Virus record (IMG/VR): IMGVR_UViG_3300045391_007423
Direction: 5' to 3' (one strand)
Origin: an uncultured virus (IMG/VR IMGVR_UViG_3300045391_007423)
Taxonomy: Duplodnaviria; Heunggongvirae; Uroviricota; Caudoviricetes
Length of the DNA stretch: 64,000 nucleotides
Shown piece after piece: positions 1 to 64,000 of this stretch (positions within the stretch are counted from its first letter, which is position 1; every line of letters begins with the position of its first letter). Under the pieces are notes generated by a model. The model made no database searches. It worked only from the letters and a program-made list of their open reading frames with translations, and had not been told where the DNA came from. The translations under genes and the position numbers were made by a program.

Positions 1-24
1 CACCCCAACACCTCCTGGAGAAAT

Positions 25-552
25 ATGATGCACTCAAGTGGCACTCATCTCCAGGAATGTAACAGCAAAGAGAAAGGAGGAAACGAAACGATGAATGGAT
101 TAGAGCCAGCAACAAAAGATGATGTTTGTATTATATATATTGCTCAAATGCACGCTTCAGAGATAAAGGAGTATCAGCTTCCAGTATCGATGGTGGAACA
201 ATTCACGAAAGTAACGCAAGATCCACGCCAGCCAGATCTGAGAGAATTTTGCATGATGTTTGCAGCATGGTTCTACCATCGCAATCCTGATCAGTTACTC
301 ATAGAGGCTATTGCGCATTTTGAGAATGATGTAAGCATTCGCTATGGGTATGAGTTTGATGGAGATGCCAAGCGGATAGAGATCCTCGCGGTTCAGAAGA
401 TGACCACACGAGAGGATATCTGTGACTTCTGGGCTCGTGAGAGTGCTCTTTCTCGGCTTCTCACCAATCCAGATCTTTTCGATGCCCTTGGAGATCAGGC
501 GTTTGGAGAACATCGGTGGCAAAACGTTCGGACATGGATGGACGAAAAGTGA
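25..552 (+). CDS. Hypothetical protein (start may be 91)
   Basis: 175-aa ORF; AGGAGG before ATG at 91; converges on a terminator. Confidence 0.6.
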   Translation: MMHSSGTHLQECNSKEKGGNETMNGLEPATKDDVCIIYIAQMHASEIKEYQLPVSMVEQFTKVTQDPRQPDLREFCMMFAAWFYHRNPDQLLIEAIAHFENDVSIRYGYEFDGDAKRIEILAVQKMTTREDICDFWARESALSRLLTNPDLFDALGDQAFGEHRWQNVRTWMDEK

Positions 553-577
553 CTTGAAGCAGGTATATGAGAAAAAG

Positions 578-626
578 AAGGGCAGGTGCTAGATGCGTAT
601 TATCTAGCCCTGCCCTCTTGTTTTTT
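578..626. terminator. Probable bidirectional intrinsic terminator
   Basis: AGGGCAG...CTGCCCT stem flanked by A and T runs between convergent genes. Confidence 0.65.
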
Positions 627-631
627 AATCC

Positions 632-901
632 TTAGCGAGTATCTATAATGTCACAACGATACCCTGAGAGATCACTAAGGATACTATAAACAACACTCAT
701 TGCACATTTGAGATGATAGATCTGGCGTTGATTGAGCGAGATCGCTGGTGGAACACCAACCAGTTGTTCACAATAGGTACAGAGAATTTGATCTGATCCA
801 TGTTCACGACTGAGTATATTAAGATCTCGTTGGGTTCTAATAAACATCGTTCCATCCCTCCTTTCCTCAATAACGCCTGGTCTTCCATGAATGTGACTCA
901 A
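632..901 (-). CDS. Small putative Zn-binding protein
   Basis: CTYC...HLKC motif. Confidence 0.5.
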   Translation of the reverse strand: MSHIHGRPGVIEERRDGTMFIRTQRDLNILSREHGSDQILCTYCEQLVGVPPAISLNQRQIYHLKCAMSVVYSILSDLSGYRCDIIDTR

Positions 902-921
902 CTTTTTTTCTTCAGTGTTTC

Positions 922-1674
922 TTAACAGTACGGCTTTGTCCCCGGTGTTATTAACACGCTACTTATCGTGTCACTGGTGTCCGGGTCGTATCCTGACCCT
1001 GTATGCTCTTGTTGCTGATTATTATATTGATCCTGATGTGAAAAGTGGGGAAAGAAACTCGCTACAACGGTTCCTGCTTTGGCAACACTCCCATCGGCTG
1101 CCGTAAAATCCTGGGCAGGAAACACGGTCGAGAGTGCAGCACTACTATAGCTTTTTGAGAGACACACCGCCGTATTCCCATTAAACTTATTGATCGTGGA
1201 GGGTCCCACAATATCATCAGGCAGAAAGCTCTCCGCGATGGTTTGCGCTTGAGCATATGTCGTTGGGTGATTATCTCCAGCCACATACGAGATCTGCACC
1301 ACTCGAGGCACCATATCCTGATTCCCATTCTCCAGGCTCACGATAATCGTCGAACCTTTGGGAAAGACATCAAGCGTCGAAGCCCGAAACACATACATCG
1401 TGGGTGGCTGTGAGGCTTTGAGCGGTGCCCCATATTTTGTAATAAAGCCTGCCAGTGTTGAGCCAATGCCCAAATCCTTCACATGAGCATATACTTTTGC
1501 TTTTGTTGTATCCGCTGGTGGCGTAATCGTCTTTGTGAAGCTTGACGAATCAAGTTTGAACAAGAAGTTATAGCCAACGGGATTGTCCTGATAAGCATTT
1601 GCACTACAGGAAGTAAGAAAAAACACGCTGATCAGCGTGCATACAATGAGAGACGTTCGGTAAAATCCTTTCAC
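922..1674 (-). CDS. Lipoprotein (moron-like, possible superinfection exclusion)
   Basis: Signal peptide with lipobox-like FLTSC; GAAAGGA RBS; separate upstream intergenic region. Confidence 0.65.
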   Translation of the reverse strand: MKGFYRTSLIVCTLISVFFLTSCSANAYQDNPVGYNFLFKLDSSSFTKTITPPADTTKAKVYAHVKDLGIGSTLAGFITKYGAPLKASQPPTMYVFRASTLDVFPKGSTIIVSLENGNQDMVPRVVQISYVAGDNHPTTYAQAQTIAESFLPDDIVGPSTINKFNGNTAVCLSKSYSSAALSTVFPAQDFTAADGSVAKAGTVVASFFPHFSHQDQYNNQQQEHTGSGYDPDTSDTISSVLITPGTKPYC

Positions 1675-1778
1675 CGTTCAGTTCCTTTCAGATCAATTAA
1701 AAAGCGGTAAACTTGCCTCGTATGATACAAGAACTGACGGAAAAAGTAAATGCATCAGGACAGGATCAGTGTGTCATA

Positions 1779-2354
1779 CTAATACAGCGCAAGTCTCCCT
1801 GGCACCTGATAGGAGACTGGATAGACCCAGTGGATTTCCCCCTTGCCATAGAAGGTAGATTCACCACCAAAGATATCATAGATCAGCGTTGGCACCAGCA
1901 GATAGTTCTGTCCCTCAATATATTCACTCTCATCAGCACTTTGAAGCTGGCCTGACGTAAGCAGATTTGAGAGATCCGATCCCAGAATAATGGCATTCCT
2001 GATCCGTTTGCCGAGCGTGGTAATCATGGCCCTGGCAGTGTCCCTGGTGGGCTGCTGTGGTGTGCCAAAGGTGGCCCGGTAGTGATGGAGGTAGCGAATC
2101 GGGCCACCGATCTCAGCGCTGCCGTAGAGCTTTTCCTGCTCACCACCCGAGATGAGCGTGATCGACTTCTCCTTCTCTGGCGCATACGTCAGATAGGGTG
2201 CCGTCAGTGTTGGATCATCTTGCAGATCCATCTGCTTGAGCGTACGCAACGCCCCTGGATCTCCGACCAGATTGGTGATAAGCTCACGCTGAAAAAGCAC
2301 CTGAAGCGCTGAGAGGATGTTGACATCGATTGCGGGACTCGGTTGTGCTACCAT
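1779..2354 (-). CDS. Putative tail terminator / head-tail completion protein
   Basis: 191 aa; position after adaptor; alpha/beta pattern. Confidence 0.5.
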   Translation of the reverse strand: MVAQPSPAIDVNILSALQVLFQRELITNLVGDPGALRTLKQMDLQDDPTLTAPYLTYAPEKEKSITLISGGEQEKLYGSAEIGGPIRYLHHYRATFGTPQQPTRDTARAMITTLGKRIRNAIILGSDLSNLLTSGQLQSADESEYIEGQNYLLVPTLIYDIFGGESTFYGKGEIHWVYPVSYQVPGRLALY

Positions 2355-2381
2355 GAGTTTCTTCTTCTTTCTCTTGCTTGC

Positions 2382-3353
2382 CTACCGACGAACAAGCCGA
2401 TGCACACGTGGACGCTGTTCCCGACGATCATTGACGATTTGATCGTAGAGCTGTTTGATTGCGGCTGAATGACGAATCGTTGGCATATCATCACGCTTCT
2501 TGGTATCGATCCAGCGCGACAACCGGCTATCCTGAGCCTCAATCCGGTAGCAGCAGGACATCTGGGTACGCAGCAGGATGAGTGTCAGATCATCACTGGA
2601 AAAGTCATCAAGAAGGGTAGCATCACTGACAGGAATGGCTCTCCTGCCATAGTAGCGTACAATGAGGGTATCTCCGACATCCGTTGGGTCCCAGTCTAAA
2701 TGCAGAGCCCCATCGTAGATATCAAAGTGCCCGGTATAGAAGCGACCCCCACGTGGCGGCAGCAGTATCCCCAACTTTGGATAGCCGATATAGGAGGTTG
2801 CCGTACTCTCACCACCGCGAAATGGCATTTCTTTCAAAAAGAGTTGCAGATGTCCATCCATCGTATTGAAGCAGACCGTATTGATCTGGAAGAAGTCCGA
2901 GGGGAGCTGGTAGTCTCGCTCATTTTGCAGAAGGGGAATAGTCAAGTCTCCCCGCTCAACAGGAAAGAGCACATTTAGTTCCGTAATCGCATCCTCAATA
3001 TAGCCATTGATCTCATCATCGGGCCACGTCACCGTCGTTCCAGCATCTAAGCGGTCAGCCAGTGCCTGTCTCACCCGTTGACGGAGCCATGCGCGGCAGG
3101 AGACAGTACCGATGACAAAGGTGGCAGCCTCCGGTCCATAGGTCGCATTGGGATCAGTCCCGGCTGAGGGACGAATCTGGTACACACTTGCGGTAGTGTC
3201 ATCATAGACAATCTGAGCAGTGGTCGTGGTAGCTGTCGCGATAATAGTTGGGGTAACATCAGGATAGACGCGAAAGATCGTGTACTGGGTCGCTGGTGTG
3301 CTTCCATCAGGCCAGTTGACGGCAGGCCAGCTATAGGGTTGTGTGATTTGCAT
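2382..3353 (-). CDS. Head-tail adaptor-like protein
   Basis: LRQRVRQALAD...WPDDEINGYIEDA...DYQLPSDF pattern typical of phage adaptors; start moved to ATG 3353 with GGAG. Confidence 0.65.
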   Translation of the reverse strand: MQITQPYSWPAVNWPDGSTPATQYTIFRVYPDVTPTIIATATTTTAQIVYDDTTASVYQIRPSAGTDPNATYGPEAATFVIGTVSCRAWLRQRVRQALADRLDAGTTVTWPDDEINGYIEDAITELNVLFPVERGDLTIPLLQNERDYQLPSDFFQINTVCFNTMDGHLQLFLKEMPFRGGESTATSYIGYPKLGILLPPRGGRFYTGHFDIYDGALHLDWDPTDVGDTLIVRYYGRRAIPVSDATLLDDFSSDDLTLILLRTQMSCCYRIEAQDSRLSRWIDTKKRDDMPTIRHSAAIKQLYDQIVNDRREQRPRVHRLVRR

Positions 3354-3396
3354 AAAAGCATGCTCCAAAGGAACGAAACAGTGAGAAGAAAAAAGA

Positions 3397-4998
3397 TTAG
3401 AAGAATTGCGTTGAGATGACCCAGGGCGTCGTTGCCACTGGTTGCGCCAGAGTGCATTGCACCAATAACACAGATCCAACCTGCCAGGAGGTAATCACCA
3501 CCTGACCAGTGACAGGCTTACCCGTTGCTAAATAGAACTGCATCGCCTGTGGGACATTCATTGTTGCGAGCGCCTGCTGCGTTGCCAGCGAGGGTGACTG
3601 AAAGATCAGCTCAAAGCGTGCCCCTGTCTGGACCATACCACCTTGAAGTTGTGGGGCACTACATTGGACGGGGGGATCAAGTGCCACGCCACTCACCAGA
3701 TAGGGGCCAGAGAGCGATGATGGCACCAGTGGCACCATGATGGCTGTCCCACCCTGGATATCAGGAAGATGATGGGTCAGAAAACCAGTTACGATCAGTC
3801 GAAGTGCAATCTGCTGCCGCATTGTCGATTGAAGACGAGCTCGGAGTGAGAGAAGTGGAAGGATTGAGGCACCCAGACGGAGCCGAAGCGTGGTCATACG
3901 ACTGACGACAAGGGTGAGCCTGGTGGTGAGCAGCGAGCGTTGAAGCGCGGAGAGACGGAGCCGGGTCGATGCATCATGCTGCTGTAGTGCCGAGAGGCGT
4001 GAACGAAGTGTCAGCAGCCGTTGTTGCAATGCCCCTACCTTTATCCTCAATGTTTCGTCCCGTTGTACCTGCGCCTGTAGACGTATTCGAGATGCGAGTA
4101 TCCTCTGACTACTCTGGGCTGCCAGAAGTGCGAGGCGCATTGCCAGCGACAGTTGCCGTGGTACCGAGAGTCGAAGCCGCATCGAAGTTGCTGAGAGACG
4201 AGCAGCCGAGAGGCGCATTCGAGTGGAGAGCATGGAAAGACGAGAGGCAGAAAGACGAAGCCGTGTGGAAAGATCAAGGGTGGTGGCTGCCCGATAATGA
4301 TTCGCCACCTGCTGAGCAGAGAGTACCGTATTCCAGATGCTTACAAAGGCAATGGTTCCTGCAAAATTAGAGACATTAGGCACATGCGCAATATAGACCG
4401 GGTTTGCTGTCACACTGGCAATCGCCCCGGTCTGATTCGTTTCATAGTTCGTCTGTACACCATTCACATAGGCATAGTTATCAGCCGTGGCCCCATTCCA
4501 GGTACACACCAGATGATACCATTGCCCTTTGGTAAAGGTGCCGGTGCCACCACTTCCCTGTGTGACTGTAATCCCAGGCCATGCGCCATTGCTACAGCCA
4601 ATATTAAGATTAGCCGCCCCATTTGCTCCTCCTGGACACAGAAGCAACTCAAAGCCTTTAATTGATGTGCTCTGGAGCCAGTTGTTGCCGACCAGACGAG
4701 GATACTGGGTATAATCGATAGTTGTGGCAGGCTTGAAAAATATCTCAATGGAAAAGGCCGTCCACCCGGTCGGATTAAAGGATGTTGGAAGTGTCACCAT
4801 CCCATTACTTCCATCAAAAGTATAACCAGTCGAGCTATTGCGTGGGAGAGGACCGGCAGTACCATAGGTGATCCCAGTGCTACTATTCGTGCCGGTATAG
4901 CTATTGCCAGAACTATCAGCCGCGCTGGTTCCGCTTGCCTCACCCAGTTGCCAGAAGCCCGTTGGATGATCCGCAAGCACTATTGAGGCATAACTCAT
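3397..4998 (-). CDS. LamG/concanavalin-A domain virion fibre protein with 14-aa repeat shaft
   Basis: N-terminal P.GFWQLGEASGTSAADSSGN...WYHLVCTWNG...YVNG LamG motif; about 12 RLRLSA-type repeats. Confidence 0.8.
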   Translation of the reverse strand: MSYASIVLADHPTGFWQLGEASGTSAADSSGNSYTGTNSSTGITYGTAGPLPRNSSTGYTFDGSNGMVTLPTSFNPTGWTAFSIEIFFKPATTIDYTQYPRLVGNNWLQSTSIKGFELLLCPGGANGAANLNIGCSNGAWPGITVTQGSGGTGTFTKGQWYHLVCTWNGATADNYAYVNGVQTNYETNQTGAIASVTANPVYIAHVPNVSNFAGTIAFVSIWNTVLSAQQVANHYRAATTLDLSTRLRLSASRLSMLSTRMRLSAARLSATSMRLRLSVPRQLSLAMRLALLAAQSSQRILASRIRLQAQVQRDETLRIKVGALQQRLLTLRSRLSALQQHDASTRLRLSALQRSLLTTRLTLVVSRMTTLRLRLGASILPLLSLRARLQSTMRQQIALRLIVTGFLTHHLPDIQGGTAIMVPLVPSSLSGPYLVSGVALDPPVQCSAPQLQGGMVQTGARFELIFQSPSLATQQALATMNVPQAMQFYLATGKPVTGQVVITSWQVGSVLLVQCTLAQPVATTPWVISTQFF

Positions 4999-5516
4999 AG
5001 GCGTAACCCCAGGACTTCAACATTGAGAGGACCCAACCGAGGGATACCTTCACGCCATCCCTGGAAGTCATACACGTTATTGGTCATCGGTGTAGACATC
5101 CCTCCAACTTCACCATCGTAGACAACATACTCACACTCCCCTCGCGCTTTATCTATCACCCGACCAATGATCCGATGCTGGATGGTCTTTCCCCAGGCAC
5201 CAAAGGCATCAACACGTGAGAAGGTAAACTGGAAGGCAGTTCCTGGCTCAGTAATTGGCAGGCGAGCCGTTGAGCCCAGAGGAGAAAGACGTGAAGGAGG
5301 ACAGAAGAGCCAGAGTTCTGTAATCTTGAGGACATCCCCCGTATCGACCAGATCCAAACTCCAGTCAAAGGAACGACGTGTCCCATGGCTCAGATCATCA
5401 CGGTGATCGAGCTCACAGACCCATGCGCCTGTTGAGAGTTTTGCCGCCCAGTAGGTGCGGTGAGGTAAGATCTTGCCCACCAGCGAGCCAAACACGGAAG
5501 GAAGAAGATGAGGCAT
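4995..5516 (-). CDS. Hypothetical protein (virion cluster)
   Basis: 173-aa ORF overlapping the next gene by 4 bp; RBS present. Confidence 0.6.
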   Translation of the reverse strand: MPHLLPSVFGSLVGKILPHRTYWAAKLSTGAWVCELDHRDDLSHGTRRSFDWSLDLVDTGDVLKITELWLFCPPSRLSPLGSTARLPITEPGTAFQFTFSRVDAFGAWGKTIQHRIIGRVIDKARGECEYVVYDGEVGGMSTPMTNNVYDFQGWREGIPRLGPLNVEVLGLRL

Positions 5517-5542
5517 AGTGTTCCTTTGTCTTCATGAACGCA

Positions 5543-6289
5543 CTAACTAAAGCTATAGGAGAGCGAGAGGACCGGCTGAAGCGTTCCCGTACTCATGCCA
5601 GCACCAATATAGAGCGCCAGCGTAAAGTACCAGTAGCCGGCTGTGAGCGCTTTACAGATCGCCCCGTCCTGAATGTATTGGGTGGTCGCCTGAAGTGACT
5701 GCCAGCTAGAGAGCCATGCTGCTGATGCAGTGGTAGCCGCCCCCGCTGCACCACTGGTCGCGGAAAGTGAGCTTCCAGCCGCACCAGAGAGAGGCGTTTG
5801 CTGGGTACCAGAGGTATCAACCCCAAAGCCATAGGCATTCGCCTTGAGGTACGACGTATTAGAGGTATCGCTGCTGCCATTAATCATCGGGCTTCCTGAT
5901 TGTCCACCCGGCTGAGAACCAGGACTGGCGGCAGCATGGGTGTTGTCTCCATAGGCGGTCAGAGTAAAGGCAGAGACCAATGTACCAGCGTTGTCAAAGG
6001 ACCAGCGAAAGACATTAGCCTTACTATTGGTGCCATCATAGGTAGCAACCTGCTGCCCACTGGTATCGGTCGAAAAGGCCCAGAGTTGAGGGATAGCACT
6101 CACACCAGAGGCAGGACGAGAGAGAAAGGGCCAGGTTGCTGAGGGTGTGGTGGTTGTCGCGCCACTGGTGGCCCAGCGAAGCTCATTGGCCCCACTGGTA
6201 CCACCAAAGGCGATCGCCGTTCCCGTCCAGGTTGGAGATGAATCTGTCCCGGTATTATATTGGAGGGTGAGAGATCCAAAGTCAGACAT
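5543..6289 (-). CDS. Putative virion structural protein
   Basis: G/S/T-rich beta protein in the structural operon; AAGGAG RBS. Confidence 0.65.
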   Translation of the reverse strand: MSDFGSLTLQYNTGTDSSPTWTGTAIAFGGTSGANELRWATSGATTTTPSATWPFLSRPASGVSAIPQLWAFSTDTSGQQVATYDGTNSKANVFRWSFDNAGTLVSAFTLTAYGDNTHAAASPGSQPGGQSGSPMINGSSDTSNTSYLKANAYGFGVDTSGTQQTPLSGAAGSSLSATSGAAGAATTASAAWLSSWQSLQATTQYIQDGAICKALTAGYWYFTLALYIGAGMSTGTLQPVLSLSYSFS

Positions 6290-6311
6290 AAGTGTACAGA
6301 CTCCTTCTTCG

Positions 6312-6857
6312 TTATGAAGGCAAAATAGAAAAGCTCAGGGTTGCGTTAAGGATGAGAACAGTGCTCATCTCACCATAGGAGGGAGGATGCATCACGGCCT
6401 GTCGTTGTACCCAGAATCCCGTCTCATCCGGGTAGGTAATCGTCACCACCGTATTATTGGGATCATAGTGCGCAATTAGTGCCTGCCACTCTGACCAGGA
6501 CAGGGCGGTATATTGCCAGGCAATCTGGGGAAAGCCTTGAAGCAGTGGCGCAGCCGTAAGTGTGCGACCCGCAACAGGAGGAAGAACCGGGGTCACACGA
6601 TCCGGCGCAATAATTGATCCATCTCCATTAATGGCAAAGTTGGTTACAGGGGTAATCAGATAGTAGAGCAACAGAGGCGCAACATGTGGTTTCTGGATGG
6701 TATAGGTTATGGGAAGAGGCAGCGCAAACTGAGAAGGGGCAAGAGTATAGGAGAGGGCAAGCGCATTACTGCGTGGATAGAGCAGCGTTGTCAGATCATC
6801 ACCCAGCCGCGAGATCCCCAGAATATTTTGACCAAGAGGCAATCGACTGGCACTCAT
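6312..6857 (-). CDS. Putative virion/tail protein
   Basis: 181-aa ORF in the structural operon. Confidence 0.55.
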   Translation of the reverse strand: MSASRLPLGQNILGISRLGDDLTTLLYPRSNALALSYTLAPSQFALPLPITYTIQKPHVAPLLLYYLITPVTNFAINGDGSIIAPDRVTPVLPPVAGRTLTAAPLLQGFPQIAWQYTALSWSEWQALIAHYDPNNTVVTITYPDETGFWVQRQAVMHPPSYGEMSTVLILNATLSFSILPS

Positions 6858-6911
6858 AGAACAACGACCATCCTCTCTCCCCTTTTCTTCAGAGTTTTCC
6901 CCCTGTCCTGA

Positions 6912-7937
6912 CTAAGGACCATATGCCTGTCCTGTCGTGCCAAGTTGGAACCGCACAAAGTCTACTGCCGAGGTCTGACTGAGATTGATTCCACCGCTGG
7001 CAAACTGTATCCCGATAGAACGTGGAGTAAAGTTCGAGTTTGCATAGGTTACAAGCTGGATAAAGGTTGTGCCATTGCCAATATAGGTACGAAAATTCGC
7101 ACCAGAATAGTTGATGCGGAGATAGACAGGAAGACTTGGATCAAGCGGGACTAAAGGACCAATGATTGAAGCTGATCCGGCAGTATCTATCAGGGTACGT
7201 GCATAACGAGACCCATAATTGAGCAGAGAGTTCTGGCCTGTCCCCCCATTAAACACCGTTTCACACCGAACACGATTTCCTGAGTCTGCTGATGATACCG
7301 GATTACTGGAATCAGAGACAAAAAGGGTAACATAGACGCTCGAACTTCCATTTTGCGCAATAGAGATTCCATCAAAAATCTTGGTTGTGACCACAAACTG
7401 CCCACTATATGTAAAGGGGACATACGCTGTATAGAGCGTTGAGTCATTGCCCCCTCGATAGAGCAGAAGATGTGAACGGAGTGCCGTGTTGATGGACCAG
7501 ATAGAGCCACCTGACGGGCTCGCTGGATAGATGGTCCAGGCCCCAGCACTTTCAAACTCTGTATCATAGGAGGTTGGACTCCCCGTAGGAACACCCGTTG
7601 CTGAAAGCTGAGACTGGATCGGTGGGACATCTGGATGAAAGGTATCTGCAATATTTTGCCAGAGATGATTGAGCATAGAGGCAGTGGCCGTCATAATCAC
7701 AGAAGCCCCCAGACTATGACTGGCCGCCGTTGAGTTATCAAACCCACGTGTCTGGATAGTAAAGGTATCTGCCGAACGCGAGGCGATCAGAAAAAACTCT
7801 GTATCAATGAGAACCAGGAAGGGACCCGTTGCTGGAAACTGACTTCCAGCACCAGCCGTTACCGAAAAAGTTGTGTCACTGGCTGCAACAGAGGCAGCCA
7901 GTTGCGTGGTCGCAAAATTCGCAAAGTTCTCACGCAT
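6912..7937 (-). CDS. Virion fibre/decoration protein with C-terminal lectin-like domain
   Basis: N-terminal TTQLAASVAASDTTFSV...RGFDNSTAASH module common in phage structural proteins. Confidence 0.7.
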   Translation of the reverse strand: MRENFANFATTQLAASVAASDTTFSVTAGAGSQFPATGPFLVLIDTEFFLIASRSADTFTIQTRGFDNSTAASHSLGASVIMTATASMLNHLWQNIADTFHPDVPPIQSQLSATGVPTGSPTSYDTEFESAGAWTIYPASPSGGSIWSINTALRSHLLLYRGGNDSTLYTAYVPFTYSGQFVVTTKIFDGISIAQNGSSSVYVTLFVSDSSNPVSSADSGNRVRCETVFNGGTGQNSLLNYGSRYARTLIDTAGSASIIGPLVPLDPSLPVYLRINYSGANFRTYIGNGTTFIQLVTYANSNFTPRSIGIQFASGGINLSQTSAVDFVRFQLGTTGQAYGP

Positions 7938-7945
7938 CGTATGTC

Positions 7946-8599
7946 CTACTCATATGATCCATAGACAGAAACCGTCCAGCTCGTTGCCAGGACACCAGAA
8001 GCCGTCCAGAAGAAACGACCAAGACAACTCAGAGGAAAGGGAAGCATTGTCACTGACCAGCCCGAGGGATGTGTGATTGCGCCCAACCCTGTTGGGGTAG
8101 CAGCAGAACTATCGGCAAGCGGTTGAACACCCTGTCCAATTGCCACATAGAAAGATCCGATATCCTTCTGAACAGCACTTGTCCAGACTGGAAAATCAGC
8201 ACTGCCATCAAGCAGAGAAAAACCAAAGGAGAGACCTTCTCCCTTACTGGAGACCTTGAGATCTGTCACACAAATCATGATCACGATCGTTGTTGAGGCC
8301 GAGAGATCCAGAGGTATCTGGGTGGTTCCTGCGGCTTTCTGCTGATCTGAAGAGAGGGCAACAATAGCAGTGCCATCTTCCTGGATACCTCCCTGAGATG
8401 ACCAGAGCAGATGACGACTGCCACGTGGGGCGACAGAGAGATCAGAGACCGCATACGATCGATCGCCAGCACTCTTGATCAGGCGACGATTACAGGCGGC
8501 CACTGGAAGGAACTCTGAGCTTTGCGGAGAATCAGCCTGTAATGTCAGGGGATGGACCAGCGTATGATCCATCAATTGAGGATAGGGTCGTCGAACCAT
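7946..8599 (-). CDS. Putative virion protein
   Basis: 217-aa ORF in operon; AGGAG RBS. Confidence 0.55.
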   Translation of the reverse strand: MVRRPYPQLMDHTLVHPLTLQADSPQSSEFLPVAACNRRLIKSAGDRSYAVSDLSVAPRGSRHLLWSSQGGIQEDGTAIVALSSDQQKAAGTTQIPLDLSASTTIVIMICVTDLKVSSKGEGLSFGFSLLDGSADFPVWTSAVQKDIGSFYVAIGQGVQPLADSSAATPTGLGAITHPSGWSVTMLPFPLSCLGRFFWTASGVLATSWTVSVYGSYE

Positions 8600-8608
8600 G
8601 AGAAGCTC

Positions 8609-9028
8609 CTAGAGAGGAAAGGGCGTTGTACGATCCTGTACCATCGCATTGGTCCCCGATGATCCCACCTGGAGGAGCACTCGATAGGTATCATTAAGCA
8701 GATAGCCATACATACTATACATCCAGCTTGAGGTACCAGGAGTCCCCATCCAACGGGTATAGGCAAACATCTGGGTCGGGACTGGTGGTGTTAGCACAAT
8801 AGGTTGTGCATTGCCATTATCGAGGTAGAGCACCAGTTCGTTGAGCGTCTTCTGTGAGATCGAAAGCGTCACGCCATCTACTTCTGTCGGGGTCGAGAAG
8901 CTATCCCAGCTCGCCTGTGTGCTCTGAATCTGTGTCCCATCGGAGAAGAGTACCGCCCAGATTGGAGGATTGTTATAGACGGGAATATCATTGGGCCGAA
9001 TTATTTCAGGCTGAGGTGTTGTACTCAA
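8609..9028 (-). CDS. Hypothetical virion-cluster protein (TTG start inferred)
   Basis: Fills the gap between genes; AAGGA 7-8 nt before TTG; start uncertain. Confidence 0.45.
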   Translation of the reverse strand: MSTTPQPEIIRPNDIPVYNNPPIWAVLFSDGTQIQSTQASWDSFSTPTEVDGVTLSISQKTLNELVLYLDNGNAQPIVLTPPVPTQMFAYTRWMGTPGTSSWMYSMYGYLLNDTYRVLLQVGSSGTNAMVQDRTTPFPL

Positions 9029-9485
9029 TCCAAATTCCTTGTGAAACCGCGCCTTGCGAGGCATTTGCGGGAACAATAACCTGTAGAGTGACGGTGATGT
9101 AGTTGGCAGTTGCGCCACTGATAGTGCCGCCATTGGTTGGAATCGCATGCTTGGCAGTGCCACCAATGGAGTAGGAGAAGATATCAGCCCCCAGCGTATT
9201 GCCATTGTAATCTGCCACTTTCACATTGACATACTTATTGACAGACGGATTTCCTGTTGCAATGCCCTGGTGGATCGTATCATCGTAGAGAGCAATCACA
9301 CAGTTGGTCGCATCAGCAATGCCAGTAGCCCCGGCAAAATTGTTGTAGACACGCACCGTCTGAGAGATGGAGGCTGTTCCAATCCCGATCGCGCCAGCAT
9401 AGCCAGTACCAGAGAAGGCCAGAGAGGAAAGGACGCCATAGGGTGAAGTCGCCGAGCGCCACTCAATAACTGGAGAACTTGCCAT
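9006..9485 (-). CDS. Putative capsid decoration / structural protein
   Basis: 159-aa beta-rich protein just downstream of the capsid gene. Confidence 0.6.
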   Translation of the reverse strand: MASSPVIEWRSATSPYGVLSSLAFSGTGYAGAIGIGTASISQTVRVYNNFAGATGIADATNCVIALYDDTIHQGIATGNPSVNKYVNVKVADYNGNTLGADIFSYSIGGTAKHAIPTNGGTISGATANYITVTLQVIVPANASQGAVSQGIWIEYNTSA

Positions 9486-9526
9486 AGTGCATCACCTTCT
9501 TTCCTCTCTGTGTTTTCTCAACACGC

Positions 9527-9823
9527 CTAGTTTTTAAGAGCGCGATCACCTTCATTGTGAACAGCAATCTCACCGACATACGGGATCTTGGCCTCATAGG
9601 AGGTCCCATAGGGGCCATCACCACTGATCCCACCCTGATAGTGGGCCTCGTTAATAGCAGCCGGAGTTGACATGGACGGGTTGAAACGCCAGTCATCCGG
9701 GGGAGACGGGATATCTCCATTGGGGGCGAGCAGACGGGATGAACGCTGTTTGGACGCATCGGCAGAAGCAGTTGCCTCTGGCTGTGGTGCCCCATTCTTT
9801 TTACGGTTCTCACGCATGAACAT
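9527..9823 (-). CDS. Hypothetical protein
   Basis: AAGGAG RBS; follows the capsid gene. Confidence 0.5.
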   Translation of the reverse strand: MFMRENRKKNGAPQPEATASADASKQRSSRLLAPNGDIPSPPDDWRFNPSMSTPAAINEAHYQGGISGDGPYGTSYEAKIPYVGEIAVHNEGDRALKN

Positions 9824-9879
9824 ACTGGAAGACTCCTTTTAGTAGAGAAAGAAAAACACTGAAAGAAAAGGACTGAGGA

Positions 9880-11166
9880 TTAGTAGCTATAGACCGGGGG
9901 AGTATTGACAGACGCAAGCGACTCAACCACCTCGTACGCCCAATCTCTGATGATGCCATAACCGAGCAAGCTGTACCAGCCCACGTAGCTCAAACGGCGA
10001 AGTTTATCAACTGGCAGACTCACACGGATCTCCGGGGGAACCACCAGGCCCTTACCCATGGCAGCCAGTCCACCCATCATACACATCGGATAGACATCGA
10101 TTGCGCTCGTGATGTAATCACTGGCACTATGATTGGTGATCATTGGCTGATTGAAGGTAATCGTCTTCGTCGTCGAATTGATCGTTTCGATGATCACCTC
10201 TTCAGCCGAGCCATCCTGCCCATCCGGGGCGATCCAGGTCGTTGCGGTCCCACCGATCGTAGCGGTTGTGGAGACACCCGTGTGGTGAATCGTGACTTCA
10301 TCACCAACATTAAAGCCAGTGACGTTGGCAACCACGACACTATTTGCGCCAGTCGCATAGTTAGAGCTGATTGTACTCTGGGCGGTGAGCGAACCACCAT
10401 TAGCAATACGCGCACGATCAGACTTAATAAAGCGCACACCATGGATCATGCCTTCTTCACCATTGAAGATCCGCGTAGCACCCGCGTACAACTGCGCGTC
10501 CTTCCAATAGGGATCAGCTCGCAAGTCATAGGTCACAGAGGGATGTGTGATACAGATGTAGGATGGCTGCTGTGTCCCCATGGTTGGCACACGTCGTACT
10601 GTCAGATTATAGGCCGAACGACGAGCGACCTCAGAGGTCATCAGGCTCACAGAGGGATTAAGCGCTGCGCGGTTAGCAACACCACCCACATAGGTATGGA
10701 AGGCTGGTCCTGACAGCGAGGAGTTCATTAGAGAACGGTTCGGGGCATACCAGAGCATATTGCGTGCCAGGGTATCCATCGTGAGCGCCTGCTGAGGGGC
10801 AAGCAACGTACGTACGATATTAGAGATTGGACCATGGTAGGAGAGTAAGTCCAGCAGTTCCGATGTACCAATTGCGGAACCGTATTCCTGCACTTTAAAG
10901 CTCACCTGATGGTCAGTAACACTCCCACCTTCCACATCCTGATTCTCCGAGAGTGGAGTAAGCGCTGGCGCAAGCTGGTGGTAGATCGTCCAGATAACCT
11001 GCTCGCCACGTTTGGCGGCAAAGTCATTACGCTCTTCAACGAAGGCTGGCTGATCATAGACCAGCGTTGGACGAGACGTAAATTCAAGTTCATTGGAATA
11101 AATCACACGCATCGCGTCAGGCAATGCGTTGGTAGTGATCAAGTCGGAGTAAATAGATCCGGCCAT
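9880..11166 (-). CDS. Major capsid protein, N4-gp56-like HK97 fold, with inserted beta domain
   Basis: YICITHPSVTYDLRADPYW...YAG..RIFNGEEGMIHGVRF and D.L.R...VGWY motifs; follows scaffold. Confidence 0.9.
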   Translation of the reverse strand: MAGSIYSDLITTNALPDAMRVIYSNELEFTSRPTLVYDQPAFVEERNDFAAKRGEQVIWTIYHQLAPALTPLSENQDVEGGSVTDHQVSFKVQEYGSAIGTSELLDLLSYHGPISNIVRTLLAPQQALTMDTLARNMLWYAPNRSLMNSSLSGPAFHTYVGGVANRAALNPSVSLMTSEVARRSAYNLTVRRVPTMGTQQPSYICITHPSVTYDLRADPYWKDAQLYAGATRIFNGEEGMIHGVRFIKSDRARIANGGSLTAQSTISSNYATGANSVVVANVTGFNVGDEVTIHHTGVSTTATIGGTATTWIAPDGQDGSAEEVIIETINSTTKTITFNQPMITNHSASDYITSAIDVYPMCMMGGLAAMGKGLVVPPEIRVSLPVDKLRRLSYVGWYSLLGYGIIRDWAYEVVESLASVNTPPVYSY

Positions 11167-11230
11167 AGAATGTGTACCTCATAGAGGGGAGGGGGACGAC
11201 ATACCTGCCAATCAGGAGGAGCTGATGAAC

Positions 11231-11270
11231 AGAAATGTTGCGAACCAGGAGGGTTATTCGCAACATTTCT
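11231..11270. repeat. 40-bp palindromic site, copy 1
   Basis: AGAAATGTTGCGA-N14-TCGCAACATTTCT. Confidence 0.9.
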
Positions 11271-11323
11271 CTCAGGCATGTCGCGGGGGAACAATAAGAA
11301 AAGAGGGAGAGAATAAATGAAAT

Positions 11324-12181
11324 CTACGAGGAGCGTCCAAGTTGTTTGTTAATAGTCGAGTTTGCCAGTAGAATGGCTTGCTGACGAGCCTGCTCAAAGG
11401 CATTGGGATCATTTGAGTTTTTTGCATCATCAAAGAGCTGCTGGATAGATGCAGGGGTATTGGGCGAGGTGCCAGCCGGACTCATCTGGGCCGGGCTGCT
11501 TCCAGGCATCGCGGCAAAGGGAAGATTACGACCAGCATAGAGACTCAAAAGATTGGGTTCAACTGGATTTTGTACCTGCTGCTGTTGGGACGGCAAGCCG
11601 GGTTGCGTTGGAGTTGTCGCGCTATAGGGCTGACCAGCCTGGGCACGAACTAGATCCTGTTGACGGATCTGTTCCAGTTGATCAAGGGCCGCTTTTACCT
11701 TCTCCGCATCACTGGAGGCGGGGATAAATTGCGCATAGGCGGCAAGATGAGGTCGCTCTAAAAGTGCATTGGCTCGGATAGCATTGCCTTGCAGTTCTGC
11801 CATCTGGATTTCCAGTTGCTTTTGTCGATCAATGGACTGCTGGGCTGCATTGGCCGCACTGGTAATGGACGACTGTGTTTGTTCTTTAAACGTCGAGTAC
11901 TCACCAAACAGATTGGTATAATCTGTGATCGCTTTATTCCGAGCGTTTTCGGCTTTATCTTTATCACTCATCAGGGCACGAATGCGCTGATCCTGATTGG
12001 CGATCATGGCTTCTTGCTGGACGATTTTTGTAATGGCATCAGCAAGGGAGAGACCCGCATTGGACGAAAAGGAAGGTTGAGACTGGGCTGGGCTGACCAC
12101 TTCGGCTGGCGGAGTGCCCGTCTGGGGGGCGACCACGCTAGCCTGGGAAGGCATATCTCCAGTGGACTCTGCTGTTAACAT
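11324..12181 (-). CDS. Capsid scaffolding protein
   Basis: Coiled-coil, Q/A/P-rich, directly upstream of the capsid gene. Confidence 0.75.
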   Translation of the reverse strand: MLTAESTGDMPSQASVVAPQTGTPPAEVVSPAQSQPSFSSNAGLSLADAITKIVQQEAMIANQDQRIRALMSDKDKAENARNKAITDYTNLFGEYSTFKEQTQSSITSAANAAQQSIDRQKQLEIQMAELQGNAIRANALLERPHLAAYAQFIPASSDAEKVKAALDQLEQIRQQDLVRAQAGQPYSATTPTQPGLPSQQQQVQNPVEPNLLSLYAGRNLPFAAMPGSSPAQMSPAGTSPNTPASIQQLFDDAKNSNDPNAFEQARQQAILLANSTINKQLGRSS

Positions 12182-12421
12182 AGGATGCTCCTCAAAAGAG
12201 AAAGGTGAAAGGTGGAGAGTGTGTCTCTCTTGATGTATCCCTCACGCTCATGAGAGAAGGAGGATGGGCATCAGGAGGAAACACAGAAGAAAGAAAGAGA
12301 TGAGAGACGAACGAGCAGGATCAGGAGATCTCCTGCTGTGATCTTGTCTTATCGTGGGAACACTGTACAACAGTCTCTCATTGCTCTTATGCTACCGGGT
12401 GGTATGAAAGTCATGCAACTT

Positions 12422-12673
12422 TTATTCGTTGCGAGCAATGGAGGCATTGGCAAACATCACTGACTCTTCTAGTCTCGTGAGCGCCAGAGACTGTTCGCGA
12501 GACTCCGGGGTATAGGAAACCAGGAAGTGGGCAAACTCTCGTGCCTTTGCACGAATAATATCATAGCGATCCTGCTGATCCCCTTTCGGTGGATGATACG
12601 TAAAATCGCGCTCAATACGATCATGAAGATCATGATTATTGTAGTAAGAATACCTTCCACGGACATTTGCCAT
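12422..12673 (-). CDS. Acb2/Tad1-hairpin-like protein (candidate immune-signal sponge)
   Basis: FTYHPPKGDQQDRY...SREQSLALTRLEESVMFANASIAR resembles the RE.SLA.TKLEE hairpin; strong RBS. Confidence 0.7.
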   Translation of the reverse strand: MANVRGRYSYYNNHDLHDRIERDFTYHPPKGDQQDRYDIIRAKAREFAHFLVSYTPESREQSLALTRLEESVMFANASIARNE

Positions 12674-12700
12674 GATTGTTTTCCTCTCCTTTCCGTGTTT

Positions 12701-12976
12701 TTAGGGCTGAATACGACGAGCACCTGGCGTCAGGTTTGGAATCATCCCTGATGGGAGAGCGTTGCCAACCTTATGACGAGGGGAATGTGTCATCGCTCGT
12801 GCTCGGAATGCAGGCACCTGATTGGCATGAGACTGCCCTTTTGTCATCGGATCTTCGGTATCAATGGTGTCATCAGATCCAAAGGGATCGTAGACCGGAT
12901 TTGATTCTCCAGCAGCATCATTTTCAAACCACAGAGGAGTATCACTGGACTGCTGCTGATTGATGGGATCGTTCAT
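12701..12976 (-). CDS. Hypothetical protein
   Basis: AGGAG RBS before ATG 12976. Confidence 0.55.
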   Translation of the reverse strand: MNDPINQQQSSDTPLWFENDAAGESNPVYDPFGSDDTIDTEDPMTKGQSHANQVPAFRARAMTHSPRHKVGNALPSGMIPNLTPGARRIQP

Positions 12977-12990
12977 ACTGTCTTGTCTCC

Positions 12991-13194
12991 TTATATATGT
13001 GAGCAGAAGGTCTTGCCACCCTTGGCACAGGCCGGGCACACCTTTGTGCCAACACCCGAGGAGACCTTACTCATCTTGGCTGCCGGGCGAGACATCTTTG
13101 GTCCCTGCTTGAGCGCCGGAGGAACGCTGCCACTGCCCTTCTTCTGACGTTGAGACGTGCTACTTTTTCCCTTTTGGGAAAGGTTGGAAGCCAT
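12991..13194 (-). CDS. Small basic protein with CPAC...CSH motif
   Basis: K/S-rich; AAGGA RBS. Confidence 0.5.
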   Translation of the reverse strand: MASNLSQKGKSSTSQRQKKGSGSVPPALKQGPKMSRPAAKMSKVSSGVGTKVCPACAKGGKTFCSHI

Positions 13195-13462
13195 TGGACG
13201 GTTTTCCTTTCGCTGGTTTTGCGGAACTGGCAGCCGCTGGCGGGAAGGGTTTCCCCTTCCCTTTGGCTGGTGGAAAAGGAGGAGTTGTGCCACCCTTCTT
13301 CTTGCCTTTAGCTGACGATGAGGAGGCTTTGCCCAGAACTTTACGGCGGTGAGCAGCAGACTCTCCCTTCTCACCATCATCATCGAGATCTTTATGTTCG
13401 ATCTCTTCCGCTTTCTCGATGGTTGGATTGTGTTTAGGGATAGGAGGCATCTTTTTTGCCAT
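13160..13462 (-). CDS. Lys/Pro-rich basic protein
   Basis: Low complexity, many Lys; RBS present. Confidence 0.55.
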   Translation of the reverse strand: MAKKMPPIPKHNPTIEKAEEIEHKDLDDDGEKGESAAHRRKVLGKASSSSAKGKKKGGTTPPFPPAKGKGKPFPPAAASSAKPAKGKPSNGFQPFPKGKK

Positions 13463-13510
13463 AGGGGAAACATCCTTCTTCCTCAGCAAGAAAACACTGA
13501 GGAATAAAAA

Positions 13511-14140
13511 TTAGTGGAACTGAGAGGGTGGAAGAGGTTGTGCATCAGGAGGATAACTGAGCACTGAGTCATCTCCATCACGAAAATCTCCGTAGTACGC
13601 TTGAACAAACTCAGACGATGAGAGCGGTGGTCTGACTGCCGCTTTGCTCATGACTATCGTTGGCGGCTCCCCGCCTTGCTCCTGACTCTGCCTTTTCTGT
13701 TCAGCCTCTTTCTCACGACGACGAAAACGCCGTTGTGAATCAGCTTTGACCATCTCATAGGTGAGTCGCATCTCCTGATGGACATCAGAGAGTTCAGCGA
13801 ACAGTTCACCTCGGACATCGCGCTCAAGCTCAAAGTGTTGAAGGCATTTCGCCAGGACATAGGACGACTGAGCGCTACTACGAGCATAGGAAAGCAGGAG
13901 TGCAGGCACCAGAAAGAGCGCCTCTAGTGCAAAGAGCACATTGGCAAGAATATTGAGTAGCGACGACCACGCAAAAACGATCATGCCAATATTTAAGAGT
14001 AGCCAGCCAATAAGCAAGAGGATCTGAGCTGCCAGCGTATAGCGATGCGTCAGAATATAGGTGGTCACATCACTCTGGCGGCCAGAAGAATGCTCATTGC
14101 CTGACTGGTGAGTGAGTGGTCCGGTAGAATGGAGATCCAT
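13511..14140 (-). CDS. Two-TM membrane protein, holin candidate
   Basis: Two hydrophobic helices then a charged tail; late cluster. Confidence 0.5.
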   Translation of the reverse strand: MDLHSTGPLTHQSGNEHSSGRQSDVTTYILTHRYTLAAQILLLIGWLLLNIGMIVFAWSSLLNILANVLFALEALFLVPALLLSYARSSAQSSYVLAKCLQHFELERDVRGELFAELSDVHQEMRLTYEMVKADSQRRFRRREKEAEQKRQSQEQGGEPPTIVMSKAAVRPPLSSSEFVQAYYGDFRDGDDSVLSYPPDAQPLPPSQFH

Positions 14141-14205
14141 AGAGTCCTTCTTTCTTCAGTGTTTTCTTTCAATGTTTCTCGTGATTAATCCAGCAAGGAG
14201 AAGTA

Positions 14206-14430
14206 CTATTTCTCCAGCGTTCGATAGCGATCAGGATTGGCCCCATACTGATCGTCAGCCCCACCCAGAACGGGCATATCATCTAGCAGCGCTTTCGATG
14301 CAACGTAGCGTTCAAAACCTTGAGGATAGCGGCTACTACAGCGCTGCCGAATATATTGCGTCGAAAGACTACAGGTTGGGAGCGAGATCGGTGAATTGGA
14401 ACGAATGTTATCTGGTTTCGAGCGAGCCAT
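14206..14430 (-). CDS. Hypothetical protein
   Basis: GGAGG RBS before ATG 14430. Confidence 0.4.
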   Translation of the reverse strand: MARSKPDNIRSNSPISLPTCSLSTQYIRQRCSSRYPQGFERYVASKALLDDMPVLGGADDQYGANPDRYRTLEK

Positions 14431-14785
14431 AGAGGCTAACCTCCCCATTACACACATCGGGTCGATGATGCAGGATCTGCGTCTGTGGGTTCCACTTGAG
14501 ACGCTGGGTTTCCTGCACAAAGATCTGCTGCTGTGCGCGATATAAGGTGACATCAAAATGATCATGACAGTGACCACACTGGCCCATAACAGAGAAGAAG
14601 GGAGACGCTTTCTTCTTGCGTGGGAGCGCAGGCGTCCGTGGATGTCTCTGCTGTGCCTGCTCACGCGCCTGTGGTGATTGTGGCCCGGCATAGTATTCCG
14701 GCGTCTGGGCCAGATTGCGATAATAGAGACGAGCAACAAAGGGTAATTCAGAAGAGCCCCGCGTTGGCGTTGGGCGTGTCGTCAT
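14408..14785 (-). CDS. Putative Zn-ribbon protein
   Basis: CGHC...HHRPDVC; follows portal. Confidence 0.5.
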   Translation of the reverse strand: MTTRPTPTRGSSELPFVARLYYRNLAQTPEYYAGPQSPQAREQAQQRHPRTPALPRKKKASPFFSVMGQCGHCHDHFDVTLYRAQQQIFVQETQRLKWNPQTQILHHRPDVCNGEVSLYGSLETR

Positions 14786-14806
14786 AAAACGGTATATCCT
14801 TTAGTA

Positions 14807-16507
14807 TTAGATAGAATTTGAGAGATTGACATTATCAACCGACTCCAGATCAGGGCTCTGGATCAGTGTACCGGGTTTGCCAGCAGACGCGCCAATTCCA
14901 CCCGGAAGATCAGCACTCCCACCCACACCAGTATCACTATTTTTGCCAGCCGTTCCACCCTCTGCTGGTGGCGTTGTCCCACCCATCTGAGCCTTCATCA
15001 TCATATCCTGCTGAATGCGTCGTACTTCAGTAAGGACATCATCCTCACCCAGCTTTTCCAGTGCTCGTTCCAGGCTCCGCAAGCCATTGGCATAGAGCGC
15101 GACTGCTTCATTGACTTCCTGTAACTCATCCTTTGGCAGGATCTCTGCAAAGACTGGCTCAATCTTGTACATGAGCACCCGGCGATAGTCGAGGCCCTGA
15201 CTCTCTAAGAGTGCCTGGTCCCGAACATAGAGCATATAGAAGATCATCTTTGCCAGATCCGTGAGTCCCTTGGCCCAACGAATCCTTTTCTCTCGAGAAC
15301 GCTCAACCACTGGCATCATCGTTAGCGCAATCGCGATACCAGAATTATGAGAGGAACCACCTCGATGCGTTCCAAAGGCTGATTCTGGCATCGAGGAGGT
15401 CTCATACATGGTGGTCTTGACTTCATGAACATATTCCATCGTCTCAGGGGCAGGTCCAGTTCCCTCCAGTCGATTCGCCTCACCATCTCGGCCCAGATCC
15501 CAGATCGCATCCGGCCCGACTGGGAGATCCATGGTATTGCCCGAAAAGTTCTTGAGCGTCACAATTGCATGGCTATGCATATTGACGGAATCACCCATAT
15601 CGGCAAGCCGTCGATTGATCTCATCCTGGAGCTGCATCATATTCTCGCCATCTGAGTAGCCAAAGTATTCAGCGCCAGCCTGCATGTTGGGGATATGAAT
15701 AAAGGGGATAATGCCAGGATAGATATTGCCCTGCTCATCACGTGGCATATACGGGTTTGGCTGATTGATGACATTACAGTCATCGACCCAGATCTGGGTC
15801 GAGGTGGTAGCCCAGCGTTTCCAGAGCACACCGATCCCTGGAAGATACTGTGGATTGACCGCCTGATAGCCTAGAAATTGATCATTGCCACTGGTACCAT
15901 ATTGCTCAAGGGCCAGGACACGATCAATCGGATAGGCAATGATGACCTCATTGAGCTTCTGCATATTGGAGATATCCCACATCGCATGGAAATATTCTGG
16001 CAGCACATTCTCAATCACAATGCGACGCTCAACCTCATCAAAGCGTACTTCTAGCATACTATCGCCATAAAGACAGCCATTCTTCGATGCTTGCCAGAAG
16101 GTAACATTCCCTGAATTCTCATCATAGATACGGTCCAGAAAGCGTTTAATCTTGCGCCCATAGGCTACGGCTTCATCAACCTCTGCTGGTGTCATTTCCT
16201 CTTTACCAATAGGTGTGACGCGCCAGGAGAAGAGTCGTTCCTTCCACTGACCCCAGAGATAGGAGGTGTGCTTATCGGTAATCTGCTTGAAGTAGTTGAC
16301 CAGGAGAGGCTGATCAACATTGTCAGGAGGCAGCTCCTGGTTGCTGTAGTAGTTATAGAGACGAATGTAACGCTGGGCTCGCACTTCACCCAGCCTGCGG
16401 CGCATGAGCGCTTCAAAGTGGAGGATACGCCCCAATGCCAGGGAACGCGAGATCCCATGTTGCTGTCCATCTGGCCCTGGGCGTGTGGTGACTTTTATCG
16501 TATTCAT
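14807..16507 (-). CDS. Portal protein (SPP1 gp6-like)
   Basis: NYFKQITDKHTSYL, LYGD, G.IPFIHIPN..GYSD, SG.AI motifs; follows TerL. Confidence 0.9.
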   Translation of the reverse strand: MNTIKVTTRPGPDGQQHGISRSLALGRILHFEALMRRRLGEVRAQRYIRLYNYYSNQELPPDNVDQPLLVNYFKQITDKHTSYLWGQWKERLFSWRVTPIGKEEMTPAEVDEAVAYGRKIKRFLDRIYDENSGNVTFWQASKNGCLYGDSMLEVRFDEVERRIVIENVLPEYFHAMWDISNMQKLNEVIIAYPIDRVLALEQYGTSGNDQFLGYQAVNPQYLPGIGVLWKRWATTSTQIWVDDCNVINQPNPYMPRDEQGNIYPGIIPFIHIPNMQAGAEYFGYSDGENMMQLQDEINRRLADMGDSVNMHSHAIVTLKNFSGNTMDLPVGPDAIWDLGRDGEANRLEGTGPAPETMEYVHEVKTTMYETSSMPESAFGTHRGGSSHNSGIAIALTMMPVVERSREKRIRWAKGLTDLAKMIFYMLYVRDQALLESQGLDYRRVLMYKIEPVFAEILPKDELQEVNEAVALYANGLRSLERALEKLGEDDVLTEVRRIQQDMMMKAQMGGTTPPAEGGTAGKNSDTGVGGSADLPGGIGASAGKPGTLIQSPDLESVDNVNLSNSI

Positions 16508-16563
16508 AGAGGGGAAACATCCTTTAGAGGAACGAGGAAAAACACTGAAGGAAAAGGAGGAAA

Positions 16564-18174
16564 TTAGCGGTGACGAGTGCCCCCAAGCTGTTGCTGTCGG
16601 GCCTGCCGTCGATGCACACGTGATTCGATATAGCGAGCGTTGAGACGGGCCTGGGGATGACGAATAGAGTAGTGAGGCATCGCATTGAGCTTCTGTTGCA
16701 GACTCTCTGACTGCGGAGACATACGTGTCATATCACGAGCGGCATAACACATCTGGCAGTAGGCCATCACAATATCCTGGGCAATATCCTTGTCATAGAT
16801 GGTGTAATTGCTCAACTGATCAACCGTCCTTTTGATGAACGGGAAGACGGTCAACCCACGTTCAATGCAGAGCTTACCCGCATGCAGCAGGTTCGGCTTC
16901 TTTTCACCAGAATAGACAATACCTTCCAGATCATCGATCGTCTGCTCTTTGAGCATAAACTCCTCTAACACATCACCCTTACCTGTTGAGTCAATGACGG
17001 TCTTACAGGTGGAACCTGCATAGTCAGAGGAATACTTGGCATGCCATTCTTCGATCTTGGCTTTGGCCTCAACATAGCCCATACCTTCCCTATATAAGAA
17101 GGCGACCTGTATCCAGGGTTCATGGGTAATGTCGTAGACTAAACCAACACAGGCATTGCGACCCTTCTGTGTCGATTTCTTCCCCAGATCCCAACTGGCA
17201 ACATAGCGATGTCCAGCCTGGGGATCACATTCGTAATGCAGAATATCTTCCGTAAGACCAGCATCAGTGCGAATAGATTTGGTATCATGGGTCTCATTCC
17301 ACTCATTGATGCGTTCGTAGAGCCATTTGACCTCGCGCCGTCCCTCTGAACAACAGGCCATAATCGCATGATAGGGGAAAAATGCGTCAGAATTGTCCAG
17401 AAATTCTCCGAAGAGTTCCTGTCGAATCATGGCTTCGGTGTAATCAGCCATAACATCATTGATGGCTTCCTGGTCCAGAAGAGGATTATCCCAGATGGTA
17501 GCCCTGAGACTCAGATATTTGTCTGGTCGCGCCCCACGATAGGCCGGATCACCCTTCTTCCAGCGTTCCGCCAGCCAACCCTGACCCTTTGGAGAAGAGA
17601 TCATCCATAGAATGCCCATGCGGTGTTGATGGGTAATCGGATTAATACCCAACAGACGCCCTCGTAGTGTCTTGATAGCCGTCTCACGCGTCACATAGGC
17701 TGCTTCATCCACTGAGATAAGATCGAACTCGAAGCCACGAATCAACTCGGCATCATAGCCAATAGAGCGAAACCACAACTCAGAGCCATTGACCAGTCGG
17801 ATCAGCGGATAGGGAGAGGATTGGACATGCTCAATCCAGTGGGAGAAGCGGGGCGCATTACAGAGTTGCAGACAGGCTTGATAAACGATCTTGGCTTGCT
17901 CACTGGAGATGGAGGTATTGAGGAAACGCGAGCCTGGATTGAACTGCATCATATGCATAGCACCACGAGCGGCAAAGTGAGACTTGCCCGTACGAATACC
18001 GGCAATCAGCAGTTTGTCTTTTTGTGGGGCATGGTAGAAGTAGCGCTGGAAGGGAAAGAGGGTTTCATCGAAGTAGCCCTGAGCCCAGAGATCGATATCG
18101 TAGCGAGCATAGGTCAGGATCTCTTTATCCAGAGCGGTAAGGGTAAACTGACTCGCTTTTTCAAATTTTTTCAT
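16564..18174 (-). CDS. terL: Terminase large subunit
   Basis: Walker A AGIRTGKS, Walker B ISVDEAA, coupling motif SSPKG, nuclease WDLG...D.VMA. Confidence 0.95.
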   Translation of the reverse strand: MKKFEKASQFTLTALDKEILTYARYDIDLWAQGYFDETLFPFQRYFYHAPQKDKLLIAGIRTGKSHFAARGAMHMMQFNPGSRFLNTSISSEQAKIVYQACLQLCNAPRFSHWIEHVQSSPYPLIRLVNGSELWFRSIGYDAELIRGFEFDLISVDEAAYVTRETAIKTLRGRLLGINPITHQHRMGILWMISSPKGQGWLAERWKKGDPAYRGARPDKYLSLRATIWDNPLLDQEAINDVMADYTEAMIRQELFGEFLDNSDAFFPYHAIMACCSEGRREVKWLYERINEWNETHDTKSIRTDAGLTEDILHYECDPQAGHRYVASWDLGKKSTQKGRNACVGLVYDITHEPWIQVAFLYREGMGYVEAKAKIEEWHAKYSSDYAGSTCKTVIDSTGKGDVLEEFMLKEQTIDDLEGIVYSGEKKPNLLHAGKLCIERGLTVFPFIKRTVDQLSNYTIYDKDIAQDIVMAYCQMCYAARDMTRMSPQSESLQQKLNAMPHYSIRHPQARLNARYIESRVHRRQARQQQLGGTRHR

Positions 18175-18266
18175 AGATGCATGGAGGGAAGAGGAGATAG
18201 GGGAGAAACATGATAGGAGGAAAGAAAGGGGAAAGGAGATCACTGACGATCTCCTTTCCTCCAGGG

Positions 18267-18818
18267 TTAGACACTTTCGCCATCCTGTCCATAGCGTACT
18301 TCAGGGACAGGCATTTCACGCAACGTCATGAGGAGTGCACGCATCGTTACCATCACTTCAGTAATCTGCCGTTCATCTAAGAGCACACAGGGACAGGGAA
18401 GATTGGGATGTGTCTGATGCTCTTTTTTTGAGAGGATAAGTGCAACTGCTCGATACGATGGCGCAATGGAGAAGGAAATTGCCCCCATTGGATCAATAGG
18501 TGTCCTGACCTGCGCCTGGATAAGAGGGGAGAGATCTGGTGTATCCTGACTCCTGGGAAGAGAGAACTTTGCTGTTGAAGACTCCTGTGGATTGATTATA
18601 GGAAGTGGACCAGTTGAAGGTATGGATCGATACTCATCCAAATCAATATTGAGCCTGGCTTCCAGCTCCTCTTCTTCTGTTGACCGTCTGAGCCATTGTG
18701 CTTGAAAGACTCCTGGGTAAAGAGAATACTTCTCCTGATCTTTCTTCTCAGTGTTTTCTTCTGACTCAGATGGCTGCTCGTCTTCCGGGTCATCATCATA
18801 GAGTGATATCTCACACAT
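18267..18818 (-). CDS. Hypothetical protein with acidic N-terminus
   Basis: RBS before ATG 18818. Confidence 0.55.
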   Translation of the reverse strand: MCEISLYDDDPEDEQPSESEENTEKKDQEKYSLYPGVFQAQWLRRSTEEEELEARLNIDLDEYRSIPSTGPLPIINPQESSTAKFSLPRSQDTPDLSPLIQAQVRTPIDPMGAISFSIAPSYRAVALILSKKEHQTHPNLPCPCVLLDERQITEVMVTMRALLMTLREMPVPEVRYGQDGESV

Positions 18819-18849
18819 CGATGCGTTTTCCTTTCCTTTTCTTTTAAGA

Positions 18850-20328
18850 CTATGCGACAGTAACAGGCTGTGTCGTATGCAGGATAGCTGTAATTTCCAG
18901 AATCTTCTGTTGTAGATCGGCAAGATCCTGCTCTAACTGGGCAGCATTCTGGGTACTATTCTCCAGCGCGGTCAGTCTACTTTGTGCATCCGTCAGTTTG
19001 TTCTGAAGGTCAGTGATGGTTGCAGCATCGGTCTGCGCACTTGCCTGAAGTTTCGCCAGCGTTGTTGTGTCTGCTGACAGCTCTTGCCTGAGAGCAGCAA
19101 TCGTTGCACTCTGCTGGGTATTGGTATCTACCAGTTTATTCTTTTTTGAGACAACATCGTTATAGGATTGTTCTAGCGCGATATGCTTATTGATCAAATC
19201 TGTATACTGTGGTGTATTTTCAACACTGAGCAGATAAACCTCGCCAGCGGCTGCCGGTGCCCCTGGTAATACATGATGCGGATCATAGGCAACTGAACAA
19301 TTATCAAAGCCCTGGACACGAATCTCTGGATGTCCCGCGACGTTCGGGTTAATCTCATCCGTCTTTGGCAAACCCATATAGGTCAGGCCACAATAGCCAT
19401 GGTTGCCAAAGGTTATATAGAAGGTCAGGATGCGACCCTGGAGATGTTTCCCTGTTGAAGGACAGAGCCACACACTACTAGAGATGCCACGAAAGAAGGT
19501 GGCAACATGGGGATCGCTGATCGTAATCGTAATCACTTCTTCCTCCGGTGGGATTGATTGAGATGCAAGTCTGGGAACAGGTGCCTGTAAAATGGTCCGC
19601 GCATAACTTCCATAGAGCGCAGAATACCAGAATCCACAGTAGCCATAGCCACCCATCATATGCAGCCAGTTGGCAATCTCTTGCTGGGCAGGAGCATTTT
19701 CCAGGCAGATAATAGGATAGATCGGAGCCAGCGCCTTTTTGTCGGCAGCCCGGCAGGCAGCATCCAGTTGGACCCATTGTGGATAGACATAGTTGGCCGC
19801 ATTTTGAGCAGTTGGAGGCGTCCAATAGGAGAAGTAGACCTGGGGCAAAAAGCCGGTGGCCCATGTATTCATTTGAATGTAGGGGATCTGAGGATGCTGG
19901 ACTGGGTTGGCAAAGCTTGTTGGATAGATTGGCCCACTATAGACCTTACGGACCAGTTGCCCAAACTGGACAGCCCAGGAGGCACTCTGAGGATTCTCCC
20001 ACTGGATCTCAATATCAGGGGAGACGCCATCAAAGATACTACCGATATGAGCGCAGACGGAAGCTTCAATACTTAGAAGATTGCCGCCATAGCACCAGTG
20101 ATAGGGCACGCACTTTAGATGGAAAGCGTGCGCGACACGTGCCAGCATCTGAAGATCGGCATCACTGTACCAGATCTCACCCCCATCAGCGACCTTTGGA
20201 TGCAGCACTGATATTCCCCAGGCAGCCGCCGCCGCACAGGCTGTTGTCCAGCTTGCTTCTGTATAAAGCAGACGCCCACCAGAACCATTATCAGCACCGA
20301 ACCAGAGGCCGCGACCAGATAGTGTCAT
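18850..20328 (-). CDS. Endolysin: glycoside-hydrolase TIM-barrel, cell-wall module, coiled coil
   Basis: KVADG...Y.YG...DIE GH25-like pattern; STGKHL...F...G...MGLPKTDE Chloroflexi-type module; C-terminal coiled coil. Confidence 0.7.
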   Translation of the reverse strand: MTLSGRGLWFGADNGSGGRLLYTEASWTTACAAAAAWGISVLHPKVADGGEIWYSDADLQMLARVAHAFHLKCVPYHWCYGGNLLSIEASVCAHIGSIFDGVSPDIEIQWENPQSASWAVQFGQLVRKVYSGPIYPTSFANPVQHPQIPYIQMNTWATGFLPQVYFSYWTPPTAQNAANYVYPQWVQLDAACRAADKKALAPIYPIICLENAPAQQEIANWLHMMGGYGYCGFWYSALYGSYARTILQAPVPRLASQSIPPEEEVITITISDPHVATFFRGISSSVWLCPSTGKHLQGRILTFYITFGNHGYCGLTYMGLPKTDEINPNVAGHPEIRVQGFDNCSVAYDPHHVLPGAPAAAGEVYLLSVENTPQYTDLINKHIALEQSYNDVVSKKNKLVDTNTQQSATIAALRQELSADTTTLAKLQASAQTDAATITDLQNKLTDAQSRLTALENSTQNAAQLEQDLADLQQKILEITAILHTTQPVTVA

Positions 20329-21026
20329 GATACCCCCTCTCCCTTCTCTGTGCTGTTATTGTTGGGTCTTTGCTGCTGCCAGCGAAAGCGAGTATTCCGT
20401 TGGAGACGTTCGGCTTGTTCTGGATGATATCCAAGAAGAATTGAGGCTAGAGTTCTAGCCTCACGTTGTCGTAACGCACGAAATTCCTCCAGATGTGCCA
20501 TCGAAGGAGAAAGCGCATAGCGAACAAAATCATGTGAGGAAGCCCAACTCACCTGAAGAAGAGCCGCAACTAGTTCCCAGCGCATCCGAGAGAGTTTATA
20601 GGTACATGGCATAAGGAGAAGGACACTGTTCGTCTTTTCACTCCAGGAGATTACCGTCTCTTCTCTCTGATGGTCTGTATCCTGGGGACAAAACACGGAG
20701 AAAGAAATGGACCAGTGGGCAGAAACAGATAGATACTGACGATACTGCTCAGTCATCTGTGCCATCCAGGAGAGCCGATCCTGGTGCTGCTCTACTTCTT
20801 TATGATCCATAAGCAATTCCTCAATAGGTTCCAGATCTCGATGGTCAGACAAAAGCGCTTCCTGTTGTTGTCGCGCATAGAGACGCTGGCGCTCCACTAA
20901 GAGATCATATTCCTGGGAAAGACCTGTCATACTCTGTATCACTGCTGGCAATAACTCTTTCCGCACAACGGGTAGGTTCCGCTCTCCTGCTTCAGATGAG
21001 GCAGGATCAGAAGATTCAGATTGCAT
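20325..21026 (-). CDS. Hypothetical protein
   Basis: 233-aa ORF coupled to endolysin; GAAAGGA RBS. Confidence 0.6.
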   Translation of the reverse strand: MQSESSDPASSEAGERNLPVVRKELLPAVIQSMTGLSQEYDLLVERQRLYARQQQEALLSDHRDLEPIEELLMDHKEVEQHQDRLSWMAQMTEQYRQYLSVSAHWSISFSVFCPQDTDHQREETVISWSEKTNSVLLLMPCTYKLSRMRWELVAALLQVSWASSHDFVRYALSPSMAHLEEFRALRQREARTLASILLGYHPEQAERLQRNTRFRWQQQRPNNNSTEKGEGVS

Positions 21027-21336
21027 AGAAATCCTTTCTGATAGAAAACACAGGATGCTCTCCTTCTGGATAGATCAATTCAAGAGATTGTCCAGATTTT
21101 CCACCAGCATAGCAGAGCACGCCGAGCCACGCATATTTTCCTGGTGGAATGATCGCTTGTGTGATTTTCCCCTGGAGAGGAAAGGCTTTCGGAAAAATAC
21201 TATTTTGGGAGGTCAGTACCTAGAGGGATAAAGCAACCAGAATTGGTGCATGGGGTCGTTCCTCTCGTATCGTACGCCTCTCTTCGACAGCCTGCCTACT
21301 GCCCACTCTCTGTACATCACTCCCACGCATCAATGG

Positions 21337-21346
21337 GAAGGACGAC
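21337..21346 (+). promoter_or_regulatory. GAAGGACGAC leader motif (first of 11 copies)
   Basis: Copies at 21337, 21748, 22124 (variant), 23003, 23359, 24688, 26111, 37480, 38704, 40539, 51960; all plus strand, upstream of start codons. Confidence 0.75.
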
Positions 21347-21420
21347 AAGCGCACCTGAGTACATGTATCAGACGATTGGTTCTGGTGCTCACTTCTTTTA
21401 CACACCACAGGAGGTACATT

Positions 21421-21681
21421 ATGTTCGATTTTACTTTTGCTCTTGCTATTGATGCCCTGATCGCCGTACTCATGCTTGTACTTGGGTTCTTTATCCTCAA
21501 AACTGATCGGCTGAAGGTCGATCTCCAGCAAATGAGGGACCAGGAACAGCAGGACCTGGGTACGTACAGCACTCTGCTTGAAGAACACGAGAAGGCATTG
21601 ACTGAGCTAAAGGAGCATAAGGAGTATATTCGGGATATTGAAAAATTCGTTCCCGATAGTTATCACTGGACAAACATTTGA
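21421..21681 (+). CDS. Small single-TM coiled-coil protein
   Basis: AGGAGG RBS; N-terminal TM helix. Confidence 0.65.
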   Translation: MFDFTFALAIDALIAVLMLVLGFFILKTDRLKVDLQQMRDQEQQDLGTYSTLLEEHEKALTELKEHKEYIRDIEKFVPDSYHWTNI

Positions 21682-21685
21682 CACG

Positions 21686-21730
21686 GAGGCAGGATCGCTC
21701 TCACACGAGAGTGGTTCTGCCTCTTTTTGT
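21686..21730 (+). terminator. Intrinsic terminator
   Basis: GAGGCAG...CTGCCTC plus T tract. Confidence 0.7.
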
Positions 21731-21823
21731 GTGTGCATCAGGAATGGGAAGGACGACGACACGCACCTATGTGCATGAGTAGACGCTGTGTCTATCCGTA
21801 CGAATACATCTTCGGAGGAATAC

Positions 21824-22054
21824 ATGTACAAATATCGCACACCACACACCCAACAGACCGTTCGTGATTGGAACGATGAGGAGATGATCGAGATCTTTGG
21901 TCGCCAACCACGCCCAGATCATGCCTATCGTCTTCGTGATACCCACGAGCGTGCGCAAAAACACTATAATTCTCGCGGTATCAAAATCACCCAACAACGC
22001 AAAGCTGCCCGTCGTCTCAAATACGCTCCAGTTCCTGGCGAGCTGGACGATTAA
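21824..22054 (+). CDS. Small basic hypothetical protein
   Basis: GGAGG RBS; flanked by leader motif and terminator. Confidence 0.65.
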   Translation: MYKYRTPHTQQTVRDWNDEEMIEIFGRQPRPDHAYRLRDTHERAQKHYNSRGIKITQQRKAARRLKYAPVPGELDD

Positions 22055-22060
22055 TACAGG

Positions 22061-22106
22061 CCCTGGTTCTCTCACACCCAAGAGAGGATCAGGGTTTTTT
22101 GTTGTG
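22061..22106 (+). terminator. Terminator, identical 46-bp copy at 23291-23336
   Basis: CCCTGGTTCTCTC...GAGAGGATCAGGG-TTTTTT direct repeat. Confidence 0.85.
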
Positions 22107-22211
22107 CCTTATTGGGAATAAGGGAAGGACGAGAAACACTGAAGAAAAGTGATCAGTCACTTGGTACTGATTCTCCACCCTATAACGAACATATCGGAGG
22201 TTACACGCACA

Positions 22212-22928
22212 ATGGATCATACCGTATTCTCAGCACTCTCTACCTATACCATTACCAAACAATCTCGGAGATATCCCGATGTTCTACGAACGCAGGCATA
22301 CGCACCTGCCGAGTGGTATTGCTGGGGTAATCCAGTACTGCTCAACGCACCACGACGCAAACGTATTGCTGTCATTGGCACACGGCAGGCAACTGAAGAG
22401 GGTATGCGGCAAGCGTATAGAACCGCACGACTCTTCGCTGAATGGGGCGCAACCATTGTTCATGGCCTGGCTCTGGGCATTGATACTGCTGCTGCCCAGG
22501 GCTGCGTTGATAGTACGGGATCAACGATAGCAGTGCTCAATAACCCTCCACAAACCTACGATGATATCTATCCACCCGAGAATCGTGGGCTGGCTGCAAA
22601 GATCATCGATGCTGGTGGTACACTCGTTACAGCATATCAGCAACGTGTCTACGAGCGAGAGTTGCTCATTCGTCGTATGATTGAGCGTGATGCCCATCAA
22701 GCGATGCTCTCGGATGCTATTATTGCTGTCCAGGGCGATCGTAATAGTGGTACACGCCATGCGATAAACTGGGCACTGGTCCATAACATTCCAGTCTTTG
22801 TTCCACAACCTGATCATGATGATCATCGTGAACATCCCAATAGTTATCGATTAGTTGATGATCTGGTCAACAGTGGTCGAGCTCAGATGATCACACCCAA
22901 CCAGTATAAATCTATCCTTGCTCTATAA
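22212..22928 (+). CDS. dprA: DprA/Smf-family (SLOG fold) protein
   Basis: IAVIGTR, GLALGIDTAA, YPPEN, SGT motifs. Confidence 0.85.
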   Translation: MDHTVFSALSTYTITKQSRRYPDVLRTQAYAPAEWYCWGNPVLLNAPRRKRIAVIGTRQATEEGMRQAYRTARLFAEWGATIVHGLALGIDTAAAQGCVDSTGSTIAVLNNPPQTYDDIYPPENRGLAAKIIDAGGTLVTAYQQRVYERELLIRRMIERDAHQAMLSDAIIAVQGDRNSGTRHAINWALVHNIPVFVPQPDHDDHREHPNSYRLVDDLVNSGRAQMITPNQYKSILAL

Positions 22929-23082
22929 CTCTTCGGCATGGTTCCTCTCGCTTGAGGGGGATCATGCCTATTTTTGTGTGTACATATCGTTCGGTAGAAA
23001 GAGAAGGACGACGAGCCGCCAGAAGGAGGTGTACCAGACGATTGGTTCTGGTCAATTCACCTACCTACAAAGGAGCACACTC

Positions 23083-23283
23083 GTGGATATCCTTATTCTT
23101 TCTCTCTTTATCATTGGTCTCATTATTATCATCATTGGCCTGTATCTCACGATCCGAATGCGGAATCGTCTTATTGAGAATCTCCTGGATGAGGCACTTG
23201 ATGATACGATTGTAGAAGAATGCGTGGATTATGAGATCTACACACCGATCAGCTTTGACCTTGATCCAGTGACATTCAACTAA
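23083..23283 (+). CDS. Small single-TM protein with acidic tail
   Basis: AGGAG plus GTG start; N-terminal TM. Confidence 0.6.
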   Translation: MDILILSLFIIGLIIIIIGLYLTIRMRNRLIENLLDEALDDTIVEECVDYEIYTPISFDLDPVTFN

Positions 23284-23290
23284 CTACTTC

Positions 23291-23336
23291 CCCTGGTTCT
23301 CTCACACCCAAGAGAGGATCAGGGTTTTTTGTTGTG
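23291..23336 (+). terminator. Terminator, copy 2 of the 46-bp repeat
   Basis: Identical to 22061-22106. Confidence 0.85.
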
Positions 23337-23455
23337 TCCTTTACGCTCGATCCAAAGAGAAGGACGACGACACGCGGAGTGTGCATGTACCTACAGTTGG
23401 TACAGATAAAAACGCTGGTTCATTTATGCCAGCCACACAAGAAAGGGGCCACACA

Positions 23456-24337
23456 ATGGCTAACATCTCCACCACCAACGCAACAATCGTTACCGAAGAA
23501 AACATTGAGGAAAAAGTAGTCGATGCACTGGACACACAAGTTGAGATCCAGCAATTGGCTACACCTGTAGTCAATCCTCACCTTGTGTCAACAAAAGCGC
23601 ACAATGTTACGCTTCGCAAAGGCAAGGATCAAGATAGAAGATTCTTTGCAATCGGCGATGAGTCAATCGCCAGTGGGAGATTGGTTCATATTATCCTTAC
23701 AAAGAAATACGAATCCTTTGGTGAGCTTCGTACCCAGAGGGCCTGTGCCTGGTTAGAGACAGAGGGCTATACTTTACTCTCAGGCGGCCTACGTAAGGAA
23801 GATCTGATTGCCATCAACGAGTTTCTCAAGATGGGTGGCAAAGTAGTAATTGTCTTACCTCAAGGATTCGGGACAATCCGACGTGAGGTTTGGAATGAAT
23901 TGAAGGAGTATATCGAAGCGGGACAAATGCTCCTGCTCTCGCGCTTCCAGTGGAGAGAGAACTGGTCGATGGAGCGAGCCAAAGAGCGCAATTTGCATAT
24001 GGCATGGCTAGCTGATGCAGTTGTCGTATCTCAGTGCGTTTCTAGCCAGAGTGCAGAGACACATACCTGGGGCGGCGGCGGAGTGAGTATGATTGAGGCA
24101 GCACTGGCGTATCAGAAGCCTGTCTTCCTGCCCTCATTAATCAAGGCCGACCAGGAAGTCCATCAGTTTATTGCAAAAGCCCAGGGAGTGACAATGCTCC
24201 CAGCAGTGGCATCGATCGATGAGACATTCCAGCCCCTGAAGGAGACCGTCCCACCACCAGTTGAAGAGCCTGTATGGGGAGAAAAGGAACAGGCAGAAGC
24301 AGAGCGACGGCTCGATGGATACAACACCGAAGAGTAA
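23456..24337 (+). CDS. Divergent DprA/Smf-like (SLOG) protein
   Basis: LLSGGL, GGKVVIVLPQG, LLLSRF...W....A.ERN...LADAVVV pattern. Confidence 0.7.
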   Translation: MANISTTNATIVTEENIEEKVVDALDTQVEIQQLATPVVNPHLVSTKAHNVTLRKGKDQDRRFFAIGDESIASGRLVHIILTKKYESFGELRTQRACAWLETEGYTLLSGGLRKEDLIAINEFLKMGGKVVIVLPQGFGTIRREVWNELKEYIEAGQMLLLSRFQWRENWSMERAKERNLHMAWLADAVVVSQCVSSQSAETHTWGGGGVSMIEAALAYQKPVFLPSLIKADQEVHQFIAKAQGVTMLPAVASIDETFQPLKETVPPPVEEPVWGEKEQAEAERRLDGYNTEE

Positions 24338-24408
24338 TCCCTAAATATGAGAGGTGTTCTCCCCACAAAGGAGGATGCCTCTTGTTTCAAACAAAGAGGA
24401 GGAAGATC

Positions 24409-24600
24409 ATGATCACTTACACTATAAGACTAAGCAGCGAATTTACCGATGAAAACGGACAGCCTCTCGTGGAAATCTGGCCTCCGTTGCCACGAAAACC
24501 ACGACCACAGCGACCGCCAGCACCATGGCGAAAACCACGACCACAGCGACCGCCAGCACCATGGCGAAAACCACGACCACAGCGACCACCACGAGCATAA
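24409..24600 (+). CDS. 63-aa Pro/Arg-rich peptide, 3x RKPRPQRPP
   Basis: GAGGAGG RBS; flanked by a 36-bp direct repeat. Confidence 0.65.
   Translation: MITYTIRLSSEFTDENGQPLVEIWPPLPRKPRPQRPPAPWRKPRPQRPPAPWRKPRPQRPPRA
24493..24591 (+). repeat. 36-bp tandem repeat, about 2.8 copies
   Basis: CGAAAACCACGACCACAGCGACCGCCAGCACCATGG units at 24493, 24529, 24565. Confidence 0.95.
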
Positions 24601-24792
24601 CCACATGAGAGGTGTTCTCCCCACAAAGGAGGATACCTCTCTTTTTTGTGTGTAACTGGCCCACGAAACACACCCAACACCCAAAGAGAAGGACGACGGC
24701 ACGCCGAGAGAACACGACCAGGCACGTGCACACACACCCAAACACGCACACCTGGATCTCTCGCACGTACGCACGTACAGGAGGGCCAGCAT

Positions 24793-25074
24793 ATGGCTAC
24801 ACACATTCGTCATTCTCTCCCCAAAGCTCGCATTCCACTGGCAACACTTGGCATTACATCTCGGGTAGGCATATTTAATAAGGTTGGCGAGGCCCTGGAC
24901 ACTCAGGGATATGAATACGCCAGCTATCAGGTCGATGCTCAGGCTGGCCTGGTGACACTCATCGCAGAGGATCATGATCCACGCAATTTGCTCGATGAGG
25001 AAGGGAGCTGGGATGCTATCGAGATCGAGGCATCACTCTCCCAGGACCCCGACTATTTGTTCTCATTGTTATAA
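24793..25074 (+). CDS. Hypothetical acidic protein
   Basis: GGAGG RBS before ATG 24793. Confidence 0.6.
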   Translation: MATHIRHSLPKARIPLATLGITSRVGIFNKVGEALDTQGYEYASYQVDAQAGLVTLIAEDHDPRNLLDEEGSWDAIEIEASLSQDPDYLFSLL

Positions 25075-25090
25075 GAAAGGATCTCCACCC

Positions 25091-25531
25091 ATGCAGTACT
25101 TAGAAGTTCCCAAAACCATGGTTATCGACCAGATTATGATTGTTCGCGATAAAGAGTATTCCACGACCTATACGGATCTCTACCAGAGACTGTGCCTCAT
25201 CCTGGGGACGCCAAGCATTGAGACATTCACGGATCGCAAGCTGCTTACACAGGAGGCCGATCGTCTCAAATGTGGCATCTTTGAGCGCATTATCCCTGAG
25301 CATTCTGAGTGTACCCATTATCACATCTCCTGTAATGCCATTAGTGTCTATGTTGGTCTCAAAGCAGGAGATGTGTGCTCCATCGGCATGGCCTTCCCAT
25401 CCTATGAACGTGAGAAGATGCTCGAAGCCGTCCAGGTTTGCTGGCAATTCAGGAAATACCACCAAGATATTAGTATCGGTGGAACAGAAAATGGAAAGCT
25501 GATCGGCATCAGATTCCGCGACATTGCCTAA
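25091..25531 (+). CDS. Hypothetical protein
   Basis: GAAAGGA RBS; terminator follows. Confidence 0.65.
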   Translation: MQYLEVPKTMVIDQIMIVRDKEYSTTYTDLYQRLCLILGTPSIETFTDRKLLTQEADRLKCGIFERIIPEHSECTHYHISCNAISVYVGLKAGDVCSIGMAFPSYEREKMLEAVQVCWQFRKYHQDISIGGTENGKLIGIRFRDIA

Positions 25532-25779
25532 CCATCACCAGGATGTCTCTCTTCGGAGCAGGCATTCTGGTTTTTGTCGTGTCTGTCACCCAGTTTGCAG
25601 TCTATTTGCTGTGCACAGTGGGTATTTTCCCGAGAAATTCGACACTTTTAACGTTTTCCCTCAGTGTTTGAGCTCAAACCAGCACAATGTGAGCCATTTT
25701 TCGACAAAAACCATGGATTTGTGGGTATTTTCCCGTGTTTTCGAGCATTATTGAGCATATTTCCCCCTTCACTGAGGAT

Positions 25780-26040
25780 TCATGCATACCTACACACACC
25801 CACACATGCACATTCGTACCCGTACGCACGTACATTCGCACGCATCCGTCCATCCGTAGCCGTACGCATGAGACGGACGGGAGGCCCCATTGGGCCGGAC
25901 ACCCGCACAGATGTGCTCATACGCACGCACACATGCCTACGCACATCCGTACGGACACACGTACGCACATACACGGGAGAAGATGCTGTCTCGGACACGT
26001 CAGGTACACGTACTGGACACAGGTGAGTATATGTATCATA
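25780..26040. repeat. Low-complexity degenerate tetranucleotide (RYAC) tract
   Basis: Runs of GCAC/GTAC/ACAC/GGAC units with no credible ORF. Confidence 0.65.
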
Positions 26041-26303
26041 CATAGAGAGTATGGACTTTATACATAAAACAGAGTACAATAGAGGAAAAGAGCAGGGGAA
26101 CGGGAAAAGAGAAGGACGACGAGCCGTTGAGTGGGGAGAGACGAGTGAGAAGAGGCTTTGGTACGCGAGAATTGTGAATAATGGGTACCCTCTTCAAGCT
26201 CAAACACAAAAACCAGGATTCGTTGTATCGATGCATTGGCATCATCACATCACAATAGCGTAGCATTGACGCACAGTTGAGCACAAAAAGAAAGGAAACA
26301 AAC

Positions 26304-26831
26304 ATGGGTTATACACATTACTGGAATCGTCCGACTGAAATTGACCAGGAGCGCTACAACAACATCGTTAAAGACATTCAGGTACTCCTTGTGCACCTAC
26401 CTAATCATAGTTTCAACGCAGGCGGAGAATACGGCAAATATCCTCTCACCATTCACAACGCTTGGGGTGAAGGAGAGCCAGAAATCACCGATCAACTTAT
26501 CTCCTTCAATGGCGATGAGAGCAGACATCTCTCAGGTGAAACAATGTACTTCCCACGAGTGTTTGAGCCACAATCCTGGCAGTTTGAAGATACCGAAAAA
26601 GTTGAGAGTGGCTTGTTTTTCGATTGCTGCAAGACTCGTGGGAAGCCCTACGATCTGATCGTTTGTGCCACATTGATGGTAATCAAATATCACTGCCCAG
26701 AGATCCAGGTCTCCAGTGATGGCAATCCCAAGGATTGGGAACCCTCGCTCTTCTGGTATCGGGACTGCTTTGGTAATAAGCGCAGTCTTCCACAAGGCCC
26801 ATGGGTGCCTGATTTTACAGAGGTTGAGTAG
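26304..26831 (+). CDS. Conserved phage hypothetical protein (MGYTHYW type)
   Basis: MGYTHYW...FNG...CKTRGKPYD...VSSDG motif set. Confidence 0.75.
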   Translation: MGYTHYWNRPTEIDQERYNNIVKDIQVLLVHLPNHSFNAGGEYGKYPLTIHNAWGEGEPEITDQLISFNGDESRHLSGETMYFPRVFEPQSWQFEDTEKVESGLFFDCCKTRGKPYDLIVCATLMVIKYHCPEIQVSSDGNPKDWEPSLFWYRDCFGNKRSLPQGPWVPDFTEVE

Positions 26832-26908
26832 CGTAGCGATTGGGGAGTTCTGCAATCAGACTCCCTCATATTCCTCACAGTCATAAACACACAAAAGGAG
26901 TTGTACAT

Positions 26909-27391
26909 ATGCAGACACAACCCTATCTGGTGAAAGCTCTGATATACGAAACACGCAATCACCCGACACGGTGGCCGTTTCCACGTGGGCACATCTTCTG
27001 GGCCCAGACACCCAGAGGGGCAATGCGTAAAGCTCGTAAGTATATTGCTAAGCGTGGATTCCCTATAAACCCGCGCAATAGTGATCTATGGGTTTACGAG
27101 TCCTATCAGGGTGATGACACCTGGCTCATCACCCTGGCGACCTGGGGGGTCTTACTTGATCCGCAGCAGTATCGCTGGGCGATCGGACCTTTTCGCGCTG
27201 CACTCGTCGAAAATGTAGACATCTCTTGTGAGGAAGTCTACGAGAGTGTCTTCGAGAAGATGGAAGAGAAGATGCTTGAGCCAGATGATGATCTGCCCTA
27301 CTTGGATGATGATCTCCTCGGCGATAATTTTTTTGATGATCAAATGGAAGAGGAGATACTTGAGCCAATATATTGGGCAATGGAAGAATAA
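26909..27391 (+). CDS. Hypothetical protein, very acidic C-terminus
   Basis: AGGAG RBS. Confidence 0.65.
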   Translation: MQTQPYLVKALIYETRNHPTRWPFPRGHIFWAQTPRGAMRKARKYIAKRGFPINPRNSDLWVYESYQGDDTWLITLATWGVLLDPQQYRWAIGPFRAALVENVDISCEEVYESVFEKMEEKMLEPDDDLPYLDDDLLGDNFFDDQMEEEILEPIYWAMEE

Positions 27392-27416
27392 ACACTGAGA
27401 AGAAAGGATCACCATT

Positions 27417-27995
27417 ATGACATCATTTACTGAGCACTTCACCATCTGGCGAGATGCAATCAACATCGCATGTGAGACCGAAAAAGCCTGCAATGGCAAA
27501 CCAACCATGACGATCGACCAGAACGCAGCCTGCAATTTCCTGGCAAATCTATGCACGTTGCTGGTATCACGTTATCCCACACCCCTACAAGATGATGTCA
27601 GGAAGCTCACAGAGAATTTTAGAACGATCACTGTGATAAAACCTGATACCTTTGTAGTAGGACAAGATCCCAAAACTGACCAGGAGAAGTCCAATCAACA
27701 TCTCTACGTTGATGAGCTGATTGCCAACCGTATTAAGGAGTACATTGACTCCGGTGAGGCCAATGATCAGCTCATCAACGATGGAGAACTACCCGAGGAT
27801 CGGAACACTATCCTCCAGATGCTGGCAGCCGAATACAATCATTATCGTGCACGTCAGCAGCATCACTGTCACTGCCAGGATGACCATATGAAGGCACAAT
27901 GCTTCTATAGCTGTCACACATCATTACTCCATCTCGAAGCAATGATCGCTGGCAATAACGCGGATGCAGAATGTGCTGCCGATGACGAACAGTAG
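27417..27995 (+). CDS. Hypothetical protein
   Basis: GAAAGGA RBS; His/Cys cluster. Confidence 0.65.
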   Translation: MTSFTEHFTIWRDAINIACETEKACNGKPTMTIDQNAACNFLANLCTLLVSRYPTPLQDDVRKLTENFRTITVIKPDTFVVGQDPKTDQEKSNQHLYVDELIANRIKEYIDSGEANDQLINDGELPEDRNTILQMLAAEYNHYRARQQHHCHCQDDHMKAQCFYSCHTSLLHLEAMIAGNNADAECAADDEQ

Positions 27996-28025
27996 GAAGA
28001 AACACTAAGAAGAAAGGACTGATTC

Positions 28026-28409
28026 ATGTCAAATATACCAACAACGACACAACCAACACCATTAGAGCAACTTGGCGATCTCATCATCGCTGGGGCTGAC
28101 AAGACATTACCTCTGATCTCAAAATACATATGCCAGGAGGAAGATGGTATCCATGCCTGTGCTATAGGATGCGCTCTCCTTAGCGATAATCCAGAGGCTC
28201 TTCAGAAAAGCGAACACGGTAGTTTCGCTCTACAGGTCTGTACGTTATTCAAAAAGATCGAACTTCCCTATAGAACAAAAATCCTTGTTCCTAATGGTTG
28301 CTCCATGCTGATTGAGGATGCAGTGATCTATCTGAATGATGAACTCAACTGGGATCGTAAACGTATCGGCGAGTGGATTAAAACAGCAGAAATCATGTCC
28401 TGGTTATAA
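28026..28409 (+). CDS. Hypothetical protein, paralog A
   Basis: Aligns by eye with 28434-28853. Confidence 0.7.
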   Translation: MSNIPTTTQPTPLEQLGDLIIAGADKTLPLISKYICQEEDGIHACAIGCALLSDNPEALQKSEHGSFALQVCTLFKKIELPYRTKILVPNGCSMLIEDAVIYLNDELNWDRKRIGEWIKTAEIMSWL

Positions 28410-28433
28410 ACATAAAAGAAAGGACCACCAATC

Positions 28434-28853
28434 ATGACAACAACATCTATCATCACTACCACAACACCACCAGAAGAGAACCGTTCACCATTCGATAGAC
28501 TGGCCGACTTGATCCTGGAGGGCTGCCAGTACACAGAGCCTCTTCAAGGACATTTTATAAAGCTTGAAGTCGATACCATCTACGCCTGCACCATTACAGC
28601 AGCTTATATGGCTGAACATCCTCATATGTCTTTCGAGGTGGTTTATGACAATCTCGTTGGCATGAATGACCACTATATCTTTGTTGATGATCTCGGCATT
28701 GATACAAATGTTGAGTATGACATACCCGCTACAGAAGGCTGGGAAAAAGATCGGGCAACCGTCATCCAGGGCATCATTCACCTGACGGATACCTGTGGCT
28801 GGTCCCGCGAGCGAGTCGCCAACGAGTGGGTGCGTACACTCAAAGACCAGTAG
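28434..28853 (+). CDS. Hypothetical protein, paralog B
   Basis: L.DLI..G...T.PL, AC.I, I.L.D...W.R.R..EW shared with paralog A. Confidence 0.7.
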   Translation: MTTTSIITTTTPPEENRSPFDRLADLILEGCQYTEPLQGHFIKLEVDTIYACTITAAYMAEHPHMSFEVVYDNLVGMNDHYIFVDDLGIDTNVEYDIPATEGWEKDRATVIQGIIHLTDTCGWSRERVANEWVRTLKDQ

Positions 28854-28868
28854 TTCTTCGTTTGTCGT

Positions 28869-28908
28869 AGAAATGTTGCGAACCCCCTTGCTCTCTCGCA
28901 ACATTTCT
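28869..28908. repeat. 40-bp palindromic site, copy 2
   Basis: AGAAATGTTGCGA-ACCCCCTTGCTCTC-TCGCAACATTTCT. Confidence 0.9.
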
Positions 28909-28957
28909 CTTCATTTACCCCCTCGATGTTTCTTCATAAGAAAGGACCAGGAAGAAG

Positions 28958-29248
28958 ATGAATTCAGCATTTGACGAGATGATGAGAGTAAAAGCTGGTT
29001 TACCACGTCGCCAGAAAGTTCGACGCACAAAGAAAGAACAACGTGAAATCACACTCGGCGCAATTCGTTCAGAGTTACGTAAATCGGACCAGGACTTGTC
29101 CAATGTTAATTTCAAGACAGTGCAAGAAGTCTTGGATAATATCTATCGGACTGATGCCAGATGCGTAGCTGCCCAGTGGTATATCAACGCCACAGACAAC
29201 CAGTGGAATTTGTTGAAACATGAAATTAAGCAAGCAATTCAACAGTAG
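28958..29248 (+). CDS. Hypothetical protein
   Basis: RBS; 96 aa. Confidence 0.6.
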   Translation: MNSAFDEMMRVKAGLPRRQKVRRTKKEQREITLGAIRSELRKSDQDLSNVNFKTVQEVLDNIYRTDARCVAAQWYINATDNQWNLLKHEIKQAIQQ

Positions 29249-29274
29249 CCTACAGAAGAAAGGACAAAGACACC

Positions 29275-29673
29275 ATGGCAGACTTTACCATAACCCAGAC
29301 ACTCACATTTAAGCTCATTGCTGATGTCCTCTGTTCATTTACTGACTCCAATTACTCAGAATACTGGGCTGAGATCACAGAACTCAAGGAGCCCACATCC
29401 TGGGAGTTTCAAACAACTGATCCACAATGTGATGATGGTCATTGGAGCCAGGACTACCCACTCAATCCTGGTGGTGCCATTATGATCAAGGATATCGAAG
29501 ATGATGATAATGGCATCATGCTTCTAAACCAGGAAACTCTTCAAAAAGGACTTCAGATCCTGGCTGAGAAGTATCCAGACCACTTTGCCAATATCACCAA
29601 AGAAAATTCTGATGCTGAGACTGCTGATTGTCTTGTCCAGTGTAGTCTCCTGGGCGACATCATATACAGTTAA
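29275..29673 (+). CDS. Acidic conserved phage protein
   Basis: C-terminal DAETADCLVQ.SLLGDIIY motif; D/E-rich. Confidence 0.7.
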   Translation: MADFTITQTLTFKLIADVLCSFTDSNYSEYWAEITELKEPTSWEFQTTDPQCDDGHWSQDYPLNPGGAIMIKDIEDDDNGIMLLNQETLQKGLQILAEKYPDHFANITKENSDAETADCLVQCSLLGDIIYS

Positions 29674-29773
29674 TGTAAGAGAGGGGAAGAGCTGGCAGTC
29701 ATTCCTCTTTCCCTCACTGTTTCGTAGATCATTGTGAAGAAAGTTATACAGATACAGAGAGGAGAAAGACACA

Positions 29774-30028
29774 ATGTCGCAATATGGAGTGCCCCCTTCA
29801 AAAGAGGAATGCCGAGACATTTACCAGAAAGCTATAGCACAACGCCAAGAGGAGGTTAAACAATATCAATCGTTGAGGGAACTCGTTCTCTCGCATGATT
29901 TCGGAACATCAACTCCTGCTATTCATGCGTATATCGATGGCCTTACCTCTGGTCGATGTGAACGCGACGAGAAAGAAATCAGAACATATACGGCACTCTT
30001 GGCAGAACTAGAAGAAGTAAAGTCATAG
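29774..30028 (+). CDS. Hypothetical protein
   Basis: GAGGAG RBS. Confidence 0.55.
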   Translation: MSQYGVPPSKEECRDIYQKAIAQRQEEVKQYQSLRELVLSHDFGTSTPAIHAYIDGLTSGRCERDEKEIRTYTALLAELEEVKS

Positions 30029-30072
30029 CTACTGATTTGCCCCAGTAATCAGTAGATAGGAGAAAGAGAATC

Positions 30073-30276
30073 ATGAAAGTTTTAGCAACTATCCCACAAG
30101 AAAAAATGGAAGCAGTAGAAGACTCACTTTTCATGTGCGGCGAAAAAGGTAAAGATTGGTATATACGCCACATAGAATATGGTAGTTGTATCGTGTGGTC
30201 TTGTATGAATGAAACGCTCAAAGAAGCGCTACATAAACATGAAATACGATATCACATCATGAGTGAGCGTAATTAG
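30073..30276 (+). CDS. Hypothetical protein
   Basis: AGGAG RBS. Confidence 0.55.
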   Translation: MKVLATIPQEKMEAVEDSLFMCGEKGKDWYIRHIEYGSCIVWSCMNETLKEALHKHEIRYHIMSERN

Positions 30277-30323
30277 CTACGGATTATTCGGGATAATCAG
30301 AACATTACAGGAGGAGTAAGAAC

Positions 30324-30830
30324 ATGGGTCCAATGAAACGCTATATCTATACAGTTTTTCAGGAAATCATGGGATGTGACACGCCTGTAAAAAACAAAGC
30401 AATTTTTGCATGGTCACAACAAAGCGCCAACGAGCAAGCGCATTATCAAACGTGGAAGGGCTACACGTGGATTATGGATATGGTACTTGACGAAGTTCCC
30501 AGACAATACCTTGTCACATTTAAAACAATCGATACCCCTGGAATTAAGCGACAAGGTATTTTTCTAAAGTTTGAGGATAACCGTTTTCACATTAGAGATA
30601 ATGATGTTATTCGTATTATCCCCAAAGAGAATATAACCTATTATAACATTAATGGAGGGGAAATAGCGCCTGTGGGAGTCGGAAATAAGGGAGACGTGTA
30701 CGAAGAATCTTTTGAAAATAACCGCTCTTTGGAAGAGGTTGTAAGCGACATTAAAACTGTTGTTACTCATATGGCTAACGCCCCCGTCTTAACAGACGAC
30801 CTTAGCGACCTGGATAAACACCCATTTTAA
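30324..30830 (+). CDS. Hypothetical protein
   Basis: GGAGGAG RBS; AT-rich. Confidence 0.6.
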   Translation: MGPMKRYIYTVFQEIMGCDTPVKNKAIFAWSQQSANEQAHYQTWKGYTWIMDMVLDEVPRQYLVTFKTIDTPGIKRQGIFLKFEDNRFHIRDNDVIRIIPKENITYYNINGGEIAPVGVGNKGDVYEESFENNRSLEEVVSDIKTVVTHMANAPVLTDDLSDLDKHPF

Positions 30831-30905
30831 TTTAAGCTGCCGGGCCTTCGCGCCCGGCAGCTTCCGATTACGTCGGTGAATCAGAACGAACGGAGGATAA
30901 ATGAT

Positions 30906-31169
30906 ATGGTAAAACTAGCAGTAAAGATCGAAACTATCTGTTATGCGATACAAAATTCCTTGCAAGCTAAAACCTCTTCAGGCGTTCCAACATTACCAGA
31001 ACAAGAACGACCAGCAATGGAGGATTGCCTAAAAAGGCTTAATCCAACAATGAAACGCCGCGAACTAATGGAAGCATTAAAGTATATCGCGGGAAAGGCG
31101 GATAAACCCGGCTATGCTAGTGTTGAGCGGTCTTTACGCCGCCTTTTAGATTATTGGGAGGAATTGTAG
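30906..31169 (+). CDS. Hypothetical protein
   Basis: GGAGG RBS. Confidence 0.5.
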   Translation: MVKLAVKIETICYAIQNSLQAKTSSGVPTLPEQERPAMEDCLKRLNPTMKRRELMEALKYIAGKADKPGYASVERSLRRLLDYWEEL

Positions 31170-31171
31170 TA

Positions 31172-31423
31172 ATGCATCCACAATTTAAACACACAACAGC
31201 AAACGATATCAAGCGATGTGCCTTAAACAATATTCAAAACGTCGCGGTTAGAGAAAACGGTAACTGCTTTATAAGCACCGAGGAATTAGCCTGTGAGGTT
31301 ACAAAAGAATTGAGTATTCTTCAAGTAGAGTACGATGACCTACTATCCATTGTTCGCAATGTCATCAAAAGCTTTTACAAGAGTGTTGGCATTAATACTA
31401 TGGCTACTGATGTATCTAAATGA
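31172..31423 (+). CDS. Hypothetical protein
   Basis: Coupled to the upstream stop; GGAGG RBS. Confidence 0.5.
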   Translation: MHPQFKHTTANDIKRCALNNIQNVAVRENGNCFISTEELACEVTKELSILQVEYDDLLSIVRNVIKSFYKSVGINTMATDVSK

Positions 31424-31581
31424 TTGACAGGGGCGGCTAGACCTCAACGGAATAGCCGCTAACCCTTTGGGGCTAGCAAGAGGTTCCCACGGAGAGTAGA
31501 GTAATCCTGTCATACCCTCACGTTCTCTGTATAACTCGCTGACAGTGAAAATGCAAGCTGAAAAATAGAGGAGAAGAATAC

Positions 31582-31956
31582 ATGAATAAAAATCAACATG
31601 CAGCCAAATGGTGGGCTGACCAGCTTCGCCACTATCCCACACATAATGTTGGAAATGAAAAGTTCAACGAGGAAGCTAGATTGATGATGTTTCTCGGTGG
31701 ATATGCCCCCATACCTGAAGAGGACATCCAAAAATTTGAGCAAGCTCTGCTCTCAGTTATCGAGGAAAGGCAGCCCAGTACGATCAGCGTCGATTATAAT
31801 CCAGACGCTCTCCTGGACGAGGCTGAGAAGAAAGCTGGAATAAATCTAGCTCATCGATTACCAGCAAAAACGACTATGTGGCTTGAGCCAGATGCTCTCC
31901 TAGTCAGCCAGAGCTATGGTGCTCAGCCAACATGTATCTATGCAAGCATTAGTTAA
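31582..31956 (+). CDS. Conserved phage hypothetical protein
   Basis: AAKWWAD...VDYNPD..L..A...AG...P.KT.M motif. Confidence 0.7.
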   Translation: MNKNQHAAKWWADQLRHYPTHNVGNEKFNEEARLMMFLGGYAPIPEEDIQKFEQALLSVIEERQPSTISVDYNPDALLDEAEKKAGINLAHRLPAKTTMWLEPDALLVSQSYGAQPTCIYASIS

Positions 31957-31978
31957 AAACACTGAGGAGGATACATAC

Positions 31979-32212
31979 ATGGTTACAGTGACTATTCAAC
32001 CCTACGAAAACAGCGACTTACAACAGATTACTACACGCTACCCAGATGCAACAATCACACCTGGCCCTACGAAAAGATATTCCCAGGTGAGCATTCCATC
32101 AAAGAATGCTAATAATTGGAATCAGGAGGATGCCGACTTTTTCACCAATCTGGTAGAGCGTGATGTCCTGAGTAATTGGGGCATTGTCGGTGGACGACGA
32201 AGTATGCAATAA
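31979..32212 (+). CDS. Hypothetical protein
   Basis: GAGGAGG RBS. Confidence 0.55.
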   Translation: MVTVTIQPYENSDLQQITTRYPDATITPGPTKRYSQVSIPSKNANNWNQEDADFFTNLVERDVLSNWGIVGGRRSMQ

Positions 32213-32234
32213 AACACTGAGAAGGAAAGAACAG

Positions 32235-32474
32235 ATGATCGAGCAATCTCGTGAATACATTACTCACCGTTACAAATGGACGATTGATGAGGATACCTTT
32301 GTTATTCTCAACGCCGCAAAGGGCTATTGGGCTGCAAAAGTATCCACAACCTATATGCACTATAGGGAAGAACCAGAGGAAGTCTTTTTGATCCTGGTCA
32401 TGTCGAAGAACTATTATATCCTTGATGAAGAATTACCAATCCTAGCTCAATGGTGTAGCCAGTACAGCAATTAA
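32235..32474 (+). CDS. Hypothetical protein
   Basis: RBS; ends at a bidirectional terminator. Confidence 0.5.
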   Translation: MIEQSREYITHRYKWTIDEDTFVILNAAKGYWAAKVSTTYMHYREEPEEVFLILVMSKNYYILDEELPILAQWCSQYSN

Positions 32475-32480
32475 CAATAC

Positions 32481-32526
32481 AAGGCCCGACTCTTCTCTCA
32501 GTGTTTGAGGGGGAGGTCGGGCCTTT
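32481..32526. terminator. Bidirectional terminator
   Basis: AAGGCCCGAC...GTCGGGCCTT between convergent genes. Confidence 0.7.
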
Positions 32527-32548
32527 CGCTGTATGTTTCGCGCTATTC

Positions 32549-33733
32549 TTATGCCAACTGAAGAATGTGCTCGGTGACAAGACGCTCATGAAAGTCTTTT
32601 ACCACCTGGACCTCTGGATGAGAAGCAAAGAGGCCAGCCGCATAGCGACCAGCACGATCTATCGCCTGATCTGATTGCAGCGTCCTGGCCTTGCTCAAGA
32701 ACTGGTCACAATAATGGATGCCCTGTTCCAGATCTTTCAGATCGCGATTGGCATTGGCATAGTCCAGCTCAATCCACATATCCAGCCGAATATTATGATC
32801 CAACCGAATCTGCTCGCGGATCTCTGACTCCATCGCGATCACCTTCTGTGGCTGACCAATTGTGATGTAGCCATAGCTCCGCTCAGCCAGCACACCGCTA
32901 CGATTGTAACAGATATGATCCCCTGGCTCTTCCTCTGCCAGATGATAGGAGAGGGTATCAGCCTGCTCAGAGACACGCTCAAAGGCATCTGCCTGCTGAT
33001 CACTGGCATACACACGTGAGAGGTAGGAGAGAATGAGTGGTAGCCACGCTTTGTTGGCACGCAATGCCTCATCTCGCGCACGCTCAAGATAGGTCACCGC
33101 TTCTTTCTTCTCATCGTTTCGCTCATACTCAACTCCGATATTCATCAGAGAATGCGCGATATGCCCGGGATCTCCGAGCTGCTGAGAGCACTGATACATA
33201 TCCTGGTAGCAGGCAATTGCCCCGGCATTATCCTTCTGCTCTACTTTAACCACGGCCCGAATCGCATGCATATCAGCCATAAGTCGTAAGAAGCGAGCCT
33301 CAAGTTGTGTCCCAGGGTAGGCATAGTGCTGAAGCCGCGTACAGAGCTGGTAGAGCTTATCGGTATTTTTCACCAGCTTGGAGAGGGGAGATGTGCTACG
33401 AAGCGTCCAGGTATTGTCAATGAGCATCTCAACCGTCTCCAGCGTTTCTTCGACCAGAAGCATGCCCTGGCCTGGTAGTGTATTTGGATTGAAGGGGTTA
33501 TAGGACGAGAGACCAAACTCTTCCAGAGGAATATCCAGGATTTCCGCGAGCTGGCGCAACACATCAACACTGCCAATAACCTTGCGTCCAGACTCGACCT
33601 TCCGTATATAGCTGGCATCTATTGGTCCAGTCGGCCAGCGCTCCGCCAATAGAGCACTACTCATTTTTCGCTGCTTGCGATAGGCACGAATCGTCTTGCC
33701 ATAATGATAGTCATTTTCAATACTCATATTCAT
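32549..33733 (-). CDS. XRE-family HTH plus TPR-repeat regulator
   Basis: GKTIRAYRKQR...YIRKVESG...QLAEILDIP HTH, then helical TPR-like repeats. Confidence 0.85.
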   Translation of the reverse strand: MNMSIENDYHYGKTIRAYRKQRKMSSALLAERWPTGPIDASYIRKVESGRKVIGSVDVLRQLAEILDIPLEEFGLSSYNPFNPNTLPGQGMLLVEETLETVEMLIDNTWTLRSTSPLSKLVKNTDKLYQLCTRLQHYAYPGTQLEARFLRLMADMHAIRAVVKVEQKDNAGAIACYQDMYQCSQQLGDPGHIAHSLMNIGVEYERNDEKKEAVTYLERARDEALRANKAWLPLILSYLSRVYASDQQADAFERVSEQADTLSYHLAEEEPGDHICYNRSGVLAERSYGYITIGQPQKVIAMESEIREQIRLDHNIRLDMWIELDYANANRDLKDLEQGIHYCDQFLSKARTLQSDQAIDRAGRYAAGLFASHPEVQVVKDFHERLVTEHILQLA

Positions 33734-33962
33734 CGGGGAGATACTCCTTTTCCTTTCACTCTGTATGTATGTATATCATACGTGGCAAGTCATGTAAAAC
33801 GGGACCAATAGGTCACTAGTAGTATACGCGAAATAGCGTATCATGTAAATATGGTCACTCGGTACTTCTGCCGTCACCAGAAGCGCCGATGGGACATAAA
33901 AGGTTTTCTTGTATATTTCGCATTTATATTCTGCATTCTCCAATGAGAAAGGACCTTGTATC

Positions 33963-34205
33963 ATGGCTGGCATGCACCAGGAAAAGCATATCAGCGAGGT
34001 GAGTAGACTTATGGAGCAGATCGAGGCTGAGTACCAGGCAGCCGAATCTGCTCTCAAGGACCCCAGAACATGCGGATCGCATCAGATTATTAATGGACAT
34101 CTCCTGGCGATCAACCCTCTCTTCGACCAGTTGGCTGAGGAAGTAGGGGACAAAGACGATGCGATCCGCATGTTTGGCAGTGCCGTCTGGGGAATAGAAT
34201 CATAA
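33963..34205 (+). CDS. Small helical protein divergent from XRE-TPR
   Basis: SEVSRLMEQIEAEYQAA pattern; GAAAGGA RBS. Confidence 0.7.
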   Translation: MAGMHQEKHISEVSRLMEQIEAEYQAAESALKDPRTCGSHQIINGHLLAINPLFDQLAEEVGDKDDAIRMFGSAVWGIES

Positions 34206-34281
34206 CAAAATCAGGGAAAAGAGAGAGCGTCCGTATTCCGACCGGCCAAGAAGGAAACGACGCTCTCTCTTTCTGTCTTTC

Positions 34282-34779
34282 TCAGGCTTCCTCTTCCACC
34301 TCAGATTCCGATCCCGAAGGGGGAGAAGGCTTCTTCTTCGATGGATAGTGATCTGGCAGCATCACCAGCCGATCACGCACATCTTTCTGCTCTGGCGTCA
34401 ACTCCACTTCTCCTGCCTCAACCAGGGAGTCCAGCAGCTTCATCGCAACTTCCTGCTGTGGTTCAGGAAGACGAAGAAAGCGATCCAGAATCAGGATCGA
34501 CTTTACCGTCATGTTCTCCTCATCGTTTGTCCGGCCATAAAGTGGCAGTAATAACTGGATAGGAGACAGACTAATTGTTTTCGCAATCCGAAATACGACT
34601 GGCAATGGTAGAATCATCGTTGGATTATAGAGCAGATTCTCAAAACGCTGGCGATACCACCCGATAGCGGTAGACACCGTTTTCTGCATAATATTTCTCT
34701 GATCCAGACGATCGAGAATGATCTTTCCAATGGGAGTAGGAACACGCTTCTTGCTTTTGCTTTTGCTTTCCTTTTGCAT
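34282..34779 (-). CDS. XRE/CI-like HTH regulator
   Basis: LDQRNIMQKTVSTAIG...FRIAKTISLSP HTH pattern. Confidence 0.6.
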   Translation of the reverse strand: MQKESKSKSKKRVPTPIGKIILDRLDQRNIMQKTVSTAIGWYRQRFENLLYNPTMILPLPVVFRIAKTISLSPIQLLLPLYGRTNDEENMTVKSILILDRFLRLPEPQQEVAMKLLDSLVEAGEVELTPEQKDVRDRLVMLPDHYPSKKKPSPPSGSESEVEEEA

Positions 34780-34925
34780 ATATCAATCAACCAACCTTCA
34801 ATTTTTCTCATGGTGAGAGACTTGTGCATATCTCTCACACGTAGTATAGATGAAAGTCTTGCATTTTGCAATTCTTTCGTGTATCATTTGAAACAGACAC
34901 AGGGAACAACGGAAGGGACAGGTGC

Positions 34926-35261
34926 TCAGGCATGTGCCTCTTCATAGATGTTCCACGAACTGGTGGTCTGCTGATACGACTGTGGAGAAGGTTGTTTGAG
35001 CTGTCGATACAACGAATACATTCCGAGTATCTGCTTAGCAGTAAAGTACAGCAAAATGGCAGTAGTAATACAAAACGCAGGCCAGCCAAAGAAGAGTGTT
35101 ACCTGCCAGGTCTCATTTAAGGGGAGAAGAAAGACTGGGATTTCGCCGATCACGGTAAAAACTATCGTCAAAAAGACAAGGATAAAGATCGCGAAATGTT
35201 TTGCCTTCTTTTTGAGAAGGAGCTTTTTCTCCAAAAGAGCCGTCACCTCTTGTGGACCCAT
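34926..35261 (-). CDS. Two-TM membrane protein
   Basis: Two hydrophobic helices; RBS. Confidence 0.6.
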   Translation of the reverse strand: MGPQEVTALLEKKLLLKKKAKHFAIFILVFLTIVFTVIGEIPVFLLPLNETWQVTLFFGWPAFCITTAILLYFTAKQILGMYSLYRQLKQPSPQSYQQTTSSWNIYEEAHA

Positions 35262-35482
35262 CTGTGTGTTCCTTTCTTTCTATGTTTCATCGTAGAAATG
35301 TAGGAGTGTCATTCCCTACGGCTATGGTCAATATACCCCATTGTACGTTTAGAACGAAATTCTGTCTAGTCTCTCCAACCCACAAGAGAAAACACTGAGA
35401 AGAAAGGGGGGAGAGATGATTGCCACATGAGCAAGCAGGACAGGTGCACATAGACAACTAAATAAGAAAGGACACAACGAAC

Positions 35483-36415
35483 ATGCAACAGAATAATAAT
35501 CAAGCCTTAGTGCCAGTTGAAATCAATCGCTTTAGGATGACCTACCACTATGCAAAGTCATTAGGAATTGCGATCCTTATTCTGGGAGCGATCCTTGTTA
35601 CACTGAGTCTCTATACTAACGGAAACGCCGTCTTCAACTGGATCGGTCAGTGGGGAAGAGATATCCACGGACAACTGGATGAGAAAACTTTCATTGGTCA
35701 TCTTCTTTTAGCTGGCATTCTTGGATCAGTCATTCAGGCATGCTGGCCGATTGCCCTCTTCCTCCATACATCTGGACACTATGAAGGACATCAAGAGCAT
35801 GATATGGATGCCTCGATTCATCACATCGATATAGTGAAGCAACCAGTGAATTTCGCTTTTTTCCTCTATGCAACCTTGGACAATAATTTTGTATTAGGGG
35901 CGGCGATTATCAGTATTATGACCTCGATGATTGGTTTTATGGATTGGTTTCATCCAGGCGATATTATCACCTTTACCGATGGATCAATTCAGTTTACCAA
36001 TATAAGTACGTTCTTCTCCTGGTCTATGGCTCTGGTGACTTCCTTTATCTTTGCCGTTCTGACAGAATACTTTGGCAATACATTCCTTCTTCGAGCACCA
36101 AACATTTTGGAGCATGCACGAGATCTGTTACGACGGCAACAAAATTTCTACAGTATTGTAGAAACTGATGCGCCAGGCAGTACAATTCAACAGCCATCGA
36201 GTGTTGGAAATCCTGTACTACGCAAGGCACAACGTCAGCAACAATTAAGCAAAAATGCTGCACGCAGTAATGCAACACAACGAGCACCACTCGATGATGA
36301 GGATGTCATTACTAGTCAGGTAAAGACCATGCCGCCAATGACGAACAGACAGGCAGCAAGAGTGCACGCGGCCAATGCCGCCCAGCAATCTATGTTTGAT
36401 GACGATGACAATTAA
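35483..36415 (+). CDS. Multi-pass membrane protein
   Basis: About 4 TM helices plus polar tail. Confidence 0.75.
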   Translation: MQQNNNQALVPVEINRFRMTYHYAKSLGIAILILGAILVTLSLYTNGNAVFNWIGQWGRDIHGQLDEKTFIGHLLLAGILGSVIQACWPIALFLHTSGHYEGHQEHDMDASIHHIDIVKQPVNFAFFLYATLDNNFVLGAAIISIMTSMIGFMDWFHPGDIITFTDGSIQFTNISTFFSWSMALVTSFIFAVLTEYFGNTFLLRAPNILEHARDLLRRQQNFYSIVETDAPGSTIQQPSSVGNPVLRKAQRQQQLSKNAARSNATQRAPLDDEDVITSQVKTMPPMTNRQAARVHAANAAQQSMFDDDDN

Positions 36416-36433
36416 AAAGAGGAGAGAAGAACG

Positions 36434-37462
36434 ATGATAGAAGCACTTCTGGTCTTTTCTATCCTCGCTGCAATCATCCTCAGTCCTATTCTGCTGATAC
36501 GCGGTGTTATGAAAAAGTATCGTCGTATACAGCAGCAACAAGAAGTATCTCTGGCGCGGGAGAGTCAATTACAGCTCCCCGCGCCATCTTCTTATTCGAC
36601 TTCAATACAGGAAGAGGATCAGCAGAAAAACACTGAGGAAAAGGGTCCAGTCATTAACGTCACAGGGCCAGCAGTCACTGTCTGGTATCTGGTGGAAGGA
36701 CGTAGCGTTGATGGCGTTACTCCATTTACCGCTCGCAAGAAAATGATTGATATGATTGCGGGGAAACTGCCCAAGAAATTACCAGCATCCAGCCAGCCGC
36801 TTTTACTTGGTCCAGTTGCAACATCATTGCATCCACAGGAGCAACAACAACAACAGGACTATCCCTCACTCAGATACACCTATAGCGAAGAAGACGAACA
36901 GGAGGAACACGACAATGACAATGGAAACCTGGAGCCCGAACCATCACCAGTATCGCAACAGCCACAAAAAGCAGCGCAGACGGCGGTGGAAGCAAAGAAC
37001 CCGGCAAAGCCAGCGGCACCAGCTCGACGAGTTCCCCCTGCCGGAACCGGGGCCGTTGCCAAAGAACAGATCGTCCTCCCGCACTACCAGCCGCCAGATC
37101 CAGCAGTGGATGAACCAGGAGTAGTACTAGAGGCAAAGAGTACCAACAAGTCACTGGAGCAAATTGCCCGAGACGATCCCGATGATTTTCGTAGTATTGC
37201 CTCAACAGACGCTATCCTGGCCCGGCAGCTCTGGAAGAAGAAAGGGAGCATTACCCGCGACGGCCTCCGTCCCAATATTACTGATGCCAGATGGCGCTTC
37301 TTCTTCCAGAAACCCTCTGGTCTCTTCTGGAAACATGGCATCCTTATAGACGGAGAGAAAGGTACCCAGGTGGTAGATATTCCAGAATTTCACGATAAGC
37401 TCTATGAAGCAATTGAGACCTACCTGGATATGCTCTATGAGGAGGAAGCGCAGGAGGCATAG
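36434..37462 (+). CDS. Membrane-anchored protein with disordered linker and C-terminal globular (possibly wHTH) domain
   Basis: N-terminal TM; Q/P/E-rich linker. Confidence 0.7.
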   Translation: MIEALLVFSILAAIILSPILLIRGVMKKYRRIQQQQEVSLARESQLQLPAPSSYSTSIQEEDQQKNTEEKGPVINVTGPAVTVWYLVEGRSVDGVTPFTARKKMIDMIAGKLPKKLPASSQPLLLGPVATSLHPQEQQQQQDYPSLRYTYSEEDEQEEHDNDNGNLEPEPSPVSQQPQKAAQTAVEAKNPAKPAAPARRVPPAGTGAVAKEQIVLPHYQPPDPAVDEPGVVLEAKSTNKSLEQIARDDPDDFRSIASTDAILARQLWKKKGSITRDGLRPNITDARWRFFFQKPSGLFWKHGILIDGEKGTQVVDIPEFHDKLYEAIETYLDMLYEEEAQEA

Positions 37463-37556
37463 CAAAGAGAAAACAAAGAGAAGGACGACAGAACGCTAGC
37501 AGAAAAAGGAATGGAGTTTTACACGTTTATATCAGTAAAAGAAAGGATACCAAACA

Positions 37557-38486
37557 ATGAATGAAACAATTCTCTTCCCTACAGCACATGACTATCATGT
37601 TGATACAATCTGCAAACAAATTGTACACACACTGTACGAGCGGCAGTGTGCGGTGAAAGGTGTTAAGGTCCTCTTTACGACCTACACGAATGAAAATGAC
37701 CGATTCATCTACATCAATCATATTGCGATCCCCCATCTAGACGTTGAGCTAGAATTTGATCGTAATCAAGGGTATATCGACCATAATCGGTACAACACAG
37801 CAGCAGTTGGAACACTGGCAATACCCAGGAAACTTCTCAATCTCTATGGGGATCATAGTGGACCAATATTCTATACCTATGTCGGATTGCATTGGTCAGA
37901 AGAGAAGGATGAATTCCTTCATGGTTTTAAAGTCAATAGCAGGCTCCATAAGGAGCCACGAACCTATCTCAAATACCGAGGTCAGGGCCTTCAACTGGTC
38001 CATGACAATGATCTAGGTCGCGAGTACGAGCCCCAGGGGAAAGAGCCCTATAGCTACAGCCTGGATGAGGTTATGAGCGAGTATAATGCATATCTAGGCG
38101 CTAGAGCACTTCCCTATATTATACAAGCACCTACACATTATAGCCCGAAACAATCGACAATAACGCTCCCAGATTATTGGCAAGGAGATGTCACTGAGGA
38201 AAACATTACAGCAATTGCGCAGAAACTCTGCCACATGCTCATTGCTAAAAATTACACCTTTCATGATGGTTGGTCATCTTCACCTCATCAAAAAGTGATA
38301 GGTCAGAGTGTTGCAACATCTGAGTCCAGATATTATGGTACCTCTATTACAGTGACAGATACATACGGACTCTGGAGCATCCATACTCATAAGACACATA
38401 TTACCTTTGCTGGTACTACAGTAAAAATTCACCATTTTGCTCCAGGTGGGAATGAGTTAAACTGGACAATTACAACCCAGGCATAG
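37557..38486 (+). CDS. Hypothetical protein
   Basis: 309 aa; leader motif and RBS. Confidence 0.7.
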   Translation: MNETILFPTAHDYHVDTICKQIVHTLYERQCAVKGVKVLFTTYTNENDRFIYINHIAIPHLDVELEFDRNQGYIDHNRYNTAAVGTLAIPRKLLNLYGDHSGPIFYTYVGLHWSEEKDEFLHGFKVNSRLHKEPRTYLKYRGQGLQLVHDNDLGREYEPQGKEPYSYSLDEVMSEYNAYLGARALPYIIQAPTHYSPKQSTITLPDYWQGDVTEENITAIAQKLCHMLIAKNYTFHDGWSSSPHQKVIGQSVATSESRYYGTSITVTDTYGLWSIHTHKTHITFAGTTVKIHHFAPGGNELNWTITTQA

Positions 38487-38570
38487 CAGCCTTTCCTTCA
38501 GTGTTTCTTCACAAAGAGAACGAGATTGTCATATACGACAGTCTCGTTTTTTTGTGCTCAGTACGACACT

Positions 38571-38610
38571 AAAAATGTTGCGAACTCCCTCAGCTTGTCG
38601 CAACATTTCT
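38571..38610. repeat. 40-bp palindromic site, copy 3
   Basis: AAAAATGTTGCGA-ACTCCCTCAGCTTG-TCGCAACATTTCT. Confidence 0.9.
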
Positions 38611-38806
38611 GTCCGAAGAGTGTTAGCTAACGCCAGAGCTTCGCACCACCACGCACACAACAAAAAAGCGCGTCCAGAAGAACAAAGGGTTCGGGGGAAA
38701 AGAGAAGGACGACGGGCCGCCAGAAGGAGGTGTACCAGACACAAAGGGTGTTTGGGCAAAAAATAAAAAAGAGCTGCACACCAAAGCAGCAAGAAAGGGT
38801 CCAATA

Positions 38807-40162
38807 ATGTCTAACATCTCCACCACCAACAACCTGTCTATTGTCGCAAACATCCCGGCAAAAAGCGAGACAAATTATCGTTCAAAAATTACTTCTTTCA
38901 ACTATGACACAGAGTTAGAAAAAGCTGCCGAAAATGATCTGTCGGCAATCATCCAGATTGGAAAATTTGTCCGAGAGAAGCTACTCCAGGCCACGCAGCG
39001 AGCGCAGAAGGCTGATCAGAAACTTCGGATCAATCGTTCTCGCCGCCAGAACGACCCGAATGTCAGCAAATTACGGAATATTAATCAAATTTATGCTAAT
39101 CTTCGCAATGACCTCATAGAGGTCTACGATCTGGCAAAAGATGGCAACGATGTCTCTCAACATCAAGTCTGGGAACGCCTTACAAATCATCATATTACCG
39201 GAAAAGATGTCCAGTACATGGGACCGATCTCGGCCCTAGATCTGGCACTGCTCACAGAATCATCCATCACTTACAGCAATCCCTACATTGTCAGAGGGAT
39301 GTCAGATCCTCAAATGCAGCATCTCAATTGGGGAACACTGATTCCAGTTGAGGAAGGCTTCCTGTTGACCGTCAACAAACAGGAGATCCTGCTGGAGGGT
39401 GAGATGGCTCACCAGATCTTGATCTCCGCACGCCTGACAGAGAACACGCCCTGGAATGGGGAATGCGTTATTCCGTCAAAGAGCCTGTCCCGTTTTAACG
39501 GATACTCATTGATCATTCCACCGTTGGCGAGATATACCAACACAGAGACAGGCGAGGTGATCGAAAGCCCAAACGTGATGCTGGATCTGCAAGGAAATGA
39601 TTATCCCATTACAGAGGACATGCGTATATCGATGTCCAGTATCACGTATGATGCTCTGGTCGCATCCCTGGCCTTTGCCAGATACGGCAATGCGGATTAT
39701 GAACAGGAGTCCAATCTGCTCATAACATGCTTTGGTGAGGCTCGTGCGCCAAAGCATGCCTGTGATGTCCAGTATTACTTCACCCGATCCTGGTTTGATC
39801 GGGTCGCAGCGAACAACCGGGATTATTACTTCGGTGAAGGCCGAACGCTGAACGGTCTCTCAGAAAAGAAGATTGCAAACTATGAACTCTATTGTCAAGC
39901 CTGGCCTACCTATCAAGCGCTTATCGCGGCTCGACAAGAAGCAGCTCGACTGGCACGTGAAGAGCGCTTTGCTCACGTAGAACAGAGTCGGCAGTCACAG
40001 GAACAGCTTCAGGACACAATAAAGAAAGTAGAAATAGAACAGCGGAAAATTGCTGAGAAGAATGGGTTAGCCATTCCAGTGCCCACAACGGATCGGGGGC
40101 AGACAATCGATGAGGAGTTCGAGTATCTCGCCGAACTAGACGGCCTGGACGGTCTCGCTTAG
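38807..40162 (+). CDS. Hypothetical protein (451 aa)
   Basis: Long ORF; leader motif; coiled-coil ends. Confidence 0.75.
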   Translation: MSNISTTNNLSIVANIPAKSETNYRSKITSFNYDTELEKAAENDLSAIIQIGKFVREKLLQATQRAQKADQKLRINRSRRQNDPNVSKLRNINQIYANLRNDLIEVYDLAKDGNDVSQHQVWERLTNHHITGKDVQYMGPISALDLALLTESSITYSNPYIVRGMSDPQMQHLNWGTLIPVEEGFLLTVNKQEILLEGEMAHQILISARLTENTPWNGECVIPSKSLSRFNGYSLIIPPLARYTNTETGEVIESPNVMLDLQGNDYPITEDMRISMSSITYDALVASLAFARYGNADYEQESNLLITCFGEARAPKHACDVQYYFTRSWFDRVAANNRDYYFGEGRTLNGLSEKKIANYELYCQAWPTYQALIAARQEAARLAREERFAHVEQSRQSQEQLQDTIKKVEIEQRKIAEKNGLAIPVPTTDRGQTIDEEFEYLAELDGLDGLA

Positions 40163-40615
40163 CACAGACAGGAGAGGGGAGAGATGACAACATCTTTCTT
40201 CTCTCTGTTTTTGTGTGTATCTTTTCATACTTTCATCACTGCTGATGAGAACATTCATCACTTTTGATGATGCAAAAGATGCATTGGTATGGTATGCTAG
40301 AGGAGGAGATGCGGAACAGTCATACCAGTAAGGTATGGAAGTTATTCTCTTGTTTGATCAGATGTTCTAGGAGATATCTCCTACATCCGTAAAAAAATAT
40401 GGGAGACTTCTCTGATGTGTTCCGTCAGTAGACCCGTTATACTCTTCTTGTGCTCAGGAAGTTCTTCTTCTCTCCCTTTACCTCCGTAGAAAAGAACAGA
40501 AGAAAAGGGACGGTCACAACAACCGCCCGGAAGAAAGAGAAGGACGACGACACGCCAGGAAGAAGCGTTATCGTTAGTCAAAAAAAAGTAAAAACAGTGA
40601 AAGAAAGGACCAATC

Positions 40616-40984
40616 ATGAAGATTATCAACTTTTCCCATCCTTTAAACAGTGAAGAGATTCAAAAATTGATCGGCGTTCAGGATACTGAAGTGATTACGG
40701 TGCCAGTAGTAATTCGACCTATCAGTGAGATTCCATTGGCAGAGCAAATCAGAGGTATCGTCGATGCAGTGGGCTTTACCGCCGAGCAGTGGCAGACAAC
40801 ACCATTTCTGATCAATATACCTGGCTTTGGCAGCGCAACCGCAGGTGTGCTTGCAGAAATCCATGGTCGTACAGGTCATTTCCCAACAATGCTTATTCTG
40901 GAGCGCCAGGATGGTGCCTTTAAGATCGCTGGGACTCAGGACCTCCAGAGCATTCGCGAGCAGGCTCGTAGCCGCCGCTTCTAA
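40616..40984 (+). CDS. csx15: Csx15-like protein (type III CRISPR ring-nuclease / cOA-binding family)
   Basis: INFSHPL...EQ....D...T.EQWQT.P.LIN.PG...LAEIHGRTGHFP...LQ.IR..AR.RR matches the Csx15 motif series as recalled. Confidence 0.85.
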   Translation: MKIINFSHPLNSEEIQKLIGVQDTEVITVPVVIRPISEIPLAEQIRGIVDAVGFTAEQWQTTPFLINIPGFGSATAGVLAEIHGRTGHFPTMLILERQDGAFKIAGTQDLQSIREQARSRRF

Positions 40985-41082
40985 TTAATTCGTATAGTTA
41001 TTCGCCTCCTGCTCTGCTCTTTCTATGAGAGTATCAGGAGGCTCGTTCCATGAAATTGTTTAAAAGAAAGAAGGAAAGTACC

Positions 41083-41454
41083 ATGAATAACAAAAATATT
41101 GAGTTCCGTTTTATTAACTGGAGTAACATATACATCCTTTGCAAGGATCTGCCTGCTGTAGAAGCGCTCCTTCAGCAAGCAGCGTGGACGGCTATGCCCA
41201 CTACGATCAACGATGTTGTTACGCTGGTGGCACCGAAAACGAGCCCATATGTGGCGACAGATAACTACGATGTAATACGGGCGTTTGCCCCGTACGTCAT
41301 CATTCCAGGGGGGCACCTCATCCTAGAGAGAACTGATACGACCTCCTACCAGAAGGACTGGCTTCACATTGTCTTCTCTGGGAAGAGCGACTTCTGGGAA
41401 GAGATCACGCCTGCCGGACAGTGGCAATGCCAGCAGATTCGAGGCGTATTATAA
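41083..41454 (+). CDS. Hypothetical cassette protein
   Basis: AAGGA RBS; lies between repeats. Confidence 0.6.
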   Translation: MNNKNIEFRFINWSNIYILCKDLPAVEALLQQAAWTAMPTTINDVVTLVAPKTSPYVATDNYDVIRAFAPYVIIPGGHLILERTDTTSYQKDWLHIVFSGKSDFWEEITPAGQWQCQQIRGVL

Positions 41455-41559
41455 TTTTTTATTGCGAGTGTTTCTAACTCTTAGTTGTTATTCGCCTCCT
41501 GCTCTGCTCTGCCTTACCCACGAGAGTATCAGGAGGCTTACTGGAAAGGAACATAAAAG

Positions 41560-41775
41560 GTGTTTTGTTTTTACTGCCACGAAAAAGTGACTGAGTGCCG
41601 TTGTCCCAACGAAGGAAAACGTGCCGTCGCAACCTGGGAGGAGGCAACGGGATTTTGGATGGTGGGATATGGACTGAGAGAGACCACTCCCGATAACTTC
41701 TATGCGAGTGATGTATGTGCTAATTGTGGAAATTTTAGTGGATATGGGGTAATGTTTTGCGGTCAGTGTGATTAA
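41560..41775 (+). CDS. Small Cys-rich Zn-finger-like protein
   Basis: CFYC..C.C, CANC, CGQC; GTG start. Confidence 0.6.
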   Translation: MFCFYCHEKVTECRCPNEGKRAVATWEEATGFWMVGYGLRETTPDNFYASDVCANCGNFSGYGVMFCGQCD

Positions 41776-41842
41776 AGTTATTTGCCTCCTACTCTGCTCT
41801 TTTCATGAGAGTATCAGGAGGCTCGTTTGAAAGGGCAAAATA

Positions 41843-42058
41843 ATGGATCAGTTACATATCGTTATCCTTGATGTTCAGGATACCAACAATGGGCTTGAGC
41901 ACTATGCCACCGTTGTTTTAACGAAACGTGCGTCTTCACCCAAAGATGCCTTACAGCAAGCCATTGATGGTTTTGCAAATTACGGCGGCAATCTTTCCTT
42001 TGATGACTCCGTAGCATATCTGCTAGAGCCAGAGCCAAAAGAATATTATCGCGATTAG
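41843..42058 (+). CDS. Small acidic cassette protein
   Basis: 71 aa between repeats. Confidence 0.6.
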   Translation: MDQLHIVILDVQDTNNGLEHYATVVLTKRASSPKDALQQAIDGFANYGGNLSFDDSVAYLLEPEPKEYYRD

Positions 42059-42119
42059 TTGATTATCTGCCTCCTGATGCACGCAGAGCAGGAGGATTGT
42101 TCCATGAAAGGGTAAGAAT

Positions 42120-42335
42120 ATGAAATATATTGTCATATTGATTGTAAATAAATCTTCTGGATATAGATACGGTATCTTTGTTCGGATAGAAACAGCAGAT
42201 AGCCCGGAGGCAGCAATCAAGAATGCTGTAAGTCATTACGATTTTGAAGATGACTTCAGTGTCAATGCTGAAGCCCATCAAATAACGAATGATAAATCAT
42301 CGGAGTTATTTTCCGATATTCAAGATTTTGGCTAA
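42120..42335 (+). CDS. Small cassette protein
   Basis: 71 aa; A.SP..A...A pattern shared with 41843-42058. Confidence 0.6.
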   Translation: MKYIVILIVNKSSGYRYGIFVRIETADSPEAAIKNAVSHYDFEDDFSVNAEAHQITNDKSSELFSDIQDFG

Positions 42336-42392
42336 TTAGAGTGATTCTAAAATCGAGCGCAACTGACATCTTGCCCGGAGACAATAAAGGAG

Positions 42393-43289
42393 ATGAAAAG
42401 AAGAATGGAAGCGAGAATACAACTAATAGAGATGGCGCGAAAGATTGCCATCTATCAAGAACTAGAAGATCTCATCGATGGACTCCAACCGCTCGATATT
42501 CTCAACAAAAAGCTCGAACATGAACAAGAGGAGTTTGCTGAAACACTCGCAACAAAAGATGTCTGGCATCAACTTCATAAGGCTGCTGATATTGTCTATT
42601 ATGCAGCATGTGTAGACCATATAGCTGATATCCATTTTCAGCAAAATGGTCATAGAAATGCTACACCTGGCCTCTTTTATTACAGTCAATTACGCGATAC
42701 ATCACAAGCGATGCATATAAAAAGAGCAATGCTTGAAACGGCTGCTCTCACGAAATATACATTTCTTTCTTGTGAGAACCCAGAGAATGAAGCGTATGAA
42801 ATAATGCTTATGCAGCTTGTACTGAACACCAACACTGAAATTACTGAAATTAAAGAAGAGCACTCCATGAAGCATAACAGACATGCGAAAGATCTTCTTT
42901 ATCCGAGAATCTTAATCGATTCTCAAAATCATGGACGATGCGGGAAGTTCCCTTATGAGAAAGATCACGATTGCCTAGAATGCAATGATATTCGTGAGAG
43001 AACCTCTGCGTATCAAGCACGAGCTATTGCTCGTTATGGCCTCCATGTCGGAGATATCCTGCCCAATGGAGACGTTATCGATTCTTTTTCAGTCTCATTC
43101 AATGGCTACAATGTCATTGACGGACTTACCATTACGTACATGCATGATGGGAAACAGTGCATCCTTGAGGAGAATACCTTTAAGGAATGGGGTATTTCCC
43201 CTCAAAGGTATCAGATCAGGCGTTGTAGGGACTGTGGATATGAAATTCTGGATAAAGATCCTTATTGCCTCAACTGTCATCCAGATTGA
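42393..43289 (+). CDS. MazG/NTP-pyrophosphatase-like domain plus Zn ribbon
   Basis: KLEHEQEEF...LHKAADIVYY; C-terminal CRDC..CLNC. Confidence 0.5.
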   Translation: MKRRMEARIQLIEMARKIAIYQELEDLIDGLQPLDILNKKLEHEQEEFAETLATKDVWHQLHKAADIVYYAACVDHIADIHFQQNGHRNATPGLFYYSQLRDTSQAMHIKRAMLETAALTKYTFLSCENPENEAYEIMLMQLVLNTNTEITEIKEEHSMKHNRHAKDLLYPRILIDSQNHGRCGKFPYEKDHDCLECNDIRERTSAYQARAIARYGLHVGDILPNGDVIDSFSVSFNGYNVIDGLTITYMHDGKQCILEENTFKEWGISPQRYQIRRCRDCGYEILDKDPYCLNCHPD

Positions 43290-43474
43290 ATTCTGAAATA
43301 CATTCAGCCAGGCACCTATGTTGGTGTGGTAGACGAAGATTATAACCAGTTCAGGTTGGTCGCCAGAAACGGCGAAATTGACCGTATCTATCCCACGTGG
43401 GACATGTAAATAAGTTCATCGGGCGGGACTGACCATCTTGCCCTGAGATACATCAGAAGAAAAGGAAAAGAACG

Positions 43475-44566
43475 ATGAAAGAGGAGACCTATACCGTGAG
43501 CTTTGTCTCATATTCGGGGATGGAGCCAGATGATAATGATAAGACTCCATTCTTTGGAAAAGACGCTCTGGAGAATGCGCGGGCCTACGCTCATGAAGCT
43601 CGTGGGTCGCTTGGGAAATGCACTGCCTGGGTGCATGGCTCAGAAGAAATAAGCGAGGATCATTCTGTTTCTCGCGAGCGATGCGAGGTCTGTATCGAGG
43701 CCATTCTTGCGCTGCCGTTGGGAAAGGTACAGAAGACCCTGGTATCCTATGCACGGAAGATTGCTGTGCAGCAAGGTCATACGGCCCTTGTGAAGGGATT
43801 ACAAGCGCCAGAGATATTGGTCGCCAAGCTCAATCACAAGTTGAAAGAGCTTCAAGCGGCACCGGATCTACTCAACTGCCTGCATGAAATTGCAGATGTC
43901 ATCTATTATAGTGCTAGTCTGGAGGAGTTAGATCCTAACGGCCACTATGCAAATCAGATTGAGTGGCCGTGTAAGTCACTTAACGGCTACTTTGGTACTG
44001 CTACCCTGTGCGTGAAACTGCCTATTCCCACGGCAGAGGTCACGCCCCGGATGAGGATGATCGCAGCAGCATTGAAATACTTCTCTCGTTCCAATAAATG
44101 TCTCTCTAAGGAGCATGAACTTACTCTGATGGGTAAAGTATATGCTCGTGGATTAGGGCGAATGAAGCAAACGATGACGAAGCAATTTCCTTACCGTCAC
44201 GTCTTGCTTTCATGTGGTCATGTAGTTCCCTGGGAAGATTGCCAAACATATACACATCCTATGTTCTCCTCTGATATGTTGTTCTCCTCTGATCTTGAAG
44301 AGGAAACCTATAGTTGGAGATGTAATGCCTATTGCCCCAGATGTAATGAGGAGAGTTCTGTCGTGGGGTATAACCCCCATGACTTTCCAGCGGATCTGGG
44401 TATCCCGCTTCGTCATGTCTTGCTTTCATGTGGGTGCGTAGTTCCCTGGGAAGACACAGCACCACCATTACTCTTTAACCTATTACCCTGCCGCAAACAT
44501 ACTACCGTAGACGTTCTTGTGAAGCACCATATTATAGGATTCCACAAGAAAGACTTTACCAATTAA
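43475..44566 (+). CDS. MazG-like paralog plus duplicated Zn-binding module
   Basis: ARKIA..GLQ..EIL..KL.H...LHEIADVIYY; RHVLLSCG.VVPWED twice. Confidence 0.5.
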   Translation: MKEETYTVSFVSYSGMEPDDNDKTPFFGKDALENARAYAHEARGSLGKCTAWVHGSEEISEDHSVSRERCEVCIEAILALPLGKVQKTLVSYARKIAVQQGHTALVKGLQAPEILVAKLNHKLKELQAAPDLLNCLHEIADVIYYSASLEELDPNGHYANQIEWPCKSLNGYFGTATLCVKLPIPTAEVTPRMRMIAAALKYFSRSNKCLSKEHELTLMGKVYARGLGRMKQTMTKQFPYRHVLLSCGHVVPWEDCQTYTHPMFSSDMLFSSDLEEETYSWRCNAYCPRCNEESSVVGYNPHDFPADLGIPLRHVLLSCGCVVPWEDTAPPLLFNLLPCRKHTTVDVLVKHHIIGFHKKDFTN

Positions 44567-44578
44567 ATGAGTTCATTT

Positions 44579-44618
44579 AAAAAACGCTGGTTCCTTTGCG
44601 GTTCCAGCGTTTTTTTTG
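44579..44618. terminator. Intrinsic terminator
   Basis: AAAAAACGCTGG...CCAGCGTTTTTTTT. Confidence 0.8.
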
Positions 44619-44647
44619 TGTATTGCAACCTGGCACATAAATAAGTA

Positions 44648-44676
44648 TTGACATTCAATTACATGTCAGATACAGT
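44648..44676 (+). promoter_or_regulatory. Sigma70-type promoter with overlapping TGACAT-N8-ATGTCA operator
   Basis: TTGACA-17-TACAGT. Confidence 0.7.
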
Positions 44677-44720
44677 ATAGATACAAACGTTGACGATAGT
44701 AAACACTGGTTGATAATAAA

Positions 44721-45227
44721 ATGGAAGAGCTACACACAGTTTCAACGAAACAGGGTTATGTCATTATCAGCATCGATTCAGAAACACGAACAGTACACTG
44801 GATCGAACCAACTGAAGGGAAAAGCCTCTATACGACGCGGCAGGGGGCACACCGCCGTCGAGAGCAACTGGAGGAAAAACTTATGCAAGCACAACTTGAG
44901 CAAGCGCTCGAAGCCTTTATTGCGTCATCGGACTTCAAATCGGGACTCATCTCTGCCACCAAAGCCTCTTGGGGTGGGGGTGGCTATAGTGTTGAGCTAT
45001 ACCCCACTGGCGATTGGCGTGTATTGTGGAATAACGAGATCGGAAATCTCTACAAAACGCCTGGTATTATCCTTGGACTACCGACACTCACTGATAGTGA
45101 GTATCAAAAGATAGTTATAGATGGTGGTATGTCGGAAGAAGATTTCTTCGATCTGGCATTTAGTAACGAGACAGATACATTGTCCGAAGAGTTGCGTGGA
45201 CACTTCGCTGAAGCGTTTTTTTCTTAA
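44721..45227 (+). CDS. Hypothetical protein
   Basis: 168 aa after the promoter. Confidence 0.65.
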   Translation: MEELHTVSTKQGYVIISIDSETRTVHWIEPTEGKSLYTTRQGAHRRREQLEEKLMQAQLEQALEAFIASSDFKSGLISATKASWGGGGYSVELYPTGDWRVLWNNEIGNLYKTPGIILGLPTLTDSEYQKIVIDGGMSEEDFFDLAFSNETDTLSEELRGHFAEAFFS

Positions 45228-45249
45228 TCCACGGAGGATAGTAAAGTAA

Positions 45250-45777
45250 ATGAGCAAGGCTTATTGCTCAATCTGTGATGTTGCCTTTACTGTAAGTGGT
45301 AGGGGCAATTTTCGTTATTGTCCAACCTGCCGAGGGAAGATTGAGCGTGGGGAACTGGACGCCAAGCGTAATGCACGATGGATTACAGATGCAGAGCGGA
45401 CACGGCAACGAGCGAACTACTTTCGTACACTCAAGAGACGAAAGGAACGCTATGCTTATGTTGATGCACGACGAGCATCCGGTGAACTTGTGTGCTACTG
45501 GTGCAAAAAGATTATACCAGTAGAAAAAGCCAAAAAACATTCTAAACAGAAATTTTGTAATCGTAATCATTCTGGGAAAGATCAAAGTGAAGGAAGGAAA
45601 CTTACCGATTATTACTATCACCTGGGAAAAAAGGGCAATGAGAAACTCCGGCATATCGAATACATGACCGGCATCAGGCCAGGCACAGAGAAGAGACGTG
45701 CTCATATTGCCCGGTTAACTGAGGAAAGACGGAACGGGAAGCCATGGGGGAAGACTGGTCCAAAGAAACAAAGATAG
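45250..45777 (+). CDS. Basic Zn-finger DNA-binding-like protein
   Basis: CSIC..CPTC and CYWC..C motifs; R/K-rich. Confidence 0.65.
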   Translation: MSKAYCSICDVAFTVSGRGNFRYCPTCRGKIERGELDAKRNARWITDAERTRQRANYFRTLKRRKERYAYVDARRASGELVCYWCKKIIPVEKAKKHSKQKFCNRNHSGKDQSEGRKLTDYYYHLGKKGNEKLRHIEYMTGIRPGTEKRRAHIARLTEERRNGKPWGKTGPKKQR

Positions 45778-45815
45778 CGCCTATCCGAGAGGACGGCGCT
45801 TTTTATTTCTTTTCC

Positions 45816-46349
45816 TCACTGTTTCTTCTTCTGCTGGGTATTTGTCTGAGCGACCAGTTTACGCACTGCTGCCAGATGGATCTTATCAGTATCCTGCACA
45901 ATGCGGTGATACTGAGTTGTCTGTCCCACCGGATGCCCCTGGTCATTGAGCAGACGTGCATAGCGTAAGAAGGGCCGAACGTTTTCTTCAACAGGGATCT
46001 CAGCAGCGACTCGCGCTAGCAGCAGGCTCTTTTCTCGCTCTTGCTCTTGCTCTCGCTGCTGCTCTTCTTCTGAGACATACACAGCTTGTGGAAGGAAGGG
46101 GATCTGGACAGAAGGATCTGTCATTGGTCCAGTGGTTCTTCCTGCTATTTCAGAGGGAAAGGTGCCTGGTGAAACAATCGGGTGAGGGAGCTGCCTATAG
46201 GGACGATAATACGAGTCGGTAGGAGAGGAAGGCTGCCAGGCTGCCGCATTCCGTTTGGCCTCTACAGGATCATGAAGCAGATCATCATGCCAGGATTTAA
46301 GAAGAGAGGCAAGACGACGTTTAGCTGAAGGCGGGAGAAACGAAAACAT
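45816..46349 (-). CDS. Hypothetical protein
   Basis: GAAAGGA RBS. Confidence 0.6.
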   Translation of the reverse strand: MFSFLPPSAKRRLASLLKSWHDDLLHDPVEAKRNAAAWQPSSPTDSYYRPYRQLPHPIVSPGTFPSEIAGRTTGPMTDPSVQIPFLPQAVYVSEEEQQREQEQEREKSLLLARVAAEIPVEENVRPFLRYARLLNDQGHPVGQTTQYHRIVQDTDKIHLAAVRKLVAQTNTQQKKKQ

Positions 46350-46648
46350 TGCAGGTCCTTTCTGGGAAAGATCCCTAAACTACACACATCGCGTTCCTCG
46401 CTATCCTCACTCACATCCTGTATGTCATGCAACTTTGCCTATCCTGATTCATCCTGTATCCTCTGGCTATATCAAAAACTTCCAGAGAACCTCCAGATGT
46501 TCTCCCCTCCTGTGTGTAGTAAGAGAGACAACCCCTACCAGAAACACTGAAGAAGAAAAGAATCTCAGTTGTGATGAGATACAGAGATACGCATACCTGT
46601 ATGCACACACACGCTCGTACCGTCCCGCACAACAGAAAGGAGCCTACC

Positions 46649-46861
46649 ATGGATCATCTTCAACAACCAGAGCCGCGTATCGGGGAGGCCGTTCAGCTCC
46701 CACCACTGCATCAGAGCATTGCCAACTGGATTGCCGCCGAGGTGACACGCCGGATCGGTGTCCCCGTTCGCGTTGTCGGATCCCATCTCTATCTTGACTC
46801 ACCAGATCGTTATCCAGAAGCGGTCACACTGATCGGCCAACTGGAACGACTGCTTTCTTGA
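46649..46861 (+). CDS. Hypothetical protein
   Basis: AAGGAG RBS. Confidence 0.55.
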   Translation: MDHLQQPEPRIGEAVQLPPLHQSIANWIAAEVTRRIGVPVRVVGSHLYLDSPDRYPEAVTLIGQLERLLS

Positions 46862-47011
46862 TAATCCTTTTGCAGAAATCGCCTGAGAGCGTTCAGAGAT
46901 GCCCTACAGGTATGATAGATATACAATCCACCAGCGCATCGGGAAGAATGGCGTTTTTTCGTCCCTCAGAGGCATACAGCAGCATTCTCTCGTGGTGGAT
47001 GTCTCTGCATT

Positions 47012-47230
47012 TCAGGACTGCTTCTTTTTGGGAGAGTGCTTCTTCACCCCGAATGTAGCGGCTCGACGCTCGACAGAGGTACGCTGAGAGGAGGTCAGTG
47101 GTGGTTTTGCGGCATTTTCAAGCTTGAGAGCGCTTTTTGCTGTGTGGACACTATCGATCGGAAACTTGGCCTTGCCATCTACATGGACAGTGGCCGCCTT
47201 CTTTCGTCGCTTTGCAGGAATATCGGTCAT
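47012..47230 (-). CDS. Small basic DUF6582-like protein
   Basis: KFPIDSVHTAKSAL...V.RRAATFGV pattern; GAGGAGG RBS. Confidence 0.55.
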   Translation of the reverse strand: MTDIPAKRRKKAATVHVDGKAKFPIDSVHTAKSALKLENAAKPPLTSSQRTSVERRAATFGVKKHSPKKKQS

Positions 47231-47234
47231 AGCG

Positions 47235-47618
47235 CTATTCGCCCTCCTCATGGTAATGATCGTGGTGAGAGACAGGAAGACAGACGGGTGGCGTCGGTGT
47301 TGGTCGTGCAGCAGCCTGGACAATCTCAAACTGGATACCATCACCAAAGCCATGACCATAGCCGACATTTGTTCCAGCGATCTGACCAGCGCTCATACCA
47401 TCATGAAAGCCCTGAGTGTAGGAGGTCTGCTGCGCGAGGGAGCGTCCGTAACTGGTTCCTGCCTGATAGCCCTGGATATAGGCACGACTGGAGACACTCC
47501 AACTGACAAGCAAGAGGGTGAGTATCCAGAGGACCAGGATAATGATCAAAGTGATCAGAAAGGAGAAGGCGTGCATTGGAAGGGGCTTTTCCTCCTTCAA
47601 TGTTTTCTTCTCACGCAT
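47235..47618 (-). CDS. Single-TM protein with GxxxG/GY..G repeats
   Basis: TM then YIQGYQAG...GFHDG...GYGHGFGDG; overlaps the TerS stop. Confidence 0.55.
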   Translation of the reverse strand: MREKKTLKEEKPLPMHAFSFLITLIIILVLWILTLLLVSWSVSSRAYIQGYQAGTSYGRSLAQQTSYTQGFHDGMSAGQIAGTNVGYGHGFGDGIQFEIVQAAARPTPTPPVCLPVSHHDHYHEEGE

Positions 47619-48438
47619 CCTCATCCTCTTGCGTGGTTGAATCACCGCTGGCCTCGCGCTCGGCCTGTGCTCGTTGTCGCATGAGCATGAGATGAGGGTC
47701 TGGGGCACTGCTTCCTGGGAGCTTGCCTCCTGGCAACACTGGTTCGTAGTACTGCTGGAGTTCTGCTGGGAGACTGTCTCCTCTGGCTCCCGGTCCTCGG
47801 GTGAGGGACATATTACTGGTGGTGTCATGATGTTCTACGACCTCGGCATCGATAATCTGGGATGCATGATGATTGGGGGGATCAGTAGTAATGGAGATAT
47901 TGACCTGGGGCTGCTGGTTCTGCCTGGCAGCGACCTTTTCCAGAAACTTGATAACGCCCTCGCGAGAGTCAGACTGTACTTCATCACGAGGGATATCATA
48001 GCCAGCAACGGTTAAGATCTTCTCGGCGGCCTTAAAGCGTACAAAGTCGCTCTTGGATACCTGCATCAGTGAGTAGATCGTACCAATGGCATCATCTATA
48101 ACCTCAGAGATAAGGACATGACCGCGATCCTTGGCATCAGTGATAAGATCAGCCTGGATCTCTTTGTAGAGCGGATCGTTGATATAGGTTGCGATACTGC
48201 GTTCAGAGACGGCAAGCAGCTCCGCACACTGCGCATGTGTCATTCGTTGCGATTTCAACCGGACCAGATTGGTAAAGAAGTTTCGCTTCTCCTCTTCCGA
48301 ACGTGGTGGCCCGGAGACAGCAGGCAACAGTCGCGTTGAGACAATCTCATTGAGCGATGTGTACTCTGGTACATCCTCACGCTCCTCATCCTCAGCAGGC
48401 TTTTTCTTGGCACGCGAATCGTAATGATATTTTGGCAT
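47611..48438 (-). CDS. Terminase small subunit candidate
   Basis: HTH (THAQCAELLAVSERSI) then SDFVRFKAAEKIL, a TerS-like motif. Confidence 0.6.
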   Translation of the reverse strand: MPKYHYDSRAKKKPAEDEEREDVPEYTSLNEIVSTRLLPAVSGPPRSEEEKRNFFTNLVRLKSQRMTHAQCAELLAVSERSIATYINDPLYKEIQADLITDAKDRGHVLISEVIDDAIGTIYSLMQVSKSDFVRFKAAEKILTVAGYDIPRDEVQSDSREGVIKFLEKVAARQNQQPQVNISITTDPPNHHASQIIDAEVVEHHDTTSNMSLTRGPGARGDSLPAELQQYYEPVLPGGKLPGSSAPDPHLMLMRQRAQAEREASGDSTTQEDEDA

Positions 48439-48649
48439 ATATTCTCCAAACGGATGATAACATTGTGCTTATAATGCAGAATAACTGGCAAATCATGCAA
48501 ATTATGGAGGAAATTTTTGTTCTCTTTTTCAGGCTCATCCAGGGATAAAAGTCATACATGCGAAGTATGCCCCTTGATTTTTTTTGTAACACCACCTATA
48601 CTTAATGAAGTTCCTTAATTTTAGGTTAACAAAGAAAGAAGGGAAAGAG

Positions 48650-48922
48650 ATGACTGTCATTATGACGGAAGAAAAATCCACAATGAGAAAACCGCGACGG
48701 CGATCAACCCGATACGAAAAGACACAGGATGTTGCTGATTTTCTTGGTGTGAATGTCTCTACTATTCAGAACTACTGTATTAAAGGTAAAATGAGTTTTC
48801 ACGAGGTCAATGGGTATAGAAAGATTACCATTCGGGATGTTGAGAAATACCAGGAAGAAAATAACATCCACTTTGACCAGACATTCCGACAGTTTTTAGA
48901 AGAGCGCTATGCAGGAAAGTAG
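48650..48922 (+). CDS. Excisionase/MerR-like HTH protein
   Basis: TQDVADFLGVNVSTIQNYC..GK...GYRKI. Confidence 0.75.
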   Translation: MTVIMTEEKSTMRKPRRRSTRYEKTQDVADFLGVNVSTIQNYCIKGKMSFHEVNGYRKITIRDVEKYQEENNIHFDQTFRQFLEERYAGK

Positions 48923-49173
48923 GAGAGGAAGAGCCCAGGATGAGGAAACGTGGAAGATGTGGTGGTGGTATGGCTGGAACTTTCTCGATCGTGATATACT
49001 CCCAAAACGAGAAAGTGCACTGCCCTTCAGCAATGCACTCTCCAAAAGAAAGGATCAAGAACGATGAGAGACCCTCCACCCAGGAAGTCGAGGAACCCAT
49101 CGGGAGTTGTCTTCTTGTGAGAGATATCTTCTTTGCAATGAATACGGTTCTGACCGGCCAAAGTCTCCGTAAA

Positions 49174-49202
49174 TTGCTTGACTCCACAAGAATTACTACA
49201 AT
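49174..49202 (+). promoter_or_regulatory. Sigma70-type promoter for rep
   Basis: TTGCTT-17-TACAAT. Confidence 0.55.
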
Positions 49203-49386
49203 CCAGAACACGGCACTCACTACCCAGAGTTATATTAATAGCCATTTACGCACGTCGGGCAATTAAGACACTCAAGCACTGACGCCGAGTTGTGTTATTA
49301 GTTGTATTGTACGCAACAAACCAACTCATGTCAATGCTTCAGGATCTTTTTGTCCCTACGAACATAGGTAGAAGGACCAAAAGAAA

Positions 49387-50610
49387 ATGAATGCAGTAAA
49401 AGGTGCAACACGAGCACCTATCCAGATAGAACAGGACCATATATTTCCCATTGTTATTCGTGCAGAGTTAGTCACGATCACTTCAACAGAACGACGCAAT
49501 CAGTGTCGCGGTGCAGTCTACAGTCACATCCTCTATTGGATTGCAAAAAAGATGATGCAGGGGGAGAAGTACTGGTGGAATACTGAGCAGAAAATCACAG
49601 AGGAACTAAACAGAAATTGGAGTAAGAACACAATCGGGAGAGCGATCCAGGGGATTATTGATCTTGGCATCTTAGGGCGCAAACACAATCCGGCAGATGG
49701 AACTGATCGCACGTACTATTACTACTTTGATAAGACGCATCTACGTGCTCTTAAAAAACGCTGTAAAGAATTAAAGATAGATCTCAACAATATAGATCTG
49801 CCTCCAGAGCTGGTTTGGCTATTACAAGCGAGCAGCCCAAAAGCCCAAAATGATCTTTGCAAAAGACCATCAAGGACTCTTGCAAAGATCCAAGATGCAC
49901 CCTTCCAAGAGTCCAAGAAGGGCACTTGTTATATAAGGAATACTCAGGTCTCTACACAGAACTCTACTCAGGTCTCTACACAGAGAGAAGAGAAGGCCCC
50001 CATTTCACAAGATCAAACAGTCTCTCTCTCTCAAGGAGCATCTAATAAATTTTCTTCTGAAGAAGAGACTTCTCAACCAACCGAAGAAACACTGAGAGAA
50101 AAAGTATCCTTATCTGGTACAGAGACCAGACAACCTGCACTCCCACCTACTAAAGAAATGCCCCGGCAAAGTGAGAATGATTCTTATTCTCAAAAGAATA
50201 CTGCTCGCTTGTCTGTTGTCCAGAGTATCGAACTCTCCCCCGCTGAGATGGCCGAGACCTATTCCAGGTTTGATCACGCATGGAAGAATGCCTGTACTCA
50301 GGTGAAAATTCCTATAGCCCCAGGATATATGGTTCCGCGCAACTATTGGAACGATATCGCTATGCAGGATCTACACAACATGGGCATGACCGTTGAGGAT
50401 TTGACCCTGATCCTGGTGAAGAAGATGCAGGATGAACGGGTGCGCAAGGAGCTGCGACCATCCATTATTGCGAAGAACTATATGATCTGGCAGCTTGATA
50501 TCCAGTTGTGTCCTTCTTCATCTCAGCAAGATGAGTACAAAAACGCCAGTGGGAACGATCTGCTGGAAGAATTACGGGGGAATACCAAAAGTGAGGTGAT
50601 CTGTGGCTAA
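49387..50610 (+). CDS. Phage replication initiator (wHTH, linker, C-terminal domain)
   Basis: WSKNTIGRAIQGIIDLGIL...DRT.YY; overlaps the dnaC-like gene. Confidence 0.75.
   Translation: MNAVKGATRAPIQIEQDHIFPIVIRAELVTITSTERRNQCRGAVYSHILYWIAKKMMQGEKYWWNTEQKITEELNRNWSKNTIGRAIQGIIDLGILGRKHNPADGTDRTYYYYFDKTHLRALKKRCKELKIDLNNIDLPPELVWLLQASSPKAQNDLCKRPSRTLAKIQDAPFQESKKGTCYIRNTQVSTQNSTQVSTQREEKAPISQDQTVSLSQGASNKFSSEEETSQPTEETLREKVSLSGTETRQPALPPTKEMPRQSENDSYSQKNTARLSVVQSIELSPAEMAETYSRFDHAWKNACTQVKIPIAPGYMVPRNYWNDIAMQDLHNMGMTVEDLTLILVKKMQDERVRKELRPSIIAKNYMIWQLDIQLCPSSSQQDEYKNASGNDLLEELRGNTKSEVICG
49941..49984 (+). repeat. 20-bp direct repeat (period 24) in the rep linker, iteron candidate
   Basis: TACTCAGGTCTCTACACAGA twice. 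Confidence 0.7.
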
Positions 50611-51481
50611 TCTTCGTGAGTTAATGCAGCAGGCTCTGCGTGAGGCTGAGCAACGACGGCTCTCTCCTGATCCGATTGAGCGCCCTCCGGCCCCGGCCCC
50701 GGTTATCTGTCAGATCTGCCATGATGCAGGCTGGCTCCGAGCCCCAGCATCGGCGTGGGACGGCAAAGGGAGAGCCCCGCGTATTCGGTGTACGTGTAAG
50801 GCTGAAGAGGATCGCCAGCGTGGTCTGGTGCAAGTAAGTGATCTCTTTACCGATGACAATATTCCCCCACGTATGGCACCCTGGACATTTGAGACGCTTC
50901 CTGCTAGCGTCGATCCCCAGGCCAGGGAAGTAGTGCAACGTTTTGTCCAGCAACTTTTGTCTGATCCAAATCCGCGCTATCGTGCGCTGACACTCTACAG
51001 CCATGAGGGTGGTCATTGTAAGACCGGGCTGGCAGTGAGTGCGATGAAGGAGCTGATGCAGGCTGGCTGGCCCTGTGTGTTTCTCAACGAGAAAGATATC
51101 TTCACCTGGCTGCAAGCATCCCAGGATGCCCAGCAGCGTATTGGACGTGTATCTGGGTACGAAGATGCCAATCTCTTGCGTAACGATACCTTTTCCTCCA
51201 GTCGCGGCGCTCGCCTTATTCGTTTGCTTGAAGAGGTCAAATTTGCCGTCTATGACGATCTTGGCACCTGGCATGGAGGGCGCAATGTCGTTCGAGAACT
51301 TTATGGCATTATCAATAATCGCATGAATAATTGTCTTTGCACTATCTTTACCAGTAATCTCGACTTGCAAGGGTTACGCTCGCATCTAAGCCCGGATGGG
51401 GGCATGCGTGTTGTTGATCGCATTGGCGAGTACAGTGCCTTTTACAAAGTTGAAGGGCCAAATCAGCGAAAACGCCAGTAG
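50603..51481 (+). CDS. DnaC/IstB-like helicase loader ATPase
   Basis: CQIC..G...CTC Zn motif, GGHCKT Walker A variant, YDDLG, TIFTSNL, RVVDRI. Confidence 0.85.
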   Translation: MANLRELMQQALREAEQRRLSPDPIERPPAPAPVICQICHDAGWLRAPASAWDGKGRAPRIRCTCKAEEDRQRGLVQVSDLFTDDNIPPRMAPWTFETLPASVDPQAREVVQRFVQQLLSDPNPRYRALTLYSHEGGHCKTGLAVSAMKELMQAGWPCVFLNEKDIFTWLQASQDAQQRIGRVSGYEDANLLRNDTFSSSRGARLIRLLEEVKFAVYDDLGTWHGGRNVVRELYGIINNRMNNCLCTIFTSNLDLQGLRSHLSPDGGMRVVDRIGEYSAFYKVEGPNQRKRQ

Positions 51482-51582
51482 TAGTACAAACCGACTTTTT
51501 CTCGGAGCAAAAGAACAGATTGAGAGTTTCTCTGCTGACGGACAGAGATAGACTGCCAAAAGAAAGAAAGGATCTGACAACG

Positions 51583-52005
51583 ATGAGTGACACTGCCCAG
51601 TTTACCACTATCCTGGCTTTTTCCCGTACAGATACTGCCTATCATGACCTGAATCTTTACCGGACAATAGCAATTGTGAAGGATCTCTGTGGGGTAACTG
51701 CCTATTGTGGTCTGTTTGTGATTGAGCGCTATGAAGATGAACATGAGAATCTCCGATACAAACGACCGCGTATCATTGCATTTTGTGCCTCCGTTGAAGA
51801 GATGAAACGAACGCTGGACACCTATCAGTTTTCAACCAGCGGCTGGTCTCTATCCTCCTCATATGACATGAGTGAAAACATACCTCAAATAATGAATTCT
51901 CACATGCATCTTATGATCCAGATGGAAGAGCGGCGAAGAGAGAAACAGAGCAGCAAAGAGAAGGACGACGAGTGCAACAACGAGCATGAAACAATGAAAC
52001 ACTGA
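51583..52005 (+). CDS. Hypothetical protein
   Basis: GAAAGGA RBS. Confidence 0.55.
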   Translation: MSDTAQFTTILAFSRTDTAYHDLNLYRTIAIVKDLCGVTAYCGLFVIERYEDEHENLRYKRPRIIAFCASVEEMKRTLDTYQFSTSGWSLSSSYDMSENIPQIMNSHMHLMIQMEERRREKQSSKEKDDECNNEHETMKH

Positions 52006-52034
52006 AGAAAAGGAAGAGAGAGGAGAGAACGAGG

Positions 52035-53171
52035 ATGGATCTTCCACCAGAAGAGAAAGAGATGCTCAACCTCTTTGCAGGCCCAGGAGGCACTGAAGTT
52101 GGGCTTAACTATGCTGGCTGGTATTCAACTGATGCCGTCGAGTATGATGCAGCCGCCTGTAAAACCCTGAAGAAAGCCTTTGCCCCTCGCATGAAGGTTC
52201 ACGAAGGCGATATTCGTCTTATCCCGGTTGCCAACTATCGACGACGGTACTACCGATTAGCTGTTTATACCAATCCCTGCGATCACTATAGCTCTTTCGC
52301 CAATGTCCATGGCAAGCAGACCGGGGATGATTTGTATCTCCATGCGCTCCGCAATCACGTCTTGCTCTGGCCGGAGGTGGTGCTGATCGAAAACGTCGTT
52401 GGCATGCGCAAATTTGAGCCAGTGATGGAATTGTGGCGCAATATCGCCCACTACTACACCACAGAACTGACCGTCTGGGGTCATGATTTCACCATGCAGC
52501 GTAAGACTCGCGTGTTTCTAATCCTGCACCGACAGCCCTTTGATTTCCCCATGCTCAAGGAGATCCATACATTCGTCAATGAGCATAGGGATGAGATCCC
52601 CTTTCAATCGGTCCTGGCCCGGCCTGGTCGTATCCTACGTGATTATCTGGATGCACCAGAGGAAAAAGTGATCGATGTGCAGCCATATATTGAGACTCGC
52701 CTTGATGGAGAATATCGCGATCGCCCAATCATCTATTCCCCGGACCAGGCTGATCCCATTAATCTGATGACCAACTATAAGCGTGATCGAAGCAATTTCC
52801 TGGTGGAAGATGCTGACTCTCCGATTGGTAGTCGGCCCTTCTCCGTCAACGAGATTGCACGTCTGCATGGTTTTCCTGTGGATGCCAATAACCGTGTCAT
52901 CCACCAGTTTTGTGGTAATAAGAACCAGCGCTACGGGCAAGTGGTAGACACGGTGATGCCGATCGTGGCCTATGCGCTGGGAACCGCAATCAATGCCTAT
53001 TTTGAGGCAATTCCAGCGCTGGCTCCACAACCTAAGCCAAAGGGGTATCGCTTCATCAAGAGTCCCTCACCTCAACGGAGGAAAGTAGATGAAGCATCGG
53101 AAATGACCAATGTTCCTGACCATAGAGCAACTCCACTACCAAAAGATGTACAACAATTGGCATTGATGTAA
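52035..53171 (+). CDS. Orphan DNA (cytosine-5) methyltransferase
   Basis: LFAGPGG, PC catalytic motif, ENV, Q.K.R, ARLHGFP. Confidence 0.9.
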   Translation: MDLPPEEKEMLNLFAGPGGTEVGLNYAGWYSTDAVEYDAAACKTLKKAFAPRMKVHEGDIRLIPVANYRRRYYRLAVYTNPCDHYSSFANVHGKQTGDDLYLHALRNHVLLWPEVVLIENVVGMRKFEPVMELWRNIAHYYTTELTVWGHDFTMQRKTRVFLILHRQPFDFPMLKEIHTFVNEHRDEIPFQSVLARPGRILRDYLDAPEEKVIDVQPYIETRLDGEYRDRPIIYSPDQADPINLMTNYKRDRSNFLVEDADSPIGSRPFSVNEIARLHGFPVDANNRVIHQFCGNKNQRYGQVVDTVMPIVAYALGTAINAYFEAIPALAPQPKPKGYRFIKSPSPQRRKVDEASEMTNVPDHRATPLPKDVQQLALM

Positions 53172-53262
53172 CGCATGAGTGACGTGAAATTTGCATCACT
53201 CTCCCCGTATCGAGATAATAGCCCCATCAGGTGATCTACACCATATCGATAGATGTATCGGA

Positions 53263-53291
53263 TTGACAGGTACGCAAAAATAGCGTACACT
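53263..53291 (+). promoter_or_regulatory. Sigma70 promoter with GTACGC-N7-GCGTAC palindrome
   Basis: TTGACA-17-TACACT. Confidence 0.7.
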
Positions 53292-53360
53292 ACAGGTATG
53301 ATTTGTATACCTGTTTACGCGAGACACCATTTTATTGCAAGAAAGAAAGAGAGACTGCTT

Positions 53361-53558
53361 GTGAATGATCTTTTAACCGTTTCTGAAGTTGCTGAGATTC
53401 TTCGTGTTGATGATACAACTGTTCGTCGCTGGGTCAAACAGGGTGCACTGGAGGCAATTGTGCTGCCACATGTGAACGAGCGTCAGGCATACCGCATCAA
53501 ACGTGCGACGCTGGAGAAGCTGCTGAGTGGTCCACTGCCTGCTATTGACGCTGCATAA
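53361..53558 (+). CDS. Excisionase-like HTH protein
   Basis: LLTVSEVAEILRVDDTTVRRWVKQGAL. Confidence 0.85.
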   Translation: MNDLLTVSEVAEILRVDDTTVRRWVKQGALEAIVLPHVNERQAYRIKRATLEKLLSGPLPAIDAA

Positions 53559-53663
53559 TACGTTCCTGTCCGGTGCCCGCTGCTGAGCGACACTTTCAAC
53601 CAGGAGAAGAGGATAGACCTGGCTTCCACCTCTCTCCTGGTTTTTCTTTGGGGAAGCTTTTCT

Positions 53664-53703
53664 TAATATGTTGCGAACCCCCTTGGCTCGTCGCAACATT
53701 TCT
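53664..53703. repeat. 40-bp palindromic site, copy 4
   Basis: TAATATGTTGCGA-ACCCCCTTGGCTCG-TCGCAACATTTCT. Confidence 0.85.
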
Positions 53704-53731
53704 ACAACACGATGAAACACTGAGGAAGGAA

Positions 53732-54529
53732 ATGGCATCAGTGTCTTGCTCTCCCCTACACTGGAAGCATCACATTTATGCATACAGGATGAACGCAATG
53801 ACAACGATACAGTACCCACTCGGTAGCGGTCGAAGAGATGTTCAGATATGCCACGGTCCCACTGCACTCAATATCTGGACACCAGACTACCCGAACGATC
53901 CAATTGCTGATACAACGGTTGTTCCACGCCTGCCAGAGAGGACGGTCTATACGATCGATCGCCCTGGGAAAGAGCCCATACACTTTGAGGAGCTGCGCTT
54001 CTCTCTCTACATGCTTGACTCAATCAATGAGAAACATGGTCGGGGAATGTATGTGAAGAAGGCGTATCGTGATCGGATGGACCTGGAAGTTGCTCGTATC
54101 ATTCGTCAGCGTGATGTTGTTGGCTGGCAGCCAGAAGAGACTGATCGTTATGCTATCACCTATCAGGTAGCGCTCACCTCTGGCAGACTTGATGAAGGCA
54201 ACTTCGAGAAGCCTACCACAGATCTGCTGGGCAAGAGCCACTATGAGCGGAAAGTATGGGTCACTTGCGCTGAGGTTATCTGCAATGACAATCGTTTTCG
54301 TAAGATCGATAACAATTGTTACTTTGCCAACCCAAAAGGACCTCTCTGGTGTTACGTCGCGCTCTACCGCTTCCATAAGCGCTATGACTTTGATCAGAAG
54401 CGTCATCGCTGGCATCCTGACTACCTTCTTCTTCTCCACACTATTGAGATGTGCATGGCTGCATATCGTGCGTTCCTCTTTGAGAAAGGATACCTCTCCT
54501 ATGACTACTGCAAGTCTTCAACTTCTTGA
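53732..54529 (+). CDS. RusA-like Holliday junction resolvase
   Basis: SIN...RLDEGNFEKPTTDLL...VICND mirrors the RusA D..N..K...D...DD pattern. Confidence 0.55.
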   Translation: MASVSCSPLHWKHHIYAYRMNAMTTIQYPLGSGRRDVQICHGPTALNIWTPDYPNDPIADTTVVPRLPERTVYTIDRPGKEPIHFEELRFSLYMLDSINEKHGRGMYVKKAYRDRMDLEVARIIRQRDVVGWQPEETDRYAITYQVALTSGRLDEGNFEKPTTDLLGKSHYERKVWVTCAEVICNDNRFRKIDNNCYFANPKGPLWCYVALYRFHKRYDFDQKRHRWHPDYLLLLHTIEMCMAAYRAFLFEKGYLSYDYCKSSTS

Positions 54530-54992
54530 GCCAACGACCCAGATCGTCCAGAATAGCTTTGATCTCTCCAGTCTGGTGCCTGCCTTTCAGGAAGTGATGA
54601 ACCAGGATATCTCCTCTATCTTTCCAGCACAAAGTATTGCCCCGGTGCTGATCTGGAACCCGGACCAGATGATCTCGCTGGTGGGCTACTACAAGCAGCA
54701 AGTCCTTGCCAAAGCACCAGCACCAGCTCCCAGTGGCACCATGACGAAACGGGTAAAGGATATGACTCCAGACGAGCTGGCTGCACTCTCTGGGAGTGTC
54801 ACCAACTTCACCGATGATGCAGGCTATGCCAGTAAGACATATACCGAGCCAGGAACATCCATGCCTACCGATACACTCTATGGCCCGCTGGCCCAGCAAC
54901 TCCAGGCACTTTCCGACTTTCTCTCAGCAGGTCGGAATCAGGGAAGTGATCTGAAAACCATCCCTGTTGAGACAGAGACACCAACCTCCTGA
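54501..54992 (+). CDS. Hypothetical protein
   Basis: GAAAGGA RBS. Confidence 0.6.
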   Translation: MTTASLQLLEPTTQIVQNSFDLSSLVPAFQEVMNQDISSIFPAQSIAPVLIWNPDQMISLVGYYKQQVLAKAPAPAPSGTMTKRVKDMTPDELAALSGSVTNFTDDAGYASKTYTEPGTSMPTDTLYGPLAQQLQALSDFLSAGRNQGSDLKTIPVETETPTS

Positions 54993-55023
54993 CCAGGAGG
55001 AAAGAAAGAAAGGAACGAATACC

Positions 55024-55266
55024 ATGGCAACGATCATCGTTATCCCTAATCTGTTCGGTATCCTCGCCGGGATACTCTTTGGCGCTGGCCTTGTTCTGAT
55101 CAGCCAGGCGCTCTTCAAGCGACGAGCAAAACGCCAGCGCCAGAGGAATATCTATCCCAGAGCTTATCTTCGGCACTATGCCCCTGGCGAGGCCCTGGGA
55201 CCAGAGGATGACCAGTATATCCAGGATGGAAGTGAGATCCTCCGACGCGCCCTGGACAACGAATAG
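55024..55266 (+). CDS. Small single-TM protein
   Basis: TM followed by a basic stretch. Confidence 0.6.
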   Translation: MATIIVIPNLFGILAGILFGAGLVLISQALFKRRAKRQRQRNIYPRAYLRHYAPGEALGPEDDQYIQDGSEILRRALDNE

Positions 55267-55496
55267 TCGTCTTTCTTCTTCCTGAAGATGCCACCTTGCT
55301 CTCATGATGAGCGGGTGGCTCTTTTTTTATGCTCACTGTTTTCTTCTTGCTGCCCCTTGCATTCTCTCATTGATCTATGTATAATTATCATGCATGAGAG
55401 AGATGAAAGATGTACACCATCCACCTTGATCAAGAGAACCATCTCTCTCATTCTCATGGAGAAGAAAACACTGAGGAAAGGAAGGAGACCTGGATC

Positions 55497-56285
55497 ATGA
55501 CAAACACGGCAGTAGCACTCTACTCACCGATGCTTCGTTGCCCGGAGTTGGATGTCGATGGATTCAAAATCTATCGGGCAACGGACACGAAGCGGCTCTA
55601 TTATCTGGCTGGCTATGACAACTATGATGAGCCGATCTATCTCCCGGTTCCCATGGGAGACGCACCACGAACGCTGTCCCCTCTCACAAAGTTCGGAATG
55701 TGGTTGGCTGCTGGTACGATCGGTGTGGCCCTGATCTTTGGCGCATCGAAATCCACATCTCCTCCCAAAAATGCCAGAGCGATGACCACTATCACACAGC
55801 AACAGACCAGTTCTAACCAGAAGAAGCAGTCGGCAGTACCCCAGACCAAAGAGGCATTTCTCATGCCAGATAACTGTACGTCCCAGGACCAGCAGCAGCT
55901 CGTCCACGTGGCCTGGAATGATGCCCTGAAGTATGGAGTTGATCCACGCATCTTTGTGAAACAGATCAATCAGGAGAGTGGCTTCAATCGCTATGCCCAG
56001 TCTCCAGTTGGTGCTCTTGGCGTGGCCCAGTTTATGCCAGCTACAGCTACGGCCTGGGGTGTGACCGACCCGTATAATCCAACAATGGCGCTAGATGGCG
56101 CGGCTCGACTCATGAGGAGTAATCTGAACTACTACGGGTACTCCGCCGAGGGATATGCAAAAGCGCTGGCAGCCTATAACGCTGGTGGCGCGGCAGTCAA
56201 TCGGGCCGTGGCTCTTGGGGGTGCAAACTGGCTGAATTATCTGCCAGCCGAGACCCAGGCATATGTGATTGCCATTGAGTATTAA
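55497..56285 (+). CDS. Membrane-anchored SLT lytic transglycosylase
   Basis: QESGFN..AQSPVGALGVAQFMPATA, ALAAYNAG, ETQAYV. Confidence 0.92.
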   Translation: MTNTAVALYSPMLRCPELDVDGFKIYRATDTKRLYYLAGYDNYDEPIYLPVPMGDAPRTLSPLTKFGMWLAAGTIGVALIFGASKSTSPPKNARAMTTITQQQTSSNQKKQSAVPQTKEAFLMPDNCTSQDQQQLVHVAWNDALKYGVDPRIFVKQINQESGFNRYAQSPVGALGVAQFMPATATAWGVTDPYNPTMALDGAARLMRSNLNYYGYSAEGYAKALAAYNAGGAAVNRAVALGGANWLNYLPAETQAYVIAIEY

Positions 56286-56318
56286 TTTTGTAGGATCAGG
56301 AAAGAAAGAAGAACGAGT

Positions 56319-56642
56319 ATGACACAGATTATCCATGAACCGACGATACTTGAGCAGCAGATTGCCAGTCTTCGAGCTGAACGAGACCGTCTCATTGTTC
56401 ATGCGACCGAACGCTTCAAGGAGTGGCAGGCAGCGGCTGGCACTCTGGCACAAGAGCCAGCAAAGGACAAACCAGCCTATCCAACGCGTGTCCAACTGGA
56501 GATGGCCCAGGCCAGCATACAGATGAATCAGACATGCCGATTTCTCTATCAGTGTACAGAGCGGCTTACAGTTCTCTCTGAGCACATTCTTGAGTTGACC
56601 CAGGAGCTGGAGTCCCGACCACCCGTACAGGAACAGGAGTAG
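56319..56642 (+). CDS. Coiled-coil hypothetical protein
   Basis: 107 aa. Confidence 0.55.
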   Translation: MTQIIHEPTILEQQIASLRAERDRLIVHATERFKEWQAAAGTLAQEPAKDKPAYPTRVQLEMAQASIQMNQTCRFLYQCTERLTVLSEHILELTQELESRPPVQEQE

Positions 56643-56708
56643 TACTCCCCCTCTTGTCTCTTCAGTTTTTTTTGATTGATAGGAACCCTAAGAAAGGATC
56701 AACAACCG

Positions 56709-57092
56709 ATGGAACTTGATCGTCAAAGTCAACTCATCTGGAAGAACGTTAGCCAGGATGATTTCTGGACGCTGGCCCAGATCAACTTCCCTGGTATTCA
56801 GGGAATGCAAATGGTCGTTCGGGGAACTTTCCAGTCTGTTGGGGATGACCCAAAGACATACCGAACAACTGGTACCAGCGCCTTTACTGTGGATCTTGGA
56901 TTGCTACAACAACGCAGGGTCAGTACTGATCCTCGTTACTCTCTGACAATTCCCATAACGATGCAGGACAAGCACATCTTCAATGTGTTGCCTATAGGTA
57001 AGATCACCGTCATCTTGCGGTTCTCCAGTTCTATCCTCGATGAGTTAGAGGCTATGCTTGCCCAGTCTGTTACCACCAGGGTAGGAGTGTAG
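56709..57092 (+). CDS. Hypothetical protein
   Basis: GAAAGGA RBS. Confidence 0.55.
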   Translation: MELDRQSQLIWKNVSQDDFWTLAQINFPGIQGMQMVVRGTFQSVGDDPKTYRTTGTSAFTVDLGLLQQRRVSTDPRYSLTIPITMQDKHIFNVLPIGKITVILRFSSSILDELEAMLAQSVTTRVGV

Positions 57093-57094
57093 CG

Positions 57095-57628
57095 ATGGAT
57101 CAGCAGTCTATTGAGGTCGGAGGGACAAACCAGCGTCCCTCCATTCCAATGGGGTATCACTCCTACGAGGATGGATCAGTCCTGGCCTGGCTGGAGACCC
57201 TTCCTGGAGTCTCTGGTGGAATTGTACGAGCCGATTCTCTTCCCAGATTGTGTCATGGCATGATCTGGTTGATGGATCGTCTCTTTCTCACGGAGCAGCG
57301 TCGTCGTGAAGAGATGATCGCGACCGATACGTTTGGAGATGAACTGCAATGGGCGTGGGTTGGGATTAAAGAGCAGAACAAACTGCTGGTATACATCACC
57401 TCGATCCCCAAATTTGGGATCTACTTTCTCTCTGATGCGCAGATGGCCCAGTGGTTCTCCGAGCTACTCAGACTGACCCTTCAGATCCACCAGGCTCAGC
57501 CGGTCTATCTTCCCAATAGTGAGCCAGCACACTGCCCAGAATGTCAGCAGGCTATTGCCTGGCGACGAGTTGATGGGATGGCAATCTTTGCTGTTCCTTG
57601 CGGCCACCGCCTCGGTACCGCTCTATAG
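57095..57628 (+). CDS. Hypothetical protein with C-terminal Zn ribbon
   Basis: CPEC...PCGH. Confidence 0.6.
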   Translation: MDQQSIEVGGTNQRPSIPMGYHSYEDGSVLAWLETLPGVSGGIVRADSLPRLCHGMIWLMDRLFLTEQRRREEMIATDTFGDELQWAWVGIKEQNKLLVYITSIPKFGIYFLSDAQMAQWFSELLRLTLQIHQAQPVYLPNSEPAHCPECQQAIAWRRVDGMAIFAVPCGHRLGTAL

Positions 57629-57648
57629 CAATAGAAAGGAAGGGAGGT

Positions 57649-58569
57649 ATGGGTGTTAAAATCTATACCCTTGGCTATGCACAGCAAGGATCAGCAGAGC
57701 GCCTTCAAACATTGATGCATGATCCCAGTATGTTGCTCATAGACGCTCGCATGCATCCCAGAACCAGCTATCAGCCATGGGACGGTCATACACTCAAGGC
57801 TGTATGGGGAAGGCGCTATCACTGGGCTGGCCGCTATCTGGGAAACATCAATTACAAGGGAGGTCCAATCAACATTGTTGATATAGATACTGGCGTTCAT
57901 GGGTTAGGACGCTACCACGATGAGGGACATTCTCAGGTGATCATTTGTGGCTGCAAAAACTACGACGAGTGCCATCGCAGCCATATTGTGGAGGCTCTCC
58001 ATAAGGCACGACCAGATATTGAGATTGTTTTAGAAGAGCCTCCATCAGAAGTCCAGGAGAAGCCGTCTAAAGGAGACGTTGTAGTAACAGTCCCGCTGTC
58101 CTTTGGGCTTGATCGGTGGATTGAAGAAGGTGATCCGGTTGGTGAGAAGTGGTCAGGAGAGGAATGGCACTTCTACTTATCGGGGCCTCGCCCAAAGATA
58201 CAAGCAGGAGATCGGGTGTACGTGATCTACAATGGGGTGCTTCGTGGATATGCCCCACTTGTTCGTATTGATGCAACAGATAACGGTGGATATGGCCTGG
58301 TTCGACACGGCAATGCTCAGGCAGTGACGATCCCTGAGTATATCCGAGGGTTTAAAGGCTGGCGCTATCGCTGGTGGGATCGAAGTCAAGAAGTCTCCTT
58401 CCCCAATTGGCAAGATCCCGAGGCACTGCCTGCCGGTGTTACACGTCCAGCCCCCTCAAAAAAGAAAACTCATGATGAACAAGCGATAGAGCAAGGGATG
58501 CGTAATATTGCCCATGCATTTGGTATTTCTCCGCAAAGTTTCTATCGTGATTTTGAAGATATTGGTTAA
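57649..58569 (+). CDS. DUF488-like domain fused to ASCH/PUA-like domain
   Basis: IYTLGY...LIDAR..P...LGN...C.C....CHRSHIV; then PKIQAGDRVYVIYNG.LRG...GFKGWRY. Confidence 0.65.
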   Translation: MGVKIYTLGYAQQGSAERLQTLMHDPSMLLIDARMHPRTSYQPWDGHTLKAVWGRRYHWAGRYLGNINYKGGPINIVDIDTGVHGLGRYHDEGHSQVIICGCKNYDECHRSHIVEALHKARPDIEIVLEEPPSEVQEKPSKGDVVVTVPLSFGLDRWIEEGDPVGEKWSGEEWHFYLSGPRPKIQAGDRVYVIYNGVLRGYAPLVRIDATDNGGYGLVRHGNAQAVTIPEYIRGFKGWRYRWWDRSQEVSFPNWQDPEALPAGVTRPAPSKKKTHDEQAIEQGMRNIAHAFGISPQSFYRDFEDIG

Positions 58570-58587
58570 AAAGGAAAGGAACACATA

Positions 58588-58971
58588 ATGAATACGAAGA
58601 AGAATGCTACCCTTCAGGATCTGGTTAATGAAATGATGAATCAACGCACTCCAACAAAAGTGTGTCTCTGTGGTTCAACCCGCTTCTCTGAGGCGTTTAA
58701 ACAGGCCAATTTGAGTGAGACCCTCAAGGGGAATATTGTCTTATCGATCGGTTGTGATACAAAGTCTGATGAGGAACTGGCAGCCGCTGGTATCGTCTTT
58801 GATGAGAAGCTCAAAAAGAAGTTAGATGTTCTGCATCTGCATAAGATCTGGATGGCTGATGTAGTACTGATACTCAACGTAGATGGCTATATTGGGGAGT
58901 CCACACGTCGTGAGATCGAATTTGCGACTCGAATGGGCAAGACCATTCGCTATCTGGAGCCTCTTCAGTAA
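58588..58971 (+). CDS. Nucleoside 2-deoxyribosyltransferase-like (DUF4406-like) protein
   Basis: LCGSTRF...H..KI.MAD.V..LN.DGYIGEST..EI.FA...GK.I.YLE. Confidence 0.7.
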   Translation: MNTKKNATLQDLVNEMMNQRTPTKVCLCGSTRFSEAFKQANLSETLKGNIVLSIGCDTKSDEELAAAGIVFDEKLKKKLDVLHLHKIWMADVVLILNVDGYIGESTRREIEFATRMGKTIRYLEPLQ

Positions 58972-58990
58972 AACAGTGAAAAGAAAAGGA

Positions 58991-59025
58991 AAGGGTGCAC
59001 CTCCGAGAAAGAGGGCACCCTTTTT
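58991..59025. terminator. Bidirectional terminator
   Basis: AAGGGTGC...GCACCCTTTTT. Confidence 0.75.
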
Positions 59026-59038
59026 GTCTGTATGGTTA

Positions 59039-59395
59039 TTATTTAAAGCGACGTGCGTTTCGTTTAAAACGATCCATATCTGGACGATCTTCACTCTCTG
59101 CCTGTGCTGGTTGCTGTTGTGGCGTTACTGCCATGAGTGGCATTTGTCCGGCCATCAATTGCAGATACCGTGGATCTGGAAACCAGAGCCAGGGACCCTG
59201 TGTATTGCCTGCCAGCTTTTGATAGCGATCATCAAGCAGTGCACCAATGAACTGGCCTGGATAGCGATAGCGTGAGTTTGCCTTTAGATCTTTGAGCAAT
59301 GCTTGATGGGTGATTGATCCTTCCTCAAAGCCGACACGATAGTAGATGATACCATCCTCTGAAGAGGACAGATCACCAGGAAGCTTCTTTCCCAT
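59039..59395 (-). CDS. ParR-like adaptor (by position)
   Basis: Small protein directly downstream of parM; flexible C-terminal tail. Confidence 0.55.
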   Translation of the reverse strand: MGKKLPGDLSSSEDGIIYYRVGFEEGSITHQALLKDLKANSRYRYPGQFIGALLDDRYQKLAGNTQGPWLWFPDPRYLQLMAGQMPLMAVTPQQQPAQAESEDRPDMDRFKRNARRFK

Positions 59396-59412
59396 GGACC
59401 TGTCCCTCCTTT

Positions 59413-60516
59413 CTACATCGCCATTTCAGATCGGACATCTTCCAGGAGCATGTATGCCTGGGTCGCATACCCTTCCGCATTCTTCCACTCAGGCTGTTTG
59501 GGAACTATAAAATGGGGAAGAATTGTATGAAGCGTTTCCTGAAAGAAGTAGGGGCCACCACCATCTACATTTACTTCATCGAACGTGGTCGCGGCAAGAC
59601 CACTATCGCTATCCTTCCAGGATTTGACAATAAACTCATTAATATCGTTGCCTACCAATGTTTGCGCTTGACGTGCCCACTGGCGAATTTTATTTATGGG
59701 GATCGCCTCTCCGTTGACTGTAATCTTAGGGAAGCTTCTATTATCATAGGCCAGAGCCATTAGAATAGCATCACGCTGATATGGCGAGAGAACCATATCC
59801 GTTTGATACTCACGTTGTACCCAATCCTGAACTTGATCGACAATTTTTTCGACCCCCACTTTGTCGGTGCCAACACACCAACGAGCAATCACATTATCAG
59901 GACCAACGACATAGAGATCAACTGTTCGGCTGCCGATGTCAATAGTTCCCTGGGTATTCAGACCCTCTCTGGCAGTGATAATGGTGGCTCCAGCCCCCTC
60001 CTGAAGAACATCAACCTGAGTAATCGCCCGGAAGTATTTTTGTCCATTAAAGGTGAACTCAAAATCGCGGATCAGATTTTTCTTTACCTTATCTATAGCA
60101 CCCCGCGTCCGATATGTCTGAGCTGGCAGACCAGTACAAATGTAGAGTTCCAATTCTTCGTCATCAGGGGCAAGAAGAACAGAGGATGTCAGGATCAGTT
60201 CAATTGAGCGATCAGACCAGTAGCGACCAGGAACCCCAAAACCACTACTTGCATCCTGGGGAGCCTGCCTTACTGCTAACTCACCAACAAAGTGTTCAAC
60301 ACCATTTTGTATGTGAATGGCATATTCGTTCGATTTGAGTCGCTCACTGATCGGTTTTTTCTTGCCATCGCGAGCCTCCTGCTGCAAGATGTATTCGTCT
60401 AATGATCCAGGGACAGTCAGACTGGGGAAGGAGACTCGTTCAAACTTCCCATTAACGAAACTGACTGCCTTTACTCTTCGACTCCCTGTGTCTACTCCAA
60501 TAGTCTTCTTTTTCAT
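59413..60516 (-). CDS. parM: ParM/StbA actin-like partition ATPase
   Basis: GVDTGSRRVK, TGLP, QEGAG, IDIGSRTVD, GGG, NAEGY actin-fold motifs. Confidence 0.9.
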   Translation of the reverse strand: MKKKTIGVDTGSRRVKAVSFVNGKFERVSFPSLTVPGSLDEYILQQEARDGKKKPISERLKSNEYAIHIQNGVEHFVGELAVRQAPQDASSGFGVPGRYWSDRSIELILTSSVLLAPDDEELELYICTGLPAQTYRTRGAIDKVKKNLIRDFEFTFNGQKYFRAITQVDVLQEGAGATIITAREGLNTQGTIDIGSRTVDLYVVGPDNVIARWCVGTDKVGVEKIVDQVQDWVQREYQTDMVLSPYQRDAILMALAYDNRSFPKITVNGEAIPINKIRQWARQAQTLVGNDINEFIVKSWKDSDSGLAATTFDEVNVDGGGPYFFQETLHTILPHFIVPKQPEWKNAEGYATQAYMLLEDVRSEMAM

Positions 60517-60610
60517 CGTTTTTCCTTTCCTTAGAACACATTTTCCTGGGTTTTTCTCTGTGTCGAATGATCATACTCACTAGGTATGATTTAATTGCGA
60601 CCTAGCAGTA

Positions 60611-60639
60611 ACTATACCTACTTTTTCGATACTTGTCAA
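60611..60639 (-). promoter_or_regulatory. Sigma70 promoter of parMR
   Basis: TTGACA-17-TATAGT on the minus strand. Confidence 0.75.
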
Positions 60640-60652
60640 TCCTGTTTGCATT

Positions 60653-60863
60653 GTGCTCGTCGCTAGATGTTATGTAGCTGTGAGCTAGCTGTTACCTGAA
60701 CGGAAAAATAGGGAATGTCTTTGCTGTGCTCGTCGCTAGATGTGAGCTAGCGACGAGCTAGAGCGGAAAATCAAGATGCAACAGCTTTTGGTAACAGCTA
60801 GATGTGAGCTAGCGACGAGCACTAAAAATGTTGCGAACTGATGATAGATTTGCGTCATTTTTA
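60653..60863. repeat. Direct/inverted repeat cluster, parC (centromere) candidate
   Basis: GCTCGTCGCTAG / CTAGCGACGAGC units four times, plus a degenerate fifth 40-bp site at 60824. Confidence 0.65.
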
Positions 60864-61125
60864 GCTGCTCTGCTATACCTGGGATGGGTTTATCGTGGGT
60901 GTTTTTTCCTTTCTCGGATGGTGGGGGAGGGTGCTCTATCCCCCCCTCCCCCACTCTTCGCGTCACCCAAAAAAAGTCTTCGCGTGGGGGTTCGCGTGGG
61001 CACGCGGCAGCCGCGCAAGCGCCACGCCATTGTAGAGCTTATTGCCCACGCGGAAGATGAAGAGACCCCACGCGGAGGTTCTCTGTGCACGAGAGAAGCA
61101 GTATGTACTAAGAGGAGAGATGAGT

Positions 61126-61368
61126 ATGGCGACGAGATATGACTACAAATGTGGGTCATGTGATACGGTCTACGAGGTCAACGTGCCCTCAATGATCAAT
61201 GCCAATCCTGGGGAGACGGTCCCCTGCCCGACCTGTCTGAGACCGATGAGCAGATACTACGGCGCGATGACAGCTCAGGATATGACGATCAATTATGGCT
61301 ACCGGGAACATCGCTACGACAATGAGACAGATCGTGGCATCGCACAGTTCCAGTTCACCAATCTTTAA
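61126..61368 (+). CDS. FmdB-like zinc-ribbon protein
   Basis: YDYKCGSC...CPTC..PMSR. Confidence 0.75.
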   Translation: MATRYDYKCGSCDTVYEVNVPSMINANPGETVPCPTCLRPMSRYYGAMTAQDMTINYGYREHRYDNETDRGIAQFQFTNL

Positions 61369-61413
61369 GATGAGCGGGAAAGAAAGAAACAGTGAGAAAG
61401 AACAGAATATATT

Positions 61414-62301
61414 ATGCATATGCTGGCACTCTATAAACGAGATACTCTCTCCATCCATCGCCGGGTGAAGGCCCCTTTCTCTGTCCTGGCTGAGCGAGGG
61501 CATCGCTTTCACTTTATGCAGGTCCAAAACTTTAGCGGCGGCTTGACCTTCGGGGCTGATGTCACTGTCCTCAACAACTGGATGCTGGGCGAGGAGGAAC
61601 TCCAGGAGCTGGCATCTGTTCGTCATCAGCGAACGATTGTTTGTGACTGCTCTGACCCGGCACTGTTGCATCATGAAGCCTATCGAGCACAGATGCAGCT
61701 TGCTCATCTGGTGACTGTGCCCAATGAATATTTCGCCAAGGAGGCCAGGATCATCACCTCCCATGTGGCGGTCACACCTTCCTGCGTCGATGTAGACTAC
61801 CTCGCCGTCGCGAACCGGCAACCGATGCCACCTAAAGTTACCATTGGTTGTTTCGGTCCCTTTGACTGGTATCTGATCAAGGAGGCAATCATCCGGGTGA
61901 AAGAGCAGCATCCCCACGTAATCTTCCTGGGAGGGGAACATGCCACGAAGGTCCTGGGAGAGGCACTGGTGCTCTCAGTTGACGAGATCCCGACTGACTA
62001 CCGGATGTATCTGCGTGCCTGTCGCTTTGGTATCCTGCCACTTGATGGCGAGACACCCCATGATGATATCTGGAAGCATGAATATGGCATCATGTGTCGG
62101 CCCACGCTTTCTCTCCATGTTGCGCATGCCACTGAGACAGATCGATGGGTCGCAGGCATCAAGCGCTTCCTGATTGATACGGAGAGGGCAAATGCCGGGC
62201 AGGCCGCCTACACAGAAGCCAATGCCTATCGTCCCAAACGCCTGGCTGATCAGTATCTGGCGGTCTATCGCAAAAAGTTGCCCCACTTGCTGATGCTCTA
62301 G
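61414..62301 (+). CDS. GT-B glycosyltransferase-like protein
   Basis: R...PF..L, IVCDCSD, AHLVTVPNEYFA, TPSCVD, IGCFG, GILPL, K.EYG. Confidence 0.65.
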   Translation: MHMLALYKRDTLSIHRRVKAPFSVLAERGHRFHFMQVQNFSGGLTFGADVTVLNNWMLGEEELQELASVRHQRTIVCDCSDPALLHHEAYRAQMQLAHLVTVPNEYFAKEARIITSHVAVTPSCVDVDYLAVANRQPMPPKVTIGCFGPFDWYLIKEAIIRVKEQHPHVIFLGGEHATKVLGEALVLSVDEIPTDYRMYLRACRFGILPLDGETPHDDIWKHEYGIMCRPTLSLHVAHATETDRWVAGIKRFLIDTERANAGQAAYTEANAYRPKRLADQYLAVYRKKLPHLLML

Positions 62302-62575
62302 TATGCTCTCCTGGTGAGAGGAATGGGTGTAGAAGGATACTTCATGGAAGAACGCTGGGGGTTGGGATCATCAGTAGTCCATTTTTGAAGGCATGTCTGT
62401 TTGTTTTTCAGTCCGTCTTACATCCTCTCTCTCCCCTTTCTTTTCTTTTCCTCTTTTCTTCTCCATGTTGCTACTGTTCCTCGGATGAGGGATATCAGAT
62501 GAAACCATTCCACGCTTCTTTTCCTCTCAGTGTTTCATCGTTCCTCTTCTCTTTCCTCTTTCTTGGGAGTCTTCT

Positions 62576-63616
62576 ATGTCAAAGACAGGCATTGCTGGTG
62601 CGATAGGGTTCGCGCACCAGAGTGGCAAGGATCTTGCTCAGACCTCCTCGGTCCTCTATCTTCCGGCAACCTCCGTCGGAATTAACCCGAACCAAAATGC
62701 GCAGACACTCCCGGCTGAAGTCGGAGGGGACTACTTTTTGCGCGGATCGTATAAAGCCAGTGCCATGGGTACTGGTGATATCGCCTTTGTGGCACGTCCT
62801 AATGGACTGGGCCACCTGCTTTTGATGCTCTGTGGTGTTGATACGGTGGTCAATACTTCGGCCAGCGTGTACCAGCACACGATGACTCCATTTGCGGTTG
62901 GCGCTGGTGATCTCCCCTGGTATTCGGTCTTCAAAGATGTCTCGACGGTTCTGGCTGAAGAGTACATCAATACCCGGATACAGTCCCTCAAACTGGATGT
63001 ACCAAAGTCAGGTATCATGACTGGCTCGGCAACGCTGGTTTCAACTGGCTTCTCTGAAATCACTTCCGCCTCTCTTGGTATCAAGACCTTTGATAACTCA
63101 CCACAGTTTCAATCCTGCCTGGCCTCCGTCGATTTTAAAAATGAAGCGACCGGGACAACCATCTCATCTGAGGCGGTCAAAGTCGAACGGGTCTCCATGA
63201 GCTTTGATAATAGCCTGAGCAATGATGAGTTTGCAGTCGGAAGTTTCTTCCTGGAAGATATCACGCTTCAGCAGCGTACTGTTACCGTTGATCTGGATTA
63301 CGTCATTCGCTCACGTGAGATGTATGAGGCAGTGTACTACGGTGGCGCTGGTGATGGTTCTGGAACACAGAGCTGGTCCCCACAGCTCTATCGTGGCAGC
63401 CTGGGTCTGACCATGAATAGTTTAGTCAACATCCCAGGGACAACCACTCCCTACAGTTGCCAGTTTCTTTTCCCTGGCCTGGACTTCATGAGCCTGCCAA
63501 TCTCTCTCTCCGGGGCTGAAGTCGTCCGTGGCACTCTTTCCACACAAATTACTCTTGGCACGTCCGGTGCAGATCGCTTCACCGCGATTTTAACCAATGG
63601 CATTGCCAGCTACTAA
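62576..63616 (+). CDS. Phage tail tube protein
   Basis: IGFAHQSG....Y.P, YQHTMTP, F.N.L...F, ILTNGIASY C-terminus typical of tail tube proteins. Confidence 0.8.
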   Translation: MSKTGIAGAIGFAHQSGKDLAQTSSVLYLPATSVGINPNQNAQTLPAEVGGDYFLRGSYKASAMGTGDIAFVARPNGLGHLLLMLCGVDTVVNTSASVYQHTMTPFAVGAGDLPWYSVFKDVSTVLAEEYINTRIQSLKLDVPKSGIMTGSATLVSTGFSEITSASLGIKTFDNSPQFQSCLASVDFKNEATGTTISSEAVKVERVSMSFDNSLSNDEFAVGSFFLEDITLQQRTVTVDLDYVIRSREMYEAVYYGGAGDGSGTQSWSPQLYRGSLGLTMNSLVNIPGTTTPYSCQFLFPGLDFMSLPISLSGAEVVRGTLSTQITLGTSGADRFTAILTNGIASY

Positions 63617-63639
63617 CCATTCCAAGGAGGAAGAACACG

Positions 63640-64000
63640 ATGGGTGATTTGATCCATGTTCCCTGGAGTGTGGAGTACCCCTATCCGACACCCCCGTCGC
63701 TTTCCTCCACTCCCGCGAGGCTCTTTGCCTCATCTCAATCCGTTGTCCCGGAACCAGAAGAGGAGACATCTTCTCCTGTTCCCCCACACTTCTCCTCTGC
63801 ATCAGAGCCCTCAGATGAGCCTGCATTATCATCTGCCGCCAACCTGGATGAGAAGCAGCACGATGAGCCACGACAGACAGAGCGAGACCACCTCCGCGCA
63901 CACTTGCGCCATTCAATGATTAAAGGACAGAAACCCATGCGTGCACGAACAAAATTTATTGGGGAAGTTGTTGATTTCCCTTCTCCTATTGATAAGACCG
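63640..64000 (+). CDS. Partial ORF after the tail tube (tail assembly chaperone by position)
   Basis: AGGAGG RBS; open to the window end; alternative start near 63937. Confidence 0.45.
   Translation, partial: MGDLIHVPWSVEYPYPTPPSLSSTPARLFASSQSVVPEPEEETSSPVPPHFSSASEPSDEPALSSAANLDEKQHDEPRQTERDHLRAHLRHSMIKGQKPMRARTKFIGEVVDFPSPIDKT

Follow-up and report, generated by a model that had tools for sequence, protein, structure and literature searches.

The window (the whole stretch of 64,000 nucleotides analysed here) is part of an 82,442-bp contig, about 18 kb of which lies outside it. It derives from a tailed phage, with genes for the major head protein (9880-11166), portal (14807-16507) and terminase (16564-18243). 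Within a + strand run of early-type genes, bounded on either side by a U-tailed hairpin, csx15 is followed by an array in which four copies of a hairpin-bearing spacer alternate with four small open reading frames (ORF1 to ORF4); two longer genes complete the predicted operon (Table 1).

Table 1 Features of the predicted csx15 operon and its boundaries
Feature	Position	Strand	Remarks
U-tailed terminator-like hairpin	40162..40216	+	Ends the 451-aa gene upstream; the operon's 5' boundary
Leader motif copy, AAGGACGA core	40534..40549	+	67 nt 5' of csx15; 1 of 11 genome-wide, all +
csx15, 122 aa, candidate viral ring nuclease	40616..40984	+	S7, H8, H83, R114, R118, R121
Spacer copy 1	40997..41055	+	GTTATT flank, bulged stem 41004-41042, 3' flank
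ORF1, 123 aa, orphan	41083..41454	+	Alternative start at 41050 gives 134 aa
Spacer copy 2	41487..41550	+	Stem 41494-41537, different 12-nt loop, then GAAAGG ribosome site
ORF2, 71 aa, Cys-rich	41560..41775	+	Weak double zinc ribbon match below cut-off
Spacer copy 3	41777..41835	+	Stem 41784-41822, then GAAAGG ribosome site
ORF3, 71 aa, orphan	41843..42058	+	Predicted beta-beta-alpha-beta fold
Spacer copy 4	42059..42111	+	Flanks and outer arms forward, interior inverted; short stem 42069-42095
ORF4, 71 aa, 35% G+C	42120..42335	+	Predicted topology as in ORF3
Two longer genes, 298 and 363 aa	42393..44566	+	One common domain; second, different leader repeat; same predicted operon
U-tailed terminator-like hairpin	44574..44620	+	3' boundary of the predicted operon

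The gene directly ahead of the array had been named csx15 in the original prediction, and profile searches confirmed the name: its product matches NF040560 (E = 3e-31, 108 bits against a cut-off of 35) and the PADLOC Csx15 profile (E = 2.6e-25). The residues listed in Table 1 were placed by alignment, with H8, R114, R118 and R121 spaced as H8, R118, R122 and R125 of HaCsx15, and the residues reported for Csx15 binding and cleavage are those kept here (PMC13148439; bioRxiv 10.64898/2026.10.26.761840). Csx15 is reported to be absent from phage genomes in PMC13148439, and bioRxiv 10.64898/2026.10.26.761840 describes over 20 viral Csx15 proteins, for which it proposes the name AcrIII-3 and an activity that is itself only proposed. 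Like those proteins, the window's gene is a stand-alone phage csx15 that retains the His of the head and the three Arg of the tail. It is a new member of this already proposed class and may figure among the viral sequences of that report. An anti-defence role is credible for Csx15 itself. The gene has a hairpin on its 3' side only and is not enclosed by the repeat; on its 5' side lies the AAGGACGA motif, for which we infer a promoter-like role.

Four copies of one intergenic element had been predicted, and copies 1-3 match the first consensus exactly, whereas copy 4 does not. The 16-mer of the right arm is present three times; among 50 versions of the window shuffled with dinucleotides preserved, none held any 16-mer in triplicate. 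Conservation extends beyond the unit first described, from a GTTATT flank shortly behind the stop codon to a GAAAGG-type ribosome site; units measure 53-62 nt, with near-identity over 45-60 bp. RNA folding and alignment of copies 1-3 reproduced the expected bulged stem and variable loop, resolving a lower stem of 8 bp, or 7 bp in copy 3, followed by a 3x1 internal loop and an upper stem of 6-7 bp. As isolated RNA, these copies have folding z-scores of -4.8, -3.1 and -3.4, and with wider flanks of -2.4, -1.9 and -1.8. All four copies do lie between a stop codon and the next small ORF, with stems that begin 19, 39, 8 and 10 nt past a stop and end 40, 22, 20 and 24 nt ahead of a start (copies 1-4, respectively). 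The lack of a U tract also held: 3-4 of the 8 nt past the stem are T, compared to 6-7 in six of seven terminator-like hairpins (and 5 in the seventh, whose stem end was placed too early), and a terminator scan called the spacers on neither strand.

Copies 1 and 2 share 24 + 17 identical nucleotides and have loops unlike in both length and sequence. Identical arms around a replaced loop agree better with selection for the stem than with a simple, recent duplication. Folded as RNA, the mRNA strand is more stable than its complement by 5.3, 2.1 and 3.4 kcal/mol (copies 1-3); folded as DNA, the two strands are equal. This bias is smaller than that of three of the four terminators compared (6.2-11.8 kcal/mol), goes back to a single ancestral sequence and is not seen in copy 4. 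Compensatory changes were found at none of 14 stem pairs, and copy 3 breaks one pair. The copies have no promoter-like site in common (12 in the region against 14.3 expected) and no common upstream mini-ORF. Two further proposals were rejected. Translational coupling through a hidden AGGAGG is feasible for copy 1 alone, where this word lies in the 3' arm, 7-8 nt ahead of the ATG at 41050; in copies 2-4 the ribosome site falls outside the stem (unpaired probability 0.24, 0.72 and 0.71). Descent from the terminator family at 22061 and 23291 looked likely by eye, but the score of 31 fell within the null range of 28-35.

Many CRISPR repeats begin with GTT and end near GAAAG, as the spacer units do, which counts for an account in which the spacers are repeat decoys (Racr or solitary repeat units) that host Cas6 would cut and that would jam a type III complex alongside Csx15. 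The spacers also adjoin a gene that is a candidate inhibitor of type III systems. Racr candidates are often near acr genes, according to a study in which a candidate must match a known CRISPR repeat at 90% or more (PMC10651486). Rfam searches returned no spacer match at the gathering level and, up to E = 10, only chance-level eukaryotic matches, among them no CRISPR repeat family; an exact copy was likewise lacking from the GTDB genome set. The units exceed the usual repeat length, and GAAAGG is the ribosome site of this phage. We consider decoys very unlikely.

The predicted lengths of the small ORFs (123, 71, 71 and 71 aa) were confirmed, with ORF1 appearing in the public set in its 134-aa form. 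They had also been put forward as strong anti-defence candidates; their position by csx15 stands, but none has a PADLOC, PHROG, Pfam or NCBIfam match above cut-off, and an anti-defence role for ORF1-4 is a guess from position. Homology searches returned only the protein itself for ORF1, no homologue for ORF2, and for ORF3 itself plus three weak matches in long repetitive proteins; ORF4, examined by families, Atlas and fold only, had no family match. G+C content falls from 0.50 through 0.46 and 0.44 to 0.35 along the array. ORF3 and ORF4 share a predicted topology, which is generic, and several top fold matches. Their structures were predicted without an alignment (pLDDT 69 and 66), and the best fold matches (Z = 6.5 and 5.0) are under the level that would mean more than a common arrangement. 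T7 Gp2, T4 Dmd and AcrIF9 were also matched, at Z = 3.8-4.2, which is not evidence of function.

The array could instead be the relic of a gene accordion, in which a leader and its gene were duplicated in tandem, the genes then diverged or were replaced, and the hairpin is at most a weak terminator lacking a U tract, without any special role. The spacing of successive copies (290 and 285 nt), the three ORFs of 71 aa and the shared topology of ORF3 and ORF4 agree with this scenario, as do further pairs of tandem paralogues in the window, one of which has a common leader of its own. It is countered by the ORFs themselves, as ORF1, ORF2 and ORF3 show no mutual similarity despite lying behind spacers that are 85-91% identical, and ORF3 and ORF4 give no BLASTP alignment. 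The replacement of a loop between conserved arms also speaks against it, and we consider tandem duplication on balance unlikely.

The two longer genes at the end of the operon share a 77-aa domain at 38% identity and a second leader, at 42361-42380 and 43426-43447. Pfam and PDB searches returned nothing for the domain, which by eye resembles a degenerate MazG-like helical domain.

Copy 4 retains the outer arms and the forward flanks, but the 12 nt of its interior correspond to the inner arms in reverse complement (identity of 6/6 and 3/4 when inverted, 2/6 and 1/4 when direct). It folds no better than shuffled sequence (z = -0.36), with a stem of 7 bp. A covariance model, as the original prediction had advised, was built from copies 1-3; it retrieved copy 4 on each of the two strands, at E = 0.0009 and E = 0.003, and no further site in the window below E = 0.6. 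The match at that value, at 40338-40362 upstream of csx15, looks like the spacer flanks joined without a hairpin and may be due to chance; its 8-mer occurs at chance level (5 seen, 3.3 expected).

Outside the window, a strict spacer pattern had no match in viral contigs and four in metagenome contigs, one being a copy 100% identical to the window (L004) and the others single matches in unrelated G+C-rich DNA. A loose pattern gave seven single matches in viral contigs, which have no protein in common with the window, and INPHARED phages gave only one 29-nt match (E = 0.1). Applied to 24 fetched loci, the covariance model recovered just three pattern-selected matches and one at E = 0.97. We found no relative of the phage in GTDB genomes. 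Two phages are related by capsid protein, G004 (137 kb, 91% complete, 67-68% identity) and G002; both lack csx15 and homologues of the array ORFs, and self-comparison of G004 revealed no such hairpin array. Two other records, G003 and G001, are the same genome as the window and stop short of the array. No relative carrying the array was found in which gene order could be compared, as the original prediction had proposed; L004 is the only other copy of the region.

To place the layout among other csx15 genes, we used two scans that yielded 10 other distinct viral csx15 loci after merging of duplicates (L042/L032, L044/L043 and L048/L047). Self-comparison covered 13 loci, including the window, and the count is limited to csx15 loci. 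A further Csx15, P0002, is encoded on a 26-kb Logan contig and has 55% identity to the protein of the window. One clear analogue emerged, in a phage (G005, locus L032) that has only csx15 in common with the window. At the head of its early genes, five copies of a hairpin of another sequence, with 9-bp arms and a 6-10-nt loop, lie within 2 kb (L032 3629-5673, equivalent to G005 4532-6576). Four of the five closely precede a start codon, and the array extends on both sides of csx15. In one copy the interior is inverted although the flanks are forward (7/10 inverted against 3/10 direct, by hand count). No PF00589 match was found in G005, which is 85% complete. Among the remaining loci, L034 is marginal, with 3-4 copies of a short hairpin-RBS repeat, L045 has an operator-like palindrome, L047 has terminator-like repeats and L033 has one 73-bp duplication; nothing comparable to the hairpin array was seen in L031, L043, L046, L049 and L050. 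With one clear case in 10, the hairpin layout recurs, yet it is not a rule for csx15. The duplication in L033, a provirus, is a direct repeat (3309-3381 and 4363-4435) flanking a repeat-protein gene directly behind csx15, which looks as if it had been inserted as a cassette.

The spacers had been proposed as attC- or REP-like sites for a dedicated recombinase, and this part of the proposal was not supported. In attC sites, the R'' (RYYYAAC) and R' (GTTRRRY) boxes close the stem, with AAC where the spacers have GTT at the 5' flank, and REP elements served by TnpA-REP carry a GTAG or GGAG tetranucleotide at the hairpin foot. None of the four spacers holds either R box, and GTAG and GGAG words occur only inside the arms, none at a hairpin foot. 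The single orientation expected of attC sites is broken by copy 4, whose core is inverted. REP elements are also dispersed in many copies with an HUH transposase nearby, whereas the spacers number four and the window has no HUH family or motif. An integron-type tyrosine recombinase or HUH transposase, which the original prediction had proposed to seek, was not found among the 80 window ORFs by Pfam, and six-frame translation of the window (leaving about 18 kb of contig outside) contained no hallmark motif of either. Integrons and CALINs, as described in PMC4889954, likewise hold small, unrelated, promoterless ORFs and similar bulged palindromes with a variable apex, but the spacers lack an R-box pair and IntI, and their arms are conserved in sequence.

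A broader DNA-level explanation would make the spacers small palindromic elements of recombination or insertion, lying in either orientation in a conserved target and shuffled in an integron-like manner by a dedicated enzyme from the host or from the part of the phage outside the window. Arms kept by sequence rather than covariation suggest such a site, as do the inverted interiors between forward flanks in copy 4 and in the G005 copy, the hairpin-less look-alike at 40338-40362 and the unequal G+C content of the ORFs. Small inversions between hairpin arms are, however, a known spontaneous event, and the look-alike, or 'empty site', has the chance-level statistics given above. Together with the missing attC and REP hallmarks, the missing recombinase in the window, the lack of PF00589 in G005 and G004, flanks without target duplication and the confinement of the element to 1.1 kb, these points make a dedicated DNA site quite improbable.

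Intergenic modules are reused elsewhere in this genome: an identical 46-nt terminator occurs at 22061 and 23291, and a 52-nt leader at 22989 and 38689. Several other repeats were observed. Two genes without detected protein similarity, near 23457 and 38807, share a ribosome site and first codons (23438-23479 and 38790-38830), a sign of leader transplantation. The AAGGACGA(CG) motif occurs 11 times, always on the + strand (21338, 21749, 22125, 23004, 23360, 24689, 26112, 37481, 38705, 40540 and 51961) and mostly ahead of early-type genes, and is a candidate phage-specific promoter or leader; in G004, 12 copies of another 13-mer occur instead (reverse complement TAAGGAAAAGTCG). Four copies of a long inverted repeat, whose loop varies and whose strand bias is slight, were also seen (11229-11270, 28867-28908, 38569-38610 and 53662-53703). 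One lies just upstream of the major capsid gene, where G004 has a counterpart of different sequence (52793-52838 and others), and the repeat is possibly a DNA operator. Long, G-U-rich, terminator-like hairpins, including two exact or near-exact duplicate pairs, cluster at 21685-24641 around two DprA-like genes (22149-22928 and 23381-24337). Finally, short nested direct and inverted repeats at 60645-60822, upstream of an actin-like partition gene (59413-60516), are likely a centromere-type site, which suggests a plasmid-like prophage state.

In the RNase III-processed early operons of T7 and SPO1, small early genes of a single transcript are separated by bulged stems that do not act as terminators; the spacer stems are shorter (about 15 bp, and 7 bp in copy 4). 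In cluster K mycobacteriophages, SAS/ESAS is reportedly a conserved repeat tied to the translation starts of small non-structural genes, from which the spacers differ in forming a stem-loop with a variable loop and a tight local cluster. The closest described system is the promoter-early stem-loop (PeSL) of T4-type phages, which shares the order of stop codon, stem-loop, SD and start codon between orphan ORFs in a variable early region (PMC2839356). PeSLs are reported to attenuate transcription, to recombine and to supply homology for gene exchange (PMC2839356; PMC4122927). They carry a sigma-70 promoter within the module and are spread over several regions, whereas the spacers have no promoter, occupy 1.1 kb with four copies and have a stem with an internal loop. 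As the promoter is lacking, the spacer would work like a PeSL by inference, yet it is not a PeSL.

We favor, with a rough probability of 0.55, the reading that the spacers are copies of a stop-hairpin-RBS module that acts at the mRNA level and, being nearly identical, supply crossover points as well. The module (stop codon, GTTATT flank, G+C-rich stem-loop and ribosome site) would punctuate a single early transcript running from csx15 to the 44574 terminator. The stem would form in the mRNA and be mostly read through by the polymerase, serving as an internal stabilizing, processing or weakly attenuating element and thereby setting the dose of the individual small genes. Crossovers could then occur in register within the 45-60 bp of near-identity. 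Ordinary homologous recombination would in this way add, remove or duplicate whole RBS-ORF-stop units, as shown for T4 PeSLs, and no dedicated recombinase would be needed. Copy 4 would be an older copy in which the interior has turned over between the palindromic arms. Both an RNA-level function and cassette exchange by homologous recombination are plausible.

This reading is supported by the fixed position of the spacers relative to stop and start codons, by the better folding of the mRNA strand as RNA while the DNA strands are equal (a modest bias) and by the reuse of intergenic modules on unrelated genes. PeSLs show the same stop-stem-SD layout with attenuation and recombination (PMC2839356), and the same layout appears in G005, an unrelated csx15 phage with no PF00589 match. 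It is weakened by the absence of compensatory changes and the broken pair in copy 3, by a strand bias that is modest, of single ancestral origin and missing in copy 4, by the lack of a promoter in the module, unlike PeSLs, and by the failure to find a relative in which the gene order differs. A flipped interior would also be easier to explain if the DNA palindrome alone mattered; the recurring flipped copy, here and in G005, is the one unexplained detail.

A bolder possibility is that unrelated phages independently built compact, promoterless, csx15-headed arrays of anti-defence cassettes, in which short, sequence-specific and orientation-independent hairpins would be recombined at a fixed point by an enzyme other than IntI or TnpA. 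Such arrays would be a phage counterpart of the integron and their orphan cassettes new inhibitors, a long shot that we rate as very unlikely. If the flipped copies do mark a dedicated recombination site, for which the evidence is thin, they would point to a phage cassette system without a known enzyme.

If instead the spacers are elements of RNA control and crossover, they would carry the PeSL concept over to an unrelated group of phages, in a form without a promoter, and variable early-gene clusters could be found from repeats alone. The operon itself offers an intact Csx15 as a test case for the proposed AcrIII-3 class, together with four orphan genes for an anti-defence screen.
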